IMG/VR virus record: IMGVR_UViG_3300036715_003906
Coordinates: 124,001 to 188,000 of that record
Length of the DNA stretch: 64,000 nucleotides
Reading direction: 5' to 3' (one strand)
The translations under genes were made by a program, and so were the position numbers. The notes below the pieces were generated by a model. That model was not told the origin of the DNA. It saw only the letters and a list, made by a program, of their open reading frames with translations, and searched no databases. Below, piece after piece: positions 1 to 64,000 of this stretch; position 1 is the stretch's first letter, and each line of letters begins with the position of its first letter.

Positions 1-162
1 CTTGCCCATCTTGAGCTGCTTCTTGGCCGACTCGTCGAGGTCGATGAAGCAGTCACGGATGCGCCGGATCGAGGTCTTGCCCCCCTCGGCCATCCGGGCC
101 GAGACGAGGTTCATGGTTCCGATATCGAGGCCCACGCCGGGCCGGTTGAGGTCCTTGCTCAT
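1..162 (-). CDS. Actin-like ATPase (MreB/MamK/FtsA superfamily), N-terminal part; runs off the left edge
   Basis: Not in the ORF track. Manual translation from ATG at 162 gives MSKDLNRPGVGLDIGTMNLVSARMAEGGKTSIRRIRDCFIDLD. GLDIGT matches the actin-fold phosphate-1 motif (DxGT). Confidence 0.65.
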   Translation of the reverse strand, partial: MSKDLNRPGVGLDIGTMNLVSARMAEGGKTSIRRIRDCFIDLDESAKKQLKMGK

Positions 163-171
163 ACCGGCCCC

Positions 172-849
172 CTACACCGATCCGGGCTCCATCCTTTGCC
201 GGAGCAGGTACGCCAGCTCCTCGTGCTTGTCCGCGATGCCTTGCAGCAGGTTGTCCAGGCCGGGCGTGAGCAGCCCCTTTTGCCGGAGCTGCCCGTACAC
301 GAGGTCGAGCAAGACAAGGAAGCGCAGGAGAGCCCGGAAGCTCACCGCCACCGGGTCCGGAGCCGCCTCTTGCTTGTGGGGGCCGAGGTAGGATTCGAGG
401 AAGACCCCCCGGGCATGGTGCTGCGGGAGTACCCCCACCAGCGCCGCCGACCCGAGGCCCACCGTCCGCTCTGCCAGGGCATCGACGAGGGCGTAGGTGT
501 CGTCGTAGAGGCGCTGGAATAGCTCATGGTCGGCATAGAAGGCCGGCCCCTTGCTCTGCCAGTGGCTCCCCAGGTGAACGTCCACCTCGGCCCGTAGGGC
601 CGCGAGGACCACGGCCAGCTCCGCCATCGGCACCCCGCCGAAGTCGGCGAGCAAGTGCGTGAGGATGATCTCCGCCTCGACCCCGGGCTGGGCCGCCATC
701 CGGTGGACAAAGGACCACAGCCGGTGGCGATGAGGCGCCGTGGAGGCGCTCTTCGTCCGGGCGATGCGGGGTGCGGGCTTCCCGGGGAGGTAAGGAGGAC
801 CGTCACGCAGTGCGTCGTACCCCAACTGATCCGTCCAGAGGTCAGGCAC
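172..849 (-). CDS. Ferritin-like / Dps-like protein
   Basis: HWQSKGPAFYADHELFQRLYDDTYALVDALAER resembles the Dps ferroxidase signature HW.vkG..F...H.lF..lY......D.lAER. Confidence 0.75.
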   Translation of the reverse strand: MPDLWTDQLGYDALRDGPPYLPGKPAPRIARTKSASTAPHRHRLWSFVHRMAAQPGVEAEIILTHLLADFGGVPMAELAVVLAALRAEVDVHLGSHWQSKGPAFYADHELFQRLYDDTYALVDALAERTVGLGSAALVGVLPQHHARGVFLESYLGPHKQEAAPDPVAVSFRALLRFLVLLDLVYGQLRQKGLLTPGLDNLLQGIADKHEELAYLLRQRMEPGSV

Positions 850-852
850 GAG

Positions 853-1386
853 TCACCCCCCCGTGCGAGCGGAGAGCTGGTCGGCGACGGCCCGGGCCTC
901 GTCCGCGAGGGCCTCGATGGACCGGATGACCGGCCGGGCGTAGTCCACCGCCCCGATCCCGTGCGACTGGGCCAGGGCCTCCGCCGACGCTCGCCGCACC
1001 CGCTCGACGTCCGCCACACGAGCCGTGATGACCCCGAGGGCCGGGTGGTTCGGGGTGCGGAGGAAGTCGCCCGCCACCGCCTCTGGATCGAGACCCAGAT
1101 CGGCGGCCTTCTTCGCCTTGCCCTTGCCCTTGTCGGCCTTCTCGGCCTTGGCGTCCTCCTTCAGCTCCTTGCCCACGTCCCCCATGCTGACCTTCTCGGG
1201 CTTGGCCGAGAAGGTCTTGCCCGTGTACGGGGAGCGGACGCTCACCATCTTCTTCGGGAGGTAGAAGTCCTGCTTCGTTTCCGGGCAGGTATAGAGCCAG
1301 AGGGACGTGGCCGCGGTCTTGTCGTCGGCGGTCTTCTCGACAAGGAACTGGGCGAGATCAGCGAGGTGGGCTTGGCGGGGGTGCAT
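853..1386 (-). CDS. Hypothetical protein (possible virion/head-associated)
   Basis: ORF with GGAGGAG RBS and GC3-biased codons; contains KTA/KAA motifs like the head-module proteins. Confidence 0.6.
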   Translation of the reverse strand: MHPRQAHLADLAQFLVEKTADDKTAATSLWLYTCPETKQDFYLPKKMVSVRSPYTGKTFSAKPEKVSMGDVGKELKEDAKAEKADKGKGKAKKAADLGLDPEAVAGDFLRTPNHPALGVITARVADVERVRRASAEALAQSHGIGAVDYARPVIRSIEALADEARAVADQLSARTGG

Positions 1387-1419
1387 GTCGTCTCCTCCAC
1401 ACCGGTGGGGAAAAGGACT

Positions 1420-2043
1420 TTACCGCCCCTGCTTGATTCGCCGCAGGGCCTCCCGGGCACTCTCCGTCCCCCCCTGCTGGGTCGACTCCGTGACCGTCAC
1501 CCGCCCGCCCTCGGGCTTCTCGAACGTGGGGAGAAAGATCGGGACGTCCGACGAGGACGACGAGCCACCCTGAACGTGGACGTGGGACGGGGCCGCCGGA
1601 ACGCCCACCGTGACGACCGCCGGCCGGGACTGGAGTTCCGTGAGGAGCGTGAGCATCTGGTCAAAGCGGGGGTCGGGGGCGGGGCCCTTGGACGCGACCA
1701 GGCCCTGGAGAATACGGATCTCCGCGTCCCGCTCACCCACCTGGGCCTGGGTCCGTGCCAGGTGCTCCCTCAGTCCCTCGACCTGGGCCTGGAGGTCAGC
1801 CTTCTCCCGCTCCAGCACCGCGAGCCGGTCCTGCACGTCCGTGTCCACGGGGGGCCCGCCCCCCTCCAGGGGCAGTCCCCGCCTCACCCGCGCAAGGAGA
1901 CTCTGGTTGACCGCCCGCCACAGGTCGCGGGAGGAGAGAGCCTTGTCCGTCGCTATCGCCACCACCTCACCCTCCGTGATGATCAGCGAAAGATCCGCGA
2001 TCGTGACCTCCCCGGGGACCAGCCCGACAAAATACTGGTTCAT
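1420..2043 (-). CDS. Hypothetical coiled-coil protein
   Basis: Start reassigned to MNQYFVG (ATG 2043, ATGA overlap with the upstream stop); central heptad-rich segment DRLAVLEREKADLQAQVEGLREHL. Confidence 0.6.
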   Translation of the reverse strand: MNQYFVGLVPGEVTIADLSLIITEGEVVAIATDKALSSRDLWRAVNQSLLARVRRGLPLEGGGPPVDTDVQDRLAVLEREKADLQAQVEGLREHLARTQAQVGERDAEIRILQGLVASKGPAPDPRFDQMLTLLTELQSRPAVVTVGVPAAPSHVHVQGGSSSSSDVPIFLPTFEKPEGGRVTVTESTQQGGTESAREALRRIKQGR

Positions 2044-2522
2044 CGCACGAGGGCCCGGCGTACCTGCTCGGCGATGGCCGGGCCGAGCTTGTCCTGAACG
2101 AACCGGTCGATCGCCTTGCGGGCCTGAGCGACGAAGTCCGTCGGGGCCCGGCCCGGGTGAATCCACTTGCCGCTGGCCATGCTCTTCGGCGTCGCCGACC
2201 GAAAGATCGTCTCCCCCGTCTCCGTCACGATCGGAATCGGCGTCTTCGACTTCGTCACCCACGTCATCGGCTGCCGGCGCACGCCGGAGGCCAAGGGGGC
2301 CCAGCCAGAATGGTGAACGACCACCCGGACCGAGTTCCTCGTCTGCTCGATCGTCAGCGCCTTCGCGAAGGCCACCTTCGCCCGGCGGGAGAAGGTCGTC
2401 TGCGTCATCGCCTGCTGCATCCGGCGCAGCATCTCGGACCGGATTTTTTGGAAAGGGTCGATGCCTCGAAGGGTCCACGACCCCGCACGGTACACCGTTC
2501 GGAGAGACGCTTGAGAGGCCAT
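2040..2522 (-). CDS. Putative virion morphogenesis / tail-completion protein
   Basis: Basic 160-aa ORF in the neck gene cluster with a C-terminal W.HPG motif; function inferred from position. Confidence 0.45.
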   Translation of the reverse strand: MASQASLRTVYRAGSWTLRGIDPFQKIRSEMLRRMQQAMTQTTFSRRAKVAFAKALTIEQTRNSVRVVVHHSGWAPLASGVRRQPMTWVTKSKTPIPIVTETGETIFRSATPKSMASGKWIHPGRAPTDFVAQARKAIDRFVQDKLGPAIAEQVRRALVR

Positions 2523-3871
2523 AAATACGTGTTGTTCTCCCAGGCCGGCGTCCGGCCCCGAAGCTCCCTCTCGTCGGGAATGGTGGCCTTGTCCGTGATG
2601 GGCGTCGGGCCGCCCTCCTCGGGCCCCTGGGGGAGCAGGGACACGGCCGCATACCGGCCCGGGTGAAGCATGGGAACCTTGGCCCGGATATCCCGCTCGT
2701 CCAGGTGCCCGATGGTGAAGTGCTGCTGCAAGACCATCCCCCGGTTGCTCGGGAAGCGGACCGGACCCACGCTGTACCGGTCGCCGTTCAGTTTAACAAG
2801 AAAATCACGCTGCGCGAGCAAGGGGGAGGGGCCCGTCCAGACCTCGTAGCTGTGCTCGATCGACCGGCCCGTCTCCTTCTGGGCGATCCGGCGCTCGGCG
2901 TCGTCCGGAGCAAGGATGGCCTCAAAGGGTCCCTCGTAGCCACCCATGATGCCCGTCCCGTAGCACCGGAGGCAGTCGCTGAGCGGCTGGTGAGGATGCT
3001 CGAACGGATAGCAAGGGCACGAGACCCCGACGTTCTTCTTGAGGAAGATCCGTACCCGCTCCCCGCCCTGCTCCAGAATCCAGCGGTTGCGCCGGATGGC
3101 CTCCCGCCACATCCAGTCGAGCTTCTCGACCTCGTAGCTGCTCGTGGCCGCGGCGTATTCGAGGGGGGTCTCGACGATGTTCCCCGCGCCGCAGTCCCCA
3201 CAGCCCGCCGGTACCCCGACCGTGGTGACCCGGTAGAAGACCCGCTGGGCGAGGTCCGTCTTGACGAGCTGCCGCAGCCGCCGGTAGGTCGCCGTGACCC
3301 GGCTCGTCAGGGACGGCACAGGGCCCCTCACGGCGGTCTGGTGGGCCGCATCGGGGAAGGCACGGGCATCTATCTCGATCTCGCCCGAGAAGCCCGCCAC
3401 GGCCCGCACAGGGGCCCGCACGCCATCGACCTCGACCCAGACGTCGAAGGGGTCATGGGCGAGGGTCCCCTGCGAACCCGAAACGACGATGGGGGGCTTC
3501 GACACCCGGACCACGAACCGGCGCCGCTCTTGTCCGGCCGCCGTGGCGTCAAACTGCGTGAAGGACGCACTGACGTCCTCCTCGGTCACTACCTCGATGT
3601 CCGTCCGGTCCTGCCAGCCCCGCACCCCGAGGGGGACGTCGGTCAGCCGGTGAAAGGGGCCGTACTCGGAGTCGAAGCTCCGGTAGACGTTGACCCCCAG
3701 GATCTGGAAACGGCTGTTCAGTGCGGGGTCCGAGGGGCTATCCCACCGGAGGTCGAAGCACCCGGGACTCCAGCCGCTCGTCAGAAAGAGGTTGAGAGGC
3801 GCCAGAGGCCACGGCGCCCGGGTCAGCTCCAGGGAGGGCGTGAACCTGTCGCGATTCGTGGCGTAGGGCAT
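2405..3871 (-). CDS. Putative neck / head-closure protein with an N-terminal FN3-like segment and a Zn-binding motif
   Basis: DLRWDSP...GVNVYRS (FN3-like); EAIRRNRWILEQGGE, CPC...CLRCYGTG..GGY. Likely true end near 2522 (in-frame TTA); the last ~40 codons overlap the next gene. Confidence 0.55.
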   Translation of the reverse strand: MPYATNRDRFTPSLELTRAPWPLAPLNLFLTSGWSPGCFDLRWDSPSDPALNSRFQILGVNVYRSFDSEYGPFHRLTDVPLGVRGWQDRTDIEVVTEEDVSASFTQFDATAAGQERRRFVVRVSKPPIVVSGSQGTLAHDPFDVWVEVDGVRAPVRAVAGFSGEIEIDARAFPDAAHQTAVRGPVPSLTSRVTATYRRLRQLVKTDLAQRVFYRVTTVGVPAGCGDCGAGNIVETPLEYAAATSSYEVEKLDWMWREAIRRNRWILEQGGERVRIFLKKNVGVSCPCYPFEHPHQPLSDCLRCYGTGIMGGYEGPFEAILAPDDAERRIAQKETGRSIEHSYEVWTGPSPLLAQRDFLVKLNGDRYSVGPVRFPSNRGMVLQQHFTIGHLDERDIRAKVPMLHPGRYAAVSLLPQGPEEGGPTPITDKATIPDERELRGRTPAWENNTYLWPLKRLSERCTVRGRGPFEASTLSKKSGPRCCAGCSRR

Positions 3872-3887
3872 ACCTCCCCACGAAGAA

Positions 3888-4151
3888 TCAGAGGATCCGG
3901 ATCACCCCTGTCTGCGGGTCGATCTCGAAGTTCGCGCCCGGGTGGAGACCCCGGGTAGACCGGACCGCCTCCATCAGACTGTCCTTCTTCTCCCGGGCAA
4001 CCGCCAGGGCACGGAGGAGCCGGGGCTTGGTCAACTCCATCTCGGCGAGCTGCTCGGCCAGGATCGTGAAGCCCGTGGCGGCGTCGTCGAGGGCCTTCAG
4101 CTCCGCCTCCGTGAGCGGGGTCGGGGGAGACGGGGGGGTGGGGTTACTCAT
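3888..4151 (-). CDS. Small hypothetical protein
   Basis: AAGGAG RBS before ATG 4151 (MSNPTPP...); helical, coding-like codon usage. Confidence 0.55.
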   Translation of the reverse strand: MSNPTPPSPPTPLTEAELKALDDAATGFTILAEQLAEMELTKPRLLRALAVAREKKDSLMEAVRSTRGLHPGANFEIDPQTGVIRIL

Positions 4152-4530
4152 GAGACTCCTTGGGGGTGGGGAACAGGGCGTCCTCGGAACCACGCGCCGG
4201 CCCCCCGTGGACGCTGACGCCGTGGGGATACCGTTTGCCAAGCACGCGCAGAAATCGTAGGAAGACGGGCACAGGAATACCCGCCCGCTCCAGGGATGCA
4301 ACCCTCTTGCGGTCCTCGTAGTCCTCGGGGCACTCGGGGGCGTGCTCGATCCGAAGGCTCCCGCACTCCTTGCACCGGCGACGCTTGATCGGTCCCGGAC
4401 GAGACACCCTCCAGATGGCCAGACCCCGAGGGTCAGGGCGGTCCTTCCAGGCCGCGCACTTCTTCCGGTGTCGGAGCATGGACGCGAGGGTGCGGGGGTC
4501 GTGCCCACACACGCAGGGATGCAGCCTCAT
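4144..4530 (-). CDS. Cys/His-rich hypothetical protein (possible Zn-binding)
   Basis: MRLHPCVCGH...KKC...CKECG...H..EC; start at ATG 4530 next to the upstream stop. Confidence 0.45.
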   Translation of the reverse strand: MRLHPCVCGHDPRTLASMLRHRKKCAAWKDRPDPRGLAIWRVSRPGPIKRRRCKECGSLRIEHAPECPEDYEDRKRVASLERAGIPVPVFLRFLRVLGKRYPHGVSVHGGPARGSEDALFPTPKESHE

Positions 4531-4532
4531 GA

Positions 4533-4835
4533 TCAGGCCGTGGGAACCATCCCCGCCGAGGGGGTCACGTCCACGAGGGCGTCGCCCAGCATCTCCTTGG
4601 CGAGGGCCATCGCGCCGTCGGCATCTTTCCGCAGGTGGGCCGCCAGGAAGGCACAGAGCTGCTTGTGGACCCCCGCGGGCTGCGGCAGATCCTCCGTCAC
4701 CATGATCCCGACCAGGTGCAGGAGGGAGAGGGCAGCGTACTTGACCCCCTCCCCGGTGCGGGGGATCTCGTTCTTGACGAGCACGTCCACGACCGCGTCG
4801 GACAGGTCGTCGATGATATCCGCCGTTTTTGTCAT
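4533..4835 (-). CDS. Hypothetical protein
   Basis: MTKTADIIDDLSDAVV...; coding-like codon usage, ATG 4835. Confidence 0.5.
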   Translation of the reverse strand: MTKTADIIDDLSDAVVDVLVKNEIPRTGEGVKYAALSLLHLVGIMVTEDLPQPAGVHKQLCAFLAAHLRKDADGAMALAKEMLGDALVDVTPSAGMVPTA

Positions 4836-4840
4836 GCCCG

Positions 4841-5088
4841 TCAGATACACCGACGGCGTCGACCTCACCGAAGGGAATCCCCCGCAAAAGATCGAGGGAA
4901 GGCAGACCCGGGGCCTCCACCCCCACCCCACGGAGCCGCGGGAAAGGGTCCTTCGCGTCCAGGACCCGCTCCAGCCGGGTCAGGAGACCCACGCGCGGGC
5001 CCTCCACGCTCACGAGAATCCGTGGGGTGGACAGGCTGCCGTCGGGACGATGGTCGGGGTATTCAAGGGCGATCTCGAGGCGCTTCAG
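4841..5088 (-). CDS. Possible small gene with a non-ATG (CTG) start or a damaged gene
   Basis: Coding-like run (L/M)KRLEIALEYPDHRPDG... begins at CTG 5088; there is no in-frame stop before the next gene. Confidence 0.25.
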
Positions 5089-5101
5089 GGCCCCGAGCCT
5101 A

Positions 5102-5725
5102 TCACAAACCGACGAACTGGCGGGGCGTGAGGACCCCGCCCCCGACGTAGGGACCGAAGGCCGAGCGGATGCCCGTGCCGTAGCGAGGCTGCTGGAGGCC
5201 GCGGATGATGTTGACCGTGGCCTTGGCCTTCTCGATTTGCTTGTCGAACTGCTCCTGGGCGCTTCCGGCCGCGGCCTCGTACTTGCTGGCCTTGTCGATG
5301 TCGAGCGATATACCCCCGATGGAATACGAGTTGTGGGCCAGAATGCCGTTGGTGAGAACGAAGTTCTCTGGCCCCGGCACACAGAGGTCGTACATCTCCC
5401 CCGTGTGAGGCACCTCCATGACAAGAGATACCGCCGTGGCACCCGTCGAGCCGTCCTTGACGGTGGTGACCAGCGACCCTGGCGTCAACTTCAACGTCGT
5501 GATGGGGGCGAAGGGGAGGGCTGCAAACAGACTGTGATCCTCGGTCGCCACCACGGAAGCCCCGGTCTCAAGCGTGACCTGAAGGGCTCGCTTATGCGGC
5601 ACCTGATGCTTCATCACGTCCTTGATGGGGAACCACCCTGAGTGCCCAGAAGCGTCCACCGCTTGGGTCGTGAGCAACCCTTGTCGGAAGGCGTCACGAA
5701 TATCACGTCGGGTTTGCTCATCCAT
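5102..5725 (-). CDS. Fractured neck/adaptor protein, piece 3: split-intein IntC-2 (132 aa) fused to a 75-aa C-extein
   Basis: GGAGG RBS. Intein block B (ATEDHSLF), block F (MYDLCVPGPENF) and block G (ILAHN/S) are followed by extein SYSIGGISLDIDK. No block A is present. Confidence 0.85.
   Translation of the reverse strand: MDEQTRRDIRDAFRQGLLTTQAVDASGHSGWFPIKDVMKHQVPHKRALQVTLETGASVVATEDHSLFAALPFAPITTLKLTPGSLVTTVKDGSTGATAVSLVMEVPHTGEMYDLCVPGPENFVLTNGILAHNSYSIGGISLDIDKASKYEAAAGSAQEQFDKQIEKAKATVNIIRGLQQPRYGTGIRSAFGPYVGGGVLTPRQFVGL
5330..5725 (-). mobile_element. Split intein 2, C-fragment (IntC-2)
   Basis: Ends His-Asn (Asn codon 5330-5332) with Ser+1; carries TxxH block B, so the split is atypical (short N, long C). 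Confidence 0.85.
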
Positions 5726-5850
5726 GACACGCCTCCAGAATTTCGGTCACAACCGCCGCAAGGTCACCCCTGATACGGTGTTCAGGCACACGAAGCACCC
5801 GCCAACCACGATTCAACAAGTAGGTTGTCTTTTGAAACGGCACCTTCAGG
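5718..5850 (-). pseudogene. Remnant of a Vsr/DUF559-like homing endonuclease (C-terminal ~40 codons, frameshifted)
   Basis: Alternative frame reads ...KD[+1 nt]YLLNRGWRVLRVPEHRIRGDLAAVVTEILEACHG*, matching the Vsr/DUF559 C-terminal GW.VLR..EH.I motif. It is AT-richer than the flanks and lies exactly between IntN-2 and IntC-2. Confidence 0.7.
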
Positions 5851-6619
5851 GAGTCTGTGGTTCGCCATCCCCATGCACGATAGCAAAAAGCTCTGCTATG
5901 GGCATGGAAACTCGTCGGCCATCTGGCAGCCCGACCGTGACTTCGGTTTCTGGGGCCACAGAAAATTCATCAGCAACCCAGTTGATCCGGAGGGCGTTGA
6001 GCGCCCAGAACATCGCCCCGGTGAGGAGGAGCGACTTCCAGGACGGGTACTGCGTGTAGAGCTGGTCGAGGCTCTGGAAGGGCGTCATCGGAGGGTAGAG
6101 CGAGATGGTGTTCATCGACTGCTCCAGGTACTCCTTCAGCTCCTCGTCGAGCCAGATGTACCCGAAGACGCGGTTGAACTGCCGGATCGTCTCCTCGTGA
6201 GCCGGGGGCCGAAAGTGGTAGTTCCTGTCGGGACTATTACTGACGACCATCCCCGAGCGATACAGCACGAAGTTGTGCCAATCTTCCGCCGTCAGGTCGT
6301 ACATATACTGCCGAGAGGGTAGTCGCTCGACCCCCAAAACAGAGACGGCAGATTCGACCCCGGCCACGGTACTACCGGTGGCAAGCTGTTCCGTTTCGAC
6401 CTTGCTTGTGGGGGTCACAAACACACGATGCCCCCCTGTGAGCACAGAAGACCCTTGTGGGGTAGTCACCCGAAGGATCGTCTCCGGGCCAACCTCCGCA
6501 CGGTGAACGTGAACGACCCTCTTCCACTCCGCTTGCCCGAGAGGAGAGAGGGACCGAACCTTCAACGTACCCCGCTTGAAGGCTGCTCGAAGCCGATTTT
6601 GCTGGTCAAGGGTCAACAT
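5846..6619 (-). CDS. Fractured neck/adaptor protein, piece 2: IntC-1 (128 aa) + 91-aa middle extein + IntN-2 (38 aa)
   Basis: GGAGAGAG RBS before ATG 6619. Block B (TGGHRVF), F (MYDLTAEDWHNF) and G (VVSN/S), then extein SPDRNYHFRPP...WVADEF, then block-A-like SVAPETEVTVGLPDGRRVSMPIAELF. The ORF track extends it in frame to 7162 through the endonuclease remnant. Confidence 0.85.
   Translation of the reverse strand: MLTLDQQNRLRAAFKRGTLKVRSLSPLGQAEWKRVVHVHRAEVGPETILRVTTPQGSSVLTGGHRVFVTPTSKVETEQLATGSTVAGVESAVSVLGVERLPSRQYMYDLTAEDWHNFVLYRSGMVVSNSPDRNYHFRPPAHEETIRQFNRVFGYIWLDEELKEYLEQSMNTISLYPPMTPFQSLDQLYTQYPSWKSLLLTGAMFWALNALRINWVADEFSVAPETEVTVGLPDGRRVSMPIAELFAIVHGDGEPQTP
5849..5962 (-). mobile_element. 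Split intein 2, N-fragment (IntN-2, Ser1, 38 aa)
   Basis: SVAPETEVTV...MPIAELF is a block A pattern with Ser at position 1; removing it joins DEF to SYSIGG of piece 3. Confidence 0.8.
6236..6619 (-). mobile_element. Split intein 1, C-fragment (IntC-1)
   Basis: Blocks B, F and G; ends Ser-Asn (Asn codon 6236-6238) with Ser+1. Confidence 0.85.
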
Positions 6620-7162
6620 GAACGTCTCTCTCCGTCCGGACGATGAAGTCCCACCCCATGCGGGTGGCCTAGGAAGAAGCTGCCTGAAGTCGTCGTTGTA
6701 CCTTGTCGTCAGCAGGCAGCCCGAGAACCCAACTAGCTTTGACCTCGATGAGCGCCAACGTACCCGAGAGGCCCTACCCTCTGGACGTTGAGCAGCAAGA
6801 CGAAGAACCTCACGCTCTTCGGCTGAACGAATACGTCCGCGATGGAAGTCGAACGCACCAGAAGCCCAAGCATCCCGCATTCGATCCGACAACCACGGTT
6901 TCGTCCTCCCCCTACCCGCTTGTCCCACAGCAACCGCATTTGCGGTCCGGTTCGCCCGTGATGCGGCATTCCCGGTCGCTTGAGTCAACCGTTGAATGGC
7001 GGCGAGGGATAGGCCCGTCATGGCCTTCCTCCGACCCCAAGTGGCCCCTGCTGCGTGAAGCTCAGTCACCACAGCGACCCGTTTTTCCTGCACCCCTGGA
7101 GGGGGTCGCCCTGATTTGCTGAAGGATACCCACGAAATTCCGTGTTTCGCCAGCAGGGACAC
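6606..7162 (-). pseudogene. Decayed TnsA-like / PD-(D/E)XK homing endonuclease
   Basis: A basic N-terminal DNA-binding-like part is in the ORF frame. Another frame (6773 to 6606) reads GTLALIEVKASWVL...DKVQRRLQAASS*ATRMGWDFIVRTERD, i.e. the IEVK...GW.F...TE.D motif with an internal TAG. The middle of the nuclease appears deleted. Lies between IntN-1 and IntC-1. Confidence 0.7.
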
Positions 7163-7166
7163 CCGA

Positions 7167-7664
7167 TCAGGGTGTGGGTTGCAGGGCTTCCCAGAGAGCC
7201 CGGATAGAAACTACCATTTTCTCTCCGTCCACGTCAAGCTCGACCTCTTCCTCTTCCCCGAGGCAGTTGTCCCGGAGGAGCGTCCGCAGCCGGTGGATGA
7301 GGTCCACTTCGTTCGGGGTGAAGAGGAGCGGGGCCTGCGAACCCGACACCACCTGATCGATGACCTCGAACTCCTGCACCACCTGCTGGAGCTGCCCCCC
7401 GACCAGCTCCCGGAAGGACCACCGCACGCGGTAGAGCCCGAGGTTGGCGTCGAGGGGGATCACGATGCTCGCGTAGTATTCCCCGAGGGCGGGGTTCGCC
7501 GGCACGCGGGCAGGGTTCCCCACCGGGGCCTCCAGACCCGTCGTCACGTCGGCGATGGCGTAGCTGATCTCGGCGGCATTGACCGGGAGGTCCGCCGCGT
7601 TGGCCAGGTAGATGTGCAGGTCCTGGCGGCCGAGCTGCTGCCCGCGGAAGAACGCGACGCCCAT
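7167..7664 (-). CDS. Fractured neck/adaptor protein, piece 1: 133-aa N-extein (Ig/BppU-like) + IntN-1 (32 aa)
   Basis: Ends ...LRTLLRDN/CLGEEEEVELDVDGEKMVVSIRALWEAL, an intein block A starting at Cys (codon 7263-7265) with no rest of the intein in this gene. Confidence 0.85.
   Translation of the reverse strand: MGVAFFRGQQLGRQDLHIYLANAADLPVNAAEISYAIADVTTGLEAPVGNPARVPANPALGEYYASIVIPLDANLGLYRVRWSFRELVGGQLQQVVQEFEVIDQVVSGSQAPLLFTPNEVDLIHRLRTLLRDNCLGEEEEVELDVDGEKMVVSIRALWEALQPTP
7170..7265 (-). mobile_element. Split intein 1, N-fragment (IntN-1, Cys1, 32 aa)
   Basis: Block A CL.....V......SI..LW pattern; 9 acidic versus 2 basic residues. Confidence 0.8.
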
Positions 7665-7667
7665 GGC

Positions 7668-8225
7668 TCAGTTCATCCAGGTGCTGTCGACGTGGTGCTC
7701 GCCCTTCAGCGTCTTGCTGATCTGGCGGACCCACGTCTCGACCTCCGCCGCGAACCCGAAGGTCTGCTCGGCCTGGAGTACCTTGCCGCGCGTGTCCTTC
7801 GGGCGGAAGTGGTCCACCTCGCTCGACGACCACTGTCGGAGGGCGTTCGACAGCATCGTGATCGCCCCCTCCCGTTGCGCCTTCTCCTCGCCACGGAAAC
7901 CCTTGCCGATAGCCGACCTGTACTCCTTGACGAGCTTCTCCCCCGCCGCCGCGGCCTTCTCCCCCAGGTCATGGATGTCCGCGTAGGCCACGTCAAACTG
8001 CTTCTGGACCTTGGCGCCGCCCTTGCCCTCCAGCTTCTTGCTGAGGTCGTTCACCTCGGCGAGCGCTTTCTTGAGGTCCTTGCCGCGTGCCTCGGACTCC
8101 TTGGCCGCGTGGTCGGCTGCCGCCGGCTTGACCTCGGACTTCCCACCCACGGGAGTCTTCTCCTTGGCTGTGAGGTCCAGGGCGATGAGGGTGCGAACCA
8201 GCAGACGATGCGCGATCAGGGTCAT
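7668..8225 (-). CDS. Hypothetical helical protein
   Basis: Start reassigned to MTLIAHRLL (ATG 8225); Lys/Ala/Glu-rich. Confidence 0.55.
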   Translation of the reverse strand: MTLIAHRLLVRTLIALDLTAKEKTPVGGKSEVKPAAADHAAKESEARGKDLKKALAEVNDLSKKLEGKGGAKVQKQFDVAYADIHDLGEKAAAAGEKLVKEYRSAIGKGFRGEEKAQREGAITMLSNALRQWSSSEVDHFRPKDTRGKVLQAEQTFGFAAEVETWVRQISKTLKGEHHVDSTWMN

Positions 8226-8248
8226 CCCCCGGAGTCCTGACAAGAACT

Positions 8249-10363
8249 CTAAGAACCCCAGCCGTAGACCCGGCAGCGCCCCACCGGGTGACAGCCGGCG
8301 CGGGCCACGGCATCCTGCACCCGGAAGAGCTGCTCCGCCGCCTCGACCCCGGAGCACGGGGTACGGCGCCAGGACCAGACCACGACCCAGGCCCCCGGCT
8401 GACCGCACTCCCCGACCACCCCCGCGACGTGGTAGCAGCCCAGATCATCCTGAACCGGGGCACGAACCGCAGGCCCGATGAGCTGGCGCGTGCCGTCCGC
8501 CCGGACCTGGTAGAGCGCGTAGGAGAGCCACACAGGGGCCACAGGAGCCCCCGTGGCGTCGGTGAGGCACAAGGCCAGGTCTCCCGGCCCGAAGATCCCG
8601 CCCCACCCGAAGGGAGGCCCGGGGCACACCGGGGGGAGAACAGGCTGAAGAGGCCGGACCACCTCGACGTTGGCGACAAGGACGCCCACCCCCACCAGGG
8701 CCTCGGGGAAGTACCCGTAGAAGAACCCGGCCCCCGCGGCGTGACCTGCAACGAAGTGGAGGACACGGGGAGCGCCGTCGAGGACACTGTCCCCCGTGAT
8801 CTGCCCCGACCCCAGGAGCGGGGGCATGGCCAGAATGCCCTCCCCGAACACGTACCCCGAGGACAGGTACAGCTCCGCCGATGTCTTGATAGCTGCGAAC
8901 CCGAAGGTCTCCGCACTGAACCCCCCCTGCCCCAGCACGATCCTCGTCGTGAACGGGACCCCCAGAGCGGCCTCGCTCGGAATCCCCACGGCCCCCGCGA
9001 TGATGTCGATGTGCGCCGCCGGAGTCCCGACCGCCTCCTCACTGGGAACCCCCACGGGCCCCAGCAAGAAGGCGAGCGTCTCCAGGCCGAAGGCTTCCGC
9101 GCGGAGAGCCCCCTGACCGAAGAAGGTCATGTCAAGACGCCCGAGGCCGAAGGCTTCCGCGCTCGTGACGCCCACAGGGAGCCCGACCCGGATGGCCAGA
9201 GGCACCCCGAACGCGGCTCCTCCGGGAATCCCCGAGGGGCCCACCACGAAGGCCGAGAACGACGACCCGAAGGTCTCCGCGCTGACCGCGCCCGTGCCCC
9301 GCACCATCAAGCGCTCGAAGCCGACCCCGAAGGCTTGCCCGCTCAGCACCCCCTGCCCGAGCGGCACGGTGACCTGAAGGGGAATCCCTACCGCAGCCGC
9401 ACTCCCGACCCCCGTCGCAACCAGGCCGAGACGGATGGCCCCGAGGCCGCTCGTGAAGGCCGAGGGGGCCCCCTGGCCAAAGACCGTGAGCTGCTCGGTC
9501 GCCTGCCCCGACGCAAAGGCCCCAGGGATACCCGTGGGGAGCAGGTTGGCCGAGACCAGGGGCGTCCCAAGGGCGAGCCCCGATGGCACCCCCGACCCCA
9601 GAAGGGTGAGGCGCTCCGTGGCTGCCCCAGAGACAAAGGTACTCGCGGCGCCTTGCCCAAGAGGGAACAGCCTCTGGGTAGCGACACCGAAGGCTTGCGC
9701 CGGTGTCGCCCCGGGCGGGGACAGGTCCCGGCCCACCACGGCCTGGCCCGAGGCAAAGGCGCTTCCGGCCCCCGACCCGAAGACGGTGAGCTGCTCCGTG
9801 GCCGCACCGGCGGTGACGGCGCTCGCCGTCCCTTGGCCGAGAGGGATGAACCTCTGGGTCGCTGCCCCGAAGGCTTGCGCCGACAGCACCCCGGAGGGGG
9901 AGGCCACACGAACCGCGGTCGCCTGGCCCGAGGCAAAGGCACTCCCGGCCCCCTGCCCCAGTGCGCTACAGACCTCGGTCGCCGTCCCGGAAACGAACCC
10001 CGAGAGGACCCCCTGGGGCCCGAGGGCGCGCACGACGGTCGGGGTGCCGGCCGCCTGGGCCGAGGGCACCCCCGTGCCGAGCACCGTGAGCCTCTCGGTT
10101 GCGGCCCCGAAGGCTCCCGCACTGGGGGCCCCGGAGACCCGAGCGAGTCGGGTCGCCGAGGGCTGCCCGAAGGCCCCTCCGCTCGGGACACCCGCCCCGA
10201 GGACCGTGAGCCTCTCGGTTGCGGTGCCGAACGACTCCCCGCCCGCGACCCCGACGGCAAGGGGGATCAGGGCCACCGCGGCCTGACCAAAGGCCACGGC
10301 CGCCGCCACGCCCCGGGCGGCGAACGTGGTCGCTTCCGACAGGTCGAAGAGTAGGCGGCTCAT
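8249..10363 (-). CDS. Gly/Ala-rich repetitive virion (fibre-like) protein with a C-terminal Ig-like, Cys-rich domain
   Basis: Many imperfect G(V/I)PS..AFG repeats. A possible internal start exists at 8827 (GGAGG RBS, MPPLLGSG). Confidence 0.6.
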   Translation of the reverse strand: MSRLLFDLSEATTFAARGVAAAVAFGQAAVALIPLAVGVAGGESFGTATERLTVLGAGVPSGGAFGQPSATRLARVSGAPSAGAFGAATERLTVLGTGVPSAQAAGTPTVVRALGPQGVLSGFVSGTATEVCSALGQGAGSAFASGQATAVRVASPSGVLSAQAFGAATQRFIPLGQGTASAVTAGAATEQLTVFGSGAGSAFASGQAVVGRDLSPPGATPAQAFGVATQRLFPLGQGAASTFVSGAATERLTLLGSGVPSGLALGTPLVSANLLPTGIPGAFASGQATEQLTVFGQGAPSAFTSGLGAIRLGLVATGVGSAAAVGIPLQVTVPLGQGVLSGQAFGVGFERLMVRGTGAVSAETFGSSFSAFVVGPSGIPGGAAFGVPLAIRVGLPVGVTSAEAFGLGRLDMTFFGQGALRAEAFGLETLAFLLGPVGVPSEEAVGTPAAHIDIIAGAVGIPSEAALGVPFTTRIVLGQGGFSAETFGFAAIKTSAELYLSSGYVFGEGILAMPPLLGSGQITGDSVLDGAPRVLHFVAGHAAGAGFFYGYFPEALVGVGVLVANVEVVRPLQPVLPPVCPGPPFGWGGIFGPGDLALCLTDATGAPVAPVWLSYALYQVRADGTRQLIGPAVRAPVQDDLGCYHVAGVVGECGQPGAWVVVWSWRRTPCSGVEAAEQLFRVQDAVARAGCHPVGRCRVYGWGS

Positions 10364-10379
10364 GCCCTACTCCCCGACC

Positions 10380-10901
10380 TCAGTAGTTCACCAGAACGAA
10401 GTAGTCGCCGGCCGTGGGCGTCGAAGTGAACGCGGTGTCGACGGTGATCACCTTGGTGACCCCGTTGTAGGCGATGGCCTTGCGCACCTGGCCAAAGAGG
10501 GTGCCGCTCGTGAAGAGCACGAGGACGTTGCGCCAGTAGTCGGCCGTCGTCTCGACCAGCGTGGTCGTGAACGCCGTGGGGATGTTCCCGACGTCCGAGA
10601 CGACGGTCCCCGTCGGATGACCGCCCGTGGACAAGGAGATGTCGTAGGGCTGGATATACGGCGTCTCGATCTTGAGCATGATCCACCCCGCGTCCATCTC
10701 CGCGGGGGTGAGCGTCACGTAGTAACGGCCGGACGCATTGATCTCGACAGGGAGGCTCGTCGTGTTGACGAAGCTCCCCCCATCCTTGCTGATCTGGACG
10801 TAGCCCGCCGACCAGACGAGGCCACTCTTGCGCGCCGGGGGGTTGGTGACGTCGATGGCCGGGAAGGGGATGTTCTGCTGGGTCGCTCGTCGAATGCTCA
10901 T
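10380..10901 (-). CDS. Putative virion structural protein (BppU/Ig-like N-terminus)
   Basis: Beta-rich: VQISKDGGSF...GRYYVTLTPAEM; structural gene neighbourhood. Confidence 0.55.
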   Translation of the reverse strand: MSIRRATQQNIPFPAIDVTNPPARKSGLVWSAGYVQISKDGGSFVNTTSLPVEINASGRYYVTLTPAEMDAGWIMLKIETPYIQPYDISLSTGGHPTGTVVSDVGNIPTAFTTTLVETTADYWRNVLVLFTSGTLFGQVRKAIAYNGVTKVITVDTAFTSTPTAGDYFVLVNY

Positions 10902-12073
10902 GACACGTACACCGCTCCCGGAAGGGTCAAGGGGCTCACCGTCTCGACGGTGAACACGATCTCCGCGTGCCAGACCTGGAACGTGCTGTCATCGATCAGG
11001 CCCTCGCGACCCCCGAGGATCGCCAGGCCCTCCCCGCACCGCAAGCTGATCGGGGCCAGACTGCCATCGTACAGGAGGTTACACTTGTCGGCCGCCAAGG
11101 GCGGCGTCAAGACCGAGTTGGCATCCTTCCCCCACGCAGCATACACCCGCTGACGAAGACGGCCCGAGCGCTGCTGAACGGCCACCGGAATCGTGACCCC
11201 GCCGTCCTGCTCCCATGTCAAGGGAAGGCCCTGGTTACGCCCGAGGAGGTCGGCGCGACCCGGACCGTAAGCGCAGTACACCCAAGGGGGCAGGACCGAC
11301 CGTGTGTCGTGTCCGATCGGGGCCACGGGAGTCAGACGAGGGGCTCCCGCCGCGTCCACCTTGCACAGACGGTACTGCGGCATGGTGGCCGTACCCGTGA
11401 CCCAGATGTCCAGGACGCGGACGGCCAACGTCACGCCGCTCCCCGTATTGTTCATCAGGGCCGCGAACGCCATGCCGTTGATCCGCGGGAAGTAGGACTC
11501 CCGCGTGCTGTACGTGTACGTAGCCCCGGTGGAGAGGTTGGTGACCTCCAGCGCGAAGAAGGAGGTGTGCCCGTACCCGAAGGTGGCGAGGACCACGGCC
11601 AGTCCTTCCCCGTCACGTAGAACGATCGACTCGACCACCGCCCCCATGCGGGCGCTGAACACACGTCCGAGGTCGAGGGGCGTCATCTTGGGGCCCCCGC
11701 CCGGGCGGGGGGCCACGGGAGTGGAGAGCGCCGTCGGGAGGAACATGGGGCAGTCGGTCCGGTTCCCCAGCGTGGACGTCTCGAGCACCGTGGTGGGCGT
11801 CGTCACAAAGGTGACTTGCGAGGGAAGGTTCGGAGCCGACGTGTCGTGCTTGGCGGGGGCCACGGCGGTCCCCCCGACCACGCTGGTCACGCGAGAGAGG
11901 CGGAACTTGGCCATCCCGGAGGGGTCCTGCCCCGTGTGCGGGAAGAGGGTCACCCGACGGACGTTGATCACCCCGTTGGGAGGGGCGCCCGTGTTGAAGA
12001 TCCCGACGACGCTGTCCTGCAAGATAGCAGAATAAGCAAAGGGCGTCCGCATGGTGTACGTCGCGAAGGTCAT
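10898..12073 (-). CDS. Putative virion structural protein with two internal repeats
   Basis: Two copies of a domain containing P(A/I)(K/G)HDT; homologous to 12617..13138. Confidence 0.55.
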   Translation of the reverse strand: MTFATYTMRTPFAYSAILQDSVVGIFNTGAPPNGVINVRRVTLFPHTGQDPSGMAKFRLSRVTSVVGGTAVAPAKHDTSAPNLPSQVTFVTTPTTVLETSTLGNRTDCPMFLPTALSTPVAPRPGGGPKMTPLDLGRVFSARMGAVVESIVLRDGEGLAVVLATFGYGHTSFFALEVTNLSTGATYTYSTRESYFPRINGMAFAALMNNTGSGVTLAVRVLDIWVTGTATMPQYRLCKVDAAGAPRLTPVAPIGHDTRSVLPPWVYCAYGPGRADLLGRNQGLPLTWEQDGGVTIPVAVQQRSGRLRQRVYAAWGKDANSVLTPPLAADKCNLLYDGSLAPISLRCGEGLAILGGREGLIDDSTFQVWHAEIVFTVETVSPLTLPGAVYVS

Positions 12074-12606
12074 CGATCGTCACCCACTTCCTCGACCGCG
12101 GCCTTCGTCGAGGCCGCCACCACCCGCGCCTTGAGGGCTTGCCCGCTGTCGAGGTGGGAGCGTGCCGTCTGCAAGGCCAGCAGGTAAAACATCTCCAGCT
12201 CCGCCGCCGACGACAGCTCGATGCTGGTGCCCTCCATGGACCCCCACCGCACCGGGTAGGTGAACAGGGGGTGATTCCGGCTGACATAGGCGCTCGTGAG
12301 CTGCTGCTGAGCACCGGGGGTCAAGCTGAACAGGGGGCCTTGCTCCGGGGGGAACCGGAAGCCCTCCGCGATCAGAGCATCGGTGCGCAGGTCGATGGCC
12401 GCCCTCTTGGCCTTCTTGGCATCCAGCACCTCGGCGGCCTCCTCCAGAGGGAGGATCTCGTGCTCCTCGACGCGCTCACAGATCCGTGCCCCGTCGGTCT
12501 GACGAAGCGCCCCAAACCACACGTAGAGAACCCCGTCGGAGTCGATCTGATCGATCACCCCGCTCCGTCCCTGTACCGTGATCGATCCGCCGCACTCCAA
12601 TCCCAT
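12070..12606 (-). CDS. DUF4376-like (tail-fibre-associated) protein
   Basis: C-terminal IDLRTDALIAEGF...FSL...Q...L...G..LK..V.AA.T...VE.V pattern resembles DUF4376; start reassigned to ATG 12606. Confidence 0.55.
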   Translation of the reverse strand: MGLECGGSITVQGRSGVIDQIDSDGVLYVWFGALRQTDGARICERVEEHEILPLEEAAEVLDAKKAKRAAIDLRTDALIAEGFRFPPEQGPLFSLTPGAQQQLTSAYVSRNHPLFTYPVRWGSMEGTSIELSSAAELEMFYLLALQTARSHLDSGQALKARVVAASTKAAVEEVGDDR

Positions 12607-12616
12607 GGGGCCACCC

Positions 12617-13138
12617 TCACGTCGCCGCGTCGGTGAACTCGATCTCGAAGTCGTTGGTGCCCACGATGGTGACCCCCGAGTGGAAGACCTGGAACCCGAA
12701 CCCAGCCCGGCACACGATGGGCTCGATGTTGGTGTCCCCGTACCCGGCGTTCCATACCTCGGCGAAGGGCACGAGCAGCTCCCACTCATCCTGCGTGTTC
12801 GACGAGACCGTGGGCTCGTCGTTCGACCAGAGGAAGCGGCGGAAGATGTCGGTCCCGGTCGTGGTCTGGCCCGTCCCCGCGGTCGTGTTGACGTCGAGGG
12901 CCGGGCTGCTGGTGTCGTGCTTGACGGGAGTCACCGCGCTACCCGCCGAAGCGGCCGTGAGGCGCCGGATCTGCATGGTAGTGAGCACGCCGGTGACCGC
13001 CGTGACACCGTTGTTGAACTGGTAGGCCCGGAAAACCCTGATGACGCGGGTCGCGCTGGCCCCGTTCATCACGTTGATCATGTCCTTGGTGGCCGCAAAA
13101 GCCACACCGCCCGACGTCGCACGCCACGTTGCCGCCAT
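12617..13138 (-). CDS. Putative virion structural protein
   Basis: GAGG RBS before ATG 13138; VTPVKHDTS motif shared with 10898..12073. Confidence 0.6.
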   Translation of the reverse strand: MAATWRATSGGVAFAATKDMINVMNGASATRVIRVFRAYQFNNGVTAVTGVLTTMQIRRLTAASAGSAVTPVKHDTSSPALDVNTTAGTGQTTTGTDIFRRFLWSNDEPTVSSNTQDEWELLVPFAEVWNAGYGDTNIEPIVCRAGFGFQVFHSGVTIVGTNDFEIEFTDAAT

Positions 13139-13141
13139 GGA

Positions 13142-13465
13142 TAACCTCGTTCCGATGCTGATGATCTTGCGGTCCTCGGCGGGCCGCGGGGCCGAGAAGA
13201 GGAGCATGTCACCCTTGCCATCCCCACGATCCCCGACGACCCGCTGCTCGACGATGCCCGCCCGGAGGCGCTCGAGGGCTCCCTTCAGCTCGTCCCTCTT
13301 GGGCCCGGGAGTCAAGGTGCGGTAGCGGTCCACCTGACGGGGCAGGGCCCAGGCAATGACCCGTTTCAAGGCGGGAGCGGACAGGGTGGCCGGGACGTCG
13401 ACCATCCAGCCATCTTCCGCGGACCAATGGAGGCGAAGGGCGCGCATCTGTTGGTCCGGGGTCAT
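13142..13465 (-). CDS. Hypothetical protein (no canonical stop; in frame with the next gene)
   Basis: MTPDQQMRALRLHWS...; reads through TTA at 13142-13144 into 13138. Confidence 0.4.
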
Positions 13466-13468
13466 AAA

Positions 13469-13810
13469 TAAATCCGGCCGGGAAGGCAAGGCAAGGCAAG
13501 GCAAAGGGATGGTCTGCCCCGCGAGGGCGTGAGTGCAGTTGCTCAGGTAGACCAGGTTGCCCCCCTGAACGAAGGAGTGGCAGACGCGCCGCTCGTTGGA
13601 CTCCCCCCAGGTGTACTGGACCCGGATCGAGGGGGAGAAGGTCGGGGCCTCCTCGTTGCCGTCGAAGGACCCCTGAGGGCCACCGGGCGTCGCCGAGTTG
13701 TCCACCTGGATGCTGGGGTCCATGTCACAGCCGGGGCAGAAAAAGGACCCGCCCAGGGGGGCGTCCTCGCCCTGGGCCGTGCGGTACGTCGTGCGGTGGA
13801 TAACAGCCCT
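13469..13810 (-). pseudogene. DUF6527-like small Zn-binding protein, apparently damaged
   Basis: CPGC...PTFSPSI...CHSFV..G...YL.NCTH.LAGQT resembles DUF6527. AGG sits where ATG is expected, Pro/Gly replace usually conserved His/Trp, and there is no canonical stop. Confidence 0.5.
13485..13504. repeat. Pentanucleotide simple sequence repeat (GGCAA)x4
   Basis: Four perfect copies at the 3' end of the DUF6527-like ORF. Confidence 0.85.
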
Positions 13811-13857
13811 ACCCCACCCGGGGGATAAGCCATTCCTCGGGGTGGGACGCGAGACGG

Positions 13858-14265
13858 TCAGAGCTTGAAGATCCGGTTGGCCCCGTTGTCCCACTGGATG
13901 GCAACGTTGCCGCCCGAGGGGGTGAAGGGCACGCCCGTCATGGTGTCGAGGTAGGCGATGAGCTGGGCCGTCGCGTCCGTGCCGGTGTGCTTGTAGATCA
14001 GGACCGCACTGACCGTCGACCCGGTCACGAGCGAGAAGGTGACGTCGTCGGCATCCGCCACGCCCGCGGTGGCCGTCTTGGTGGTGAGCGACCCGCTCAC
14101 GGACACCCGAGCACCCCCCGGGACGTCGGTGAGGAACTGATCGGTCGTCAGGTTGACGGTGTAGGCACCGACATTGATGAGGATGCACCGCACGTCGTCG
14201 GTGAGCCAGTTGAGGGTGCCGTTGAGGTAGCCCTCACGGCCCTTGTCATAAAGAGCGTTCGCCAT
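13858..14265 (-). CDS. Minor virion / tail-associated protein
   Basis: MANALYDKGRE...L...GVADADDVTF..V...A.LIAYLD...P.GGNV.IQWDNG.N.IFKL, a recurrent small phage structural family. Confidence 0.65.
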   Translation of the reverse strand: MANALYDKGREGYLNGTLNWLTDDVRCILINVGAYTVNLTTDQFLTDVPGGARVSVSGSLTTKTATAGVADADDVTFSLVTGSTVSAVLIYKHTGTDATAQLIAYLDTMTGVPFTPSGGNVAIQWDNGANRIFKL

Positions 14266-14267
14266 GG

Positions 14268-14654
14268 TCAGGTCTCCGTCACCACGAGTTGTCCGGCAGG
14301 GTACAAAATCTGATCGTTGAGCTGGATAGTGCGAGGGGCGTTCATCGGGGCGAAGTACAGCAGGTTACCCCCCGAGGCCGCATCGAAGAGGCCGAAGGCC
14401 ACCACGGTGCCCCAGGGAAACGTGGCCGGGGAGAAGGTCACCAGGGCCGCGTTGCTGCTCGTTCCGTTCACCGCGGGGTTCCACGTCGCCGCCTGCCGCA
14501 CATACCCCCCGCCCGAGACTTCCACCCCTCCGCTCCCCGGCGTGGGGATCGTCGTGAAGAGCCCCACGTAGATGCCCACGGGGGCCGTGAAGGCTACCCT
14601 CCGCAGCAAGAAGTCGAGGAGCGAAGTGCTCAGGTAGTAGGACTTGCTCGCCAT
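14268..14654 (-). CDS. Minor tail / 'tail fiber' family protein (paralog of 15612..15998)
   Basis: EVSGGGYVRQ...N...VTF..AT..WGTV...GLFDAASGGNLLY; TAATG overlap with the upstream stop gives ATG 14654. Confidence 0.7.
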   Translation of the reverse strand: MASKSYYLSTSLLDFLLRRVAFTAPVGIYVGLFTTIPTPGSGGVEVSGGGYVRQAATWNPAVNGTSSNAALVTFSPATFPWGTVVAFGLFDAASGGNLLYFAPMNAPRTIQLNDQILYPAGQLVVTET

Positions 14655-15259
14655 TAGCAGCCCTTGCCCACAAATGAAACCTTGACCCCGCCGCCCGGAG
14701 AGCAGCCCTCGTTGCCCTGGGCGACCACGTCGTAGTCCCGGGCGATCACCTGGAGCCCCGCGGGGTAGTTGACGAGGACCCGCCAGTACCCGGTGGCATT
14801 CGGACGCCACCGGAGGCTGTAGTACCCGGAAGCACCGGGGATCTCGCTCCAGTAGATGCGCCCCGACTGGACCTGGGCATCACTCACGGCCACGCCCGGG
14901 ACAAGAGCCCAGGGCTGCACCAGGTTGTTGAAGAAGACAAGGCACGTCACGTCCCCCGGGGTGAGCCCCGGGACGCGACGGAAGCCGTCCCCGGAGAAGA
15001 AGTCCGCCTGGTCGAGCAGCGTGGTGTTGTTGGGGGTCGAACGACCTTGGGTGGGCCCGCTCATGCCCCTGCTGCTCTGACCAGAGGATAACTCAGGTCG
15101 CCAGGGACCTTCCACCTGGGGGCCCACCTGCACCTTGCTCTCGTCGATGCGCAGGGGACGCGGCAGGGGAGCGGCAAAGCCCTCCTCGGGCTCGACCACG
15201 ATCGCGCACTCCAGCCAGACGGTCGGGCCCTCGGAAGCGGAGGACGGGGGACTGGCCAT
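14654..15259 (-). CDS. Ig-like virion protein (possibly two genes: 15089..15259 and 14654..15064)
   Basis: TGATG-coupled ATG 15259; second ATG 15064 (MSGPTQG) begins a beta-rich domain GYYSLRWRPNATGYWRV; in-frame TTA at 15089-15091. Confidence 0.5.
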   Translation of the reverse strand: MASPPSSASEGPTVWLECAIVVEPEEGFAAPLPRPLRIDESKVQVGPQVEGPWRPELSSGQSSRGMSGPTQGRSTPNNTTLLDQADFFSGDGFRRVPGLTPGDVTCLVFFNNLVQPWALVPGVAVSDAQVQSGRIYWSEIPGASGYYSLRWRPNATGYWRVLVNYPAGLQVIARDYDVVAQGNEGCSPGGGVKVSFVGKGC

Positions 15260-15585
15260 CACTCGAACCTCTGCCGGAAGGTGCGGACCGGCGTCCTGGC
15301 CGTGGTGCTGGCCGGGACCGGGGGGCTGGGGACCAGGCGAAGGGGGACCACGGCCGGAACCGGGAGGGGAACCGGGACGTTGGGCGGGGGCGTGTACGTG
15401 ACGTCCATCGCCGTGATGCTCAAGGCCGAGGCCCCCGTGATCGCGCACGTCACCGGCGTTCCCCGGGTGAAGCCCGGAGACACCGACGAAGACGCCACGA
15501 GGCTCGCCCCGAGCGCGTAGGAAAGGGACGGATTCGGCACAAGGCTCGAATCCGCCGTGAGGGTGGCGGTCAGGTCGACGTTCAG
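15259..15585 (-). CDS. Pro-rich hypothetical protein
   Basis: ORF track 15259..15540 (GTG). The AGGAGG RBS points to a CTG start at 15585. Confidence 0.4.
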   Translation of the reverse strand: MNVDLTATLTADSSLVPNPSLSYALGASLVASSSVSPGFTRGTPVTCAITGASALSITAMDVTYTPPPNVPVPLPVPAVVPLRLVPSPPVPASTTARTPVRTFRQRFE

Positions 15586-15611
15586 GGCATCCTCCTACGA
15601 CGTGCCGCGGG

Positions 15612-15998
15612 TCACTGCTCCGTGACGCTGAGGGCCCCGACGCCGAAGGCCGCCACATCGCCCGTCGTGACCGCCTTGGGCGTCCCGAGGGCTCCGTAGT
15701 AGAGCAGGTTGCCGCCAGTCGAGGCGTCGAAGATGCCCATGGCGGTGAGGGTGCCCCAGGCCCCCGAGGCCGTCGGGAACGTGACCACGTCCGTGTTGGC
15801 GCACACCCCGCTGCTGGCCGCCCCGAAGGTGATGGCCACCCGGGCATACGAGCCGCCGGAGACCTCGGTTCCACCGCCCGACTGGGTCGGGGCCGCCGTG
15901 AAGAGCGCGGCGTAGATGGTGGTCGGCGACGCCTGCGAGGCGTGCCGGAGGAAGTGGTCGGTGACCGCGGCGGCGAACGTGTAGGTCTTGGCGGGCAT
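15612..15998 (-). CDS. Minor tail / 'tail fiber' family protein
   Basis: TEVSGGSYARV...FPTASGAWGT....IFDASTGGNLLY; AAGGA RBS. Confidence 0.7.
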   Translation of the reverse strand: MPAKTYTFAAAVTDHFLRHASQASPTTIYAALFTAAPTQSGGGTEVSGGSYARVAITFGAASSGVCANTDVVTFPTASGAWGTLTAMGIFDASTGGNLLYYGALGTPKAVTTGDVAAFGVGALSVTEQ

Positions 15999-16122
15999 GG
16001 GGAGATCCTTCCTTGGGTAGCAGCCCCGTGCTGGGGCAGACGTACTCCACGGTGCATCGAAGGATCGATTACCCCCCCTACCACCCTCCCCCCACCGGAC
16101 AGGCCCCTCCCCGGGCCTCAGG

Positions 16123-16362
16123 TCAAGAGGTGTGGCAGACCGACTTGAGGTTCTTGATCGCGTGGGCGTAGTCGTTCGCCGGGACCTTGCCGGACCGGTT
16201 GAACCACGCCGTCTTCAGCTCCTCGATGTTGACAAGGGTGGCATCGAACACGAACTGCACGCGGCCTTCCGGGCCGCGATCCGCCCTCTTGTACGGCGCC
16301 CCCGCCACCTGGAGGTAGGCCGCAAAGTACAGGTCGGCGGTCAAGAACTCGTCGCGTTTCAT
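16123..16362 (-). CDS. DUF5659-like small protein
   Basis: T.DLYFAAYL...G......GR..F.F motif; GAAGGGA upstream. Confidence 0.6.
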   Translation of the reverse strand: MKRDEFLTADLYFAAYLQVAGAPYKRADRGPEGRVQFVFDATLVNIEELKTAWFNRSGKVPANDYAHAIKNLKSVCHTS

Positions 16363-16387
16363 CTGATTTTCCCTTCTGGGGCCCCGG

Positions 16388-17491
16388 TCAGACCAGGGTG
16401 AACACGTTGCTGGCGAGGGTGGTGTACCGGACCTGGACCGTGACCCCCGCCGCGACGCCCGCCGGCACGAGTCCCGCCGGGATGACGATCGAGGTGGCCG
16501 AGACCGTGCCCCCGAGCCGGATGATCGTCGACTGGTCGAGCGTCAGGGGCTCGGGGGACGTGAAGAACTTGACCCGGGTCGCGCGGACCTCGGCGTTCGG
16601 GGTCCCCTTGCTTGCCAGACCGACACCGGTGAGGGTCACCGCGCCCGCCCCGGGGGTGTTGACCTGGGCGTTCGAGAGGGTGGGGACGGGGGCCGTGAAG
16701 GCGGTCGTGCCGTCGTCCGCCAGGACCACCACCGCCGCGCCCGAGGAGATGGGCGGGAGACGGTTGACGTCCGGGTTGAACGGGGCCGAGCGGAGCTTGG
16801 CGAGGTGGCCGACCTCGAAGGACTTGATCGCCACGTCGGTCTCGACGAACCGGGGGGCCATCGCATCCTGGATGATGAGGAGCGAGGCCGCGATGAGACC
16901 CGGGCCGAGCTGGCCCCGGACCGTCACGTCGGACACGTCCACCGGCCCGCCCACCGGCACCGTGGCCGCGATCAGGGTGGCCGCCGAGGGGACCGCGAAG
17001 ATCTGGCCACCCGCGCCGAGGACGAGGGGGGTGTTGGCGGTCGAGCCGTTGCCGGTCGTGTCGTTCTGGATGCGCGCCCCGGTCCCGGTCGCCCGGGTGA
17101 GGAAGACCACCCGCAGGGGCTGCGTGGGGCTCACCGCCGCCACGAAGGGGGTCCCCGCGAGGACCGTATTGATGCCCGCCACGAGGGTCGTGGCGCTGGT
17201 GTAGGCCGCCGTGGGGATGAGGTAGGAGACGAAGCTGTCCGCCACCTGCTGCTTGAGCTTCAGCGTCTGGTTGCCGGCATTGATCGTGAGGGGGAACGTG
17301 ATGTCCCCGGTGCTCCCCATGGACGCCGAGACCAGACTCGCGAGCAGGGTCGTCAGGGAAGCGACACGGGGACGGTCGACGTACCGCGTCTGCCCCAGGG
17401 GCTCCAGAGCGGGGTCGAGCTGGCTCGTCGGTTCGAGGTCAGCCAGAAACACTTGCTGGGGGAGGTCCCCCCGGATGACGGCAACGCGCAT
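16388..17491 (-). CDS. Putative virion surface / decoration protein (C-terminal IPT/Ig-like domain)
   Basis: Thr/Gly/Ala-rich; C-terminal GG.VSATSIVIPA shared with 17512..18114; AGGAG RBS. Confidence 0.6.
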   Translation of the reverse strand: MRVAVIRGDLPQQVFLADLEPTSQLDPALEPLGQTRYVDRPRVASLTTLLASLVSASMGSTGDITFPLTINAGNQTLKLKQQVADSFVSYLIPTAAYTSATTLVAGINTVLAGTPFVAAVSPTQPLRVVFLTRATGTGARIQNDTTGNGSTANTPLVLGAGGQIFAVPSAATLIAATVPVGGPVDVSDVTVRGQLGPGLIAASLLIIQDAMAPRFVETDVAIKSFEVGHLAKLRSAPFNPDVNRLPPISSGAAVVVLADDGTTAFTAPVPTLSNAQVNTPGAGAVTLTGVGLASKGTPNAEVRATRVKFFTSPEPLTLDQSTIIRLGGTVSATSIVIPAGLVPAGVAAGVTVQVRYTTLASNVFTLV

Positions 17492-17511
17492 GGGATGCTC
17501 CTACTGGGGGT

Positions 17512-18114
17512 TCAGGACAGTGCCACGTTCGCCGACAGCTTGTCGTCAGCGAGAACCTGGGCCGAGGTCGTGGAGGTGGCGACCCCGGGGATCAGGGCCG
17601 CCGGGATGACGATCGAGGTGGCACTGAGGGTGCCGCCCCCCGTGGTGATCTGGGTCTGGGTCAGCGTGATCGGCCCGCCCGTTCCCGTCAGCAGGACCTT
17701 GGTGAGATTCGGGCTGAGGCTGACGAAGCCCGTCCCCGTCAGCATGAGGGCGCCCGCCGAGGGGGTGTCGAGGTCCGCGATCGTCAGCACCGGGGCTGCC
17801 AGGTCGGCCGCCGTGAAGCTCACGACACCGATGAGGCCCGCCGCCTGGAGCTTCGAGATCTTGCCCTTGCCCGCCGACAGCGTGACCCGTGCGGTCTCCG
17901 CGAGGTCGATGTACCCCGCGATGGTGGCGTCCGTGGGCTTCACCCGGGGGACGTAGCAAGACTGCTTCGTGCGGTTGGCGTAGCCATCCCGGACGTAAGC
18001 CTTGGGGTCCCCGGACGAGCCGAGACGGTGAGCGTTCTTGTTCGGCAGGCCGTCGTCAATGTCATCGACGAGGATGCCCCCGGCCATGGTCTGCTTGTGG
18101 ATGATCCTGAGCAT
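17512..18114 (-). CDS. Putative virion surface protein, paralog of 16388..17491
   Basis: GGAG RBS before ATG 18114; LTGTGF...GGTLSATSIVIPAALIPG. Confidence 0.6.
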   Translation of the reverse strand: MLRIIHKQTMAGGILVDDIDDGLPNKNAHRLGSSGDPKAYVRDGYANRTKQSCYVPRVKPTDATIAGYIDLAETARVTLSAGKGKISKLQAAGLIGVVSFTAADLAAPVLTIADLDTPSAGALMLTGTGFVSLSPNLTKVLLTGTGGPITLTQTQITTGGGTLSATSIVIPAALIPGVATSTTSAQVLADDKLSANVALS

Positions 18115-19037
18115 CGGGTTTCTCCTGGGGGGACAACGCCGCCCTCGTTCCGGGGGAGCCATAAGAAAAAACGCAAAGTGTCGCCCAGACGATGCGCGTC
18201 CTCGTACCCCTGCTGTGCCATCCGCTGAATCCCGTCAGGGTCGAAGCGGAGGGGGTCCTCGGCGAGAACCTGGCTCGGCATGAGGAGCCGGATCTTGACC
18301 CGCCGGTACTCCGGCCGCAGCTCGCAGAGATCGTTCTTGAGGCCCGCCACCGCAAGGTCCGCGATCTGGATCTGGGCCGATTGGATGTCGAGGGTCCGCA
18401 CGAGGAAGCCCGGGATGGCGTGGGCCAGCGACGGATCGAAGGGCTCCAGGTGGTCGGGGTTGTTGCAGAGGATGACGTCCACCTCATCGGCCCCGAGCCG
18501 GATCGCCTCCCCGAGCGGGGTGATGGATCGCAGCCCCCCATCACTCCAGAGCCGCCCCTCGATCTCGACCGGGGTCAACATCACCGGGTAGCTCGCGCTG
18601 GCGGTCACCCACTGGGTAAGGTTCTCCGACGTCTCCGTCGCCACCCGCACCTCGGCCGTATCCCAGGCAACGGCACTCACCCGGAGGCGCTTGCCCGAGG
18701 TCTGGATGGACGTGACGTTGAGGCCCCCCGAAAGCCAGTCCTGGAGAGGGGCGGAATCGTACACGGACCGCTCCCAGAGACCCGACGCGGCCCCGAAAGG
18801 GAACCACCGCCGCCAGACCTTCCTGTCCGAGACCTGCCGCCAGAGTCGGTCGAGGGACTGGAAGGCCCCCACCGCCAGCCCCGCGCCGAACTGGGCGAGG
18901 AAGGCAGCGTTGATCGCCCCGACCGAGATTCCGCAGAAGATGTCGTAGTCGATGCGATCCTCGCCGAGCCACTTCCCGAGGGCTCCGACCTGGTACGCAC
19001 CCTTCGACCCACCCCCGGAAAGGACAAGTGCTCTCAT
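17940..19037 (-). CDS. Patatin-like phospholipase
   Basis: GGGSKG (Gly-rich loop), GISVG (GxSxG nucleophile) and DGG motifs; start ATG 19037. Probable true end near 18162; the C-terminal run-on overlaps the next gene. Confidence 0.9.
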   Translation of the reverse strand: MRALVLSGGGSKGAYQVGALGKWLGEDRIDYDIFCGISVGAINAAFLAQFGAGLAVGAFQSLDRLWRQVSDRKVWRRWFPFGAASGLWERSVYDSAPLQDWLSGGLNVTSIQTSGKRLRVSAVAWDTAEVRVATETSENLTQWVTASASYPVMLTPVEIEGRLWSDGGLRSITPLGEAIRLGADEVDVILCNNPDHLEPFDPSLAHAIPGFLVRTLDIQSAQIQIADLAVAGLKNDLCELRPEYRRVKIRLLMPSQVLAEDPLRFDPDGIQRMAQQGYEDAHRLGDTLRFFLWLPRNEGGVVPPGETRCSGSSTSRPWPGASSSMTLTTACRTRTLTVSARPGTPRLTSGMATPTARSSLATSPG

Positions 19038-19690
19038 ACCCCCCGCGGGGGTATAAGTAAGCGCATGGCGTGGGTGAACGAAGCCGAGAAGGCGACTGTC
19101 CCGCCCGCACCCCGAACGAAGAGGCTCGACACCGTCCCGATGAAGGTCGTGTACTGGGCCCCCGGGGCGACGTAATACGGGTCGCCCCCCGCGTCCGTCC
19201 CCACCCACAGCCCGTTCGTGGCGCTCTGGTTGACGACCTGAAGATCACGGGCCAGCCGGGAGAGGTCGATCTGCGTCGAGTTCACCGGAGCCGCGCCCTG
19301 CGGCGCCGACCCGTTGACCGTGATGACCTGGTAGCCGTGGTACATCGAGTCAGGGAGCAACATGGTCACGGGCGACATAACCACCGCCCCGCCTCCCGCC
19401 GCCGTCACGTACTTGAGCTGGAGGTAGTTCACCACCGTGTCCGTGAGGCCGTGCTGAGCCGGGTCGAACACCACACGAATGCGGTCCCCCTGGTTCAGCA
19501 TGTCGAGCACGGCCGGGTTGATCGTGTCGTCCCGGAAGCCCGTCTGCCCGAAGGCGAAGAGCTGCAAGTGCGTGGTCGCGTCGAAGGACGCACCCCCGAA
19601 GATCTGGTAGCTCCCGGCCAGGGCGTTGGGGGTCACCAGGAAGTCGACGATCCCGGGCCGACGCCGGTTGCAGTACATCGAACGGGCCAT
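19034..19690 (-). CDS. Putative virion structural protein
   Basis: Beta-rich; C-terminal SSLFVRGAGGTVAFSASF; TGATG-coupled start. Confidence 0.55.
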   Translation of the reverse strand: MARSMYCNRRRPGIVDFLVTPNALAGSYQIFGGASFDATTHLQLFAFGQTGFRDDTINPAVLDMLNQGDRIRVVFDPAQHGLTDTVVNYLQLKYVTAAGGGAVVMSPVTMLLPDSMYHGYQVITVNGSAPQGAAPVNSTQIDLSRLARDLQVVNQSATNGLWVGTDAGGDPYYVAPGAQYTTFIGTVSSLFVRGAGGTVAFSASFTHAMRLLIPPRGV

Positions 19691-20145
19691 CAGCCCACCT
19701 TCTTCACAAGGGGATCATAGGTGGACGCCGACTCCTTGGCCGCCTGCATGGCGAGGCCGCTGTCCCCCGTCTCCGCCTTGACCTCCCGCACCGCGGTGTC
19801 GAAAGCGAGCGACCGAGCCTCCTCCCAGCTCTCCGTCCGCTGCCCGGCGAAGTTCGGCAGGAGCCGCGTCGTCGGCGCATGGTCCTTCTGGCGGCGCTCC
19901 ATGACCCCCTGCCGGGCCGCCCGGTACTTGTTCTCCCGGAGGCCCTTGCTCGTCCAGCCGCCGCTCTCTCCATCCCGGAGAATGAAGTTCACGCTCCCCG
20001 GGTCAAACACGAGGGTGACGGCCCCCTCGCAGTCGGCGCAAGCCAGGGTCGACGCCCCCAGCTTCACGGCGTCATAGTCGGTGAAGCTGAGCTTGACCTG
20101 GGCTTGCTTCTGGCACTTCTGGCAGGCAGTCGCGTACATCGGCAT
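19690..20145 (-). CDS. FmdB-family zinc-ribbon protein
   Basis: MPMY...CQKC...C.DC.G...V......F.L..G.SGGW, the FmdB Zn-ribbon pattern. Confidence 0.75.
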   Translation of the reverse strand: MPMYATACQKCQKQAQVKLSFTDYDAVKLGASTLACADCEGAVTLVFDPGSVNFILRDGESGGWTSKGLRENKYRAARQGVMERRQKDHAPTTRLLPNFAGQRTESWEEARSLAFDTAVREVKAETGDSGLAMQAAKESASTYDPLVKKVG

Positions 20146-20157
20146 GGGACTCGGACA

Positions 20158-20925
20158 CTACTCCGTCCGCCAGCCCTTGACCAGATCAAGCACGGCCGCG
20201 ACGTGCTTGCAGATCCGCTGCTCCCCGTGGGGGTCACGTTCCCGAGGAGAGGCCGCCGTGCCCCTCGGGGAGCCCTCCAGGTAGCCCTCGCGCCGGGCAT
20301 GGTGCTCCGGCCCCTGCCAGACCCACGCCGGGCAGGAGCAGGCCACCCGGAGGGGCACGTCCCGGAGGAGCCCCACCCCGTCCGCCCGAAGGCGCACCAG
20401 GCGGGCCGGGCCCGAGCTGCGGACCGAGAAGGTGAAGAGGCCAGGCTCCCGGGTCTTGACCGAGACACGGCAGGACCGCGCCTTGGCCTCGACGTGGGGG
20501 TCGCCCCCCCGGACGATGTCCCCGAGTGTCATCGCGACCAGGGGGCGCCGAGCGAGGAGGGTGCGCTCCGTCAGGTCGAGGGCGATCTTGGTGTGGCGAC
20601 GGTCCTCCCGGTAGGGGTACTTCGTCTTGCCCGTCCCGTCGTAGGGCCCCTCGCCGTTGTACCCGATCCCGTCGTGCTTGTCGGCGTTGTCCTCGCGGGT
20701 GTCGATCCGGCTCCGGTCTTTGAGGAGGTCGTCGGCGTCGTCCACCCGGTGGATGGACTCATCCTCGATGTCGGGCTCTCGCGGACCCTCGTCGGAGGGC
20801 TTGGCGAAGGTCTTGGACCCGGGGAGCCCCGAGTCCACCGGCAAGCCCTTGTCCGCTGGTCCGCCTCCCGGCAGTCCCGACTCCCCCACGACGCCGTAGG
20901 CCGGGCGGCTGACCAGCGGGCTCAT
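20158..20925 (-). CDS. SWIM zinc-finger protein
   Basis: CSCPAW.WQG.EHHA ... ICKHVAAVL (CxC...CxH). Confidence 0.7.
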   Translation of the reverse strand: MSPLVSRPAYGVVGESGLPGGGPADKGLPVDSGLPGSKTFAKPSDEGPREPDIEDESIHRVDDADDLLKDRSRIDTREDNADKHDGIGYNGEGPYDGTGKTKYPYREDRRHTKIALDLTERTLLARRPLVAMTLGDIVRGGDPHVEAKARSCRVSVKTREPGLFTFSVRSSGPARLVRLRADGVGLLRDVPLRVACSCPAWVWQGPEHHARREGYLEGSPRGTAASPRERDPHGEQRICKHVAAVLDLVKGWRTE

Positions 20926-20926
20926 G

Positions 20927-22279
20927 TCACTGCCCCGAGGTGCCCCAGGCCAGGCCCGCGCCCGCCGGGGTGGGGGTGGTCGACCCGGCCAGCTCCCGGG
21001 CGGTCTTCATGTCGACCCAGCCGCGGTCCCTGATCCAGAACCCGTGACCCCGGCTCGCCCCGTAGGTGGCGTCGATGCCGCGCCGGGCGAGGGCCATCCC
21101 GACCTCGCTGGCCTCCTTCTGGATGCTGGCCGCCTTGTACTGGTCCTTGACGACGTCCTTGTACTTGTCGTTCATGTTGTCCCAGGTCTCGGCGTCCGCG
21201 GGGGCCATGTGCTTCTTTGGGTCCGCCGGCTTCCCCGCGGGGAAGCGCGCCGAGAGGTCGAAGCCGTCCTCGCCCTCGTCCCCCTGGCCGATCTTGGCCT
21301 GGAGCTTCGCGACGGCCTTCTCGGCCTTCTTGTGGCTGGCGGTGAGGTCCTTGACCGCGTCCCCGAACGCCTTGGCCTCCGCCTTGATCCGGTCGTGCTC
21401 CATGAGGTCGTCGAGAACCTGCTCGGTCCCCCGGACCACCAGGGAGACCGGGCGGGTCATCTGGAGGATGTCGCGCTCGATGTCCTCGACCGCGTCCATG
21501 ATCGTCACCCCGATGCTGGCCGCCTTGTCCTTGACAACGTTCTTGTTCTTGTCGTGCATCTCGTCGATGCGCTTGGCCTCCTCGTCGGTGATCTTGGGGT
21601 TCTCCTTCTGGAACGCCTGCCCCGCGCCCGCCTCGATCTCGGCCTCGCTGAGCAAGGTGGCCGCCATGATCTTCCGCAGGTCCCCTGCCAGGAGGAGCCG
21701 CTGGGGCCGGGGGGTCCCGCGCAGGTAGTCGGCCATCTGCCGGAAGATGCCCGCGGCCGAAGCCGCCGCCCTCTTGGGACGGCCCCCTTCGAGGGCGGCG
21801 AGGATGCGAGCGAGCTTCTGGACGGGGATCGCCCCCGTGGCCTCCGTCTCGTCAGCGAGGATCTGGAGGTAGGCGGCGGCTTGGTGGGGGGTCATGGGGA
21901 CTCCTTGGTGGGATCGGCGGTTCAGGTAACGCATACGGATATCCTCGGCGACCGCTTCCAGCTCGTCGACCTTCTCGGGTTTGAGCCCTTGCTTGGTCTC
22001 CTCGTAGTCCAGCTTGGCCGCAGCCAGAGCCGCAGCGTCGAGGGCCTTGGACAACCGGAAGAGGGCATCGGGCACGCCCTGGAGCAAGTCCCCCGCCACC
22101 TCGAACACCTCGTCCTTGTGGCCGGACTTGTTGACGAGTTCGAGCCCGGACTGGACGTACCCCTGAAGCTGCTCGGCCCGGAGCCGAGCGTCGCCCAGCT
22201 CTTCGAGGAGGAAGATCAGAATCCCGGCCGCAGCTTCCTTGGACCAGCCCGCGTCAGCCGGGAGAGGATAGGACGTCAT
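20927..22279 (-). CDS. Hypothetical protein, probable internal head protein
   Basis: GGAGG RBS before ATG 22279; modular helical segments separated by KxA motifs. Confidence 0.55.
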   Translation of the reverse strand: MTSYPLPADAGWSKEAAAGILIFLLEELGDARLRAEQLQGYVQSGLELVNKSGHKDEVFEVAGDLLQGVPDALFRLSKALDAAALAAAKLDYEETKQGLKPEKVDELEAVAEDIRMRYLNRRSHQGVPMTPHQAAAYLQILADETEATGAIPVQKLARILAALEGGRPKRAAASAAGIFRQMADYLRGTPRPQRLLLAGDLRKIMAATLLSEAEIEAGAGQAFQKENPKITDEEAKRIDEMHDKNKNVVKDKAASIGVTIMDAVEDIERDILQMTRPVSLVVRGTEQVLDDLMEHDRIKAEAKAFGDAVKDLTASHKKAEKAVAKLQAKIGQGDEGEDGFDLSARFPAGKPADPKKHMAPADAETWDNMNDKYKDVVKDQYKAASIQKEASEVGMALARRGIDATYGASRGHGFWIRDRGWVDMKTARELAGSTTPTPAGAGLAWGTSGQ

Positions 22280-22311
22280 CACATCCTCCCCGGGCACAAG
22301 TAAACGAGCGA

Positions 22312-23454
22312 TCAGCCGAAGATCTCGGGGAACTCGTCCACGAGGGCGGCCTTGACCTCGTCCCCCTCGGCCGCGAACACGGCCCGGAGGATGTCGGGGC
22401 GGTCGTCGAAGTCCGCGTGGAGCCGCGCCATCTTCTTCTTGAGGGGCTGCGTGAAGTCGTAGAGGTCCGGGAAGTCCGGGCACACCGACTTCGCGATCTT
22501 CCGCCGGATGTCCTCCCCCGCCGGCTTCATGATCACGGCCGGCCGCGGGGCCTCCCGGTTCACGGTGCCCACGATGCGCGCCCCGTCCACATCCCCGACC
22601 CCATCCTTGAGGGGGGAAAGGTCCACGGGGGCGTCGAAGCCCGACCCGGTGCTGGTGTGCAGCGTGATCCCCTCGACCGTGTGGGTCGTGGGCCGCTGGA
22701 CACGGGCCACCTGGGTATGCGCCCGAACGGGCTCCCGGGACACCGTGGTCGCGTCGTACTGCGACCGGACAAAGGACTTCTTCGCCAGGTACTCCTCCCG
22801 CTCATCGGGGGACAGCCCGGCGAGGAACTCGTCCTCCGTCCGCCCCTGGCCGGGGTCGATGACGCCGCTCGTGGTGGCCTGGCGGATCGCATCGTAGGTC
22901 GACGAACCGGTCAGGGTCGTCCGCGCCTGCTTCGATGCCTCCCCCGAGAGCGTCTTGAGCTGCCGGACCGGCACCCCGTCTTGCATGTCCGCCCCACCCA
23001 CCGTGGGCATCTGCTGCCGGGCCACCCGGGGCGGGGTATTGCGCTCACGGGCCGCCGTGGCGTGGTCCTTGACCGAGGACATGACCTCCCGCTCGTCGTG
23101 CTGGGTCAGTGCCATCGTCATCCGGGACGCACCCCCGTTGGGCTGCATCGGGTTTCCCCCGTTCGTCGAGTGCCGGACCTGCACACCGGCCGAGGGCCGC
23201 AGCACCGCAGCGTTCTCGTCGTAGACCTCCTCGGGGACCAGCCAACCGGCCCGATACGCCCCGATGACCTCGGGGGCCGGGTGCACGGTCCCCCCGTACT
23301 CGACGGTCGAGCCGTCGAAGTATACGACCGACCCACGATGGATCGTGAGGCCGGTCTTGCCCAGGGAGAACGTGCGGGTGGCGGTGAGGGGCGTGTGTTT
23401 CCCACGCTCGAAATGAATCGTGTTCTGGATCGGGGTCGGGGTCGGGGTCGGCAT
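22312..23454 (-). CDS. Hypothetical protein
   Basis: AGGAG RBS; coding-like codon usage. Confidence 0.6.
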   Translation of the reverse strand: MPTPTPTPIQNTIHFERGKHTPLTATRTFSLGKTGLTIHRGSVVYFDGSTVEYGGTVHPAPEVIGAYRAGWLVPEEVYDENAAVLRPSAGVQVRHSTNGGNPMQPNGGASRMTMALTQHDEREVMSSVKDHATAARERNTPPRVARQQMPTVGGADMQDGVPVRQLKTLSGEASKQARTTLTGSSTYDAIRQATTSGVIDPGQGRTEDEFLAGLSPDEREEYLAKKSFVRSQYDATTVSREPVRAHTQVARVQRPTTHTVEGITLHTSTGSGFDAPVDLSPLKDGVGDVDGARIVGTVNREAPRPAVIMKPAGEDIRRKIAKSVCPDFPDLYDFTQPLKKKMARLHADFDDRPDILRAVFAAEGDEVKAALVDEFPEIFG

Positions 23455-23558
23455 CTGAATCTCCTGGGAAGGGCACGAGGAAGGCCCTAAACCCGGGAAA
23501 TAAAACAGAACATTATTGCCCGGTGGGGGGACAAGAAAAAGCGGTGTACCACAGGGGC

Positions 23559-24041
23559 ATGAGCCAGAGCTACAACCTCCAGCACCTGCAAGCCGTCGGA
23601 GCCGCCTACCTCGAATGTGTCGGGGGGAGCCATACCATCCCCAAGATCCGGGCGACCTTCGAGTACGATGCGAACGACATCGACATCCCCGTGTGGAAGC
23701 TCAAGGTATCGTGCCGCGCCCTCGACCGGATCACGGACGAGGGGAACCACATCCTCAAGGGCAAGAAGGTCTGGCAAGCGACGGGACGTACCGAAGGGGA
23801 GTGCATCCGGCGGGTCATCGCGGAGATGACGCGAGACATGGAGGCTCAGGCCCGCAAGGCAACCCATGTGGCGGACGTGTGGAGGTCCAAGGTGGAGGAC
23901 GTGAAGAAGAACCGCGACCTCACCCACCTCTGGACCAACCCCATCGCCGAAGTCGAAGCGGAGACGGAGCGCCACAGGAAAGACGACGACCACCTCCCCC
24001 AAGAGGCCCGCGTCATCCACTCCCGACGGAACCGCGTCTGA
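23559..24041 (+). CDS. Hypothetical protein (only plus-strand gene)
   Basis: GC3-biased codons in the plus frame; AT-rich divergent upstream region; its stop abuts the convergent gene's stop. Confidence 0.7.
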   Translation: MSQSYNLQHLQAVGAAYLECVGGSHTIPKIRATFEYDANDIDIPVWKLKVSCRALDRITDEGNHILKGKKVWQATGRTEGECIRRVIAEMTRDMEAQARKATHVADVWRSKVEDVKKNRDLTHLWTNPIAEVEAETERHRKDDDHLPQEARVIHSRRNRV

Positions 24042-24284
24042 TCAGGCCCGCTCGTGCATGGCCCGGAACCTCTGGCCGTTGCGGATGAGGAAGGTGTCCC
24101 CTACACGGAACTCGACGTAGACATCCGCGTGGTCGACGGTGATCGGATACCCCTTGATCATGTACGTCCCGGGGTTCTCGACGTAGGCCACATCCACGGT
24201 GGGCGGCTTGGGGCGCCAGGGGAGGACGGGGAGTGTGTCGTGCTCGATGACTTTTTTCCCAAAATAGCAGAAGGGCCGAGTCAC
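24042..24284 (-). CDS. Small hypothetical protein
   Basis: 80-aa ORF filling the gap after the capsid gene. Confidence 0.45.
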   Translation of the reverse strand: MTRPFCYFGKKVIEHDTLPVLPWRPKPPTVDVAYVENPGTYMIKGYPITVDHADVYVEFRVGDTFLIRNGQRFRAMHERA

Positions 24285-24313
24285 CGAAGGAACCCGGCCC
24301 TAAGCACGGCGCA

Positions 24314-24339
24314 CTGACCCACCCCCTCGCGGGGGTCAG
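24314..24339 (-). terminator. Stem-loop (GCGA tetraloop) just after the major capsid gene
   Basis: Minus strand CTGACCCCC-GCGA-GGGGGTGGGTCAG; no U-tract. Confidence 0.45.
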
Positions 24340-24343
24340 GGGA

Positions 24344-25222
24344 TCAGAAGCGCTGGACCACCATGCGGGTGAGCGCGCGGGGGTTGAAGGCGCCGATGCC
24401 GACGTTCTCGAAGCACGAGAAGCCGATCGTGCGGGCCTTGGGGTCGTCCGCCGAGAGGACGGTCAGCTCGGTCCGTACGGGGAAGCGGCCGAAGTTCTCG
24501 GGCTCGCCACACACGTAGACAAAGCCGACCGGGACGAGGCGCGAGATGATGATCTGCGCACCCCAGAGGACGGCCTGCAACCCCGTCTTCAGCAGGCTCG
24601 CCTGGGACTCGATGTCCAGGATATCACGCCCGAACTTGCGGATGTCCGCGTAGTCGACGGCGTTGAGGTAGATGCGGGCGACCCGGAGGTCGTGCCGCTC
24701 GATCTCGGCGAAGGCGTCGGCGAGGACGCTCGGCGAGATGGGGGCGATGACGGCGACGTCGGGGTTCGTCTGGCCGGGCAGGGTGTCGAAGCCCGACACC
24801 GCGATGCTGTCGAGGACAGCGAAGACTCGCTCGTCCTCCATGGCCTGGATCTGGGCCTTGGCGAGATCCTGGGCGCGCTCGATCAGGTCGAAGCGCCGCT
24901 CCTTGATCTGCGTGAGCGGGATCTCGGGGTTCGAGGCCAGCTCGAAGAGGGGGAAGATGACCCGCTTCGGCTTCTGGACGGCGAGGATGTTCTGTCCCTC
25001 CTCGCCGACCACATAAGCCGTGACATCGGGGTCCTTGTCGTAAATCGGGAGCGCCCCATCGGGCAGCTCCTCGACCAGAAACGTCTTCCTCCCGACGGCG
25101 GTGTAGTCGCGCCGGAGGCGCAACGGTTGGATCATCGAGGCCGCGAGCTTCGCGCGGCCCGCGGCGGTCTTGATGTACTCCGAGATGATCTGCTGCTTGA
25201 CTTCGTTGGAGACCGGGTTCAT
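24344..25222 (-). CDS. Major capsid protein (HK97-fold)
   Basis: 292 aa; last gene of the protease-scaffold-decoration-capsid order; strongest codon bias; GAGGAAG RBS; C-terminal IGFSCFENVGIGAFNP. Confidence 0.85.
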   Translation of the reverse strand: MNPVSNEVKQQIISEYIKTAAGRAKLAASMIQPLRLRRDYTAVGRKTFLVEELPDGALPIYDKDPDVTAYVVGEEGQNILAVQKPKRVIFPLFELASNPEIPLTQIKERRFDLIERAQDLAKAQIQAMEDERVFAVLDSIAVSGFDTLPGQTNPDVAVIAPISPSVLADAFAEIERHDLRVARIYLNAVDYADIRKFGRDILDIESQASLLKTGLQAVLWGAQIIISRLVPVGFVYVCGEPENFGRFPVRTELTVLSADDPKARTIGFSCFENVGIGAFNPRALTRMVVQRF

Positions 25223-25261
25223 GGGTCGTTCTTCCTCGTTGAAGGGGGGGTCCAGCGCCGC

Positions 25262-25888
25262 TCAGACCCGCAGGTCGAGGACCAGCAGGGGGAAGGTCGC
25301 GTCGGGGGCAACCTTGACGATGCCGATCAGGGTGACCTGCTGGATCGAGTTCTGGCCGACCACGTTGAACTCGTAGGCGTCGGCCAGGACGTTCGTCAGG
25401 AGGCCGTTGACCGAGGCGTAGAGCCGGTCGCCCGCGGCGAAGGTGACGGCCGTGCCGGGGGCGCTGATCTGCGTCTTGGTCTCGTAGATCGAGACGCCGA
25501 CGGTCGAGCCAGAGCCGCAGACGTAGGGCCCCTTGCCCGAGGCCACGCCGGGCGTGTTCTCGTAGGGGTTCCCGAGGGCGTCGTTGATCATGATACCGAG
25601 GGGGCGCTGGGCCGCCTGGTACACGCCGCCGGGAGCCGTGGGGCCGCCGTGGTAGCCGTTGCCGACGTCGGGCCGGGTGAAGGCGATCGAGCCGCCGAGG
25701 ACACCCGTCTTGGTGACGTTGGTGAGGGTACTGGACTTCTGCGAGGTGACAACCGGGGGGTTGGCCTGCGTGAAAGCGTCCGACGTCAGGTTACCCAGCG
25801 CATTGCGGGTAACGACGTGGAAGATCTGCACACGAGCCGAGGTCTCCCGGAAATCACCGCTCGCCTGTCCACCGATGGGGAATGCCAT
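25262..25888 (-). CDS. Capsid decoration / cement protein
   Basis: Immediately upstream of the MCP; PLGIMINDA.G..YEN..ASGKGPY motif, beta-rich. Confidence 0.65.
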   Translation of the reverse strand: MAFPIGGQASGDFRETSARVQIFHVVTRNALGNLTSDAFTQANPPVVTSQKSSTLTNVTKTGVLGGSIAFTRPDVGNGYHGGPTAPGGVYQAAQRPLGIMINDALGNPYENTPGVASGKGPYVCGSGSTVGVSIYETKTQISAPGTAVTFAAGDRLYASVNGLLTNVLADAYEFNVVGQNSIQQVTLIGIVKVAPDATFPLLVLDLRV

Positions 25889-25961
25889 GTTTGGTAACCT
25901 TGTGGGCTGAAAAGGGGGGTGATTCCGTTGTGATCTGATCTAGGCGCCCCAGGGGGACGAA

Positions 25962-25983
25962 GGGGGCGACCGAAGCGGCCCCC
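25962..25983 (-). terminator. UUCG-loop hairpin between the scaffold and decoration genes
   Basis: Minus strand GGGGGCCGC-TTCG-GTCGCCCCC with one mismatch. Confidence 0.35.
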
Positions 25984-25993
25984 TCGGGGAATC

Positions 25994-27325
25994 TCAGCGG
26001 AAGACCTGGCTCACGTCGGGGGCCGTGGCCCACAGCGACGAGAGGCGGTCATCCGTGGCAGACGACGCGGTCCGGGACATGCCCCCGACCTTGCGGACGC
26101 CCGCCGTGGGCTGCGTGCCGATGGTCCGGCCGGGCCGGCTGGCCTGCTTGCCCTGGCCCTGCTGCTGCTGGCCCTGGCCCTGCTCCGCCTGCTTCGCGCG
26201 CTGGGCGTCCTGGACCTCCTGCGTGGCGAAGATGGCGTTGAGGACGTCGTCCTCGAGGCCGAGCCCGCCGACCTCGCTGATGTCCATCGGCGCGGGCTCC
26301 ATCTCGATGTCCATCTCGGCCATCGGATCGGACTGCTCGGCCAGCATCTGGTCGAGCAGGTCCTGGTCGGCCTGCTGCATCTGCTGGCCCTGCTGCATCT
26401 GCTGGCCCTGCTGCATCTGCTGGCCCTGCTGCATCTGCTGACCCTGCTGCATCTGCTGACCCTGCATCTGCTGCTGGGCCATCTGCTGCTGCTGGGCCAT
26501 CTGCTGCTGCTGGGCCATCTGCTGCTGCTGGGCCACCTGGGCCTGCTGCTGCGACAGCATCTGCTGGTCGAGCGCCTTCTTGACGGCCGCCTGGACCATC
26601 TTCTCGACCTCGGGGAGCGCGATGAGCTGGGACGTGCCGCCCGGCGGAGCCGCCGGGCCACACGCTTCCTTGCCCTGGCCCTGCCGGCCCTGGTCCTGCT
26701 TCTGCTGACCCTGCTGGGCCTGCTTCTGCTGCTCGGTCTGCTGACCCTGGTCCTGCTGGGCCTGCTTGCCCTGCTGACCCTGGTCCTGCTGACCCTGCTG
26801 GGCCTGCTTGCCCTGCTGACCCTGGTCCTGCTGACCCTGCTGGGCCTGCTTCTGACCCTGGTCCTGCTGCTGGCCTTGGTCGTCGGCCAGACGGGTGTAG
26901 GTGGCCATGAGGTCGGCGTCGGGCATCTGCATGAGGGCCCACGCCTGTGCCTCGACGGCGTCCTCGCTGGCGGCCTTCTTGCCGGCCAGCATCAGGCGAG
27001 CCGTCTTCTCGGCCAGCGACGCGCGCCGGAGGATGAGGGCCTCCTCGGCCGCCTTGTCCGACGCGGTCTTCTCGGGGTGGTTGAACGTGTCGGTCCGCAT
27101 CTCCGGCATCCCGATCTCGTCGCGCGTGACCTGGCCGCCCTTGTACTCGGCCTCCCAGGAGCCCGCCGACGGGTGCGGGTCTTCCGCCCAGGTGGACGGG
27201 TTCCCGTTCATGTACTTGGACGTCGGGGGGTTGGGGTGGTCCTGGTTCATCTGGTAGGGGTCAGCCTGGCGGTTCATCGCCGCCTGCTTGATCTGCTTCG
27301 GGCTCCAGGTCGTACGAACTCGCAT
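25994..27325 (-). CDS. Capsid scaffolding protein, Gln-rich
   Basis: Sits between the protease and decoration/MCP genes; low-complexity acidic/Gln-rich with C-terminal LSSLWATAPDVSQVFR. Confidence 0.7.
   Translation of the reverse strand: MRVRTTWSPKQIKQAAMNRQADPYQMNQDHPNPPTSKYMNGNPSTWAEDPHPSAGSWEAEYKGGQVTRDEIGMPEMRTDTFNHPEKTASDKAAEEALILRRASLAEKTARLMLAGKKAASEDAVEAQAWALMQMPDADLMATYTRLADDQGQQQDQGQKQAQQGQQDQGQQGKQAQQGQQDQGQQGKQAQQDQGQQTEQQKQAQQGQQKQDQGRQGQGKEACGPAAPPGGTSQLIALPEVEKMVQAAVKKALDQQMLSQQQAQVAQQQQMAQQQQMAQQQQMAQQQMQGQQMQQGQQMQQGQQMQQGQQMQQGQQMQQADQDLLDQMLAEQSDPMAEMDIEMEPAPMDISEVGGLGLEDDVLNAIFATQEVQDAQRAKQAEQGQGQQQQGQGKQASRPGRTIGTQPTAGVRKVGGMSRTASSATDDRLSSLWATAPDVSQVFR
26371..26545. repeat. 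18-nt coding tandem repeats (QQGQQM x5; QQQQMA x3)
   Basis: CCTGCTGCATCTGCTG(G/A)C x5, then CATCTGCTGCTGCTGGGC x3. Confidence 0.85.
26701..26875. repeat. 42-nt coding tandem repeats (QQGQQDQGQQGKQA)
   Basis: Two perfect 42-nt units at 26761..26844 plus degenerate flanking copies. Confidence 0.75.
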
Positions 27326-27327
27326 GG

Positions 27328-30093
27328 TCAGGCTCCGTTCCTCGCCATTCGCGGCGTGAGAGATGGATTATTGGTGCCCAGAGCATAAAGCCGACCCTTG
27401 TCGAGAAGGGTCTCCTGCTCCGAGGGCGTCAGGTTACGTCCGATGAGGGTGCGACAGGCCGTGACAAAGGCCGTGTCGTCGGGGTACGACGTCACGGAAC
27501 CTGCCGCGAGGACAGCACGATAGAGGCGGCTCTCGCCCGCCTGCGTGATCCGCTTGCTCGACTCCAGGAAGCGAGCCACCGCCAGTACCTCGGGGCCCGT
27601 GAGGCACCCCGCGGAACGTACAGCTTGCCATCCACCGGACTTGTAATGGATGAGGCCGAGCAGGACGTTCAGGGTACGTCCATGATCACGCCCCGTGGCG
27701 ACATGGACACGGTGCGCGAGGAGGCGCCACGAGGGATACCGGAGCGCTTCCTTGAGGAGCGTATTGTTCCGGTTCTCGTTCGGCCGAGGTCCAGGTTCGG
27801 GCTTCATCTCCTCCCGGACCTTGTCGACCGCACGTTGACGCAGGGCGTCCGCCAGCTCGTCCACGGCCTTGCTGGCCGGGTCCCCGGTGGGGGCAGGAGC
27901 GGGCTTCTTGTCCATCCCGTCGTCGAACCCCTGGCCCTGCTGTCCGGGCTGCCCCTGCTGCCCCTGGGCCGCAGGGAAGGAGGCAGCCTTGCCCATGGCG
28001 CCGGTGAGCATGACCCGGGGCCCACCCGAGAAGGCGATGCTCATCTTGCGGCCGAGGTCAGCGACCTCCTCGGGGTTCAGGATGTCCCGGAGGACGGCAC
28101 CCTCGAAGGCGGGGTTGGCGACCCACGACGCCTCGATGAACTTGACCGACCCGGGCTCGGCCAGGACGTGCCCGCACAGCTCGGCGATCTTCCGCTTGCG
28201 ACCCAGGGCATCGACGAACTCGTTGCCCTTGAAGTAGTGGATATGGTTGCAGAGCTGGGTCTCGTCGTAGGCGACGTTGCCGCAGGCCGTGCAGATCGTG
28301 AACTCGACCTGGCAGTTGGAGACCCCGAAGCCATGCACCTGATACGAGTGGTCTTCCTCGACCTCGATGTCGTGGACGAAGCCCTCGTACACGAAGGACT
28401 CGATGCGGGTGATCGGGAAGATGACCTTGTCGTCGAGTGCCCGGAGATGCGGGTGCTTTTTGCGAGAACCCTCGCGTGGGGACTTGTCGGACACCCCCAT
28501 CAACATCGCCGAAGACGATTGAGGGAAGTAGATGTTGAAGGCCGCGAGCTTGCCCGTCTCGTCGTGACGAAGTGCCTGCCCGTTCACCACGGCCTCGGCG
28601 AAAGTCACCGTTCGGCCCCCAAACACGCAGTCTGCCCACACCGGGATGCCGCCTCGTACCGCCAGCGTATGAAGCTGGCACATGAGGTCGTAGGAGGTGG
28701 TCGTACCCACCGAGTGCCCGCCGCTGTGCTTGTGACCGTCCCCGTTGAGCCAAGCCCCAAGCAAATGCGCCTGGGATTCGACTGACCACTGCATGGCCTC
28801 GGGGCTCAGACGCTTTTGGTGGGAGTACTCACCCCCATGCTGCTTGAACCAAGCGGCGATGCCCTTCCCCGAGACGTGTACCGTTGCCGTGTTACGGTCT
28901 TCACGGTCCTGTACCCAAGGGGCACAACCGGGGAACTCCTCGCGAAGAAGCCCAACAACCTCTTCAACGAAGGTCTCCTTCTCAGCCAAGGAGAAGTTGA
29001 ACTGCACCTCGGACGGCACACCCTTGCTCTTGATGAAGCTGCCTTCGGCCAGGAAGTACCCGAGGAGCCGAGCCTTGGCGGACCCTGGGTCACCGATCAC
29101 ATCAGAGTCGAGCTTCGGGAAGACCACATAGTCCCCCACTCGCAATTCGTCGGCACGAACCTTCTCGACCTTGAGGCTCTGGATCTCCGTGAGCTTCTCC
29201 TGGCGAGCCTTGTATTCGTCGAGGGAGTAGCTGCCGTTCGGGTTGAGCACACGCTTGTCATGACCCCCCTTGAACCGCTTGGTCATCCGACGAACGGGGT
29301 CAGCATCCTTCGTCGAAAGAGCCTCCCCACACCCACACCCGCAAACAGACGCCGGGCGGAGGACGAAGAACGGGTGTGTGCCTGTGGCCTCGACGGCATC
29401 CGGCACCCCCTTGACCTTGATCCGTCGCATCTGCCAGCGACCACCACGGATCTGCTGGTTCAGCACCTCGCGAGCCCTGCCCTTGTGGGTCAGAACCATC
29501 GCACCGGGTCGAACCTCTTCGATGGGGAGACGAGTGCCGTCGGCCATCGTGACGGGAGTCCCCGGGAGGAAACAGCCCATGCTGAGGGTCTTCAGCTCCC
29601 GCCGCTGGATCGAGGAGATCAGGGGGCGGAACTTCCGGGCCGTCGCGATCAGGATGTCGATGTAGATCGAGTCCCCGATGTCCCGGCTGGCGGCGTCCAG
29701 GATCTTGCCCTTGCTCAGCTCGGGGATCTGGACGTGCTCGACGTAGTTCTCCCCGCCGATGAAGGTCTTGAAGCACGCGAGGAGCAGCTTGCGCTCCCAG
29801 CAGTCGTTGTTGTTGTTGACGTACTTGGACGTCGCGGGCGTCACCAGCCAGTCGGGGTAGCGCCGGTCGACCTCGAAGCCGTCCACCATCTGACGACCGA
29901 CCGGCTCCGGGGACACCTCCGTGTCCACCGAAGCGACGATCGTGCAGTGCGTGAGCATGAACTCACTGGGGTCGTACTGGTCGAGTACGATCCGGGAGGC
30001 TTGCTTGTTCCCGTGGACCCGGAGGTTCTCCCACCCGGCCGACGAGATGTCGGGCTTGACAATGGTCGCGTTGGCAAACTTACGGAAGGCCAT
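27328..30093 (-). CDS. Prohead (capsid maturation) protease with an intein
   Basis: Head-module position; after intein removal reads ...TLSMG-CQVEFTICTACGN...LCNH...FIEASWV.NPAF.GA. Confidence 0.8.
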   Translation of the reverse strand: MAFRKFANATIVKPDISSAGWENLRVHGNKQASRIVLDQYDPSEFMLTHCTIVASVDTEVSPEPVGRQMVDGFEVDRRYPDWLVTPATSKYVNNNNDCWERKLLLACFKTFIGGENYVEHVQIPELSKGKILDAASRDIGDSIYIDILIATARKFRPLISSIQRRELKTLSMGCFLPGTPVTMADGTRLPIEEVRPGAMVLTHKGRAREVLNQQIRGGRWQMRRIKVKGVPDAVEATGTHPFFVLRPASVCGCGCGEALSTKDADPVRRMTKRFKGGHDKRVLNPNGSYSLDEYKARQEKLTEIQSLKVEKVRADELRVGDYVVFPKLDSDVIGDPGSAKARLLGYFLAEGSFIKSKGVPSEVQFNFSLAEKETFVEEVVGLLREEFPGCAPWVQDREDRNTATVHVSGKGIAAWFKQHGGEYSHQKRLSPEAMQWSVESQAHLLGAWLNGDGHKHSGGHSVGTTTSYDLMCQLHTLAVRGGIPVWADCVFGGRTVTFAEAVVNGQALRHDETGKLAAFNIYFPQSSSAMLMGVSDKSPREGSRKKHPHLRALDDKVIFPITRIESFVYEGFVHDIEVEEDHSYQVHGFGVSNCQVEFTICTACGNVAYDETQLCNHIHYFKGNEFVDALGRKRKIAELCGHVLAEPGSVKFIEASWVANPAFEGAVLRDILNPEEVADLGRKMSIAFSGGPRVMLTGAMGKAASFPAAQGQQGQPGQQGQGFDDGMDKKPAPAPTGDPASKAVDELADALRQRAVDKVREEMKPEPGPRPNENRNNTLLKEALRYPSWRLLAHRVHVATGRDHGRTLNVLLGLIHYKSGGWQAVRSAGCLTGPEVLAVARFLESSKRITQAGESRLYRAVLAAGSVTSYPDDTAFVTACRTLIGRNLTPSEQETLLDKGRLYALGTNNPSLTPRMARNGA
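28315..29574 (-). mobile_element. Intein (420 aa) with LAGLIDADG homing endonuclease
   Basis: CFLPGTPV (block A), ATGTHPF (B), LLGYFLAEG and LLGAWLNGDG (C, E), VHDIEVEEDHSY (F), VSN/C (G). Confidence 0.92.
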
Positions 30094-30096
30094 GGT

Positions 30097-30807
30097 TCAC
30101 CACTCCACCGGCTCGCCGCCGGGTCCGAGGAGGTCCGTCGTCTTGATCAAGGTGAGGTCCTTCGGGCATCCCCACAGGCGCACCCTCGCCCCCTGGTCCA
30201 TCTTGTACGTGGTCTTCCGCATCCGGGTCCCGCACTTGGGGCACGAGGGCTTGCGGGCGTTGACCTCGTCCGAGGTGACCCGGTACTGCCGGTTCTGTGC
30301 CGCCCAGTAGGCCGCCGTCTTGTGGGCGTGGGTGCGGAGGCGCAGCTCGTCCAGGTTGGCGGCTGCCAGGTAGAACTTCGACACCTCGTCCTTGATCGCC
30401 TCGTCGTCGGCGCCGAGGGGGGTGTGCCTCGTCCACAGCTCGTCGTAAGCCATGACGTCCGAGGCGCCCTTGGCCCAGAGCCGGGCGAGGTCACGGTGGA
30501 AGCCCTGGGGGACCTCCACCGTGCGCCACAGCTTGGCCCCGGACGCCAGCCGGGTGTCGTAGCTCGAATAGCTCTGGTTCAGGGTGGGCGGCAGGTAGCG
30601 CTGGAGGTCGGGGTTGATCCGCACCACCTCGTCGGGGAGCACCCGCTCCACCCCGAAGGGCCACTGGACGTCCACATACCCGAGACCCCGCAGGACCTCC
30701 GTGACGCGGCCCACGAAGGGCGACAGGCCCCCGGGGTCCCCGGGCATGAACTTCTGGACGCTATCGCCCGGCGAGAAGTCCTTGGTGAGCTTCCAGTAGT
30801 CGATCAC
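30097..30807 (-). CDS. Hypothetical head-module protein with a C-terminal zinc ribbon
   Basis: N-terminal SH3-like (GRVTEV...VDVQWP); CPKCGTRM...GCPKD. Confidence 0.6.
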   Translation of the reverse strand: MIDYWKLTKDFSPGDSVQKFMPGDPGGLSPFVGRVTEVLRGLGYVDVQWPFGVERVLPDEVVRINPDLQRYLPPTLNQSYSSYDTRLASGAKLWRTVEVPQGFHRDLARLWAKGASDVMAYDELWTRHTPLGADDEAIKDEVSKFYLAAANLDELRLRTHAHKTAAYWAAQNRQYRVTSDEVNARKPSCPKCGTRMRKTTYKMDQGARVRLWGCPKDLTLIKTTDLLGPGGEPVEW

Positions 30808-30810
30808 GGT

Positions 30811-31248
30811 TCAGTGCCCCGGGGCGAGGTCGCGGCCCGACGTCGACTCGCCGTGAATCACGGCGCTCGACTGGTCGTCGCCGTAGAGGCGCATGTAGGG
30901 CTCGTCGGCCTCGGTCTGCACGGGAGCCATCGGGTTGCGGAACGTGCCCATGTAGGACTCGTTCTTGTCCTGCTGGATCACCTGCGCCCGGCGCTGGGCC
31001 AGATCGGAGGCGACCTTGGAGGCCGCGGTCTCCCCGACCACCTCGGCCACCTGACGGATCTGGAAGGACTCGGCCCCGAAGGCCCCGACCTCGATCTCGT
31101 CGGCCAGCTTGTCGAGCGTGGCCACCATGTCACGAGCGGCGGCTTCCGGGCAGCCCCACGCCTTGTAGTTGGCCTGGATGTACCCGGCCATCTTGTCGAG
31201 GCGGGGGAGCAGGGACTGGGCGTCTTCCTTTGCGATCTTGATCGGCAT
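30811..31248 (-). CDS. Hypothetical head-module protein
   Basis: AGGAA RBS before ATG 31248 (MPIKIAKED). Confidence 0.6.
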   Translation of the reverse strand: MPIKIAKEDAQSLLPRLDKMAGYIQANYKAWGCPEAAARDMVATLDKLADEIEVGAFGAESFQIRQVAEVVGETAASKVASDLAQRRAQVIQQDKNESYMGTFRNPMAPVQTEADEPYMRLYGDDQSSAVIHGESTSGRDLAPGH

Positions 31249-31283
31249 GATCGTGTTCCTTCGGTGCAAGTCGGGGGGAGGGT

Positions 31284-34200
31284 TCAGCCCTGCTTGATCC
31301 GCTTGAGGGCCGGCAGGAGGGCGGCGCGGATCGCGGGGTTCTCGTGGGCGACCTTGACGATCTCGGTCTTGAGGGCGATGTACGCCTGCTTGTCCTGGCC
31401 CTGGTCCTGGTCGCCCTTGCCCTCCGCCTTCTCCTCCATGTGCTTCTTGAGCGCCGGGGGCATCTCGCCACCCTGCTTCTGCTGACCCTGACCCTGCTGG
31501 TCTTGCTGGGCCTGCTCGTCCTCGGCGAACTTGTCCGCCAGCTCGATGAGGTCGTAGGCGAGGGCGGGCTGGTCGGAGGCGAACTTCTGGGCGAACGCGC
31601 GGAGACGGATGGAGGGCTTCATGGTCTTCTCCTGAACGGGGGGATAAGAGGATTCACTCGCTTCCCTGAGGGTCTGCAAGGTGCCGGGGTCCCGCACCTG
31701 TGCGAGCCGGGCGAGGAGCGTGTTGTAGATCGTCGGGTGAACCCCGACCGAGTAGCGACCCCCACCGGTCTCCCGGATGGCCAGGTCGAGCGCCGCACGG
31801 TAGCGGGCGTCCGGCACCATCCCCTCGGGGACGGGGGACAGCGGGGGCGACCGGAGCCGCTCCTTGGCGGCCGTCAGGATCGCCTGGAAGTCCGACTCGC
31901 CCATGTCCCGGGCGCGAGCCTGCTCCCAACCCTGGTAGGCGTAGGGGGGCTGAGACGGGTCCTCGGGGTAGGGGTCCACGCCCCAGTAGACCGCCGTCCG
32001 ATCGATGCGCGTCATCGTCACCCGCGGGGTACAAGAAGAAAGTGCAAGGGTCCGACCGAGAAGAAGACAGGCCGTCTTCGTCTTCGGCTCCTTCCCCTCC
32101 CCCCCGAGGCTCTTCACGAGGTCGTCGAAGAGGTCCTTCGAGTCCTTCTCGGCCTCCGCCTGGGACTTCGGGCGCCACTCGTACCGCGGGGGCTTGAGCG
32201 GCTTCGGGGGCTCGGCCGGGTCATCCTTCTTGTCCAGTTTCGCCTGGCGGATACGCTCCTCGAACGGCAAGGGCGGGTCCTTGCTCCGCTTCGCCGGGTC
32301 CCCGGCCTTCCACGCCTCCGCCTCCCGGTCGGCCTCCGCCTTGAGCTTCTGGCGCTTCTTCTCCCGGGCCTTCGTCTCCTGGGTCCAGCCCTTGTGCTGC
32401 TTCTTCCACGCCTTCTTGTCGGTGCGGTAGTCCTCGGCGTCGAGCGTGTCGAGGTAGGGTAGGAGCTTGTCCGCCTTCTTGGCGTTCATGCCCGCGAGGC
32501 GGTTGTAGATCCGAGTGCGGAAGAGCCGGCCCAGGTTCCTCTTCGGCACGTCCTCGGGCAGCTCCTTGTCCCGGCCGCGCAGAAAGCCCGTGGCCTCCGT
32601 GAGACGGCCGGCGATCTGCCCCGCGGGCATCCGCTCGTGGAACGCCTTGGATGAGGACGGGTCGAGGTACGTGTGGAGCGCGTCCTGGTACGACCGCCCC
32701 TGGAGGTAGGCCGCCGCCACCTCCCGCGTGGCCGGGTCCTTCACGTTGTCGAACAGGTGCTTCGCCTTGCCCGGAGACATCCCGTTGTCAGGGTCCGCCA
32801 TGGCCTTCGAGAAGACCTTGTCCGCGAGACCCTTCTCCCCGCCCAGCCGGGCCGTCACCATGGCCTGAGCGAGCGCCTTGGGGGCACCCATGCGCTTGTA
32901 GCTGTCGAAGACCTGCCGGCGCACGGCGAGGCTCATGGCCACCACCTTGTTGCGGTGGTCCTGCCATGCCTCCCCCTGCTCCTTGGGGGTGAGTTCCTTG
33001 TAGGGCTTCACGACGCCCTTGGCGTCCTTGCCCTGCGACGGGGGACCCACCTTGTCGGGGTCGGTCTGGAAGAATGCCTTGGACTTGTCGACGTAGTCGT
33101 CGAGGTCCGAGGGCCGCACCTCACGCCGCTTCGCCACGTCGAAGGCCGCCGCCACCGTCTCGGCGTCGTGCGGATGCAGGCCCGACTTGAGCAGCTTCCT
33201 GGCCTGGTGGGGCCCGAGGCGCTCGATGAGCACCCGCTGGGCCCGGGCCTTGTCCTCGGGTGTGGCTGGGGGGCGGGTCACCGCCGGCCGGTTCGGCTTG
33301 CCCTTGGGTGACTTGCCGTCCCCCCCTCCGGCATCTTCGTCCTCGGGCTCGGGCTTGGGCTTGGGCTTGGCCTCGGGCGGGGGCTTCGGGACCGCCAGGG
33401 CCTCGATGATGTCCGACACGGTCTCGATGCCCTGGATCTTGGCCCCCCCGAGGAGGGCCCCGGCCGGGACCTTGTCCGAGATGACCCGCAAGGGGTTCGT
33501 CGGGTCGTTCAGACCCTTGAACCGGGACTCCATGGCAGGGTCCCCCTTGAGCAAGTTGCGGATGTGCTCCCCGCGCTCGTACAGCTCCTTCGGGCTCGCC
33601 GACGGGGGCTTGTCCGGCTTCGCGTCATCCTTGGGGGAGGGCTTCTCGGGCTCCTCGGGCGGGGCGTCCTCGGGCCCCTCATCCTCGCCCTCGTCGCCCT
33701 CCTCGTCCTCGTCGATCGGCTCGTAAGCGCTCGGGGTCTCCTTGAGGGTGTCGGGCTTGATCCGCACCACCTTGCCGTCCTCCTTGCGCCGGACGGTGAC
33801 GAGGTCCTCCTCCCCCTCGTCGCCCTCCTCGTCCTCGTCGATCGGCTCGTAAGCGCTCGGGGTCTCCTTGAGGGTGTCGGGCTTGACCCGCACCACCTTG
33901 CCGTCCTCCTTGCGCCGGACGGTGACGAGGTCCTCCTCCCCCTCCTCGGCCGCCTGCCGCAGCCAGCGCCCCACCAGGGCCGCCTTGAGGTTGCGACGCT
34001 CCCGCACCCACCCCGGGGGCTTGACCTTGGGCTGCTTCTCGGGCTCGGGCGTCTTGGGCGTCTCCGGGGGCATGGGGGGACGAGGAGCCGCCTTGGGCTG
34101 GGGACGCGGGTCGGGCCACTTCGGGTGAGGGAGGGGGTCCTTGTGGCAGTGGGGCTTGTGGACGCGGGGGAGCTTGCGCGGGGGCCGGATGCCGTCATCC

Positions 34201-34544
34201 CGATGGGGCTCGTTGTCGGGGACCTTCTCGTAGAGGTCTGGGTCGTCCCGGAGCGTGTCGGGGTGGACGCGGGGGACCTCGTCCTTGGTCTTGTTGCGGA
34301 CGCGGACCCACTCCGCCGCCAGACGCTCCGCCATGGAGCCCGCGACCTTCTTGCGGTTCAGGCTCATGTCGGGGTCCGTCTTGGTGTCCTTGTCCCCGTC
34401 CGTGTCGGGGTCCCGCTCGGGCCGAATGTGCTCCCGCTTCGCGTCGTCACGGGGAGGCTTGACCTTGGGCGCTGGGCGCACCAGCCGCTCGGCCTCCGCC
34501 TCTTCCCGCTCGTGAGTGTCCTTGGTGGCCCCGATGTCGCGCAC
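31284..34544 (-). CDS. Large charged low-complexity head-module protein (possibly 2-3 fused genes; internal starts 32015 and 31622)
   Basis: GGAGG RBS + GTG 34544; Lys/Glu/Pro-rich; internal AGGAG-ATG at 31622. Confidence 0.6.
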   Translation of the reverse strand: MRDIGATKDTHEREEAEAERLVRPAPKVKPPRDDAKREHIRPERDPDTDGDKDTKTDPDMSLNRKKVAGSMAERLAAEWVRVRNKTKDEVPRVHPDTLRDDPDLYEKVPDNEPHRDDGIRPPRKLPRVHKPHCHKDPLPHPKWPDPRPQPKAAPRPPMPPETPKTPEPEKQPKVKPPGWVRERRNLKAALVGRWLRQAAEEGEEDLVTVRRKEDGKVVRVKPDTLKETPSAYEPIDEDEEGDEGEEDLVTVRRKEDGKVVRIKPDTLKETPSAYEPIDEDEEGDEGEDEGPEDAPPEEPEKPSPKDDAKPDKPPSASPKELYERGEHIRNLLKGDPAMESRFKGLNDPTNPLRVISDKVPAGALLGGAKIQGIETVSDIIEALAVPKPPPEAKPKPKPEPEDEDAGGGDGKSPKGKPNRPAVTRPPATPEDKARAQRVLIERLGPHQARKLLKSGLHPHDAETVAAAFDVAKRREVRPSDLDDYVDKSKAFFQTDPDKVGPPSQGKDAKGVVKPYKELTPKEQGEAWQDHRNKVVAMSLAVRRQVFDSYKRMGAPKALAQAMVTARLGGEKGLADKVFSKAMADPDNGMSPGKAKHLFDNVKDPATREVAAAYLQGRSYQDALHTYLDPSSSKAFHERMPAGQIAGRLTEATGFLRGRDKELPEDVPKRNLGRLFRTRIYNRLAGMNAKKADKLLPYLDTLDAEDYRTDKKAWKKQHKGWTQETKAREKKRQKLKAEADREAEAWKAGDPAKRSKDPPLPFEERIRQAKLDKKDDPAEPPKPLKPPRYEWRPKSQAEAEKDSKDLFDDLVKSLGGEGKEPKTKTACLLLGRTLALSSCTPRVTMTRIDRTAVYWGVDPYPEDPSQPPYAYQGWEQARARDMGESDFQAILTAAKERLRSPPLSPVPEGMVPDARYRAALDLAIRETGGGRYSVGVHPTIYNTLLARLAQVRDPGTLQTLREASESSYPPVQEKTMKPSIRLRAFAQKFASDQPALAYDLIELADKFAEDEQAQQDQQGQGQQKQGGEMPPALKKHMEEKAEGKGDQDQGQDKQAYIALKTEIVKVAHENPAIRAALLPALKRIKQG
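33688..33944. repeat. 126-nt tandem duplication (42 aa, EEDLVTVRRKEDGKVVR(V/I)KPDTLKETPSAYEPIDEDEEGDEG)
   Basis: Two copies differing at one position that I could find (33761 vs 33887). Confidence 0.9.
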
Positions 34545-34568
34545 ACCTCCGGCGGGGGGATAGAAGGG

Positions 34569-37500
34569 TTAGGCGCGGCGGGACTGGGGCGGGGGAAAGG
34601 GGACCGCCTTTGGCCGGGGCTTCGTCGAGGCAAAGCGGTTGCTGTCCTCCCCCTCGGCCGGCGGGGGGGTCAAGGTGAGACCGAGGCTCGTGGCGATCTT
34701 CTCCTTGACGTCCGACCCCTCGGCGAGCATCCGGCCCACTTCACCGTAGATGGCCCGCGTCACCTCGTTGAAGGTGGCGTCGTTGACGGTGAACATATCC
34801 TTTTCGAGCTTCTGCCGGGTGTCGTGCGGGTCGATGTTGAACATCTCCAGGATGACGTCGATCGAGACCGACCCCTTCTGGTACAGGTTGAACAGCGCGT
34901 CGAACGTGTCCTGGCTGTCCCGGAGCGGCAGGCGGGTGAAGCTGAGGGACGGGTAGAGGACCACTTCCTCGCCCCACTCGTCGAGTTCGATGAAGCCCTT
35001 GCGCCGGGCCACGGGCTTGAACAGGTACTCCTCGACGTACTCCTGCAAGATCTCCCGCAGAAACAGGTAGCGCTGGTTGATCACTTCGAGCTTGAGCCGG
35101 TCGCCCGAGTAGAGGGTCTCGCCCGAGAGAAGGCTCTCGGTCACGCCCAGGCCGGTGCGCAGGTGGCGCTCCGTGATCTCGTACTCCGAGGACAGGTCGA
35201 GGAGCCTGTCGCGGCTCCCCATCTCCTCCCAGTGCAGCTCGTAGTTGACGATGATCGAGTAGTCGGGGTCGACGAGGGCGTAGTCCACCTGATCGCGAAG
35301 GGCCTCGACGTCGTTTTCGCTGAGGTCGTCGGCCCAGATGATCCGCTTCGGGGTCATCGCCCGGCTGGCGATCTGGGTCTGCGCCTGGCGGAGCTTCTCC
35401 CGGTAGTACAGGGTGCGAAGGCAGTTGGAAGTACGCGAAAGTCCAGCGAAAAACGAGTGGTCTTCGTGGACGTTGAGGCTGTAGACCGGCCCCTCGTGCA
35501 TGGCCGTCGAGACCGATTGCACCCGGTAGAAGAGCTTCCCCTCGTGCTCGACGTGCCGTGACCCCGAGCGCCCGTCCTTCCACTCGTCAGGATCTTGCCG
35601 CTTGGCAAGGAAACCCGACTCGAAGAACGTCTTGACGGAAGGACCATGCGTAAAGTGAACGGAGTGCAAGGGCTTCGCCCAAGCCCTCTCTCCGTTCGCC
35701 TGCCTGACCCAACGTTCCTTCGTAGGCTTCGTCTTGGAGACCGGGATGCCGAGGGACGTGCAGAGCAAGAAAATCTGATCCATAAGCACATGGTTCGTAC
35801 CGTTGAACCGGACGCAGATGCTCCCGTCTTTCTTGCGGACGACATCCCCATCGGAGTCACAGAAACCTCGAAGGAGACCGAGCAAGAACCCCTTGTTGGC
35901 GTCGAAGACCCACGCGGGCAGGTGTTTGTCCTCGCTCGTGTGCCCGAAATTTGCGGCCATCCAACGCACGAGAGCGTCCTGGTAGCCGTCCATGTGGACC
36001 CCAGCCCCAGCATGGCTCTCCGACCACACGACCTTGAGCACGTCGAGCATCGGCTTGATCTGCTCTTGGATCGCCTTAACGGACGCGGGCTCGTTGGGGC
36101 CGTAGGTGAACCCGAGCGTACCGTAGTCGAGCCCCTCGTGCTTCGTGATGTGCCCGTCCCCGAGCCAGAAACCGAGGAAGTACCCGAAACCTGCAACCAG
36201 CGGGAGCACCCGCATGGGGAAGGTCTTGGTGTGGGCGGCGCTCGTCGGGGCTTTCAAGCCGGACTTGTTGGGCGGGAAGTTGAGGGTCTTGTCCTTGGCG
36301 ACCGTCACCCCGTACCCGAGCGACACGAGTTGGGACCGGATCTCCTTGAGCGTGACCGGATGAAGGCCGAAGCGTTCGCAGACTTCGGCCGAACGCATCG
36401 CCACGGGCTCCGTGAGCGTCGATGCCCATTCGAGGATGACGTTGAGGTCGTTGGTGCGACCGACCTTTCGAGGGTCCGTCTGTTCCTTCTCATACCTGAC
36501 CGTGAACGAGTGCGTCGTCCGGTCCACGACCTCCCAGCGAAGGTCTGAGGTACCTCCAGAGCGACGGGCACGGTAGTCGGCCTCGACCCCGTGCATGAAC
36601 TCCGCGAGATCGACGCCCCCAACCAACGAACCAGAAAGCGGGACCTGCGCGACCTGAAGGTAATCCCCAGCCCGGATGTCCTCCGCAGGAAGCTCGACCA
36701 CGGACCCGTCGCGAAGCACGGGGTACTTGTGGTCCTTCGTGCAGCCCACTGGCGGCTCGATCTTGGCGACGTGAAGAAGCGCGATCTCCTCCGCCACGGG
36801 ACGGACACCGACCTCGAACTCACGCCACGCCCCCGTGTGCGAAAGCACTCGATCCGTGTCGGGATCGAGATCCTCGATGTGGACTTGCCGAACCACCCCG
36901 TCCCGTTTCACGAGAACCGGGGTGCCTGCGATGTGGCAGCGGTCGAGGATGGACTGGCCCAGCTCGTCCCCCGCACCCTTCCGGGCCGAGAGCATGTGGA
37001 CGAAGGACCCCTCGTCCGGGTCGTCGCCGAGGGGGATCAGGTGCCCGTTCTCGATGTAGTCCCGGATCTCGGCAGGGATCTCCTCGACCATCTCCGACGC
37101 AATGGGGTCGCCCATCTTCGCCTGCTGGATGAGGGCCCGATCCCGGTCCGAGGGGATCAGCTCGACCCGCATCTTGTCCGAGAAGTCGAAGGTCGTGACC
37201 TTGACCTGGTCGATCGGGAAAATGATGATCCGGTCCCACCCCTTGTAGTGCTTCCGGTAGTAGGCGTCCTCCTCCTCCTCGCGGGTGTCCTTCTCCACCC
37301 TCTCGACGTCGTCGACCTCGCGGGCCCCGTGCTCGTCAACCACGCTGCGGCGGACCTTCTTGGGCTCGTAGCCGACGTCGTCAGGAAGCGGGACCTGGTG
37401 GTCCTCGGCGAAGATGGCGACGTTGCCGTCCAGCCAGTAGTGGCGGACGATGGTCGCCAGCCGCTGGAACAGCTTGACCTTCTTCGACATCTTCTGGAAG

Positions 37501-37943
37501 AAGGAGAGGATGTACTTGCCGTACTGCTCGGGGCTCGTGAAGCCCTCGGGGTGCGAGATGGGCTTCGGGGCCGCCAGTCGCACCTTCGACAACGGCAGCT
37601 CCGTGTGCAGGTCGATCGACTGCGCGACGATGGGCTCGGAGTTGTAGAAGTGCCGGTAGATCTCCCGCTTCTCGCGGAGAGACTGCGGCAGCTCCAGGAA
37701 GTCGGTCGAGAGCTGGGGGGAGAAGAAGGACCCGTTCTGGGCCAGACTCGTGTAGCCGCCCATGCCCCCGGCGTAGTTCGCCGTGCGGGTGTTCCCTGCC
37801 AGACCCTCGCGGCGAGCCCGACGCTCCAGGGGGGTCAGGGGCATCATCTGCACAGGGGACGCCACCCGGGGGTGGTTCCGACGCATGTGGGGGTCGAGGG
37901 CAGCCTGAACGGGCCGGGCCGAGGTGTAAGGGCGTGGGGGCAT
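34569..37943 (-). CDS. Portal protein with an intein
   Basis: Downstream of TerL; R...RHFY...PIV...IDL..ELPLS and YW..GN motifs; C-terminal L.F..L.L.D. GAGGAG RBS. Confidence 0.85.
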   Translation of the reverse strand: MPPRPYTSARPVQAALDPHMRRNHPRVASPVQMMPLTPLERRARREGLAGNTRTANYAGGMGGYTSLAQNGSFFSPQLSTDFLELPQSLREKREIYRHFYNSEPIVAQSIDLHTELPLSKVRLAAPKPISHPEGFTSPEQYGKYILSFFQKMSKKVKLFQRLATIVRHYWLDGNVAIFAEDHQVPLPDDVGYEPKKVRRSVVDEHGAREVDDVERVEKDTREEEEDAYYRKHYKGWDRIIIFPIDQVKVTTFDFSDKMRVELIPSDRDRALIQQAKMGDPIASEMVEEIPAEIRDYIENGHLIPLGDDPDEGSFVHMLSARKGAGDELGQSILDRCHIAGTPVLVKRDGVVRQVHIEDLDPDTDRVLSHTGAWREFEVGVRPVAEEIALLHVAKIEPPVGCTKDHKYPVLRDGSVVELPAEDIRAGDYLQVAQVPLSGSLVGGVDLAEFMHGVEADYRARRSGGTSDLRWEVVDRTTHSFTVRYEKEQTDPRKVGRTNDLNVILEWASTLTEPVAMRSAEVCERFGLHPVTLKEIRSQLVSLGYGVTVAKDKTLNFPPNKSGLKAPTSAAHTKTFPMRVLPLVAGFGYFLGFWLGDGHITKHEGLDYGTLGFTYGPNEPASVKAIQEQIKPMLDVLKVVWSESHAGAGVHMDGYQDALVRWMAANFGHTSEDKHLPAWVFDANKGFLLGLLRGFCDSDGDVVRKKDGSICVRFNGTNHVLMDQIFLLCTSLGIPVSKTKPTKERWVRQANGERAWAKPLHSVHFTHGPSVKTFFESGFLAKRQDPDEWKDGRSGSRHVEHEGKLFYRVQSVSTAMHEGPVYSLNVHEDHSFFAGLSRTSNCLRTLYYREKLRQAQTQIASRAMTPKRIIWADDLSENDVEALRDQVDYALVDPDYSIIVNYELHWEEMGSRDRLLDLSSEYEITERHLRTGLGVTESLLSGETLYSGDRLKLEVINQRYLFLREILQEYVEEYLFKPVARRKGFIELDEWGEEVVLYPSLSFTRLPLRDSQDTFDALFNLYQKGSVSIDVILEMFNIDPHDTRQKLEKDMFTVNDATFNEVTRAIYGEVGRMLAEGSDVKEKIATSLGLTLTPPPAEGEDSNRFASTKPRPKAVPFPPPQSRRA
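35424..36938 (-). mobile_element. Intein (505 aa) with LAGLIDADG homing endonuclease
   Basis: CHIAGTPV (A), CTKDHKY (B), FLGFWLGDG and LLRGFCDSDG (C, E), VYSLNVHEDHSF (F), TSN/C (G). Confidence 0.92.
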
Positions 37944-38361
37944 CGATCAGCTCCTCACCGTAAAGGCTCATAAGGTCATCAAATGGGGACGGACGGGCCA
38001 CCGCCCGCCTCTCCTCGGTCCGGGCCCGTCTTGCCGCCGCCTCGGCCTGGCGCTGGGCCTCCTCCTGGCGATACTCACGGCCCCGCACGAGGAGCCGGTC
38101 GTAGATAGCCGCCCGGCCGAGGGCCTGGTCCACCATCCCCCCGGTGCGGGACCAGGCGCTGGCGCACGCCAGGAGCTTCGGCCGGTCAGGCTCCTCCTCG
38201 GGGGTGAGGCCGTGGGGGCCCCCTTGAAGACGGGCCCGCTGAGCGAGGACTTGGCCCAGAGACGTGAGCCGCTGGGCATCGCGGCGGAGGCTGTCCCGGA
38301 GCTGGCGAATCTCGCCGAGCACCTCTTCCGCTGTCATCCGCGAAGGGTCTGGACCGGGCAT
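37381..38361 (-). CDS. Hypothetical helical protein (probable true end near 37927-37945)
   Basis: Coding-like only to about EELIDA; the remaining ~180 codons overlap the portal in another frame; in-frame TTA at 37927-37929. Confidence 0.5.
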   Translation of the reverse strand: MPGPDPSRMTAEEVLGEIRQLRDSLRRDAQRLTSLGQVLAQRARLQGGPHGLTPEEEPDRPKLLACASAWSRTGGMVDQALGRAAIYDRLLVRGREYRQEEAQRQAEAAARRARTEERRAVARPSPFDDLMSLYGEELIDAPTPLHLGPARSGCPRPPHASEPPPGGVPCADDAPDPPGASGSPRGSGREHPHGELRRGHGRLHESGPERVLLLPPALDRLPGAAAVSPREAGDLPALLQLRAHRRAVDRPAHGAAVVEGATGGPEAHLAPRGLHEPRAVRQVHPLLLPEDVEEGQAVPAAGDHRPPLLAGRQRRHLRRGPPGPAS

Positions 38362-38364
38362 GGG

Positions 38365-38883
38365 CTACATCGAGGTCTGGATGTGGAGGTAGTAAGCGTT
38401 CGCGGGCTTGGGAATCTGCGCCACGAACCCTGTGAAGAAGGCCGGCGCGAGGGGGTCTCCCGCGGGGGTCATCTCGTCCTCGTTGGTCCAGAGACCCCGG
38501 CGGCTCAGGTAGAGGACGTCGTTCGGCAAGTACGTGAGGGGCACAAGGGGTCCCGGGCCCGTGCGGCTCGTGTAGGTGTACCGCTCGTAGCTCGTCGTCC
38601 CGATCAGGCAGCCGCCCGAGAACATCGTGGCGTAGCGGTAGTGGGGCTGACTCCGGGTCATCGCCGTGAAGTCGTCCCCGGGCTCGTTGGACCCCCAGAT
38701 GAGGAAGCCCCCATAGAGCCCGGTCGAGTAGGTCACGACCCGCTCATCGAGCGGGCTGTCGGCCCACTGGACGCCCTGACCCCCCGCCCAGCCGCCCGTG
38801 ACCATGGCGTCCGCCACGACGACCGTCTGCCGGTCCCCGTAGAAGTAGAGGATGCAGTCCCGACCTCGCTGGATGTCCCTCAT
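38365..38883 (-). CDS. Hypothetical protein, paralog of 38880..39398
   Basis: RDCIL..GD..TV.V...GW.GGQGVQW...WGSNE..D.FT...T..YERYTY.SR. Confidence 0.7.
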   Translation of the reverse strand: MRDIQRGRDCILYFYGDRQTVVVADAMVTGGWAGGQGVQWADSPLDERVVTYSTGLYGGFLIWGSNEPGDDFTAMTRSQPHYRYATMFSGGCLIGTTSYERYTYTSRTGPGPLVPLTYLPNDVLYLSRRGLWTNEDEMTPAGDPLAPAFFTGFVAQIPKPANAYYLHIQTSM

Positions 38884-39398
38884 ATCGACACCTGGACGCT
38901 CAGGTACTGGGAGGTCGCCGCCGAGGGCGCCTGGGAGACGAAGCCCAGGTAGAACTGGTTGGGGGCCCGCGGGTCACCGCTGAGGGTCCATTCGTCCTCC
39001 TTCGTCCAGAAGCCCCGGAGGCTGAACACGAGCCGGTCGCTGGCCTTGTAGACCAGGGGGACCAGGGGCCCGGGACCGGTGCGGCTCGCGTAGGTGTACC
39101 GCTCGAAGGACCGCGTCGAGATGTGCCAGCCCCCCGCCCCGAGCACCAGGTAGCGGTAGGTGGGGAACTGCCCCGACATGGCCGTGAACTCGTCGCTCGA
39201 CTCGTTCGAGCCCCACAGGGCAAAGCCGCAGTAGTACCCGTCCGACCGCTTGACCGTGGGCAGGCCCCCCACGGACGTCGTCCACTGGATGCCGCTGCCC
39301 CCTTGCCACCCCTGCGCGGCGAAGTCGGCATCGACGGCGACCGTGTACGAGTCCCCTTTGACCAGGATGATGCAGTCCCGATGGCGGACGAGTTCCAT
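38880..39398 (-). CDS. Hypothetical protein, paralog of 38365..38883
   Basis: Start reassigned to MELVRHRDC (TGATG overlap); same motif set. Confidence 0.7.
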   Translation of the reverse strand: MELVRHRDCIILVKGDSYTVAVDADFAAQGWQGGSGIQWTTSVGGLPTVKRSDGYYCGFALWGSNESSDEFTAMSGQFPTYRYLVLGAGGWHISTRSFERYTYASRTGPGPLVPLVYKASDRLVFSLRGFWTKEDEWTLSGDPRAPNQFYLGFVSQAPSAATSQYLSVQVSI

Positions 39399-39646
39399 CA
39401 GACGAACTCCTCCTCCGTGGTCGGGCGACCGGGGATCTTGACCCAGGCCGTGACGATGTCCTTGAGCAAGCCGAGGTGCTTCGGGGACCCGGAGACGATG
39501 GCCTCCCACTCCCCACCGCGCTGGCGGAAGGCGAGACGGAGGGTGACGTAGTCCTTGGGCTCGATGACCAGGCCGCCGCCCGTCAAATGGTCAACGAGCT
39601 GGCGGAGCAGCTTGTTGGCGAAGACCTTGGGGACGTTCTCTTCCAC
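39398..39646 (-). CDS. Small hypothetical protein
   Basis: 82-aa ORF directly after TerL. Confidence 0.55.
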   Translation of the reverse strand: MEENVPKVFANKLLRQLVDHLTGGGLVIEPKDYVTLRLAFRQRGGEWEAIVSGSPKHLGLLKDIVTAWVKIPGRPTTEEEFV

Positions 39647-39649
39647 GGG

Positions 39650-41635
39650 TCAGAACCGGCCCCGGCCACCGCGGGGGGCCGTGCGCCGCTCCGTGAAGAC
39701 GCCGTGCTGACGAGCCCGGGCCACGTTGTAGCCCGTGAGGTTGACGGGCCCCGAGACCGAGGACCCCTGCCCCCCGAGGATGGACGGGCTGGTGCCGGCG
39801 ATCCGCTTCCCCCCGGAGAGCCGCTGGGACGAGAGCCAGAACGAGCGGATGAGGGCGTCCGAGGCGTCGTCGTGACAGCCGGCCGGGGCCTGCACCGTGA
39901 TGACGTTCCGGCTCACCTGCTCGGCTTGCAGCGCGAGAAGCTCTCCGATCAGCGGGCTCCGTTTGCCGGTCACGCCTTTGGGCCAGTCATAAAGACTCAA
40001 GCGCTTGTCGAGCATGAGCAGCTTGACCGACTGGAACATCTTGCTCGTGACGTCGCGGGTGAAGAACTCGCTCTTGAGCTGGGAGAGGCCGAGCTTCGTC
40101 AGGGACTGTTCGAGGGGGATGCCGTTCCACCGGTCGAAGAGCCCGTCGGCAAAGTAGAAGCGGCGGGACAGGGCGAAGATCCACTTCGCGATCTCGTCGA
40201 AGTCGAGCCGGTCCACGGTGGCCAGGGTCTGGGCGTAGGGGGTCGGGTAGTGCGTCCCGAGGTGGGGGTTGGTCTCCCGCCAGTCCTCCCCCGCCCGCCA
40301 CAGCTCGTGGTAGTCGAGGATGATCTTGTCCCCCTCGACGTGGGTGATCGCGACGCCCGTGCCGTCGCCGATGAGACCGACGTCGATCCCGAGGGCGTGG
40401 GGCTGCCGGGGGACGCCCATCTCCTTCGGCCGCAGGTTCGGGTCGATGCACTCGAGGAGGTCGACGTCCCGCTCGATCCAGCCGCGGATACGGTCGGAAA
40501 ACTGGGCCCCGTGCTCGACCATGAAGGTCGCGGGGTCGGAGTGGTAGCGCTGGCGGTAGTAGCTCGGGTCGACGGTCGGGTTGACCTCCCAGGTGGGCCC
40601 CTGGATCGCGAGCATGTTCTCGCTCCCCTCGGCCCGGCTCATCGCCTGGTGGTACAGCTCGTAGAACTTCCCCGACTTGTTGAGGGGGGAGCTGATGCAG
40701 ATGATCCGCGAGTCGACCGGCCCGATCGGGACCTGGCTGTCGTTCGGGTCCTTCGGGGAGAAGGCCGCCGTCGAGGGCGTGACCGCGCCGTACACCTCGG
40801 CCGCCGAGCTTTGGCCCGTGTCCTTGAAGTGGGCCATCTCGTCCATGATGACGACGACGTTACCCGAGCCGCGGAGACCCTTGGCGATGCAGGACTTGAA
40901 CGTGACCCGGAGCGTGGCCTTGCCGTTGAACGACGTGAACTTGCCGTTCTCGTGACGGCTCGTCGGCCCGTACTTCTCGATGTCGTTGGGCGTCCGAAAC
41001 TGGATGTGCGACTGCGTGTTGTTGGCGATGTACGGCTTGAAATACTCGCAGCGCGAGAGGTGGGTCGTCACCTCGTTGAAGAGGATGCCCGCCTGCTCCT
41101 TGTCCGTCGCGACGCTGATGATCTGGATACGGTTACCGTTCGGCAGCCCGTAGTACCCCTGCGGGTGGTTCAGGTTGAGGAGCCGGTAGACCTCGTAGCT
41201 GGCGAAGATGCCCGACAGGGTCGTCTTGCCGGCGCGGCGCCCGATGGCGAGGAGCAGCTCCCGTCGCTCATGGTCCTGCACCCCGATGTTGCACCGGCCC
41301 TCGTTGTACAAGAACTGGAGGTACTCGACCTCCGTGAACTCGTAGATGACCCGGGTGTTGAACATATCCGTCACGCGGATCGTCTTCACCCGGTCTTCGA
41401 GCGGCAGGTGGTAGTAGAGCTTGACGATGAAGCGCTGGACCGGGAAGAGGCGCATCCCAAGGCCCCAGCTCGACTCGATGTACTCCAGGACGTTGTAGAT
41501 GGCGGGGCGGGGCGGGACAGGAGCACCCTCCCCGGCGACCGGGGTGTCCCGGGCCGTCATGTCCCGCTTGGCCTCCTGGGCCGCGGTCCGCAGGAGATCC
41601 GTGAGGGACGGGCCCGTGGGCTTCTTGACGGCCAT
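39650..41635 (-). CDS. terL: Terminase large subunit
   Basis: Walker A IGRRAGKTT, ATDKEQA, Walker B VVIMDEMAH, ISSP coupling motif; RNase-H nuclease GIDVG and HDDASDA. Confidence 0.92.
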   Translation of the reverse strand: MAVKKPTGPSLTDLLRTAAQEAKRDMTARDTPVAGEGAPVPPRPAIYNVLEYIESSWGLGMRLFPVQRFIVKLYYHLPLEDRVKTIRVTDMFNTRVIYEFTEVEYLQFLYNEGRCNIGVQDHERRELLLAIGRRAGKTTLSGIFASYEVYRLLNLNHPQGYYGLPNGNRIQIISVATDKEQAGILFNEVTTHLSRCEYFKPYIANNTQSHIQFRTPNDIEKYGPTSRHENGKFTSFNGKATLRVTFKSCIAKGLRGSGNVVVIMDEMAHFKDTGQSSAAEVYGAVTPSTAAFSPKDPNDSQVPIGPVDSRIICISSPLNKSGKFYELYHQAMSRAEGSENMLAIQGPTWEVNPTVDPSYYRQRYHSDPATFMVEHGAQFSDRIRGWIERDVDLLECIDPNLRPKEMGVPRQPHALGIDVGLIGDGTGVAITHVEGDKIILDYHELWRAGEDWRETNPHLGTHYPTPYAQTLATVDRLDFDEIAKWIFALSRRFYFADGLFDRWNGIPLEQSLTKLGLSQLKSEFFTRDVTSKMFQSVKLLMLDKRLSLYDWPKGVTGKRSPLIGELLALQAEQVSRNVITVQAPAGCHDDASDALIRSFWLSSQRLSGGKRIAGTSPSILGGQGSSVSGPVNLTGYNVARARQHGVFTERRTAPRGGRGRF

Positions 41636-41638
41636 GGG

Positions 41639-42298
41639 TCAGCGCAGGGCGTCCTCGGCCCGGGCTTCCCATCCGTCGAGGCCGGTCAGGAGCTTGTTGA
41701 AGAAGAGGTCGAACTGCTGCGCGGGGAGGACCTCCTCGGCCACCTCCCGGATGACCCCGATCCAGATCTCGTAGACCTTGCGCATCTCGGCCCCGCGGAA
41801 GTCGATGGACTCCGCCCCGAGCCGCTTGATCTCCAGCTCCAGGTGCGCGACCCGGACCAGGGCATCGATCCGCCGGGACGAGAGCTGGGACGTGTCCTTG
41901 CCGTACTTCTCGTTCTCGGTCCGCTGGAACCGGAGGGCCGCGGCTTCCTTCGCCACCTCGGCCTTGATCGTCCGCAGGGACGATGCCGCGTCCATGCCCC
42001 GGGCAAGGGCCGCCTTCACGACCGGATCGTTCTGGATGTACCGGTCCTTCGCCGCCGACATGGCAGCGTGGTACTCCAGGTCGCTCGTCGTCGGCATCCG
42101 CTCGACCTTGCGAGGACGCCCCGGCTTACGGGCCACCTTGAGAGCGTGGCCCCCCTTGGACGCGCCGCCCACCGTCGGGGCCGCGTGAACCGGCAGGAGG
42201 AGACGGGACTCGTCCCCGGGTAGGACCTCGACCTCGTGTTCGACGCCCTCCTGCTCGGAAAGGATGTCGGTGTCGGGCGTGCTGGATTCGTTCTTCAT
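41639..42298 (-). CDS. Putative terminase small subunit
   Basis: Directly upstream of TerL; AT-hook-like RKPGRPRK plus a helical body. Confidence 0.55.
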   Translation of the reverse strand: MKNESSTPDTDILSEQEGVEHEVEVLPGDESRLLLPVHAAPTVGGASKGGHALKVARKPGRPRKVERMPTTSDLEYHAAMSAAKDRYIQNDPVVKAALARGMDAASSLRTIKAEVAKEAAALRFQRTENEKYGKDTSQLSSRRIDALVRVAHLELEIKRLGAESIDFRGAEMRKVYEIWIGVIREVAEEVLPAQQFDLFFNKLLTGLDGWEARAEDALR

Positions 42299-42308
42299 GG
42301 GGGTCTCC

Positions 42309-42692
42309 TCAGAGCTTGCGGCCCGCGGGGTCGGCCCCGCCTCCGCCCTCGGTCTGAATCAGGTACTGCGACAGGTTGCGCACCGCGTCGTATCCCTTGT
42401 CCTTGGGGATCTGGTTGCGAATCACCTTCGACAAGTCCTTGCCCGTCTCGGCCAGGTTGCGGACGCCCATCTGGTCGGGCGTCCCCGCAAAGACGTCCTC
42501 GGGACGAACGTCCCGACGACCGGGCGAGACCGTGTCCTTTCGCCGGTCTTCCACGCCTCGGGCGTGCTCCGCGACGATGTCGGGGTCGATGCCCCGGGGC
42601 TTGTTGACCGGGTGGGTCCGGCGCTGGGCCTCCTGGCGGGCCACGGCCGCCGCAAGGGCCCGGGCCGCCAGCCGCTGGGCAAGAGGGGTCAC
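42309..42692 (-). CDS. Hypothetical protein
   Basis: GTGA-coupled start; coding-like. Confidence 0.55.
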   Translation of the reverse strand: MTPLAQRLAARALAAAVARQEAQRRTHPVNKPRGIDPDIVAEHARGVEDRRKDTVSPGRRDVRPEDVFAGTPDQMGVRNLAETGKDLSKVIRNQIPKDKGYDAVRNLSQYLIQTEGGGGADPAGRKL

Positions 42693-44920
42693 AGCTCGAT
42701 CTCCTCGCCCCCGAAGGAGACGTCCACCTGCTCCGCGGTCCGCGTGGGGTCGACGTCCACCCTCATGCCCCGGGGACCGAGGCCGTACTCCGCCATGAGG
42801 GCCAGGCCGCTCTGGGCCACGACCCCCTCGACGGGGTTCTTGGTCGCCGCCCCCGAGGCCAGGATCTCACGCTGCAAGGAGGCCCGTGGGGCGGGGTAGG
42901 GCACCTCTGCCACGAGTTCCTTGCCGAGCACAGAGCACTGACCGAGCGACGACCGGTGAACACAGGTCGCGCACTTCGAGGCCGCCTTGACGTAAGGCAC
43001 CTGACGGGCCCGGTGAATCCGGGCCGCCTCCTTGCACCCCCGCCCGTAGTCCGCGTAGACCGTGGGGTCGATGAAATAGATCCCCTGGAGCCCCTGGTCC
43101 GTGATGGCCGCCCGGAGATCCTCCCGCGCCGCCCGGATGTCCCGGACGTCGTACTGGGCCGTCAGAACCCGCCCGAGGTCCGCGCCGTAGAGCCCCTCGT
43201 TCAAGGACCGCCGGGCCGTCGCCACGATGGCCTGCCGGGTCGGGAGACTGGTCGAGTGCCCGGTCCGGTCCCCGCCCACGAAGGCCGTGTCGATCGCGGT
43301 CCGAGCCGCCGCTTTACCCCCCGTCCCCCGGGCCGCGGACCGGAAGAGGGTCTGGAGGGCCTCGCGGGGCGTGCCCTGGGCCAGCCGCGTGTCCCAGGGG
43401 GCGATGCGGCCGGCCATCTTGTGCTCCATGAAGACCGTCTCGACCATCGCCAGGGTGGTGACGTCCGCCGCCGACCCGACCACCGGCTTGCCGTAAACCA
43501 GGCACCGGCTGAGCTTGTGGTAGATGCAGCCCGCGCACTTCGCCCCCGCCACCACCGCCTTGACCCCGGGGTTGTGGGTGGCGAGGAAGGACGCCCCCTC
43601 ATGGCAGTCGTCGAAGGACGCCTGCGTCGTGTAGAGGACGCCGTAGAGCCCCGCTTCCCGGAGGAGGGGCTGCCAGTGCGCCGCCGTGGCCTGGAGATCC
43701 ACGGGGCTCGCCACCTGGCGCATGATCTCGGACAGCTCGGCCTCGGGACGCCCCTTGAGCATCTCCCGCTGGAGGACCGCCACGATGGGTCGGGCACGGA
43801 TCTCGGAAGCCATGCGCTGGGTCGCCTCGTCCCGCTTCCGGGTGAGGTTCTCCGCTGCCATGAGCTGGCCGTGAACCGTCGTCTGGGACACCTCGGGGGC
43901 CGGGGGCGCCGCCTGGCCCTGACCCACGTAGACCGGACGGAGCACTTCCTGCCCCCCGGCGACCCGCTGACGCACGTCTTCGAGGGCCTCGGCCGTCGTG
44001 GCCGCCGCCGCCAGCCGGAAGGCCGCCTGAGCGTCGAGGACGGGGATGGACCCCGACCGGAGCGCCGCCGCGATCTCCCCCCGGAGGTGGTCCCGCGAGG
44101 CCGTGAGGTCGATGGGGGCCTCGAAAGCCGGCGCCTCCCCCGCCTGACGGATCAGACGCTGGACGTTCTCGACCGGCTTGAAGGAAGCCCGTACAGGCTC
44201 CACCGCCCCCGCGGGGGCGAGGAGGGCCAGACGGATGCGCTCCCGGGGAGCCGACTGGCTTGCCCGTACCTGGCGCCCCTTGGCCGCCTCCATCTGCTCG
44301 ACCTGCTCGGCCAGGGCATCGGTGTAGGGGACCTCGACGACCAGCTCCTTGTGGAAGACCGAGCACGTCTGGGTCCCGGTCGGGAGCTTGTGGGCATGGA
44401 GGCACCCCTCGCACGCCTCCTTGGCCCGGAGAAACCGGGCCGTGGCCGCGTGACGCTTGACGAAGGCCGCCGCCTTGGCGCCGCCCTGGTGGCACCCGGG
44501 GAAGTCCGCCGCGTCCACGAAGTAGGGCCCGAGGAGCCCACGCTCGGCCAGCACCGAACCGAGGGCCGTCCGGGCCGCACGAAGCTGGTTCGGGTCGAAC
44601 CGCTGGGTCAGGGCGTTCTTGATCTTGTCGAGGTCCGTGGTCTGGACGATCAGGAGACGAGCCACCTTCACGATGTCCGCCGGGGCACCCCGCAGGAGCC
44701 CGTGCTCCGGGGAGAGGTCCCCCATGGTCCGCGGGGCCCCTGCGCGGTTGGGGACGTAGGAAGAAGGGGGCTGGTCCTCGTGGGACCAGGCCGCGACGAG
44801 GTCCGGCACGACGTCGAGGTTCTGCTTGGGGAGGCGGTCGAGGTCGCGGTAATCCGCCTCGTCCACATCGAGCCAATCGAGCTTGGCGGGGGTCGTGCTG
44901 AGGAGGTTGCTGATGTCCAT
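42689..44920 (-). CDS. Hypothetical protein with three internal Cys-rich repeats
   Basis: Three copies of GL.G.....C ... C..C.(H/Y)...C.V..K..V. Confidence 0.65.
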   Translation of the reverse strand: MDISNLLSTTPAKLDWLDVDEADYRDLDRLPKQNLDVVPDLVAAWSHEDQPPSSYVPNRAGAPRTMGDLSPEHGLLRGAPADIVKVARLLIVQTTDLDKIKNALTQRFDPNQLRAARTALGSVLAERGLLGPYFVDAADFPGCHQGGAKAAAFVKRHAATARFLRAKEACEGCLHAHKLPTGTQTCSVFHKELVVEVPYTDALAEQVEQMEAAKGRQVRASQSAPRERIRLALLAPAGAVEPVRASFKPVENVQRLIRQAGEAPAFEAPIDLTASRDHLRGEIAAALRSGSIPVLDAQAAFRLAAAATTAEALEDVRQRVAGGQEVLRPVYVGQGQAAPPAPEVSQTTVHGQLMAAENLTRKRDEATQRMASEIRARPIVAVLQREMLKGRPEAELSEIMRQVASPVDLQATAAHWQPLLREAGLYGVLYTTQASFDDCHEGASFLATHNPGVKAVVAGAKCAGCIYHKLSRCLVYGKPVVGSAADVTTLAMVETVFMEHKMAGRIAPWDTRLAQGTPREALQTLFRSAARGTGGKAAARTAIDTAFVGGDRTGHSTSLPTRQAIVATARRSLNEGLYGADLGRVLTAQYDVRDIRAAREDLRAAITDQGLQGIYFIDPTVYADYGRGCKEAARIHRARQVPYVKAASKCATCVHRSSLGQCSVLGKELVAEVPYPAPRASLQREILASGAATKNPVEGVVAQSGLALMAEYGLGPRGMRVDVDPTRTAEQVDVSFGGEEIEL

Positions 44921-44922
44921 GG

Positions 44923-46263
44923 TTACTTCGGTCCCTCTCGCCGCTCGTAGATGGGGTCAGGCGTCATCTGCGGGGTCGTGTCATCCCACTGCACCATGGG
45001 ACCCTGGCGCTCGTAGGTGTAGCCCGAGCCAGGCGCGTCCAGGTCGATGTTCCGGGGGGCGTTTTCCTCCCCGGGGAGAGCCGAGTCGGCCCCCTTGTCG
45101 ATGTCGTTGTCCTTGAACCCCTCGTAGGAGTCGGCGCGGGCCACCGGCTTCTCCATGTCATTCGGCAAAAGGGCGTGCGCGCCCTTGCCCGGCAAAGACT
45201 TGTCGTGGATCGCCTCGTCCACCTTCTCGGTCGTCCCGTCGCCACCCCAGGGCGTGGTCGGCCCGCCCGGGTCATCGGGCAAACCGGACCGGGGTCCGTT
45301 GACCCCCCTGCCGCCCGAGGAGGGGTTGGCCGTCCCGTTGCCCCCGGCGCCCTGGCCGCGGGCCCCGTAGCCGAGACCGAAATCCCAGGCTTCCGTGGGC
45401 GTGTCATCGCTCCAGGCCCCGGGCGTCACGCTCTCGCCGAGCCGGGGGACCGTGGGGTCCTTGCCGTGGAAGATGTCCTCGGACCATCCGTCGTCCACCG
45501 GGGGCTCGTCCTGGTTGTAGGAGCCGCCCGGACCCGTCTGCTCCCCGCGGTCGAGGTGGTCGACGCGGGGCCCGCCGGGGAGGGTGCTGACGGGCAAGGT
45601 GGAGTTCGCGCGCCGCTCGTAGGAGTAGCCCGACGCCTGCTTGTCCTGGATGAAGGGCTTGTGCCCGGGCTCCTCGTTCACGCCGTCCGGCAGGTTGGAG
45701 TTGCCTTGCTCGACCTCGACCTTGAACCGGGGGTCCTTGAACTTCGGCCGGGACTCGATCGCGTCCATGTCCTCCTCGGCCTCGCCTTCGGGGTCGTCGA
45801 GGTTCTCCGAAGCGTCGTCGAGGAGCTTGACCACGTCGTCCGCATCCGCTTCGTCGAGGTCAGCCAGGCGGGGCTTCCAGTGCGGGGCGTTGATCTCGTC
45901 GTGGAGCGTGTCGCAGATGCTGCTGATATGGTCGCTGGCCTCGAACAGCAGGGACCGCACGTCCTTCACGCTCATCACGTAGCCCCGCCCGCCCACCCGG
46001 CCGTCGGGGCTGAACGAGGTGCTCTTGAGGCGGGAAAACTGCCGGTGTGCGGTGAGGACGTGACCCAGGGCAACCGAGAGGGCCCAGAGCGTCTTGACGA
46101 GCGGCTTGAGCGCCCGCGGGTCGTAGTCGTGCCCCTCGGGGATCTGCCTCTTGAGGGTGCTCTCCGCCTGCGGCCGGCCGGGAGCAGGCCGCGGCATCCC
46201 CTCGGCCGCGAGAAGGGACCGGTGCTGCCGCAGCCTATCGCGCGTCTTGCCCTGGACTCCCAT
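44923..46263 (-). CDS. Hypothetical protein (helical N-domain + long D/G/P-rich disordered tail)
   Basis: ORF with coding bias; KQAS/RRAN linkers. Confidence 0.6.
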   Translation of the reverse strand: MGVQGKTRDRLRQHRSLLAAEGMPRPAPGRPQAESTLKRQIPEGHDYDPRALKPLVKTLWALSVALGHVLTAHRQFSRLKSTSFSPDGRVGGRGYVMSVKDVRSLLFEASDHISSICDTLHDEINAPHWKPRLADLDEADADDVVKLLDDASENLDDPEGEAEEDMDAIESRPKFKDPRFKVEVEQGNSNLPDGVNEEPGHKPFIQDKQASGYSYERRANSTLPVSTLPGGPRVDHLDRGEQTGPGGSYNQDEPPVDDGWSEDIFHGKDPTVPRLGESVTPGAWSDDTPTEAWDFGLGYGARGQGAGGNGTANPSSGGRGVNGPRSGLPDDPGGPTTPWGGDGTTEKVDEAIHDKSLPGKGAHALLPNDMEKPVARADSYEGFKDNDIDKGADSALPGEENAPRNIDLDAPGSGYTYERQGPMVQWDDTTPQMTPDPIYERREGPK

Positions 46264-46268
46264 GATGT

Positions 46269-46532
46269 TCAGCCCTTGATCGGGGTCCCGGCGTCGTCGA
46301 ACAGGCGCTCGATGAACATGGAATCCCCCTCCTTGCGGAGTGCCCAGAGATCCCGGTCGCTCTTGTGGATGAGGGTGTCGCGGCTGAGCCGCTGGAAGCC
46401 CTGGAGCTGACTCACGGACGCCACCCGGACCCGTGCCGGCCGGGGCACCTTGGCCGATGCCTCGCGGGTGAAGAGCGCATCCATTCCCGTGGCGCCGCTG
46501 GTCTCGAAGTCGTCGAACTTGAAATCGCTCAT
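46269..46532 (-). CDS. Small hypothetical protein
   Basis: 87 aa; TLIHKSDRDLWAL...IERLFDD.G.P.KG. Confidence 0.6.
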   Translation of the reverse strand: MSDFKFDDFETSGATGMDALFTREASAKVPRPARVRVASVSQLQGFQRLSRDTLIHKSDRDLWALRKEGDSMFIERLFDDAGTPIKG

Positions 46533-46533
46533 G

Positions 46534-47427
46534 TCACATCACCGTGAACGTCACGTTCACGTCCTGGTAGGAGTTGTCGCTGTACCCGCTGACACGGATG
46601 ACCTCCGTGTACGTCCCGACAAGGGTGCCATCGGGGGGCTGCACGCGCACCGTGATCACCTGCACCTGACCGCTCGGCAAGGACCCACTGGACGGGGTGA
46701 AGCTCACCAGCCAGGGCGAGCACCCGGTGAGCTTCTGGACCCGGTAGCTGAGCACGGCCCCCGAGGGACCCGTGTTCTGGATCTGGAAGGTCTGGTCGGG
46801 GACCACGGCGAAGGGGCCCGACAGAGGACGCGAAGCCAGGAAAAGAAGCGATGTGGGCAGGAGCTGGATGTGCGCCTTCGGCCGCACCACCACGGTCACC
46901 GGGACCATGAGAGGGCCGTTGGTCGCCCCCGGCGCCTGGACCGCCACCGTCGCGGAGTAGGGACTCGCGGCGGCAACGAGCGTCAGGCTCGTGGCGCTCA
47001 CCTGCACCGTCCCCGAGGTCCCCGCCGGCAGACCCTCGAGGAGAGCGGGGTCTGTCACCAGCCAGGGCGCCGACGTCGTGAAGGTGGGCGCGAGGACCGA
47101 GCCGTAGACCCCGTCGTTCGACACGAGGAGGGCGACGCTGTCCCCGAAGCCACGTCCCTCGTCGAGCGTGAGGGTCAGGCTCCCCGGGGTGACGGCGATG
47201 TGCGGGGCAAAAGCCGACGCCATGTCCGTGACCTGCTGGGCCATCGCCTGCACGATCTCCCCCGGAAGCGGGATGCTGTCCCGCAGGATGCCGTAAGGGG
47301 AGAGGATGTCCCGGATGTCGAACCGTGGCGCACCACGGGACACGTCCATCCGCACCGTCCACGACCAGCGTCCCTGGGGGGTCTGGAGGCTGGCGGAGTA
47401 GTCCTGGTGGTCGGTTCTGACAGGCAT
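46534..47427 (-). CDS. BACON/Ig-like repeat virion protein
   Basis: Two ...PWL...P..G.L..G.S..V.V beta-sandwich repeats. Confidence 0.6.
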   Translation of the reverse strand: MPVRTDHQDYSASLQTPQGRWSWTVRMDVSRGAPRFDIRDILSPYGILRDSIPLPGEIVQAMAQQVTDMASAFAPHIAVTPGSLTLTLDEGRGFGDSVALLVSNDGVYGSVLAPTFTTSAPWLVTDPALLEGLPAGTSGTVQVSATSLTLVAAASPYSATVAVQAPGATNGPLMVPVTVVVRPKAHIQLLPTSLLFLASRPLSGPFAVVPDQTFQIQNTGPSGAVLSYRVQKLTGCSPWLVSFTPSSGSLPSGQVQVITVRVQPPDGTLVGTYTEVIRVSGYSDNSYQDVNVTFTVM

Positions 47428-47430
47428 CGC

Positions 47431-48123
47431 TCATAGGCGAGCCTGCATAAGTAAAGAACAGCAATCAAGGCCGCGATCGGCCCATTGCGGGAGCTTCACC
47501 TCCCGCAATATATTGAAGTTCTCGCTGATCGCGAAGAAGACCCGGTAGTAGCGCTGGAGAGGCCCCTCCAGCCCCTCCTCGTCGAGCTGCTCCTTCTCCC
47601 GGTCCGCCATCCCCCGTAGGGCCCCGAGGGCCGTGAAGAACCGGTGACGCACCCTCCCCTGCGTCTGGTTCAAGTTCTTGGCCACCTCGCTCTGGCACGT
47701 CGTCTCCCAGATCCCGAGCAGGATCGCGACGTCGATGTCGGGGAAGCCCGCCCGGGCAAGGTCCTCCCGCATCTCGTCCGGATCCACCTGTGGGATCGAC
47801 AGGAGGAACTTGAGCCGCTGGAGCCCCCGGTCGAGGCGGTAGCTCACCGCCGCCTGCGTGATCCCGAAGATGGCCGCGATCTCGGCCTGCTTCTTCCGCA
47901 AGAGGAAGTAGAGGTGGATGAGGTCCGCTTCCCGCTCCGGGATGCGATCGAGCAGGGGCTTGATCTCCTCCTCGTAGCTCGCCGCCTCCAGGAAGGCCCC
48001 AACCTCCGGATCTGCCTCGACGAGCCCCTCCTCCGCCGCCTCCATGAGCCCGTCGGCTAGCAGGTCCCGCGAGGCCAGATGTGCTGGATCAATCGGCGCG
48101 ATGTACTTGGAGCCTCGGGGCAT
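47431..48123 (-). CDS. Sigma-70 region-4-like transcription factor with two HTH domains
   Basis: IPEREADLIHLYF....QAEIAAIFGITQAAVSYRL.R and a second HTH QSEVAKNLNQTQGRVRHRF; no region 2 visible. Confidence 0.75.
   Translation of the reverse strand: MPRGSKYIAPIDPAHLASRDLLADGLMEAAEEGLVEADPEVGAFLEAASYEEEIKPLLDRIPEREADLIHLYFLLRKKQAEIAAIFGITQAAVSYRLDRGLQRLKFLLSIPQVDPDEMREDLARAGFPDIDVAILLGIWETTCQSEVAKNLNQTQGRVRHRFFTALGALRGMADREKEQLDEEGLEGPLQRYYRVFFAISENFNILREVKLPQWADRGLDCCSLLMQARL
47446..47456 (-). promoter_or_regulatory. Best copy of a recurrent T-rich motif (CTTTACTTATG), candidate late promoter
   Basis: Related copies at 19051, 22295, 18160, 37969, 27384, 31643, 34559, 23498 and 15086, each upstream of a structural-gene start. 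Confidence 0.5.
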
Positions 48124-48129
48124 AACACC

Positions 48130-49758
48130 TCAGAACAGGGGAAGCTGGAAGAAGGTCTGGAGGATGCGATCGTGCCGCATCTGGATCTCATCGAGCGCCC
48201 CGAGAACCTTGGCCCGGTCCTGCTGGGGGGGGGTGACCTCCAGCGCGATCGTGGAGATCAGCTCCATGAGCCGCAGGTTGAGCCGAACCTGCCCCTGGGA
48301 TGCCTTCAAGGAAGCATACAGGGCCTTGCTCACCCCGCCAAGGGTCGAACGGTAAACCCCGTCCACGGAGCCGTAAAGCGCGATCAGCTTGGCCGCGGTC
48401 TTCGCCCCACACCCGGGGACCCCAGGAATCTCGTCGCTCTTGTCCCCGGCGAGGGCGCGGTAGGAGACCATCTGGGCCGGCGTGACCCCGTAGACCTCCT
48501 GCACCTTCGCGGGCGTGAACGTGAGGGGGGTGGGGCCCGGGACGAGCACCGTCACCCGCTCGGACACGAGCTGGAGCATGTCGCGATCGGACGAGATCAC
48601 GAGGCAGGGGGCCTCCGTCTCCGCCACCAGCGTCGCGAGGACATCATCGGCCTCCTCGGCGTGGTGCATGGCCTGGGTCACCCCGAGGTCCGGGAGGAAC
48701 TTCTGGAGCCACGTCACCTCCCGGAACACCCCGAGCGATCCCCGGCTCGCCTTGTACCCAGGGAAGAGGGCCCGGCGCCGCCTGCTCGATCCGTCCCACA
48801 CCACCGTGAAGTGCGCCTCGGGCCAGGTCTTCTTCCAGGACGTGAGGGAGTTGAGGAAGCCCACGATGGCCCCCGTGGACCGGCCATTCTTGTCCGTCAG
48901 CTTGTCGAGCCCGGGGGCAGTCGCACAGCGGCACGCCAGGTTGTGGCCATCGATCAGGGCATGCAGTGGGGGGGTCACGGCATCAATCTCCCGTTCCAGG
49001 GTCGCGAGGCGGTCCGCGAGGTCACTCAACCTCGACCAGTGGAAGTACACCTGCTCCAAATCCCGCACCGGAAGATCGGTCTCGAGGGCCACGAAGATCT
49101 GCGCGAGGGGGGTGCCCTTCTCGAACCACCGCCGGAACTTCTCGTACCGGGCGTGGGCCCCCCGGAGAAGCTCGGGCTGGGGCAAGGGAGCGCGGAGGAT
49201 CTCGGACCCCCGCAGGACATCCCGGAGAAGGGGCGTCATGCGGTCCACGAAGGGCGGGGGCGCCACCTTCTCGACCAGCCGCAGAAAGGACCGGGGGAGC
49301 GTGACCAGGGCCTCCTTCGACCGCAGCTTGATATGCACCTGGACCTCGGCCCCGAGGTCCGCGATGACGGACGCCCGCAGGTTCCGGTACGGGCCCGAGG
49401 TCACGTCCACCATGTCCCCCGACTCGATCCCCTGGTCCTCCACCGCCCGGATCTGGGCCCGGAAGCGATCGATCTCGGCGTCGCTCACGAGGGCGAGCTT
49501 CCCCGGGGAGACGATGACGGGCCCCTCGACGTACTTCGTGTCGTTCAGCCGCCGGTAGCGCTCATCGGGGTAGTCCCGGCGCACGAAGACGTACCCTTCG
49601 AGGAGCCATGTCACGACCCGGTCCGTCCCCGACTGGGTCACCGACGCCGGCAAGAAGACCTCGGCGTCGCGCAGGTAGTGCCGGATGCTGGCCCGGATGA
49701 TCTCCGGAGCCTCCCCCTCGGCCCGAGGGCTCAGATTCAGGACCACCCACGAGGCCAT
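48130..49758 (-). CDS. Fusion: NusG/RfaH-like (NGN+KOW) domain + PolA-type 5'-3' exonuclease (FEN)
   Basis: N-terminal W.VL...F.P...L.GYVFV and GDMVDVTSGPY.N (KOW). C-terminal LIDGHN, VVWDG, R..LFPGYKA.R, EADD, SSDRDMLQL, GDKSDEIPGVPGCGAKTA (H3TH). Start ATG 49758 (TGATG overlap). Confidence 0.85.
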   Translation of the reverse strand: MASWVVLNLSPRAEGEAPEIIRASIRHYLRDAEVFLPASVTQSGTDRVVTWLLEGYVFVRRDYPDERYRRLNDTKYVEGPVIVSPGKLALVSDAEIDRFRAQIRAVEDQGIESGDMVDVTSGPYRNLRASVIADLGAEVQVHIKLRSKEALVTLPRSFLRLVEKVAPPPFVDRMTPLLRDVLRGSEILRAPLPQPELLRGAHARYEKFRRWFEKGTPLAQIFVALETDLPVRDLEQVYFHWSRLSDLADRLATLEREIDAVTPPLHALIDGHNLACRCATAPGLDKLTDKNGRSTGAIVGFLNSLTSWKKTWPEAHFTVVWDGSSRRRRALFPGYKASRGSLGVFREVTWLQKFLPDLGVTQAMHHAEEADDVLATLVAETEAPCLVISSDRDMLQLVSERVTVLVPGPTPLTFTPAKVQEVYGVTPAQMVSYRALAGDKSDEIPGVPGCGAKTAAKLIALYGSVDGVYRSTLGGVSKALYASLKASQGQVRLNLRLMELISTIALEVTPPQQDRAKVLGALDEIQMRHDRILQTFFQLPLF

Positions 49759-51236
49759 CAGCGGTTCCGCCAGAACTGGGCAAAGGCCGCCTGCCACGCC
49801 GCCGGGGACAGCACCTCGGTATCCTCGGCCGGCCCGAAGCGGAGGGCCTGCGGAGGAGCCGTCGCCCCCCGCGGGAGAACCTGGGAGATGACCTTGTGAT
49901 CGAACTCCGTGAGGGCGAGGTCGTCCTGCCCGAGCGGACCCACGCCGTCCGCCCGGACATCGGGCCCCTGTGCTCGTGGTTGCGGACGGGAGGGATCCGG
50001 CCGAGCTGCTGGAGGGGGGGCCAGAGGCGCCACGGGAACCGGAGCCGGGGGCGCCACGGGAACCGGAGCCGGGGGCGCCACGGGAACCGGAGCCGGGGGC
50101 GCGGGCGGGGGAGACGGGGCCGGCGACGCCACGGGGGCCGGGAGGGCGGCCTGGGGCGCCTGGGGCACCGCCACGACCTGCACGGGAGCCGGGACGCCCG
50201 ACGGGCTACCGCCCCCCAGGGCGAGGACATCGCAGAGGAGCGAGGACCTTGTCGGCTGGGGACGGGCGAGGAAGAACTCGGCGAGGCGGAGGGTGGTGAG
50301 CCCGAAGAGGGCGTAGACCTGCTCACCCTTGGGCCTGTCCAGGAAAGCAAAGTCAGAGGTCATCTTGTGCGCCTGACGATAGCTGTTCATGGCCGCCTCC
50401 GCGAGTCCCGCCGCGATCGCCTCGGGGGGAGCCTGCTCCGCGGCCTTCTCGACCAGGTCGAGGGCCCGGGGCAGGTCGCCGAGGGAGAGGAGGATGTCGT
50501 AGTAGGTCGTGACGAGCTGGAGGGAGAGATGCTCCCGGACCGTGTCGAGGTCGATCTTTCCGAGCTGCGCCAGCATCTCCAGGTGCTTGAGGATGTCGCG
50601 GACGTGACCCCCAGCGTGGTCGATGACCGTGAGGACCGCGTCCTCCTCGTAGTCTGCCCCCTCGGCGTCGAGGACGTAGCGCATCCGGGCGTAGAGGGCG
50701 TCCCGGGGCACCCGACGGATCGCGTACTCCTCGCACCGGGACCGGATCGTCCCCTTGATCTTGGCGGGCTCCGTGGTGCAGAAGATGCCCACCATGCGGC
50801 GCTCTTCGAGGGGCTTGAGGAGCACATCCTGTGCCCCGATCCCCATCCGCTGGGCCTCGTCGAAGAGGTAGACCCTCCGCGTGGACCCGAGCACCGTGAA
50901 GGGCAGATCATCGACGATGCCGCGGATCACATCGACGGTGCCATGGGAGGCCGCGTCGAGTTCGTGGAAGGCCCCGGGCTGCTCGTTGAGCACGGCCAGG
51001 CAGTTGTTGCACTCGTTGCAGGGCTCAGGGTTTGCCCGGTCGAGCTGAAGGCAGAGAGCCGCCCGGGCCAGGATGCGCCCGAAGGTCGTCTTCCCCTGCC
51101 CGTGGCCCCCCGAGAAGAGGTAGCTCGTGTCGAGAGCCGTGCCCTCGGCGAGCCGCCTCTGGACCAGCGTCACGGCCCCCTCTTGTCCAAGGATGTCCGC
51201 GAACTTGAGAGGGCGGTAACGCTGATCCCACGCCAT
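49758..51236 (-). CDS. dnaX: DNA polymerase III clamp loader gamma/tau
   Basis: YRP..F.DI.GQ, Walker A GHGQGKTT, PCNECNNC Zn motif, ELDAAS, DEA, LLKPLEE, TIRSRC. Confidence 0.9.
   Translation of the reverse strand: MAWDQRYRPLKFADILGQEGAVTLVQRRLAEGTALDTSYLFSGGHGQGKTTFGRILARAALCLQLDRANPEPCNECNNCLAVLNEQPGAFHELDAASHGTVDVIRGIVDDLPFTVLGSTRRVYLFDEAQRMGIGAQDVLLKPLEERRMVGIFCTTEPAKIKGTIRSRCEEYAIRRVPRDALYARMRYVLDAEGADYEEDAVLTVIDHAGGHVRDILKHLEMLAQLGKIDLDTVREHLSLQLVTTYYDILLSLGDLPRALDLVEKAAEQAPPEAIAAGLAEAAMNSYRQAHKMTSDFAFLDRPKGEQVYALFGLTTLRLAEFFLARPQPTRSSLLCDVLALGGGSPSGVPAPVQVVAVPQAPQAALPAPVASPAPSPPPAPPAPVPVAPPAPVPVAPPAPVPVAPLAPPPAARPDPSRPQPRAQGPDVRADGVGPLGQDDLALTEFDHKVISQVLPRGATAPPQALRFGPAEDTEVLSPAAWQAAFAQFWRNR
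50026..50097. repeat. 24-nt coding tandem repeat x3 (PAPVPVAP) in the DnaX linker
   Basis: GGCGCCACGGGAACCGGAGCCGGG x3, perfect. Confidence 0.9.
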
Positions 51237-51724
51237 CAGACGTCCCCGGAGCCCTGCGTCGTCATCGCGACCGTCGTGGCCGTCGTAGCCACATCGGTCT
51301 CGATCATCTTCGAGACCGTGACGAAGTCGTTGAGGCCCTCCTGCCAGACGCCGTGCCGCCGCAGGATCGACGTGAACTCCTGCACGTCAGGGGACCGGAC
51401 AGCGTACTTCATCTCCCCCGTCTTCTCGTCCTCCTCCCCGCCGCAGTGCTCCAGCAGGTGATCGAGGGCCGCCTGCCGGCCCTCGCCATCAAGTTCGTTG
51501 AAGTGGTCGAGGGCGACCGTGATGATGAAGTCGCAGTCGAGGAGGAACTTGAGGTCGTCCCCGCACTTCTTGACCTTCCCGAACACGGGCCGGCCATTCT
51601 TGACCGCGCCCTTGTCGACCCACAGGTAGCGGATCTTGGCCTCCGCCAGATGCGGGTGGAACGTCGAGATGAGCGACGAGGCCAGGGTTTGGACGGTCTC
51701 GGCGTCGCTATAGATCTTTGCCAT
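51236..51724 (-). CDS. Putative phage metallopeptidase-family protein
   Basis: H.HL..AKI.YL...GK.KK...DF.I.V...F......Q.A.LDHLLEHC...R.PDVQEF..I.RRHG; start ATG 51724 with GGAAG. Confidence 0.65.
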   Translation of the reverse strand: MAKIYSDAETVQTLASSLISTFHPHLAEAKIRYLWVDKGAVKNGRPVFGKVKKCGDDLKFLLDCDFIITVALDHFNELDGEGRQAALDHLLEHCGGEEDEKTGEMKYAVRSPDVQEFTSILRRHGVWQEGLNDFVTVSKMIETDVATTATTVAMTTQGSGDV

Positions 51725-52433
51725 TGGCTTCCTTGACGGTGTGGTGGACGAAATCCCGCAGGGGGTCGTCCCCCCATGCTTCCCAAAGCTCCCCCGGGTC
51801 CTTGATCGGTCGGTCCTTGCCGAACGGCTGAACCCGCGGGTAGGTGACGATACGGACGTCGAAATCACGGCCGTAGGTCTGACGGAAAGATTCCGCTGCC
51901 TGCCGGCCGGTCGAGTCCATATCGTAGCCGATGTACACCGTCCCCACGAGCCGACGCAACTGCCGGAGCATCGCGTCCGTGATCCGCACGGACAGGACCG
52001 GCAAGGTCGCGGGGAAGTGCCGGGCCAAGGGGAGGCAGTCGAAGACGCCCTCGACAAGCCACACGGCCCGGGTCTCCCACATGCCCGCCGCCGCCTGGGC
52101 GAGTCCGAAGGTCACCGCCTCCGCCTCCTTCCCGTGGAAGAACTCCCGATACCTCCCCCCGGGGGCCAGTGACCGAAACTGAAACCCGAACACCTCCCCG
52201 AGCACGTTCGTCAGGGGGAAGACCAGGACGTTATCGATCGACCCCCCGTCCTTCAGCCACTCGTAAAAGGGGGCGGCCCCGAGGACCGGAAGGGCCGGGA
52301 CCTCCCCCCGGAGAACCCCGATGCGGAAGAGGTCGATCTGCTCGTCGGTGACTCCGCGCCCGGTGAGGTAGTCGCAGGCGTCGTCGTCGAGCTGGTCGTG
52401 AGCGAAGGAGACGATGGTATCGAGGTAGGACAC
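51708..52433 (-). CDS. DNA primase (DnaG-type core, TOPRIM; no N-terminal Zn finger)
   Basis: YL..RG.......F.IG, LVFPL.N..G.V.GF..R, WLVEG.FD, YD.D..G. Confidence 0.85.
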   Translation of the reverse strand: MSYLDTIVSFAHDQLDDDACDYLTGRGVTDEQIDLFRIGVLRGEVPALPVLGAAPFYEWLKDGGSIDNVLVFPLTNVLGEVFGFQFRSLAPGGRYREFFHGKEAEAVTFGLAQAAAGMWETRAVWLVEGVFDCLPLARHFPATLPVLSVRITDAMLRQLRRLVGTVYIGYDMDSTGRQAAESFRQTYGRDFDVRIVTYPRVQPFGKDRPIKDPGELWEAWGDDPLRDFVHHTVKEANGKDL

Positions 52434-52972
52434 GGGACCGCCAGGAGGGTTCGGCCGACACGCTGGATCACCATGCCCACCGCGTCGCCCACCCGGGAGT
52501 ACACCCCCACAAGGGAAGGCAGGGCCCCGACGAAAGCCAGGCCGTCGGGAAGGTCCCCCGCCAGGAGCCCCAGGCTCCCGATGCGCGTCACCACCCCCTG
52601 CGTCCTCATCCGCTCCCGGGCCTCCTCCACCGTGACCCCCGTGGGGAGCCCGGACCAGGGCACCAGGACAAAGCGGGCGGCCGGGATGAGGGTGGCGGCA
52701 GCCTCCACCGACGCGGCCTCAGCCCCCTGAATGCGGAGCGCCCCGTGAAGCGCCCCGAGGAAGACTCCCTCCCTGTCCGGAACAACCCGTGTGAAAGCGT
52801 ACCGGACCGTCCCATCCCTCCCGGCCCGCGTGGGGAGGAAGTCCCCACGCATGTTGGTCACGAGGAAACCGGGCCCCGCCTCCGCGTCCGTCTGGCACTC
52901 GGCCATGAGGGGGACCTTGCCCTGGCCGCAGGGGGTCAGGGTGAAGAGCCGGTCAAGGAGCCTGTCCGCCAC
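52253..52972 (-). CDS. Hypothetical protein (probable true end near 52430)
   Basis: GTG start 52972 (MADRLLDRL); runs ~60 codons into the primase gene. Confidence 0.45.
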   Translation of the reverse strand: MADRLLDRLFTLTPCGQGKVPLMAECQTDAEAGPGFLVTNMRGDFLPTRAGRDGTVRYAFTRVVPDREGVFLGALHGALRIQGAEAASVEAAATLIPAARFVLVPWSGLPTGVTVEEARERMRTQGVVTRIGSLGLLAGDLPDGLAFVGALPSLVGVYSRVGDAVGMVIQRVGRTLLAVPCPTSIPSSPSLTTSSTTTPATTSPGAESPTSRSTSSASGFSGGRSRPFRSSGPPPFTSG

Positions 52973-53513
52973 GGGGCACCTCGGGGAGCAGCTTGGACGG
53001 GTCGAAGGGCGGGAGCTTGGGCTCCAGGGGCGGGGGGAAGAAGCGGAGCCACCACCGGCGCCACCAGGGGATGCGCGCCTCGGGCAAGGCGGCCCCGTCC
53101 CCGAGGGCCCAGACAAGGTGAGCCACGTTGGGCATCTCGGCCTCCAGCCACCCGGGCTCCTGGACCTGGGCCACGAAGATCTGGGCGGCGAGCAGGGGCG
53201 TCTCCGTGGTCTCGAAGACCGGGCACCGCTGGGCGTCGAGGGGCTCGTCGCAGATGTCCCCGCTCCACTCTTCCGGATCGTCCGACCCGTACATGCACAG
53301 GCCCACGTCCTGGACGACCGGGAGGTGGCGCCGGTCGAGGCGGTTGAATCCCGGGTTGCTCTCCCCGCCCACCTGCCGGCGGGGGTCCAGGGGCTGCCGG
53401 TGGTTGTGGACGCACCGGTGAGGGAGCCGGCGCGTGGACGCCTCCACCCTCCTGTCCAGCTCCTCCTTGAGCAAGACGTCAATGCGCTCCCGGATCTCCT
53501 CGTCGCTCCTCAT
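52953..53513 (-). CDS. Hypothetical Cys-containing protein
   Basis: ATGA-coupled start 53513; C.HN...C.YG......CD....A..C. Confidence 0.55.
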   Translation of the reverse strand: MRSDEEIRERIDVLLKEELDRRVEASTRRLPHRCVHNHRQPLDPRRQVGGESNPGFNRLDRRHLPVVQDVGLCMYGSDDPEEWSGDICDEPLDAQRCPVFETTETPLLAAQIFVAQVQEPGWLEAEMPNVAHLVWALGDGAALPEARIPWWRRWWLRFFPPPLEPKLPPFDPSKLLPEVPRGGQAP

Positions 53514-54181
53514 GAGGCACCCCGTAGCCTGCGGAGCGCCAAATGCCAAGCTCCGTCCTCGGTCCCCTCGGTCGACGCCGCGTAGGCGTGGTCCGTGTGG
53601 TCGAGGAGCGCCTGCTTGTGGGTGACGAGCAGGATCATCACCCCCGTGCTCTTCGCCAGGTGCTGGAGAAACCGGCCCGTCGCGTCCAGGTACTCATCGC
53701 TCACCGCCCCGAGGGTCTCGTCGAGGAGGAGCAGCGGGAACCGCCCGAGCCGCAGCAGGGTGAGCAGGCGCAGGGTGAGCGAGGCCAGGCTGCACGGCCC
53801 TCCCCCGAAGGCTTGCAAGGGCTCGTCCCGGATCACGATGCCGCCCTCCTCCCCTTGCCGGAAGAAGAAGTCGATGCTGAGCCGCCCGCGCTTCTCCCCG
53901 ACCTCGGCCTCGAAGGCCAGGCGCTGGTCAGGGAAAATGGTGGTCAGCCCCTCGCTGACCAGCCCCTCGATCACCTTCACCTGATCCAAGACCAGCCGGT
54001 CGAGGAGCAGGCGATACAGCTCCCCCACCTTGGTGAGCACCTCGACCCGGTGGTCAAGGGCCCGGACTTCCTCCCGGCTCTCGCGGAGCTGGCGGACCGT
54101 CTGGTCTCGCGCGGCCCCCAATCTAGCCGCACGCTGCCGCAAAACGGACAGACGAGAGGTGCGGTCCCAGGCGGTGGTCAT
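53510..54181 (-). CDS. SbcC/Rad50-type ABC ATPase, C-terminal half
   Basis: Coiled coil, then signature-like FGGG, Walker B LLLLDE and H-loop LVTH; no Walker A. ATGA-coupled start 54181. Confidence 0.85.
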   Translation of the reverse strand: MTTAWDRTSRLSVLRQRAARLGAARDQTVRQLRESREEVRALDHRVEVLTKVGELYRLLLDRLVLDQVKVIEGLVSEGLTTIFPDQRLAFEAEVGEKRGRLSIDFFFRQGEEGGIVIRDEPLQAFGGGPCSLASLTLRLLTLLRLGRFPLLLLDETLGAVSDEYLDATGRFLQHLAKSTGVMILLVTHKQALLDHTDHAYAASTEGTEDGAWHLALRRLRGAS

Positions 54182-55416
54182 TCCATCGACGGAAGAAATC
54201 GTGTCACTCGGCATCGAGAAGCCCCTTCGGGCAAGATCTCTACACCGGAACCCCCGACAATCTTACCCTCGGGGGACAGCACGAACTCGTCCACGGTCCG
54301 CAGCATCACCAGGCCCCGCGGCCGGGCCTCGCTCGGGGCTACCATGTAGGCCCGCACTTCCAGCTCGTTCCCCCGAATCCCCGTGAAGAGTTCGAGCAGG
54401 TGGTCGAGGTTGAACGACGCCGACCAGGCCGCGTGGTCCGTGCCCATCTCGACGGGGACCGGGAAGGAGGTGACCTTCTCCGTCCCCCCCGCGGCCCCGA
54501 AAGTCATCTGCTTGCCCTCGGCGTCGTACTGGACCCGAACCTTGGTCCGCTTGTCCATCTCGCTGCGGACGTACTTGAGGGCGTGCAGGACGGGGGACGC
54601 CGCCACCTTCGCCACCCACACGTCCTGGTCGAGACTGTAGTAGCTGAACGCCTCGTGCTTCTTCGCCGAGTGGGCCCAGCCGAGCACGCGCCCCTGCTCA
54701 TCGGAGAGGAAGGTCATCGAGGCGCCGTCCCGTACCGTGACCGTCTGGCCCGCTTTGCCGAGGAAGGCCAGGACCATGGACAGGTGCTGGCTGTGGACGT
54801 GGAGACCCTTGTCGTAGAGCGCGTCCGACCGGAAGAACATGGCCAGCGTCCCGTTGGCGGCGTAGACGTACCCGTTGGCCTTCTCGCCCGGGGTGACCTT
54901 GCCGTCGAAGAGCTGTACCCCACGGAGCGCCTCGTTGACGATCTTGTCCCCCGGCTCGGGGAGGAAGGCCCGCGCCTGGGAGAACGCTTCCCGGAGGAGC
55001 GCCGCAGGGAAGGTCCGCTCCCCCACGGCCGCGTCAAGGTCGCGGTCCAGCGGCGCCAGGAGACGGGGGTCGAAGGTCGACCGCTCCGCCCCCGCCCCCG
55101 TGCCGGTCGAGTAGGCGACCCGGTGGGCCTCCCCCTCGGCCGTCGCCGTGAGCGTCACCATCTCGTCGCCGAGGTAGCCGAAGGAGGAGGTGTGCTTCGC
55201 CGGGTAGATGAAGCTCCCCTCCCCCTCCACATCGGTGATGGGCACCGACGCCCGGGCCGCGTGGGTGTTGTCCCGCGAGTAGACGTGAAGCGTCTCCCCC
55301 CGGACCACGAAGAGATACCCCGCGCCCCCCTGCCCCACCGGGCGAGGAGGAACGATGGCCACCGACGCGAGAGCCCCCACAAGGGCCGCCGCCTGCACCA
55401 CGAACTTGATCATCAT
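54178..55416 (-). CDS. DNA polymerase III beta sliding clamp-like protein
   Basis: ~410 aa, three repeated beta-alpha domains; C-terminal SFNLDHLLE.F..I.....V pattern; next to DnaX and primase. Confidence 0.7.
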   Translation of the reverse strand: MMIKFVVQAAALVGALASVAIVPPRPVGQGGAGYLFVVRGETLHVYSRDNTHAARASVPITDVEGEGSFIYPAKHTSSFGYLGDEMVTLTATAEGEAHRVAYSTGTGAGAERSTFDPRLLAPLDRDLDAAVGERTFPAALLREAFSQARAFLPEPGDKIVNEALRGVQLFDGKVTPGEKANGYVYAANGTLAMFFRSDALYDKGLHVHSQHLSMVLAFLGKAGQTVTVRDGASMTFLSDEQGRVLGWAHSAKKHEAFSYYSLDQDVWVAKVAASPVLHALKYVRSEMDKRTKVRVQYDAEGKQMTFGAAGGTEKVTSFPVPVEMGTDHAAWSASFNLDHLLELFTGIRGNELEVRAYMVAPSEARPRGLVMLRTVDEFVLSPEGKIVGGSGVEILPEGASRCRVTRFLPSME

Positions 55417-55418
55417 GC

Positions 55419-55691
55419 TCAGCTTTCCTGGAAGAACGCGAGCGCCGCCTCGGCCCCCGTGAGGTCCTTCTCGTAGGTATCGAGAAGAGACACCAGTTCC
55501 CCCTTCGCCTTGTCCCGCTCCGCGATCAACGTCCGCGGGTCCAGGCCCTCCTTGCGGATCTCGTCGAGCAGCTCTTCAAGCTGCTTCTTCTTTGCCGCGA
55601 GCTGGCCGTTCACCGACGCCTTCGCCTCCCGGACGCTGTCCGTCCGTCGGGTCACGTCATCCACTCGCCGCCTCAGATCATCGTCCGTCAT
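55419..55691 (-). CDS. Small coiled-coil protein
   Basis: 90 aa, heptad-rich. Confidence 0.6.
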   Translation of the reverse strand: MTDDDLRRRVDDVTRRTDSVREAKASVNGQLAAKKKQLEELLDEIRKEGLDPRTLIAERDKAKGELVSLLDTYEKDLTGAEAALAFFQES

Positions 55692-56593
55692 GGTTCCTCG
55701 TTCCCAAGTGCCAGCATCATGCTCGCGTCGTCCATGTCAGGCGACGGGCCGAGGAGGCCACGACCCTCCGGGCACACCGCCGCGTAGGAACAGAGCTTAC
55801 ACCCCCAGCGATCGGGTTTGGCAGCAAAGTGCTCCATGAGCAGGGGGAGCTGCCCCCGGGACGTCAGCCGCTCCATGCTGTTCCAGTGGACCGTAATCGC
55901 GTCCATCGTCTGGAGGACCTCGTCCCACAGCTCCCGGATCTTCTCGGGGTCCACGTCAATCCAGTCCATCGCCGCCTCGGGCTCCGACCGCCAGAACACG
56001 AAGCCCAGCCGGTCAGGGAGCCGCCCGTGGTGCTTCTCGTACAGCATCGCGTACCAGAGGAGCTGGACAGGGTCGACGTACTTCTCCCGCCACTTGCTCC
56101 CCTTGCCTTCGAGGAGGAGGTTGTCGCTGTCCGGAGCGATGCGGGTCAGGATGAAGTCGGCTCGCCCCCCGATCATGTGCTCCCGGTACGCAATGTCGAG
56201 CTTCACCTCGGCCTGGGCATCCTTGCCGAGCAGCCGGTAGCGGCGAATGATCCCCACCCCCCGGGGGATCGCCTCCAGGATGTCCGCGAGGAGCGTCTCC
56301 CGGCTCTTGTAGTTCGATCGGGGGTCGGTGAACGTCACGCTCCCCGACCGCTCCTCCCGCGCGATGGCCTGGTCGAGAACCCCCGGCGCCCGCGCCTGCA
56401 TCTGGGCCACAATCCCGTGGGTGAGCCAGAGCTTCTCGGCGTAAAAGATCTCGAACAAGAGCCCGACCACCGTGCCGAACAGGCTGTTGACCTTGTTCTC
56501 CCTCTCCGGATTCTCCGTCTTGGCCAGATACCGGTGGTAATACGCCCGAGGACAGCTCTTGTAGAGCTTGTAGCCGCTGTAGGACAGGTACAT
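55688..56593 (-). CDS. PD-(D/E)XK nuclease (RecB/AddB-like)
   Basis: LSYSGYKLYKSCP..Y, GRADF, LEGK, QL.WYA, C-terminal C.LC.YA.VC. Confidence 0.8.
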   Translation of the reverse strand: MYLSYSGYKLYKSCPRAYYHRYLAKTENPERENKVNSLFGTVVGLLFEIFYAEKLWLTHGIVAQMQARAPGVLDQAIAREERSGSVTFTDPRSNYKSRETLLADILEAIPRGVGIIRRYRLLGKDAQAEVKLDIAYREHMIGGRADFILTRIAPDSDNLLLEGKGSKWREKYVDPVQLLWYAMLYEKHHGRLPDRLGFVFWRSEPEAAMDWIDVDPEKIRELWDEVLQTMDAITVHWNSMERLTSRGQLPLLMEHFAAKPDRWGCKLCSYAAVCPEGRGLLGPSPDMDDASMMLALGNEEP

Positions 56594-56596
56594 TTT

Positions 56597-57577
56597 TCAT
56601 CCGATCCCAGCACCTGCACGTTCGAGGTACTCCTTCGCTACGTCCCGCACCTCTGCCGCGAAGTCAAGCTGACCGAGGGTCGTGAGAATGTTCTTGCTGG
56701 GGTCGGCCGCCATGGTGGCCTGCAAGGTCGCGACGAAGGACTCGATGGCCTGCGCCCCATCGTCCGCCTTCTGCTTCTTCTCCATGTCGAAGACGTCGCC
56801 CGGGGGAGCCACGATGAGGGGCAGGGAGACCACGGCGATCCCCGACGGCGTGACCTCGAGGAGCGCCCCTCGCGGGACCCGTTCCAGGTTCTCCCGGATG
56901 AGCGCCCCCCGGGAGAGGGCCCCCTGGTTGACGAAGCTCTTGCCCCCCAGTTCCACGATCCCCTGGTCCTTGTGCCAGTGCCCGAAGCACCACACGTCCG
57001 GGCCGTCCGGGGTGACGAGGTCCGCATACCGGAAGACGGGCTCGTTGAAGAACTCCTCGACAGCCGGCGGGGGGGCCTGACCGGCGAGCTGGTGGACGAT
57101 GGCCACCAGGAAGTCGTCCCCCGGCTTCCTCTGGATGGCCTTCAGCTCCTCGACCGTGCGGAAGGGGCTGTACGGCATCCCCACCACGCGCACCCGGAGC
57201 GGGCCGTCCTCGAAGACGGTCTCCCGCAGGTGCTCGAACACGCCCGCCCCGTACAGCACCCCGAGCGGCTGGTTCGGGATGGTGTCGAGGTTGTTGTAGG
57301 CCATGTCGTGGTTGCCCTCGACGCACCAGACCGGGCAGGGGTAGGCCGCGTGCAGCCGGGCCGTCTTCTCCACCAGGTGGTGCGGGTTCCGCGTCGCCGC
57401 CTTCTGGTGGAAGTAGTCACCCCCGTCGAGGACCGCCTGGGCCTCATGCAGCCGGGCGAACTCCCCGATCTGCCGCAGGTTGTCCCAGATCTCCGCCGGG
57501 TAGTCCCCCTTCCAGCTCGCAGGGCTCTTGTCGGAAGCGTGGACGTCAGTCCGGTGGATGAGGGCGATTCGGGGCAT
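56597..57577 (-). CDS. SbcD/Mre11-like metallophosphoesterase
   Basis: TDVH, DGGDYFH, GNHD, GHWH motifs; start MPRIALIH 57577. Confidence 0.85.
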   Translation of the reverse strand: MPRIALIHRTDVHASDKSPASWKGDYPAEIWDNLRQIGEFARLHEAQAVLDGGDYFHQKAATRNPHHLVEKTARLHAAYPCPVWCVEGNHDMAYNNLDTIPNQPLGVLYGAGVFEHLRETVFEDGPLRVRVVGMPYSPFRTVEELKAIQRKPGDDFLVAIVHQLAGQAPPPAVEEFFNEPVFRYADLVTPDGPDVWCFGHWHKDQGIVELGGKSFVNQGALSRGALIRENLERVPRGALLEVTPSGIAVVSLPLIVAPPGDVFDMEKKQKADDGAQAIESFVATLQATMAADPSKNILTTLGQLDFAAEVRDVAKEYLERAGAGIG

Positions 57578-58784
57578 GGGTTCCGTGGGGCCCGTGCAAA
57601 GGACGGGCGCACTTCGAACATACACCGAGCGCGTCCGCCTCCGCCTGAACCTTCACCCCCTCCGCCTCCAGCCGGACCATGTCGGCCTCCAGGGCCCGCA
57701 CTTCGGCCACCAGGCCCCCGAGCTTGGACCCGAGGTCACGGAGCCGTCTGTAGCGCCCCCAGGCCCCCTGGATGGGGGTGGCGTCGAGGGCGGGGAGACT
57801 CGCCATCCGGTCGAGCCGCTGAAAGGACGCCCGGTGCCCGAGCATCCGGGTCACCCACCCCGAGATCCGCTGGTAGCGCCCCCACGCATCCCGGAGGGGA
57901 GCCCGGTCCGGGACCTGGTTCATCTCGGCCGGCAGGAGCCTCTTGACCGCCCGGAGCGAGGCGTTCAGCCGCTGATCGAGGTGCCCGATCCGGTCGAACC
58001 GAGCCCACGCCGCCCGGAGGGGCCGGGAGTCCATGTCAGGCACCCGCTCGACGGGAAGGAGCCGACCCAGATCCCGCTCGGTCCGGGTCAGGCCGTCCGC
58101 CCACCGATCCAGCCGCTCGATCTGCCCCCGCTTGCGGGCCAGGGTCTCCCCCACCTGCCCGAGACGCTCCACCTGAGCGAGCGCCCCGTCGAGGCCCACA
58201 AAGCCCGCCTCACGGGCTTCGAGCTTGAGGACGTCACTCGCCCGCACCTTCCGGGTCGCAGCCGCTTCCCGCTTGTCCTTCTCGGCGAGACGGATCGCCA
58301 CGTTGATCCGGTCGAGGTTGGCCACGTCGGCGAGCACGTCCGCCACGACCCCCCCAGTCTGGTCGAGGAGGAAGATCGGCTTCGTCTGGGGCGCCGCCTG
58401 GAGCAGCACGGACCCCGTGCCCACCGTGACCGGGGAGAAGGCCGGGGTGAGAAAGTCCGGCGTGCCTCGGTCCGCCCGGTCGTAGATCTGCCCGTTGTAG
58501 GTATAGCGATTGATCGCGTCACCCTTCTCCCAGAGCAGGTCGAAACCCTCCCGGCGGAGGTGAACGGAAGCGAAGCACTTGCAGCTCTTCGCCGACTTCA
58601 CCCGCCGGGGGCAGGTGGGGGCATGGCGGACGAAGTTGGTCCCGCTGGCGCCGGAGAGCGCCGCCGTGATCGCCCGGACCACCGCGCTCTTGCCGATGTT
58701 CGAGCGACCCACGAGGGCCGTGTAGCCGTCGAGCCGCAACCGGATGTGTTTGATGCTCTGGAAGTTGCGGATCTCGACGTCCAT
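57546..58784 (-). CDS. SbcC/Rad50-type ABC ATPase, N-terminal half ending in a CxxC zinc hook
   Basis: I.NFQSI, Walker A GRSNIGKS, Q-loop, coiled coil, CSKC near the C-terminus; no Walker B. Confidence 0.85.
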   Translation of the reverse strand: MDVEIRNFQSIKHIRLRLDGYTALVGRSNIGKSAVVRAITAALSGASGTNFVRHAPTCPRRVKSAKSCKCFASVHLRREGFDLLWEKGDAINRYTYNGQIYDRADRGTPDFLTPAFSPVTVGTGSVLLQAAPQTKPIFLLDQTGGVVADVLADVANLDRINVAIRLAEKDKREAAATRKVRASDVLKLEAREAGFVGLDGALAQVERLGQVGETLARKRGQIERLDRWADGLTRTERDLGRLLPVERVPDMDSRPLRAAWARFDRIGHLDQRLNASLRAVKRLLPAEMNQVPDRAPLRDAWGRYQRISGWVTRMLGHRASFQRLDRMASLPALDATPIQGAWGRYRRLRDLGSKLGGLVAEVRALEADMVRLEAEGVKVQAEADALGVCSKCARPLHGPHGTHAPNRPHPPD

Positions 58785-58787
58785 GAC

Positions 58788-60053
58788 TCAGTCTCCTTCG
58801 GGGCTCTCGCTACCCAGGTCCGTTTCGTCGAGGACCTCTTCCGCCACCTCGATCAGCTCCTGCTCTTCGACACCGGTGTCGGCCATGTCGTCGAGGGGGA
58901 CGGGCATGGCACCCGACAGGATAGCCTTTTGGACCTCCCCGATCAGGTTCGCGTAAACCTGGGGGTTCTGGATCATGTAGGCCCGGAACTTGTCGCGGCC
59001 GATGATCTTGACCTGGTCGAACTCGTAGCTGGACCCGCCGCGCTTGACGATCTTGTTGGCCACAGCGGCCTCAATCACAGAGAAGATGTCGTCGACCCCC
59101 GTGCCGTAGCGGATAAAGATCTCGCCCTCCTGCCCGGCCTTCCCATCGAGCTTGTCCTTGATCACCTTGACCTTGGTCACGATACCGAAGGGGGTATCGC
59201 GCTTCTTGTTGGTGATCGGGTCGAGGCGCGAGTCCTTCTCCGTCTTGACCCGCTGGATGTGGAGCCGGACGGAGCAGTAGAACTTGAGGGCCTTGCCACC
59301 GGTGGAGCTGGCGGCCGGCGGGGCATAGGAGGGGCCGGTCGAGATGGTGGCCCGCTCCTGGTTCAAGAGGATGAGCGCCGTCCCGGGGGCATCCTCGTCG
59401 CGCTCCTCGCCTCTCTTCGGGTACATCGCGAGCCAGTTGGCCACCTTGGGTAGCGTCTGGGCCAGCTTGCTCGCGACGACACCGACCTTGATCGCGTCGT
59501 CGATCGACTTGGCCATCTCGGCCGCGGGGACCATGGCCGCGACGGAGTCGACGACCACGACGTCCACCCCGGCGCAGATCATGACGAAGACCATCTTGAA
59601 CCCCTGCTCCAGCGTGTCGGGGGCGAAGATGTCGAAGGTCTCGTCGAACTTGACGCCGATGGCCTTGGCGTACCGGTAGTCGAGGGCGTGCTCGAAATCG
59701 AGGAAGGCCGCCGACCCGCCCGCGTTCTGGACGGTCTTGACCGCCTCCAGGGCGAGGGTCGTCTTGCCGCTCGCCTCCGGCCCGTAGATCTCCGTGATCC
59801 GGCGACGGGGGTAGCCCGGGCACACGGGCCTTCCGTCCGGACCAATCGTGCCCCCGACCAGGTTGTTGACGATGATGCTGCCCGACCCGATGAACGGGTG
59901 CTGCCCCGTCCCGACTTGGACAGGCTTCTGCCCATCGCACGCCTTGGCGATGCTGCTCCGGGCCAGAGCCAGCTTCTTGGCCGACTCGGCTTTCACCTTG
60001 GCGTAGGCCGTGGCCGCCGTATCCTTGCTGTCCTTGCTCTTCTTCGTCGCCAT
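58788..60053 (-). CDS. recA: RecA-family recombinase
   Basis: EIYGPEASGKTTLAL, FLDFEHALD, PDT.EQ, VVDSVAAMVP, NQ.R, GGKALKFY.SVRL. Confidence 0.93.
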   Translation of the reverse strand: MATKKSKDSKDTAATAYAKVKAESAKKLALARSSIAKACDGQKPVQVGTGQHPFIGSGSIIVNNLVGGTIGPDGRPVCPGYPRRRITEIYGPEASGKTTLALEAVKTVQNAGGSAAFLDFEHALDYRYAKAIGVKFDETFDIFAPDTLEQGFKMVFVMICAGVDVVVVDSVAAMVPAAEMAKSIDDAIKVGVVASKLAQTLPKVANWLAMYPKRGEERDEDAPGTALILLNQERATISTGPSYAPPAASSTGGKALKFYCSVRLHIQRVKTEKDSRLDPITNKKRDTPFGIVTKVKVIKDKLDGKAGQEGEIFIRYGTGVDDIFSVIEAAVANKIVKRGGSSYEFDQVKIIGRDKFRAYMIQNPQVYANLIGEVQKAILSGAMPVPLDDMADTGVEEQELIEVAEEVLDETDLGSESPEGD

Positions 60054-60071
60054 TCGTTGGGTACTCTCTGC

Positions 60072-60716
60072 TCAGGGAAGTTGTGAAAATCGAAAAAACC
60101 GCTGGTTTTCCTTGTACACCGCGCCCTGCATGACCGTCTGACCCGCCTTCGCCCCCCGCTGAAAGGTGTGGACCTTCACGAAGGCTTGCGTCTCGGCCGG
60201 GGTCAGCTCCCGCTCCGTGATCACCCCGGCCAAAAACTCCCAGAACCGGGCCGCCGAGCGGGCGACAAGGTAGGCGTCCGCCTCGTTGTGGTTCAGGCGC
60301 CCCGTGAGCCCCGTGTCGAAGCGCACGGTCTCCACCATGTCGCTCTTGTGCATCGGACCAGGGCGGGCCTTCGGGTCCCCCTTGGCGAGCATCTTGACCG
60401 ACGTCGGGTCAAAGAAGACAACGTCCTTGCGGTGACGCCGGATAGCCTCGTTCACGTACAGGAAGAGGCCGTAGAGGCCCTCACTCCAGAGGGCCCCGAA
60501 CGGTGGGCTTTCCACCCCCACCGCTTCCACCTCGGGGTGCGCGGCGATGATCTGGGATACGCTCTCCCGAAGGAAGACGTACCGGTCAATGAAGATCTCG
60601 CTCGCCCTGGTAACGAAAATCCCCCGGGCCACGATCCGCGCTACCCCCTCGGCCTGGCTGTTGTGAATGCACCAACCGAACCCAGTGAGAGACGGATCGA
60701 GCCCGAGGGTAATCAT
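60072..60716 (-). CDS. ruvC: RuvC-like Holliday junction resolvase
   Basis: LGLDPSLTGFGW, VGVE, P..VK, HNEADA. Confidence 0.8.
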   Translation of the reverse strand: MITLGLDPSLTGFGWCIHNSQAEGVARIVARGIFVTRASEIFIDRYVFLRESVSQIIAAHPEVEAVGVESPPFGALWSEGLYGLFLYVNEAIRRHRKDVVFFDPTSVKMLAKGDPKARPGPMHKSDMVETVRFDTGLTGRLNHNEADAYLVARSAARFWEFLAGVITERELTPAETQAFVKVHTFQRGAKAGQTVMQGAVYKENQRFFRFSQLP

Positions 60717-60739
60717 ACCTCCCCCGGGACACCGAAACC

Positions 60740-61639
60740 TTACACGCGGTCGAGCATGTCGTTGAAGTCGGGGACCGCGCCGCGGGCCATCGAGACGTCA
60801 GACACCCCGCTCGGACCGTCGAGGCCGAGCTTCTCCCGGAGCTGCGCCGTGGACATCTCCTTGAACGGCAGGAGCTTGTCCCACATGGGCAGGGCCGCCT
60901 CCAGCACCTGCCGGCGGAACTTCTCGTTCCGCTGCCAGATGGCCTGGCCGACGAAGGAGACGCCGACTTGCTGGTACTGCGGCTCCTTGCACTCGATCTT
61001 GATGTCCTGGGTCGAGAGGCTCAGATTGTTCTCCCGGAGGCCGGCGTTGGACTTCCAGATGTCCTCGAAGGTCCGCTTCGAGAAGCGCCAGGGGACCAGC
61101 CGCCAGTCGGTCAGGATGCGGTTCTTCTCGCTCTCGCCGATCTCGCCCTTGGCGTTCGTCGGGTAGATGAGGAGGAGCGTCGAGAAGCCCTGCTTCGGCT
61201 CCTCCAGGGACTTCCACACCTTGTCCGCCTCGACGCCCTCCTTGGTCCGACCCGAGGCGTCGAGCTTGCTCGTGATGTACCCGAGGGGCGCCTGGTAGTG
61301 GTACATGAACTGCTTGAACTTGCAGTCCGCGATGTCGATCATGTCCACGTTGTCGAGCTGACCGACCGTCTTGTTGAGCTGCGCCGCCCGGGCCTCGATG
61401 GCCTTGCGGCCGATCATCTTGAGCTGCTCGGGAGCGAGCACCTCGCCGGCCTTCTTGGCCGCCGCCCGGACACGGATGACCGCGTTCAGGTCGTAGCGGC
61501 TGAAGTACACGAAGGACGCCCGCACGACCTGGCCCTTCGTGAACTTGAGCCACTCGTCGTGCTTGCGGGTGAACTTCTCGCTCCCCTCGTCCAGCGCGAC
61601 ATCGTTCTCGTTCTCTTGGCCGTAATCGATCTCTTCCAT
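60740..61639 (-). CDS. Putative single-stranded DNA-binding protein
   Basis: Next to RecA/RuvC; aromatic-rich core, acidic tail DFNDMLDRV; AGGAAAG RBS. Confidence 0.5.
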   Translation of the reverse strand: MEEIDYGQENENDVALDEGSEKFTRKHDEWLKFTKGQVVRASFVYFSRYDLNAVIRVRAAAKKAGEVLAPEQLKMIGRKAIEARAAQLNKTVGQLDNVDMIDIADCKFKQFMYHYQAPLGYITSKLDASGRTKEGVEADKVWKSLEEPKQGFSTLLLIYPTNAKGEIGESEKNRILTDWRLVPWRFSKRTFEDIWKSNAGLRENNLSLSTQDIKIECKEPQYQQVGVSFVGQAIWQRNEKFRRQVLEAALPMWDKLLPFKEMSTAQLREKLGLDGPSGVSDVSMARGAVPDFNDMLDRV

Positions 61640-61770
61640 GGTGTCTTTCCTTGCAGGATGCCCCGCCCCTCAAAAGCACAGTCAGTGCGGGAGGAACGGA
61701 GGGCACAGACCCCTCTGAAACGGTCATGGGCGGGATTGCCCTGAGCCGTCATCGTGGGGTCGATGACGTA

Positions 61771-61780
61771 CTATACACCG
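61771..61780 (-). promoter_or_regulatory. CGGTGTATAG, candidate early/middle promoter element upstream of the SSB-like gene
   Basis: Lies in the 154-nt intergenic gap; CGGTGTA recurs upstream of other starts. Confidence 0.4.
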
Positions 61781-61793
61781 GGTCAGTGCCCGT

Positions 61794-62522
61794 TCACAGG
61801 TCGTCAAAGATGTCGTTGAAATCTTCGGGGATCTCGAGGAACTTCTCGATCGCGGCGGTTCCGGGGTCCGGTCCGGACGGCGTCTCAGGGGTCTCGGGCT
61901 CCTCGGGGGCCGAGGGGCTCTCCGTGTCGACCAGGGGGCTCTCGGCCGCCTGCTTGGCGCGCTCCTCGGCCATCCAGGAGTCGAGCTGAGCAACGTCCAC
62001 GCCGGCATCCGCGCCCCCCTCGGTCGCCATGGTCCGCTCGTCCCCGTACATGGCTCCGGTGCGGATCTCGGCGTCGATGATGGACCGTTGGAGCTTGATC
62101 TCGCCCATGGTCGCCGTGAGCTGCTTGTGCTGGTGCCGGACGATCTTGTCGACGTACTTGAGGTCCTGGGCCTCTGTCTTGAGACTCTCGACGGTCTGCC
62201 GCCGGGCCGCCAGCATCACGGACACGGTCGACTTGCGGTCCTCGATGTTCGGGAGCCTCCGTACCCGCTCATCGTTCGCGAGCAAGTTGTCGGACTCCAC
62301 CTGGTAGGCGACCTCGGCCAGCCGCAAGGCGGACGCGACCCGGTGGTCCTCCCGGTGGATCTCCCGCATGACCCGGTCGAGGTCGTTCAGGTAGTTGCGG
62401 CAGGTCGCGATGAGGGTCTGGAGGTAGGTCGTCCCCCGGCTACGGGGGTCGGGGTCTAGCTGGATGACCTTCCTCTCCAGCAGGTCGTAGATCTCGGCGA
62501 TCCGTTCGGTGGTCAGGGGCAT
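61794..62522 (-). CDS. Coiled-coil protein, possible UvsY-like recombination mediator
   Basis: Helical, with acidic C-terminus EDFNDIFDDL; recombination cluster. Confidence 0.4.
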   Translation of the reverse strand: MPLTTERIAEIYDLLERKVIQLDPDPRSRGTTYLQTLIATCRNYLNDLDRVMREIHREDHRVASALRLAEVAYQVESDNLLANDERVRRLPNIEDRKSTVSVMLAARRQTVESLKTEAQDLKYVDKIVRHQHKQLTATMGEIKLQRSIIDAEIRTGAMYGDERTMATEGGADAGVDVAQLDSWMAEERAKQAAESPLVDTESPSAPEEPETPETPSGPDPGTAAIEKFLEIPEDFNDIFDDL

Positions 62523-62553
62523 GGAAGCCTCGGCGATGGGGGAAAAGACAGCG

Positions 62554-64000
62554 TCATACCGGGTCGACTACACCGGCGAGGGCCCGCGTGAGGGCCCAGC
62601 AGAAGCCCGTGTACCGGTAGAACACCCGGTCGTTTTCCACGGCTTTCTGCAAGGCCCCAGGCTCCCCGAGGACCCAGACCTTGTGACGGGCACGCGTGAT
62701 GGCCGTGTAGAGCAGGTTGCGCTGGAGCATCCGGCCGTGGGCCCGGACCACGGGGAAGATCACGGTGTCGAACTCCGACCCCTGGCTCTTGTGGACCGTG
62801 ATGGCATAGGCCAGCCGGAGCTTCTCCGGAGCCTCGTCCCGGGGGATGTCGACGACCGTGTCCATGCCCCCCTTGGCCCCGTGGATGCGAACCTTGAGGT
62901 TCTTGGCGGTGACGTCCACGAGCTTGCCCATGTCCCCGTTGTAGAGCGACAGCTCGTAGTCGTTCTTGATCACCATGATCCGGTCCCCGACCCTCATGTG
63001 CAGGCCCCCCGCCTTCCACGAGGGCTGGTTGCGGTCCGGGTTGAGCGCCTCCCGGAGCCGCTCGTTCAGGTTCGTCACGCCCGTCGTGCCGTCGTACTTC
63101 GGGGAGAGCACCTGGAAGTTGGCGTCCCGCGCCTTGAGCCGAAGGGCCATCTCCACGATGAGATCCGCGATCACGTCCTCACGGGCCGGGACGAACTGGA
63201 AGTCGGACGCCGCCGGCTGGTTCAGGTCGAGGAGCGCCCCCCGGTGAATCTGGTGGGAAGCCCGCACGATGGCGCTGCTCTCGGCCTGCCGGAAGATCTG
63301 CGTCAGACGAACGTGAGGGATGCCCTCGCAGTCCATCAGCTCCCGGAGGACGTTCCCCGGGCCCACGCTAGGGAGCTGGGCGTCGTCCCCGACGAGGACG
63401 AGGAAAGCCCCCGGCGTCAGGGCGTCGAGGAGCCGGTGGAAAAGCTCCATGTCGACCATCGACATCTCGTCCACGATGACCGCCCGGGCCGAGAACTTGT
63501 TGTGGGCGTCGTAAACCCAGGCCGACCCGTCATAGCCGAGGGTCCGATGAATCGTGGCCGCCGCGTGCCCCGTGAGACCCGCCAGACGCTTCGCAGCGAT
63601 GCCCGTCGGGGCCATGAGGCTCACCGGCACCCCGAGGCGCTTGAAGAGGGCACAGAGCGCCCGCACGAGGGTCGTCTTGCCCGTCCCCGGGAGACCCGTG
63701 AGGACCAGGACCCGTCCCTCGATGAGCTTCCGCACCCCGTCCTGCTGGGCCTCGGAAAGCTGGAGCCGGTTCTGCTGCTGGTACGATTCGAGGAACTCCT
63801 CGACGGACACGTCCGCCACGACCTTCTCGGCCTGAATGAACAGCGCCAGGATCCTGGCGCTGTCCCGCTCGAAACGCCAGTACCGGGGCAGGTAGATACC
63901 CGAGACCGGGTCGTGCTTCACGACCCCCGACGCCGTCATCTTGTCGAGCACCTGCTGGACGTCCTCGGCCAGGGTCTCGCCGAAGGGGTCGATCGTCTCC
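62554..64000 (-). CDS. RecD2-like SF1B helicase (5' end outside the window)
   Basis: GLPGTGKTT, MAPTGIAAKRL, TIHR, VDEMSM, VGD.AQLPSVGPG, LTQIFRQ, LAYAITVHKSQGSE. Confidence 0.92.
   Translation of the reverse strand, partial: ETIDPFGETLAEDVQQVLDKMTASGVVKHDPVSGIYLPRYWRFERDSARILALFIQAEKVVADVSVEEFLESYQQQNRLQLSEAQQDGVRKLIEGRVLVLTGLPGTGKTTLVRALCALFKRLGVPVSLMAPTGIAAKRLAGLTGHAAATIHRTLGYDGSAWVYDAHNKFSARAVIVDEMSMVDMELFHRLLDALTPGAFLVLVGDDAQLPSVGPGNVLRELMDCEGIPHVRLTQIFRQAESSAIVRASHQIHRGALLDLNQPAASDFQFVPAREDVIADLIVEMALRLKARDANFQVLSPKYDGTTGVTNLNERLREALNPDRNQPSWKAGGLHMRVGDRIMVIKNDYELSLYNGDMGKLVDVTAKNLKVRIHGAKGGMDTVVDIPRDEAPEKLRLAYAITVHKSQGSEFDTVIFPVVRAHGRMLQRNLLYTAITRARHKVWVLGEPGALQKAVENDRVFYRYTGFCWALTRALAGVVDPV

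What the first reader, a model, noticed from the sequence alone, without database searches (positions are those of the whole stretch)
48130..49758. NusG-family elongation factor fused to a flap/5'-3' exonuclease
Seen: a complete NGN+KOW (about residues 1-165), a helical linker and a complete FEN domain in one uninterrupted ORF, flanked by dnaX and the sigma4 gene. Known: T5 D15 flap endonuclease is needed for late transcription, and T4 couples late transcription to the sliding clamp. Inference: a physical tether coupling replication or primer/R-loop processing to RNAP. I do not recognise this domain architecture from characterised proteins.
Basis: partly seen in the sequence, partly recalled or inferred. 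Interest (0 to 1): 0.7.

Follow-up and report, generated by a model that had tools for sequence, protein, structure and literature searches.

The report
NusG–flap nuclease fusion in megaphages

Summary
Window 48130-49758 (minus strand) is one 542-aa ORF with four parts: NusG NGN, KOW, a helical spacer and a Pol I-type 5' nuclease (FEN) with every catalytic carboxylate intact.

The window lies in a 251-kb virus record that is about half of a roughly 0.4-0.5 Mb phage.

The fusion is not an assembly error or a lost stop:
- More than 120 homologues (38-66% identity) have the same single ORF.
- An independent freshwater assembly has it without indels.
- The spacer is 3-6 degenerate ~36-residue helical repeats, not read-through sequence.

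In sister lineages the same cassette (primase-dnaX-NGN/KOW-FEN-sigma4) carries NGN/KOW and FEN as two genes with overlapping stop and start. The fusion is therefore most simply read as derived, probably once, though the trees do not root the direction.

Complete relatives encode one FEN, one NGN-KOW, a beta clamp and a clamp loader, but no recognisable RNAP.

RNAP binding is likely. The NusG signature motifs are kept, the co-fold with E. coli beta' scores 0.56 against 0.01 for controls (weak support), and related NGN-KOW modules are fused to sigma factors.

My best reading (about 0.45) is a nuclease tethered to RNAP that couples transcription to replication. The main rival is two independent functions joined by chance. 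No description was found in the literature.

The parts
49438..49758 (-). NGN domain (residues 1-107) of the NusG-FEN protein. It contains the invariant W4 and the L52-x-x-G55-Y56-x-F58 motif, which aligns with the NusG 'FPGYVFV' strand.
   Evidence: Pfam PF02357 28.2 bits against cut-off 22.2; invariant columns; HMMER alignments to solved NusG; AF2 and Foldseek.
49270..49425 (-). KOW domain (residues 112-163), a five-stranded barrel with the G-D-x-V-x-V-x-S-G-P-Y motif.
   Evidence: KOW Pfam hit in 16 of 30 family members; profile hits to NusG KOW 1nz9, 2mi6 and Spt5 KOW; AF2 strands 116-163.
48964..49269 (-). Helical spacer (residues 164-265). This protein has three long helices. Across the family the spacer is 3-6 degenerate ~36-residue repeats with R-L-x-x-W-like motifs, and spacer length clusters at about 110, 146 and 182-195 aa.
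   Evidence: AF2 helices 169-188, 195-224 and 231-260 at pLDDT 56-72; spacer lengths and ~36-residue spacing of W; no Pfam family.
48487..48957 (-). FEN catalytic domain (5'-3' exonuclease N-terminal PIN-like domain, residues 268-424). D270, D322, E369, D371, D372, D391 and D393 are invariant.
   Evidence: PF02739 99 bits; invariant columns in 30 sequences; PDB profile Pol I 6vde 6.9e-51 and FenA 6c33 6e-32; Foldseek.
48223..48486 (-). FEN helix-hairpin-helix (H3TH/SAM-fold) DNA-binding domain (residues 425-512), with invariant G438, D439, S441, D442 and I444-P445.
   Evidence: PF01367 75.2 bits; invariant columns.
48133..48222 (-). C-terminal helix carrying the conserved I-L-x-x-F-F, followed by a disordered 5-residue tail QLPLF (48133-47). 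The tail is a near-consensus beta-clamp-binding pentapeptide (QL[SD]LF).
   Evidence: Sequence; pLDDT 38 for the last residues; a Q-[LAM]-x-[LIM]-[FLTSI] tail in 9 of 124 fused homologues against 0.1% per interior 10-aa window; consensus as quoted in PMC12867686.
49758..51236 (-). Upstream gene: DnaX-like clamp-loader ATPase. Its stop overlaps the NusG-FEN ATG by 1 nt.
   Evidence: PF13177 79.4 bits and phrog_5846 177.5 bits; junction sequence.
47431..48123 (-). Downstream gene: 230-aa protein with sigma-70 region 4 (res 57-105) and a second HTH-like segment. It always follows FEN in this cassette, and on one contig it is fused to it (P0011).
   Evidence: PF04545 52.9 bits; synteny; P0011 in alignment A1 and on contig L173.
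54178..55416 (-). Phage-encoded divergent beta sliding clamp, in the same conserved gene block.
   Evidence: Profile hit to T. maritima DnaN 1vpk 1.4e-6; AF2 pLDDT 90.4 and pTM 0.87; Foldseek to DnaN structures, E 3e-20, TM 0.72-0.81; weak phrog_947 processivity factor.
51708..52433 (-). Toprim-type primase, the upstream member of the conserved block. The phage metallopeptidase gene at 51236-51700 lies between it and dnaX.
   Evidence: Toprim_2 39.4 bits, phrog_47 66 bits, PhageMetallopep 89.2 bits; synteny.

Best explanation
The gene encodes a NusG-family elongation factor whose cargo is covalently attached: a catalytically competent Pol I-type 5' nuclease.

**Shown**
- The four-part architecture is real.
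- It is conserved across a diverse clade of ~0.4-0.5 Mb uncultivated phages.
- The FEN is the only FEN in complete genomes, and the NGN-KOW the only NGN-KOW.
- These phages have no recognisable RNA polymerase of their own, but do encode a beta clamp and a clamp loader in the same gene block.
- The gene order dnaX, NGN/KOW, FEN, sigma4 predates the fusion.

**Inferred mechanism**
- The NGN docks on the clamp helices of the host RNAP elongation complex, as in NusG, RfaH and Spt5.
- The repeat spacer of variable length holds the FEN within reach of the DNA around the transcription complex.
- There the FEN removes RNA-DNA hybrid ends and 5' flaps that arise where transcription and replication meet on a genome with long co-directional gene arrays. 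Examples are R-loops, transcripts used as primers after co-directional collisions, and nicks or gaps.
- The NGN-KOW part may also make RNAP processive across gene arrays longer than 38 kb.
- In this particular phage the C-terminal QLPLF tail may also hook the nuclease to the phage's beta clamp.
For: **Architecture and conservation.**

**Not an artefact.** Independent assembly without indels. 279 relatives in the protein search, with the 120 listed nearly all full-length fusions. At least 52 fused cluster representatives among the top 150 NGN-KOW hits. An ESM Atlas cluster of 161 members, all viral.

**Partnership older than the fusion.** NGN/KOW and FEN are separate genes with a 4-nt stop/start overlap in the same cassette in L104, L106 and L118. 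They are adjacent in L102, L166, L167 and L170.

**Single origin.**
- In the FEN tree, fused forms are one side of a branch (73/99), and NusG-linked FENs group against other FENs (86/88).
- In the NGN-KOW tree, the stand-alone and split clade is separated from all fused forms (94/99).

**The spacer is a selected structure, not read-through.** Its length is quantised in ~36-aa repeats, whereas the split genes overlap and leave no intergenic sequence to read through.

**RNAP link.**
- NusG signature motifs are invariant.
- Co-fold with E. coli beta' 1-420: ipSAE 0.56, 0.59 and 0.48 against a best control of 0.01. The tool's verdict is 'weak support'; in its calibration the mark was reached by 58 of 80 solved complexes and 2 of 110 mismatches; the runs agree in at least 90% of contacts; partner pLDDT is at least 78.
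- The same NGN-KOW module is fused to a full sigma70-family factor in P0176, nested inside the fused clade.
- It is fused to sigma4 in P0011, and is directly followed by a sigma4-like gene where FEN is absent (L168).

**Host RNAP dependence.** No beta' catalytic domain in four complete relatives and a fifth about 87% complete.

**Sole FEN and sole NGN-KOW per genome.**

**Replisome context.** Beta clamp, clamp loader and primase.

**Co-directional arrays.**

**Precedents for an RNAP-associated 5' nuclease and for clamp-coupled transcription.** Spt5-Xrn2 (PMC11695829); T4 and Mu (PMC2988020, PMC7892883, PMC12867686). T4 itself places its FEN-family rnh gene directly upstream of the late-transcription genes dsbA and 33.
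Against: - No experiment, transcriptome or interaction data exist for any member, and the lineage is uncultivated. The only GenBank phage hit is an unannotated metagenomic record.
- The co-fold is only 'weak support', used E. coli beta' because the host is unknown, and may reflect memory of solved NusG complexes.
- The whole ~15-gene block is syntenic, so adjacency of NGN/KOW and FEN is not by itself specific evidence of a joint function.
- The split state in sister lineages shows that a covalent tether is not required.
- The spacer is modelled with low confidence (pLDDT 56-72) and may be an inert linker that lets two independent activities coexist.
- As the only FEN in the genome it must presumably also serve ordinary Okazaki maturation away from RNAP.
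- The clamp-binding-like tail occurs in only 9 of 124 fused homologues.
Confidence: 0.45

Rival explanations
1. Two independent functions on one chain. The NGN-KOW half is a phage antiterminator or processivity factor for the long late operons. The FEN half is simply the replisome's Okazaki-primer nuclease. Two adjacent, translationally coupled genes became fused in one lineage, and the spacer only keeps them from interfering with each other. There is no mechanistic coupling of nuclease and RNAP.
For: - The split arrangement in sister lineages shows each half works as a separate protein.
- The whole block is syntenic, so adjacency may be historical.
- The spacer has low model confidence and no detectable family.
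- The FEN is the only one in the genome and sits with primase, clamp and clamp loader.
- Stand-alone phage NusG-like proteins are common: 59 of the top 150 representatives, plus BFVD entries named NusG or RfaH.
Against: - The fusion needed more than a lost stop. A repeat spacer of 100-235 aa with conserved motifs and quantised length was acquired and has been kept across 38-66% sequence divergence, with little sign of reversion. One ~170-aa form, P0207, groups inside the fused clade and was not followed up.
- In split lineages the two genes keep stop/start overlap, which implies coupled, roughly equimolar synthesis.
- FEN sits between two transcription-factor genes (NGN/KOW and sigma4) rather than with the clamp or primase genes, and T4 shows the same FEN-to-late-factor gene order.
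Confidence: 0.3
2. An RNAP-to-sliding-clamp bridge for replication-coupled late transcription, analogous to T4 gp33/gp55-gp45 and to Mu MuC-beta clamp. The NGN binds RNAP. The FEN domain and C-terminal tail bind the phage beta clamp, which the adjacent DnaX loader places at nicks or flaps that the nuclease itself creates or trims. The neighbouring sigma4 protein supplies promoter and flap-tip contacts.
For: - The phage encodes its own beta clamp and clamp loader in the same block.
- The C-terminal QLPLF differs from the QL[SD]LF consensus only at position 3.
- Such tails are about 70-fold enriched at the C-terminus of fused homologues.
- The sigma4-only gene is always next, and a separate Sigma70_r2 protein lies elsewhere in the genome, reminiscent of split gp55/gp33.
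- T4 gene order is rnh-dsbA-33.
- Clamp-activated transcription is established in T4 and Mu (PMC2988020, PMC7892883, PMC12867686).
Against: - Only 9 of 124 fused homologues carry a recognisable clamp-binding-like tail. The conserved I-L-x-x-F-F is modelled as part of the folded FEN domain.
- NusG-family factors act in elongation, whereas the T4 and Mu mechanisms act at initiation.
- All catalytic residues are conserved, so the FEN is not a mere adaptor.
Confidence: 0.13
3. The NGN-KOW module has been re-purposed and no longer binds RNAP. It anchors the FEN to a replisome or recombination partner instead.
For: - Position inside a replication gene block next to dnaX.
- Pfam NGN scores are modest: 28 bits here, and at most E 0.01 in only 5 of 30 members.
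- The co-fold is only weak support.
Against: - Invariant NusG signature motifs, and full-length profile alignment to NusG from many bacteria and to Spt5.
- Co-fold far above controls (0.56 against 0.01).
- The same module is fused to sigma factors and HTH domains and paired with sigma4-like genes even without FEN.
Confidence: 0.07
4. Artefact: an assembly chimera, or a sequencing error that removed a stop codon between two genes.
For: The split arrangement exists in relatives.
Against: - More than 120 fused homologues from JGI, ENA, NCBI and Logan assemblies.
- An independent contig with 32 substitutions and no indels across the junctions.
- High third-position GC throughout the ORF (0.90).
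- The spacer of about 100 aa has no counterpart in split loci.
Confidence: 0.01

Closest known systems
Bacterial NusG and its specialised paralogues (RfaH, LoaP, UpxY, ActX/TaA class)
   Same: - NGN plus a single KOW in the same order.
- Conserved W in strand 1 and the G-Y-x-F strand.
- Profile and fold matches to NusG and RfaH bound to RNAP.
- Like the paralogues, it is encoded by a mobile element with very long operons.
   Different: - The known members end after the KOW and recruit partners (Rho, S10, NusA) non-covalently.
- This protein continues into a repeat spacer and an enzyme.
- No ops-like recruitment site, fold-switching or effect on elongation has been examined.
Pol I-type 5' nucleases / FEN (Pol I N-terminal domain, M. 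smegmatis FenA, E. coli ExoIX, T5 D15, T4 RNase H)
   Same: - PF02739 plus PF01367.
- All metal-binding carboxylates and the H3TH motif are present.
- Best structural matches are FenA and the Taq and M. smegmatis Pol I 5' domains.
- It is the sole such gene in the phage genome, next to replication genes.
   Different: Known members are stand-alone or fused to a DNA polymerase. None is fused to a transcription factor.
Spt5 (DSIF)-Xrn2 pre-termination complex on RNA polymerase II (PMC11695829)
   Same: A NusG/Spt5-family factor on the polymerase works with a 5'-3' nuclease, and engagement with the polymerase controls the nuclease.
   Different: - Non-covalent and eukaryotic.
- Xrn2 is a single-strand RNA exonuclease acting as a terminator, whereas the FEN here has a duplex-binding H3TH and is a structure-specific nuclease.
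- The relationship is an analogy only.
Clamp-coupled late transcription of T4 (gp45/gp33/gp55) and Mu (MuC-beta clamp)
   Same: - The phage uses host RNAP and encodes a clamp and clamp loader.
- An RNAP-directed factor carries a clamp-binding-like C-terminal tail (in this phage).
- A sigma4-type factor is encoded next door.
- T4 has the same FEN-to-late-factor gene order (rnh-dsbA-33).
   Different: - T4 and Mu factors act at promoters and are not NusG-like.
- The T4 clamp is gp45-type, not beta-type.
- The clamp-binding tail is not general in this family.
Stand-alone phage NusG-like proteins of the same cassette (e.g. L104, L106, L118, L166, L167, L170)
   Same: Homologous NGN-KOW (23-32% identity), with the same position between dnaX and FEN and the same downstream sigma4 gene.
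   Different: Two polypeptides with overlapping stop and start, and no repeat spacer.

Membership tests
NusG/Spt5 family | NGN domain (alpha/beta fold with the conserved hydrophobic strand motif) | tested here: met
   PF02357 28.2 bits against cut-off 22.2. The NGN-KOW profile hits NusG of T. maritima (1.4e-11), A. aeolicus, M. tuberculosis and E. coli (1.3e-6, full length). Foldseek finds 6gov_G and 8phk_P. Invariant W4, G55, Y56, F58.
NusG/Spt5 family | C-terminal KOW beta-barrel following the NGN | tested here: met
   KOW Pfam hit in 16 of 30 members. Profile hits to isolated NusG KOW structures 1nz9 and 2mi6 and to Spt5 KOW. AF2 strands 116-163 at pLDDT about 90.
NusG/Spt5 family | NGN binds the RNAP largest-subunit clamp helices | tested here: inconclusive
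   Co-fold with E. coli beta' 1-420: ipSAE 0.56 (runs 0.56, 0.59, 0.48) against a best control of 0.01. The tool's verdict is 'weak support'. In calibration the mark was reached by 58 of 80 solved complexes and 2 of 110 mismatches. No interface was reported. The host RNAP is unknown.
NusG/Spt5 family | Modulates pausing, termination or processivity of transcription | not testable with these tools
   Needs in vitro transcription or infection experiments.
RfaH-type specialised paralogue | Sequence-specific recruitment (ops-like non-template DNA element) and autoinhibited, fold-switching KOW | not tested
   No search for a recruitment element was made. The AF2 model shows the KOW as a beta-barrel.
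FEN / 5'-3' exonuclease family (Pol I N-terminal domain type) | PIN-like catalytic domain plus H3TH domain | tested here: met
   PF02739 99 bits and PF01367 75 bits. PDB profile 6vde 6.9e-51 and 6c33 6e-32. Foldseek FenA 1.6e-19, target TM 0.78.
FEN / 5'-3' exonuclease family (Pol I N-terminal domain type) | Conserved acidic residues for the two metal sites | tested here: met
   D270, D322, E369, D371, D372, D391, D393, D439 and D442 are invariant in 30 diverse homologues.
FEN / 5'-3' exonuclease family (Pol I N-terminal domain type) | Structure-specific 5' nuclease activity | not testable with these tools
   Needs nuclease assays on flap, nick, RNA-DNA and R-loop substrates.
Beta-clamp client proteins | Clamp-binding motif QL[SD]LF, usually at a terminus | tested here: inconclusive
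   The window protein ends in QLPLF in a disordered tail. Similar tails occur in 9 of 124 fused homologues against 0.1% background.
Clamp-activated late transcription systems (T4/Mu type) | Phage- or host-supplied sliding clamp and loader, plus an RNAP-bound factor that contacts the clamp | tested here: inconclusive
   The clamp and the loader are present in the same block. Contact between the RNAP-bound factor and the clamp is only suggested by the tail motif.
Clamp-activated late transcription systems (T4/Mu type) | Late transcription depends on replication or on nicked DNA | not testable with these tools
   Needs infection or a reconstituted system.

The most novel reading that the evidence does not exclude
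The NusG-FEN protein would be the elongation-phase link of a replication-coupled transcription system in giant phages. Its NGN rides host RNAP. Its nuclease and C-terminal tail engage the phage's own beta clamp at nicks and flaps. Together with the adjacent sigma4-only factor, and a separate sigma2-type protein, it would make expression of the very long late gene arrays depend on ongoing replication and stay physically attached to it. This would be a NusG-based counterpart of T4 gp33/gp55/gp45 in which the coupling protein is itself an enzyme that makes or clears the clamp-loading sites.
Probability: 0.13. Interest if true: 0.85.

Novelty: new variant of a known kind. Interest (0 to 1): 0.66.

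Why it matters
NusG/Spt5 is the only transcription factor family conserved in all cellular life. Its working principle is that the NGN anchors to RNAP while the C-terminal domain recruits a partner. In this case the partner is written into the same polypeptide, and it is a DNA-replication nuclease.

If the tether is functional, it gives a simple, purifiable handle on how transcription and replication are coordinated on one template. This covers R-loop and primer removal, co-directional collisions and clamp loading. The setting is phages whose 0.4-0.5 Mb genomes are transcribed by host RNAP in long one-directional arrays.

The wider family is fused to FEN, to sigma factors, to HTH domains and to unknown domains. 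It therefore looks like a phage toolkit for delivering cargo to RNAP, and that would be of practical interest as well.

If the rival reading is right, the finding is still a clean, datable example of fusion of two coupled genes with invention of a repeat spacer.

Tried and rejected
- **Phage-encoded RNAP.** A weak PF04997 hit in the window's genome (11 bits) lies in an 1178-aa ORF that is a UvrD-type helicase. No beta' catalytic domain was found in four complete relatives and a fifth about 87% complete. I therefore dropped the idea that the NGN serves a phage RNAP.
- **The conserved C-terminal I-L-x-x-F-F as a PIP-like clamp motif.** AF2 models it as a confident helix of the FEN fold. Only the extreme tail is treated as a candidate motif.
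- **Spacer homology.**
  - No Pfam family was found for the spacer.
  - Weak profile hits to leucine-rich-repeat proteins (E 1e-5 to 1e-2) probably reflect the L/R/W-rich repeats.
  - There is no similarity to the C-terminal extensions of other NGN-KOW proteins.
- **Replicative polymerase of the lineage.** No DnaE or PolB was found by Pfam. PolA was not searched.
- **Promoter and terminator scan of 40-60 kb.** No excess over shuffles, so it is uninformative.
- **T5 D15 and late transcription.** The claim was not found in the papers held. It rests on older literature that I could not check.
- **Cultured relatives.** None. tblastn against 50,697 GenBank phage records gives FEN-only matches. The single NGN-KOW match is the unannotated metagenomic record LR745208.1.
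- **Host identity.** Not determined. The two GTDB hits (a Parcubacteria MAG on a 2.8-kb contig, and a Lysinibacter MAG on a 127-kb contig with the full phage cassette) look like binned phage contigs.
Full report
**1. What is there**

Window 48130-49758 (minus strand) is one open reading frame.
- The ATG at 49758 overlaps the TGA of the upstream dnaX-like gene by one base. It is the start supported by the N-termini of all homologues. The GTG at 49797 is unlikely to be used.
- The stop at 48130-48132 is followed 6 nt later by the ATG of a sigma-70 region-4 protein. The three genes therefore form a tightly packed, probably translationally coupled unit.

Pfam finds three domains:

| Domain | Bits | Residues |
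|---|---|---|
| NusG NGN | 28.2 (curated cut-off 22.2) | 3-100 |
| 5_3_exonuc_N | 99 | 268-424 |
| 5_3_exonuc | 75 | 425-512 |

- PHROGs agrees, giving 'transcription antiterminator' and 'exonuclease'.
- The KOW is not hit in this sequence but is hit in 16 of 30 relatives.
- A profile of the NGN-KOW region matches solved NusG proteins over their full length. T. maritima scores 1.4e-11, and E. coli NusG scores 1.3e-6 with positions 2-163 aligned to residues 7-177. It also matches isolated KOW domains and Spt5.
- The AlphaFold model (mean pLDDT 87.4, pTM 0.55) shows NGN 1-107, a KOW barrel 112-163, three long helices 169-260 at pLDDT 56-72, and FEN 266-537.
- Foldseek finds M. smegmatis FenA (E 1.6e-19), ExoIX, the Taq and M. 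smegmatis Pol I 5' domains and T5 FEN for the C-terminal half. For the N-terminal half it finds NusG and RfaH bound to RNAP (6gov_G, 6tqn_G, 8phk_P).
- All FEN metal-binding carboxylates (D270, D322, E369, D371, D372, D391, D393, D439, D442) and the H3TH motif are invariant in 30 diverse homologues. So are W4 and the G55-Y56-x-F58 strand, which HMMER aligns with the 'FPGYVFV' strand of NusG.

**2. Where it comes from**

- The window is positions 124001-188000 of a 251,474-bp IMG/VR virus record. CheckV rates it 53% complete, and GC is about 68%.
- Related records with direct terminal repeats are 398-437 kb, and one classed as a provirus is 529 kb. This is a lineage of 'huge' phages known only from metagenomes.
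- Runs that hold this sequence are microbial mat, sediment and freshwater metagenomes.
- The gene sits in a block conserved in order in about 25 loci: beta clamp, ATPase, a 198-aa ORF, primase, metallopeptidase, DnaX, NGN/KOW-FEN, sigma4, an Ig-like protein, an 87-aa ORF, a 446-aa ORF, a 743-aa ORF, then terminase and portal.
- The 412-aa ORF at 54178-55416 is a divergent beta sliding clamp.
- From about 24 kb to 62 kb of the window, nearly every called gene lies on the minus strand.

**3. Is the fusion real?**

Yes.
- The 5.8-billion-protein search returns 279 relatives. The 120 listed are nearly all full-length fusions. Their E-values are at most 1.8e-108 and their BLAST identities 37-61%. 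Lengths run from 542 to 690 aa, with P0011 at 840 aa. They come from JGI, ENA, NCBI and Logan assemblies.
- JGI's pipeline labels many of them '5'-3' exonuclease/transcription antitermination factor NusG'. The two halves have therefore been seen by automatic annotation but not discussed.
- The ESM Atlas holds a 161-member cluster, all viral.
- A Logan contig from a different study (X4, freshwater) spans 48075-49608 with 32 substitutions and no indels. The 28 listed substitutions in the ORF are 15 synonymous and 13 conservative-looking replacements, with no stop.

**4. Fused and split forms**

- In a more distant set of phages with the same cassette, the two halves are separate genes. In L104/L105, L106 and L118 the NGN/KOW gene (179-182 aa) ends 4 nt inside the start of the FEN gene (313-322 aa). 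In L102 they are 43 nt apart.
- Three further contigs, reached from stand-alone NGN-KOW proteins, show the same order: dnaX, NGN/KOW (170-171 aa), FEN, sigma4 (L166, L167, L170).
- A profile search of 1.84 billion cluster representatives finds 1325 NGN-KOW relatives at E up to 0.001. Among the best 150, at least 52 are FEN fusions and 59 are stand-alone proteins of about 165-235 aa. The rest are truncated or carry other cargo.
- In the FEN tree the fused forms are one side of a branch (73/99), and the NusG-linked FENs group together against other phage and bacterial FENs (86/88).
- In the NGN-KOW tree the split and stand-alone forms make a clade (94/99) separate from all FEN-fused forms.
- The simplest reading is one fusion event in a lineage where the two genes were already neighbours and co-translated. 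The trees alone do not root the direction. I infer that the split state is ancestral because stand-alone forms are much more widespread.

**5. The spacer**

- The fusion was not a simple loss of a stop, because split genes overlap and leave nothing between them to read through.
- The fused proteins have 100-235 extra residues between KOW and FEN. Spacer lengths cluster at about 110, 146 and 182-195 aa, and tryptophans recur about every 36 residues within R-L-x-x-W-like motifs.
- The spacer is therefore an array of 3-6 degenerate helical repeats.
- The window's protein has the short, three-helix version. It is nested among longer ones, so it probably lost repeats.
- No family or fold match was found for the spacer.

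**6. Evidence that the NGN-KOW still works on RNAP**

- (a) The family signatures are invariant (section 1).
- (b) A co-fold of the NGN-KOW alignment with E. coli beta' residues 1-420 scored ipSAE 0.56, 0.59 and 0.48, against 0.00-0.01 for three controls.
  - The tool calls this 'weak support'. In its calibration the mark was reached by 58 of 80 solved complexes and 2 of 110 mismatches, and scores of 0.60 or less are often wrong unless the guess was likely beforehand.
  - The runs agree in at least 90% of contacts and partner pLDDT is at least 78.
  - The prior is high for a NusG-family NGN, but memory of solved complexes cannot be excluded.
- (c) Complete relatives have no recognisable beta' catalytic domain, so transcription must use host RNAP. 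The window's genome encodes a Sigma70_r2 protein and the sigma4 protein.
- (d) Domain shuffling points the same way.
  - P0176 is a full sigma-70-family factor (regions 2 and 4) fused upstream of an NGN-KOW that nests inside the FEN-fused clade next to P0107 (99/90).
  - P0011 is NGN-KOW-FEN read on into the sigma4 protein. It is seen on one 6-kb contig only.
  - In L168 an NGN-KOW gene is followed directly by a sigma4-like homologue with no FEN between them (BLASTP 5e-6).
  - Other members carry an HTH or an unknown C-terminal domain.
  - The module behaves like an RNAP anchor that phages combine with different cargo.

**7. What the FEN is for**

- Each complete genome has exactly one FEN and one NGN-KOW.
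- The FEN is of the Pol I 5'-nuclease type with a duplex-binding H3TH. It is therefore a structure-specific nuclease for flaps, nicks and RNA-primed ends, not a single-strand RNA exonuclease.
- As the only such enzyme encoded, it presumably matures Okazaki fragments.
- In this phage the protein ends in QLPLF. This is one position off the beta-clamp-binding consensus QL[SD]LF quoted in PMC12867686, and it sits in a disordered tail.
- Similar tails occur in 9 of 124 fused homologues, in four sub-lineages, against 0.1% per interior 10-residue window. This is suggestive but not general.

**8. Most likely mechanism**

My commitment is about 0.45.
- The NGN anchors the nuclease on elongating host RNAP.
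- The repeat spacer sets the reach.
- The FEN trims RNA-DNA and flap structures where transcription and replication share the template.
- The NGN-KOW may also confer processivity on very long, one-directional gene arrays.

Shown: the architecture, its conservation, the older gene partnership, the sole-FEN status, the absence of a phage RNAP, and the presence of a clamp and loader.

Inferred: RNAP binding, targeting of the nuclease, and the substrates.

Rivals:
- Two independent functions on one chain (about 0.30).
- An RNAP-to-clamp bridge for replication-coupled late transcription in the manner of T4 and Mu (about 0.13).
- A re-purposed NGN that no longer binds RNAP (about 0.07).
- Artefact (about 0.01 or less).

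One parallel is worth recording. T4 places its FEN-family rnh gene immediately upstream of, and on the same strand as, the late-transcription genes dsbA and 33. Gene 33 encodes the connector between clamp and late sigma. This mirrors the FEN-to-sigma4 order seen here.

**9. Comparison with what is known**

- The protein meets the sequence and fold criteria of both the NusG family and the Pol I-type FEN family. RNAP binding is only weakly supported in silico, and activity is untested.
- The nearest functional analogy is Spt5 stimulating the 5'-3' nuclease Xrn2 on Pol II (PMC11695829). That interaction is non-covalent and involves a different kind of nuclease.
- Nothing on a NusG-nuclease fusion was found:
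  - in full-text searches;
  - in the NusG review PMC7819879;
  - in the huge-phage survey PMC7162821.
- The databases tell the same story:
  - BFVD has no viral protein with both modules.
  - One unnamed AlphaFold DB cluster representative (A0A6N7Q201, 755 aa) aligns over residues 4-536. The architecture is thus present, unnamed, in UniProt.

**10. Verdict**

This is a real, widespread and apparently undescribed variant of the NusG family with an enzymatic cargo, found in a lineage of giant phages. Interest is 0.66. Novelty: new variant of a known kind.

Noticed in passing
L172:3612-5237 (protein P0176, 541 aa): A full sigma-70-family factor (Pfam regions 2 and 4) is fused through a Pro/Lys-rich repeat to an NGN-KOW module at residues ~326-493. 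That module nests inside the FEN-fused clade. Sigma region 2 and NusG are known (from my own knowledge) to use the same site on the RNAP clamp helices, so a sigma-NusG fusion is odd in its own right.
   Followed up: partly
L173:934-3456 (protein P0011, 840 aa): A triple fusion: NGN-KOW, spacer and FEN are read on into the sigma4 protein as one ORF. It is seen on a single 6-kb JGI contig, so it could be real or a sequencing error.
   Followed up: partly
window 54178-55416 (-): A divergent phage beta sliding clamp that Pfam does not detect (PF00712 finds nothing in the genome). It is clear from profile and fold evidence (DnaN structures, E 3e-20). It heads the conserved replication block.
   Followed up: yes
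window 34569-37943 (-) and 27328-30093 (-): Two large ORFs carry intein signatures. The portal-like protein has LAGLIDADG and intein-splicing hits, and a 921-aa protein of unknown function has Hint-domain hits.
   Followed up: no
window 1-162 (-), continuing upstream to G000:C1:123155: A 335-aa ORF matches Pfam Volactin at 224.7 bits over its full length. To my knowledge Volactin is an actin-like family described from archaea. An actin-like cytoskeletal protein in a giant phage deserves a look.
   Followed up: no
window 42689-44920 (-): A conserved 743-aa protein with three internal repeats rich in Cys-x-x-C pairs; its segments match one another in tblastn. It has no Pfam or PHROG family. It always lies in the block between sigma4 and terminase.
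   Followed up: no
window ~49980-50110 (-), C-terminal third of dnaX: A Pro/Ala-rich tandem peptide repeat (A-P-P-A-P-V-P-V, three copies) lies in the clamp-loader C-terminal region. Assembly contigs break and word depth rises around 49758-50150 in three runs.
   Followed up: no
window 47793-47923 and 49758-49888: In three metagenome runs the summed contig word depth jumps to 40-64x over these two ~130-nt bins, against 2-9x around them, and there are loose ends. The first bin is the sigma4 HTH. Probably short stretches shared with other abundant relatives in the samples.
   Followed up: no
L165:2445-3305 (-) = G000:C1:217944-218804: A 286-aa protein has only a Sigma70_r2 match (27.7 bits). Together with the sigma4-only protein at window 47431-48123, this may be a sigma factor split into two polypeptides, as in T4 gp55/gp33.
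   Followed up: partly
L174 (T4 NC_000866 149193-150704): T4 has rnh (FEN-family RNase H), dsbA and gene 33 contiguous on one strand. A 5' nuclease gene thus lies directly upstream of late-transcription factors, the same order as FEN-to-sigma4 here.
   Followed up: partly
proteins P0185, P0196; P0184, P0190, P0208, P0215, P0232: Other cargo on the same phage NGN-KOW module: a C-terminal XRE-like HTH (P0185, P0196), and a ~150-220-aa domain of unknown function with a recurring Y-x-F-R-N-Q-R-E-G motif.
   Followed up: no
L003 (Lysinibacter sp. MAG, 127-kb contig) and L002 (Parcubacteria MAG, 2.8-kb contig): These are the only two GTDB genomes with the full fusion. L003 carries the whole phage cassette. 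They look like phage contigs binned into MAGs rather than cellular genes, but L003 could be a host clue.
   Followed up: no

What the first reader, a model, noticed from the sequence alone, without database searches (positions are those of the whole stretch)
53510..58784. SbcC/Rad50 split into two genes at the zinc hook, with four genes in between
Seen: the N-half (Walker A, Q-loop, coil, terminal CSKC) and the C-half (coil, signature, Walker B, H-loop) are separated by SbcD, a PD-(D/E)XK nuclease, a 90-aa coiled-coil protein and the clamp. No intein motifs are present at the break. Known: Rad50/SbcC/gp46 is normally one chain folding back at the CxxC hook. Inference: non-covalent heterodimeric ATPase, with the 90-aa protein possibly supplying missing coil.
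Basis: partly seen in the sequence, partly recalled or inferred. Interest (0 to 1): 0.6.

Follow-up and report, generated by a model that had tools for sequence, protein, structure and literature searches.

The report
Two-gene SbcC/Rad50 in huge phages
This phage encodes its Rad50-like DNA-break ATPase (SbcC) as two separate proteins, cut just after the zinc hook; the same split, usually with a small helical partner protein, is conserved in a large and so far undescribed phage family that includes cultured Bacillus phages.

Summary
On the minus strand of a 251-kb phage record, one tight operon reads: RuvC, RecA/UvsX, SbcC N-half (412 aa), SbcD, Cas4-like PD-(D/E)XK nuclease, a 90-aa two-helix protein (s90), a beta-clamp, SbcC C-half (234 aa).

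- **N-half:** Walker A, Q-loop, and CSKC 20 residues from its end.
- **C-half:** an FGGGP signature, Walker B and the H-loop.
- **Not an accident:** about 35 related contigs keep the same gene order. An exhaustive profile search finds 1389 cluster representatives of the stand-alone C-half at E<=1e-10. The best 150 are all 88-324 aa.
- **Other layouts:** distant phages have the same split arranged differently. They include phBC6A51, 0305phi8-36, Tunturi_5 and Magritte.
- **Binding:** a complex model supports N+C binding (ipSAE 0.71; best control 0.00). It shows a Rad50-like head and a short antiparallel coil.
- **Asymmetry:** N-half residues ~220-388 have no C-half partner. They include three tandem 41-aa repeats (~244-375), and repeat number varies between relatives.
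- **s90:** relatives lie between the two halves in two Bacillus phages, so it is probably a third subunit. Its role is untested.

I judge this a new variant of a known kind.

The parts
57546..58784 (-). SbcC/Rad50 N-half, 412 aa. It holds ATPase lobe I, the ascending helices and a C-terminal CxxC hook.
   Evidence: ORF. Pfam AAA_15/AAA_23/SMC_N match the first ~55 residues and phrog_16465 gives E 1.6e-9. The AlphaFold2 N lobe has Pyrococcus furiosus Rad50 N-terminal chains as best Foldseek hits, and VIA gives Z 8-10.6 to SMC, RecF and Rad50 heads. More than 330 stand-alone homologues of 344-489 aa exist.
58686..58709 (-). Walker A / P-loop GRSNIGKS (N-half residues 26-33)
   Evidence: G26, N29, G31 and K32 are invariant and the other positions nearly so in 33 homologues. 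118 of 120 homologues match the pattern. In the complex model, residues 20-24 pack against C-half strands 194-198.
58575..58625 (-). Invariant His-Cys-Cys-Cys cluster (H54, C58, C68, C70) inserted in lobe I; putative extra metal site
   Evidence: Invariant in alignment A1. The pattern RH..C..CxC is present in 120 of 120 homologues. The LR745208 relative has the RH and one Cys but not the CxC pair. Metal binding is an inference.
57660..58055 (-). Three tandem 41-aa helical repeats (N-half residues ~244-375), with the motif P[LI]xxAWxR[FY]xR[IL] at residues 255, 296 and 337
   Evidence: Self-alignment z-scores are 6.3-9.9 against shuffles. AlphaFold2 places helices at 254-288, 294-328 and 336-386. 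Homologues gain or lose whole units.
57609..57620 (-). CSKC, the zinc-hook-type CxxC (N-half residues 389-392), 20 residues before the stop codon
   Evidence: G387, C389 and C392 are invariant. 118 of 120 homologues have CxxC (102 of them CPTC) 7-24 residues from the C-terminus. Most distant N-halves end in CPVCG, CGKCG, CPLC or CPTC; Magritte gp155 has none. The phBC6A51 N-half gives a weak Rad50_zn_hook Pfam hit, E 0.009.
56597..57577 (-). SbcD/Mre11-type nuclease, 326 aa; its start overlaps the N-half 3' end by 32 nt
   Evidence: Metallophos E 9e-12 and phrog_100 'SbcD-like' E 2e-10. The phosphoesterase motifs DVH, GGD, GNHD, VHQ and GHWH are visible. The start was read.
55688..56593 (-). 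Cas4/RecB-like PD-(D/E)XK exonuclease, 301 aa, with a four-cysteine pattern (C14 and CxxCx5C near the C-terminus)
   Evidence: PDDEXK_1 E 3e-17, above the cut-off. phrog_69 and phrog_1218 'exonuclease' match. The cysteines were read. An Fe-S cluster is inferred from Cas4/AddB knowledge.
55419..55691 (-). s90: a 90-aa helix-loop-helix protein (helices 3-47 and 55-89, loop with invariant G49 and P52); candidate third subunit
   Evidence: Alignment A5. AlphaFold2 gives pLDDT 86. A homologue lies at the same position in LR745208 (hhalign 96%, E 2e-9). The only significant genome-wide matches in phBC6A51 (BC1854, E 6e-5; strongest match shown) and 0305phi8-36 (gp7, E 1.7e-4; the only match) lie between the N- and C-halves.
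54178..55416 (-). Beta sliding clamp (DnaN-like), 412 aa
   Evidence: phrog_947 'processivity factor' E 2.7e-7 on the N-terminal part only. A profile of 16 homologues hits solved beta-clamps 1vpk (E 1e-9) and 8dt6 (E 1.6e-5, profile positions 3-360).
53510..54214 (-). SbcC/Rad50 C-half, 234 aa: a short descending helix (about residues 15-82) and ATPase lobe II; its start overlaps the clamp gene by 37 nt
   Evidence: phrog_15167 E 2e-13. Its best solved matches are Rad50 C-terminal chains, E 0.003. The profile hits SMC heads at E 2.7e-5. More than 400 stand-alone homologues of 191-243 aa exist. The overlap was read and is 37 nt in 30 of 35 loci.
53795..53809 (-). Signature-motif equivalent FGGGP (C-half residues 136-140), with Gly in place of the canonical Ser
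   Evidence: G137-G139 are invariant. The motif aligns with LSGGE of SMC. xFGGGP occurs in 116 of 120 homologues and a GGG core in 98 of 149 distant representatives.
53717..53734 (-). Walker B LLLLDE (C-half residues 161-166), followed by the D-loop
   Evidence: D165 and E166 are invariant. In the complex model, residue 163 contacts the N-half P-loop helix (36, 39, 40) and the Q-loop (129, 130).
53615..53620 (-). H-loop H199-K200
   Evidence: H199 is at least 90% conserved and K200 is invariant. The position aligns with the SMC H-loop.
58788..60053 (-). RecA/UvsX-type recombinase, 421 aa; upstream neighbour in the same gene row
   Evidence: RecA Pfam E 7e-47 and phrog_97 E 1e-52.
60072..60716 (-). 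RuvC-like Holliday-junction resolvase, 214 aa; first gene of the conserved row
   Evidence: phrog_159 E 5.6e-15. Conserved at this position in the related loci.

Best explanation
The phage makes its SbcC/Rad50 ATPase from two polypeptides.

**N-half (412 aa).** It supplies lobe I (Walker A, Q-loop), the whole ascending arm, and the CxxC hook at its C-terminal end.

**C-half (234 aa).** It supplies a short descending helix and lobe II (signature-like FGGGP, Walker B, D-loop, H-loop).

**Assembly (modelled).**
- The two chains associate without a covalent link. The beta-sheet of the head runs across both chains.
- N-half residues ~147-219 form an antiparallel coiled coil with C-half residues ~15-82.

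**Inferred by analogy with Rad50/SbcC.**
- Two N+C units bind ATP between Walker A of one unit and the signature motif of the other.
- They sit on a dimer of SbcD, which is encoded between the halves.
- The complex processes DNA ends or hairpins for the neighbouring RecA, RuvC and Cas4-like nuclease during phage recombination-dependent replication.

**Distal arm (inferred).**
- N-half residues ~220-388 have no partner from the C-half. They include three tandem 41-aa repeats (residues ~244-375).
- This stretch probably forms a single-chain arm that pairs with the same arm of the second N-half, is joined at the tip by the CxxC pair through zinc, or does both.
- The conserved 90-aa helix-loop-helix protein is probably an accessory subunit that binds this arm or the coil root.

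**Origin (inferred).** The split is old. A cut just after the hook was followed by loss of most of the descending helix, and then by free duplication and loss of repeats in the now unpaired arm.
For: **Complementary halves.**
- Motifs divide cleanly between the two proteins.
- SMC_N matches the record only at the N-half (model positions 3-56) and the C-half (136-212).
- phrog_77, the full-length SbcC model, finds nothing else in the record.

**Complex model.**
- ipSAE was 0.70, 0.72 and 0.71 in three runs; the best of 3 controls scored 0.00.
- That mark was reached by 58 of 80 solved complexes and 2 of 110 mismatched pairs. The counts hold only roughly, because my own alignments were used.
- Runs agree in at least 95% of contacts and the partner pLDDT is at least 78.
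- Contacts have the Rad50 head geometry, for example N 20-24 with C 194-198 and N 129-130 with C 163, plus a coil N 147-219 / C 15-82.
- Because Rad50 heads are solved, the pass may reflect likeness rather than binding of this pair.

**Fold.** The best Foldseek hits of the N lobe are Pyrococcus furiosus Rad50 N-terminal chains.

**Conservation.**
- The order RuvC-RecA-N-SbcD-PDDEXK-s90-clamp-C recurs in about 35 contigs.
- There are more than 400 stand-alone C-halves and more than 330 stand-alone N-halves.
- The exhaustive profile search gives 3361 representatives at E<=1e-3 and 1389 at E<=1e-10. The best 150 are all 88-324 aa.

**Hook.** CxxC lies 7-24 residues from the C-terminus in 118 of 120 N-halves and in all distant relatives examined except Magritte gp155.

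**Link to SbcD.**
- SbcD is adjacent or nearby in the window clade, LR745208, L043-L048, phBC6A51 and Tunturi_5.
- SbcD is fused to the N-half in 0305phi8-36 gp8.

**Arm asymmetry.**
- The C-half stays at 191-243 aa while the N-half varies from 344 to 489 aa by whole repeat units.

**s90.**

**Precedent.** Solved Pyrococcus Rad50 catalytic domains are deposited as separate N and C chains: 1f2t chains A and B have 145 and 148 residues.
Against: - No experiment exists. No RNA run holds the locus, so expression and stoichiometry are unknown.
- Sequence similarity of each half to Rad50 is weak (E 0.003 to 0.5 for single sequences). Structural Z-scores do not separate Rad50 from SMC or RecF heads.
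- The signature serine is replaced by glycine across the family, so ATP-driven head engagement may differ.
- The AlphaFold2 model of the arm has pTM 0.35, so its path is unknown.
- The C-half gene is coupled to the clamp gene. In Tunturi_5 it lies near the clamp and about 108 kb from the N-half. A clamp-related role cannot be excluded.
- s90 binding was not modelled, because only one complex job was allowed.
- The record is only 53% complete by CheckV, so another partner could be encoded elsewhere.
Confidence: 0.8

Rival explanations
1. The halves work in different complexes. The C-half acts with the sliding clamp, for example as a clamp-associated ATPase. The N-half acts with SbcD as a hook-bearing scaffold.
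For: A 37-nt overlap of the clamp and C-half genes is kept in 30 of 35 loci. The clamp directly precedes the C-half in LR745208. In Tunturi_5 the C-half (gp14) lies 3 kb from the clamp (gp9) and about 108 kb from the N-half, which stays with UvsX and SbcD.
Against: - Neither half has a complete nucleotide site.
- The N+C model passes its controls.
- In phBC6A51, 0305phi8-36 and L043-L048 the C-half lies next to the N-half or SbcD with no clamp beside it.
- No other SMC-like half exists in the 251-kb record.
Confidence: 0.08
2. The two ORFs are the remains of a broken sbcC gene (pseudogene or assembly error) and have no function.
For: Splitting of a normally single gene is what a disruption by inserted DNA would look like. 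LR745208 and L024 carry extra inserted genes, including an HNH endonuclease, between the N-half and SbcD.
Against: - Both ORFs are intact, have coding GC3, and keep all catalytic residues invariant across homologues 40-60% identical.
- The architecture recurs in hundreds of contigs, in cultured phages, and in different gene orders.
- Independent assemblies are collinear.
Confidence: 0.01
3. The halves are joined after transcription or translation into one standard SbcC chain, by a split intein, RNA splicing or recoding.
For: Inteins do occur in this module: SbcD of three relatives carries a LAGLIDADG intein. In L045 the N-half and C-half are adjacent and in the same frame.
Against: - No intein family matches either half.
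- Only 7-24 residues follow the hook, too few for an N-intein.
- The C-half N-terminus has no His-Asn plus nucleophile junction.
- In L045 two TAA stops separate the ORFs.
- In other phages the C-half comes before the N-half or lies on the opposite strand about 108 kb away.
- No credible joined DNA form was seen: the listed joints have 21-33 matching letters on their shorter side.
Confidence: 0.02
4. The N+C heterodimer is real, but the distal arm folds back on itself into a compact helical-repeat domain. In that case the CxxC (with nearby histidines in many homologues) is an intramolecular metal site, not an intermolecular hook.
For: The arm is made of 35-aa helices separated by proline-containing breaks with a 41-aa period. 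Many N-halves have one to three histidines shortly after the CxxC.
Against: - Repeat number changes by single units in homologues (n-1, n, n+1, n+2). In a zigzag bundle this would flip the position of the C-terminal motif.
- Several homologues have no histidine after the CxxC.
- The motif matches the classic CPxC hook, and the phBC6A51 relative gives a weak Rad50_zn_hook hit.
- VIA aligns the arm only to long extended helices.
Confidence: 0.15

Closest known systems
Bacterial SbcCD, phage T4 gp46/gp47, archaeal and eukaryotic Mre11-Rad50
   Same: SMC-like ABC ATPase head with Walker A and Q-loop at the N-terminal end and signature, Walker B and H-loop at the C-terminal end. A coiled coil leaves the head, a CxxC hook is present, and the partner is a calcineurin-like nuclease with all five phosphoesterase motifs. 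The genes sit beside recombination genes.
   Different: - There are two polypeptides instead of one, cut 7-24 residues after the hook.
- The descending helix is reduced to about 65-70 residues.
- The arm is built of 41-aa tandem repeats whose number varies.
- The signature Ser is replaced by Gly.
- This clade has an extra His/Cys3 cluster in lobe I.
- A conserved 90-aa companion protein is present.
Laboratory two-chain Rad50 catalytic domains (Pyrococcus furiosus Rad50cd, PDB 1F2T, 1F2U, 1II8, 3QKR)
   Same: N-terminal and C-terminal segments expressed as separate chains assemble into an ATPase head. They are listed as separate chains of about 145-199 residues. The window's N lobe has these N chains among its best structural matches.
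   Different: Those are engineered truncations that lack the arm and the hook. Here the split is natural, the N chain keeps the whole arm and hook, and only the C chain is short.
Mre11-Rad50 fusion proteins (Mimivirus R555 type; Yoshida, Claverie and Ogata 2011, PMC3175470), including Bacillus phage 0305phi8-36 gp8
   Same: 0305phi8-36 gp8 (769 aa) is SbcD fused to an N-half of the same kind, ending in CPTC. [quoted passage not shown]
   Different: The missing segment is in fact encoded two genes downstream as gp5 (236 aa), a member of the C-half family. The paper did not report this. In the window, SbcD is not fused.
PHROG families phrog_16465 ('exonuclease') and phrog_15167 ('ATPase')
   Same: They are the N-half and C-half families, respectively.
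   Different: They are catalogued as unrelated families with generic names. Nothing in the annotations seen links them as two parts of one enzyme.

Membership tests
Rad50/SbcC (SMC-like ABC ATPase with zinc hook) | N-terminal Walker A (P-loop) and Q-loop in lobe I | tested here: met
   GRSNIGKS at residues 26-33. Q129 and Q133 are invariant. 118 of 120 homologues keep the P-loop pattern. The fold matches Rad50, SMC and RecF lobe I.
Rad50/SbcC (SMC-like ABC ATPase with zinc hook) | Signature motif LSGG(Q/E) in lobe II | tested here: inconclusive
   FGGGP sits at the aligned position. The glycines are invariant, but the serine is Gly throughout the family. Function of this variant is unknown.
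Rad50/SbcC (SMC-like ABC ATPase with zinc hook) | Walker B, D-loop and H-loop in lobe II | tested here: met
   LLLLDE at 161-166 and H199-K200 are conserved and align to SMC and Rad50 heads.
Rad50/SbcC (SMC-like ABC ATPase with zinc hook) | Long intramolecular antiparallel coiled coil between the two lobes | tested here: not met
   The chains are separate. In the model, only N 147-219 and C 15-82 pair. N residues ~220-388 have no descending partner, and their length varies with no compensating change in the C-half.
Rad50/SbcC (SMC-like ABC ATPase with zinc hook) | CxxC zinc hook at the end of the ascending helix | tested here: met
   CSKC here. CxxC is present in 118 of 120 homologues, mostly CPTC. 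The relative phBC6A51 gives a weak Rad50_zn_hook hit. Zinc binding itself cannot be tested with these tools.
Rad50/SbcC (SMC-like ABC ATPase with zinc hook) | Encoded with an Mre11/SbcD nuclease partner | tested here: met
   SbcD lies directly downstream of the N-half. It is nearby in distant split systems and fused to the N-half in 0305phi8-36.
Rad50/SbcC (SMC-like ABC ATPase with zinc hook) | ATP-dependent head dimerisation and DNA-stimulated ATPase and nuclease activity | not testable with these tools
   Needs biochemistry.
Split-intein (protein trans-splicing) gene pair | N-intein of about 100 aa at the end of the first product, and a C-intein ending in His-Asn followed by Cys/Ser/Thr at the start of the second | tested here: not met
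   No intein or Hint family matches. The tail after the hook is 7-24 aa. The C-half N-terminus has no such junction.
Bacterial beta sliding clamp (DnaN) | Sequence-profile similarity over the three-domain clamp | tested here: met
   A profile of 16 homologues hits 1vpk (E 1e-9) and 8dt6 (E 1.6e-5, profile positions 3-360). phrog_947 also matches. No Pfam hit for the single sequence.
Cas4/RecB-type PD-(D/E)XK nuclease | PDDEXK_1 domain above the Pfam cut-off, and a four-cysteine pattern | tested here: met
   63.7 bits against a cut-off of 22. C14 and CxxCx5C near the C-terminus were read. The Fe-S cluster was not tested.

The most novel reading that the evidence does not exclude
This is a three-subunit 'open-arm' Rad50: the N-half, the C-half and the 90-aa helix-loop-helix protein. 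Most of the arm is not an intramolecular antiparallel coiled coil. It is a single chain of 41-aa repeats that pairs in parallel with the arm of the second N-half, closes at a zinc hook, and is bound by the small protein. If so, neither covalent continuity through the hook nor a two-stranded arm is needed for hook-to-head communication in Mre11-Rad50 machines.
Probability: 0.3. Interest if true: 0.8.

Novelty: new variant of a known kind. Interest (0 to 1): 0.65.

Why it matters
- **A natural test case.** Rad50/SbcC is described as one chain that folds back at its zinc hook. How the long arm and hook talk to the ATPase head is still debated. This family has the chain cut at the hook, most of the descending strand deleted, and arm length free to vary.
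- **Scale.** The variant is conserved in a family with at least 1389 cluster representatives at E<=1e-10.
- **Tractable hosts.** It occurs in phBC6A51 of Bacillus cereus, Bacillus phage 0305phi8-36, Microbacterium phage Magritte and Tunturiibacter phage Tunturi_5.
- **Annotation.** The two halves are currently named 'exonuclease', 'ATPase', 'chromosome segregation ATPase' or 'hypothetical protein'.
- **An old puzzle.** It explains the 2011 remark that the 0305phi8-36 Mre11-Rad50 fusion lacks one ATPase segment.
- **A new candidate subunit.** The small s90 protein is a candidate third component.

Tried and rejected
- **The search for related loci with the single C-half:** found nothing. The alignment was needed.
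- **blastn of the region against phages:** gave only RecA fragments.
- **Literature:** exact-phrase searches for a split SbcC or Rad50 returned no paper. Broader searches and two reviews mention no natural split.
- **Context of three distant C-half representatives:** only 1-4 kb contigs, uninformative.
- **s90:** no informative match in Pfam (H-NS N-terminal domain below cut-off), PDB sequences (generic coiled coils), the ESM Atlas (unnamed phage clusters) or Foldseek. No convincing s90 relative was found in Tunturi_5, Magritte or the L045 genome. Weak adjacent small ORFs were not counted as evidence.
- **Arm geometry:** VIA-align and Foldseek could not tell how the arm is arranged, and the model's pTM is 0.35.
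- **Read joints:** the joints have 21-33 matching letters on their shorter side and recur in unrelated contigs. I treated them as noise, not as a joined form.
- **Frameshift fusion of clamp and C-half:** considered because of the 37-nt overlap. A start codon with an upstream GAAGGGG and a conserved C-half N-terminus explain it more simply.
- **Not modelled:** the single complex job went to N+C, so s90, SbcD and N-N pairings were left out.

Full report
**Source and setting.** The window is bases 124001-188000 of a 251,474-base IMG/VR virus record. CheckV rates it 53% complete. GC content is about 68%. Nearly all genes lie on the minus strand and have GC3 of 0.82-0.96. Near-identical DNA occurs in microbial-mat, sediment and freshwater or lake metagenomes from six studies.

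**Observation.** One search gives a tight minus-strand row:

| Gene | Coordinates | Size |
|---|---|---|
| RuvC-like resolvase | 60072-60716 | 214 aa |
| RecA/UvsX | 58788-60053 | 421 aa |
| SbcC N-half | 57546-58784 | 412 aa |
| SbcD | 56597-57577 | 326 aa |
| PD-(D/E)XK nuclease | 55688-56593 | 301 aa |
| s90 | 55419-55691 | 90 aa |
| clamp | 54178-55416 | 412 aa |
| SbcC C-half | 53510-54214 | 234 aa |

- The SbcD start was read.
- Family scans agree with these names. A profile of 16 homologues of the clamp-like protein hits solved beta-clamps.
- The N-half has Walker A at residues 26-33, invariant Q129 and Q133, and CSKC at 389-392. Twenty residues follow the CSKC.
- The C-half has FGGGP at the signature position, Walker B at 161-166 and the H-loop at 199-200.
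- No intein family matches either half.
- Neighbouring genes touch or overlap: N-half/SbcD by 32 nt, nuclease/s90 by 4 nt, and clamp/C-half by 37 nt. The row looks like one translationally coupled operon.

**Are the halves partners?**
- In the whole record, the SMC_N model matches only these two genes. The matches cover model positions 3-56 and 136-212, the two ends of the model.
- A full-length SbcC model finds nothing else.
- The complex prediction for N+C gave ipSAE 0.70, 0.72 and 0.71; the best of three controls scored 0.00. That mark was reached by 58 of 80 solved complexes and 2 of 110 mismatched pairs. These counts hold only roughly because my own alignments were used. Runs agree in at least 95% of contacts and partner pLDDT is at least 78.
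- The contacts are those of a Rad50 head. The strand before the P-loop (N 20-24) packs on the C-half strands around the H-loop (194-198). The Q-loop and the P-loop helix touch Walker B residue 163.
- N 147-219 runs antiparallel to C 15-82.
- Rad50 heads are solved structures, so the pass shows the likeness and supports binding but does not prove it.
- The AlphaFold2 model of the N-half (pLDDT 77.7, pTM 0.35) has Pyrococcus Rad50 N-terminal chains as best Foldseek hits. VIA gives Z 8-10.6 to SMC, RecF and Rad50 heads alike.
- The Rad50/SbcC label therefore rests on the head fold together with the hook and the SbcD partner.

**How general is the split?**
- The word-index search found 414 C-half relatives and 336 N-half relatives. 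The best 120 of each are 191-243 aa and 344-489 aa. Many lie on contigs of 200-620 kb.
- Two contigs looked up directly and 35 IMG/VR loci share the window's gene order at 33-58% identity.
- I ran the exhaustive profile search because the claim rests on the absence of unsplit close relatives. It found 3361 cluster representatives at E<=1e-3 and 1389 at E<=1e-10. The best 150, down to E about 1e-25, are all 88-324 aa. None is a full-length SbcC.

More distant systems keep the split but arrange it differently:

| Phage or locus | Layout |
|---|---|
| LR745208 (485 kb) | N, extra genes including an HNH endonuclease, SbcD, nuclease, s90, clamp, C |
| L045 (complete 135-kb phage) | SbcD, small ORF, N, two TAA stops, C |
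| L043 and L046-L048 | SbcD, small ORF, C; then (in L043 and L048) one or two genes and N. In L046/L047 the N-half was not seen in the DNA fetched |
| Tunturi_5 | RuvC, UvsX, N (gp181), three small genes, SbcD; C (gp14) about 108 kb away near the clamp |
| Magritte | N (gp155, no CxxC) and C (gp2) tens of kb apart |
| phBC6A51 (Bacillus prophage) | N (BC1852), BC1853, BC1854, C (BC1855), BC1856, SbcD |
| 0305phi8-36 (Bacillus phage) | gp8 (SbcD fused to N), gp7, gp6, gp5 (C) |

- Apart from Magritte gp155, every distant N-half I examined ends with a CxxC a few residues before the stop.
- In the window's clade, 118 of 120 N-halves have a CxxC 7-24 residues from the end.

**The unequal arms.**
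- The C-half contributes only about 65-70 helical residues.
- N-half residues ~220-388 lie beyond them. AlphaFold2 predicts helices at 198-247, 254-288, 294-328 and 336-386, separated by short breaks.
- The motif P[LI]xxAWxR[FY]xR[IL] recurs at residues 255, 296 and 337, an exact 41-residue period. Self-alignment z-scores are 6-10.
- Homologues differ by whole units. Length classes are about 362-376, 399-415, 424, 452 and 485-489 aa.
- C-half length (191-243 aa) and s90 length (89-97 aa) do not follow these changes.
- A canonical antiparallel arm would need matched insertions in both strands, so the distal arm cannot pair with the C-half.
- I infer an arm that pairs with the identical arm of the second N-half and is closed by the CxxC pair. 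This is not shown. The fold-back alternative is listed as a rival.

**The 90-aa protein.**
- It is a conserved helix-loop-helix with helices 3-47 and 55-89. The loop has invariant G49 and P52.
- LR745208 has a homologue at the same position (hhalign probability 96%).
- An unbiased six-frame search of whole phage genomes with its profile returned BC1854 in phBC6A51 (E 6e-5; the strongest match shown) and gp7 in 0305phi8-36 (E 1.7e-4; the only match). Both genes lie between the N- and C-halves (alignments).
- Scores are modest (about 20 bits) and coiled-coil proteins attract spurious matches. The positional agreement is what counts.
- No convincing relative was found in Tunturi_5, Magritte or the L045 genome.
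- I conclude that it is probably a subunit or cofactor of the split enzyme. Its constant length argues against a simple replacement of the missing strand.

**Rivals.**
- A pseudogene or assembly artefact is excluded by conservation, by intact motifs, and by collinear contigs from other samples. One sample carries a strain about 4-6% diverged with no indels.
- Post-transcriptional or post-translational joining is excluded by the lack of intein features, by two stop codons in the adjacent layout, and by layouts with reversed order or opposite strands.
- A separate clamp-linked role for the C-half is the only rival with real support, from the conserved 37-nt overlap and the Tunturi_5 layout. It does not explain how half an ATPase site would work.

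**Comparison with what is known.**
- The enzyme works like SbcCD or gp46/47. It fails one defining structural feature of Rad50/SbcC, the single chain with a long intramolecular coiled coil.
- The closest precedents are engineered two-chain Rad50 catalytic domains and the Mre11-Rad50 fusions described in 2011.
- That paper noted that the 0305phi8-36 fusion lacks one P-loop NTPase segment. The segment is gp5, two genes downstream.
- PHROGs holds the two halves as separate families with generic names.
- I found no paper describing a natural split. The library lacks most subscription journals, so prior mention cannot be excluded.

**Limits and compliance.**
- All evidence is computational. There are no RNA data.
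- The s90, SbcD and N-N interactions were not modelled, because only one complex job was allowed.

Noticed in passing
L011:5455-7554, L028:5446-7539, L038:5114-7498 (relatives, not the window): SbcD in three related phages carries an in-frame insertion of about 370 aa. It begins with Cys and ends in His-Asn followed by Cys, and it has LAGLIDADG-type blocks. It looks like an intein, placed exactly at the catalytic GHWH motif (GPDVW|CFGHWH). The window's SbcD has no insertion.
   Followed up: partly
window 58575-58625 (N-half residues 54-70): An invariant His-Cys-Cys-Cys cluster (RH..C..CxC) is inserted in ATPase lobe I of all 120 close N-half homologues. It may be an extra zinc site. The LR745208 relative has the RH and one Cys but not the CxC pair.
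   Followed up: partly
window 54178-54214: The C-half start codon lies 37 nt inside the end of the clamp gene. Exactly this overlap is kept in 30 of 35 related loci, which suggests translational coupling of clamp and C-half.
   Followed up: partly
window 53795-53809 (C-half residues 136-140): The ABC signature motif is FGGGP, with Gly where Rad50 and SMC have the ATP-contacting Ser. A GGG core is typical of the whole split family, including the Bacillus phages (RGGG).
   Followed up: partly
L061:2582-4891 (Bacillus phage 0305phi8-36 gp8): gp8 is a natural fusion of SbcD to the SbcC N-half and ends in CPTC. The separate C-half is gp5, two genes downstream. This resolves a remark in PMC3175470 that one ATPase segment was not observed.
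   Followed up: yes
L024:2503-5202 and L004:1657-4481: Some relatives have 2.7-2.8 kb of extra genes between the N-half and SbcD. In LR745208 these include an HNH endonuclease and a putative metallopeptidase. The junction seems to tolerate mobile insertions.
   Followed up: no
L006:9477-10226 (620-kb phage contig): A Cas12f1-like/TnpB-type domain protein (249 aa) lies shortly downstream of the C-half in a 620-kb relative.
   Followed up: no
window 55688-56593: The PD-(D/E)XK nuclease has the Cas4/AddB-style cysteine pattern (one N-terminal Cys plus CxxCx5C near the C-terminus). This suggests an iron-sulfur cluster.
   Followed up: no
window 1-64000: Almost every gene of the 64-kb window is on the minus strand. 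They include very large ORFs (1086 and 1124 aa at 31284-37943, 921 aa at 27328-30093) that were not examined.
   Followed up: no
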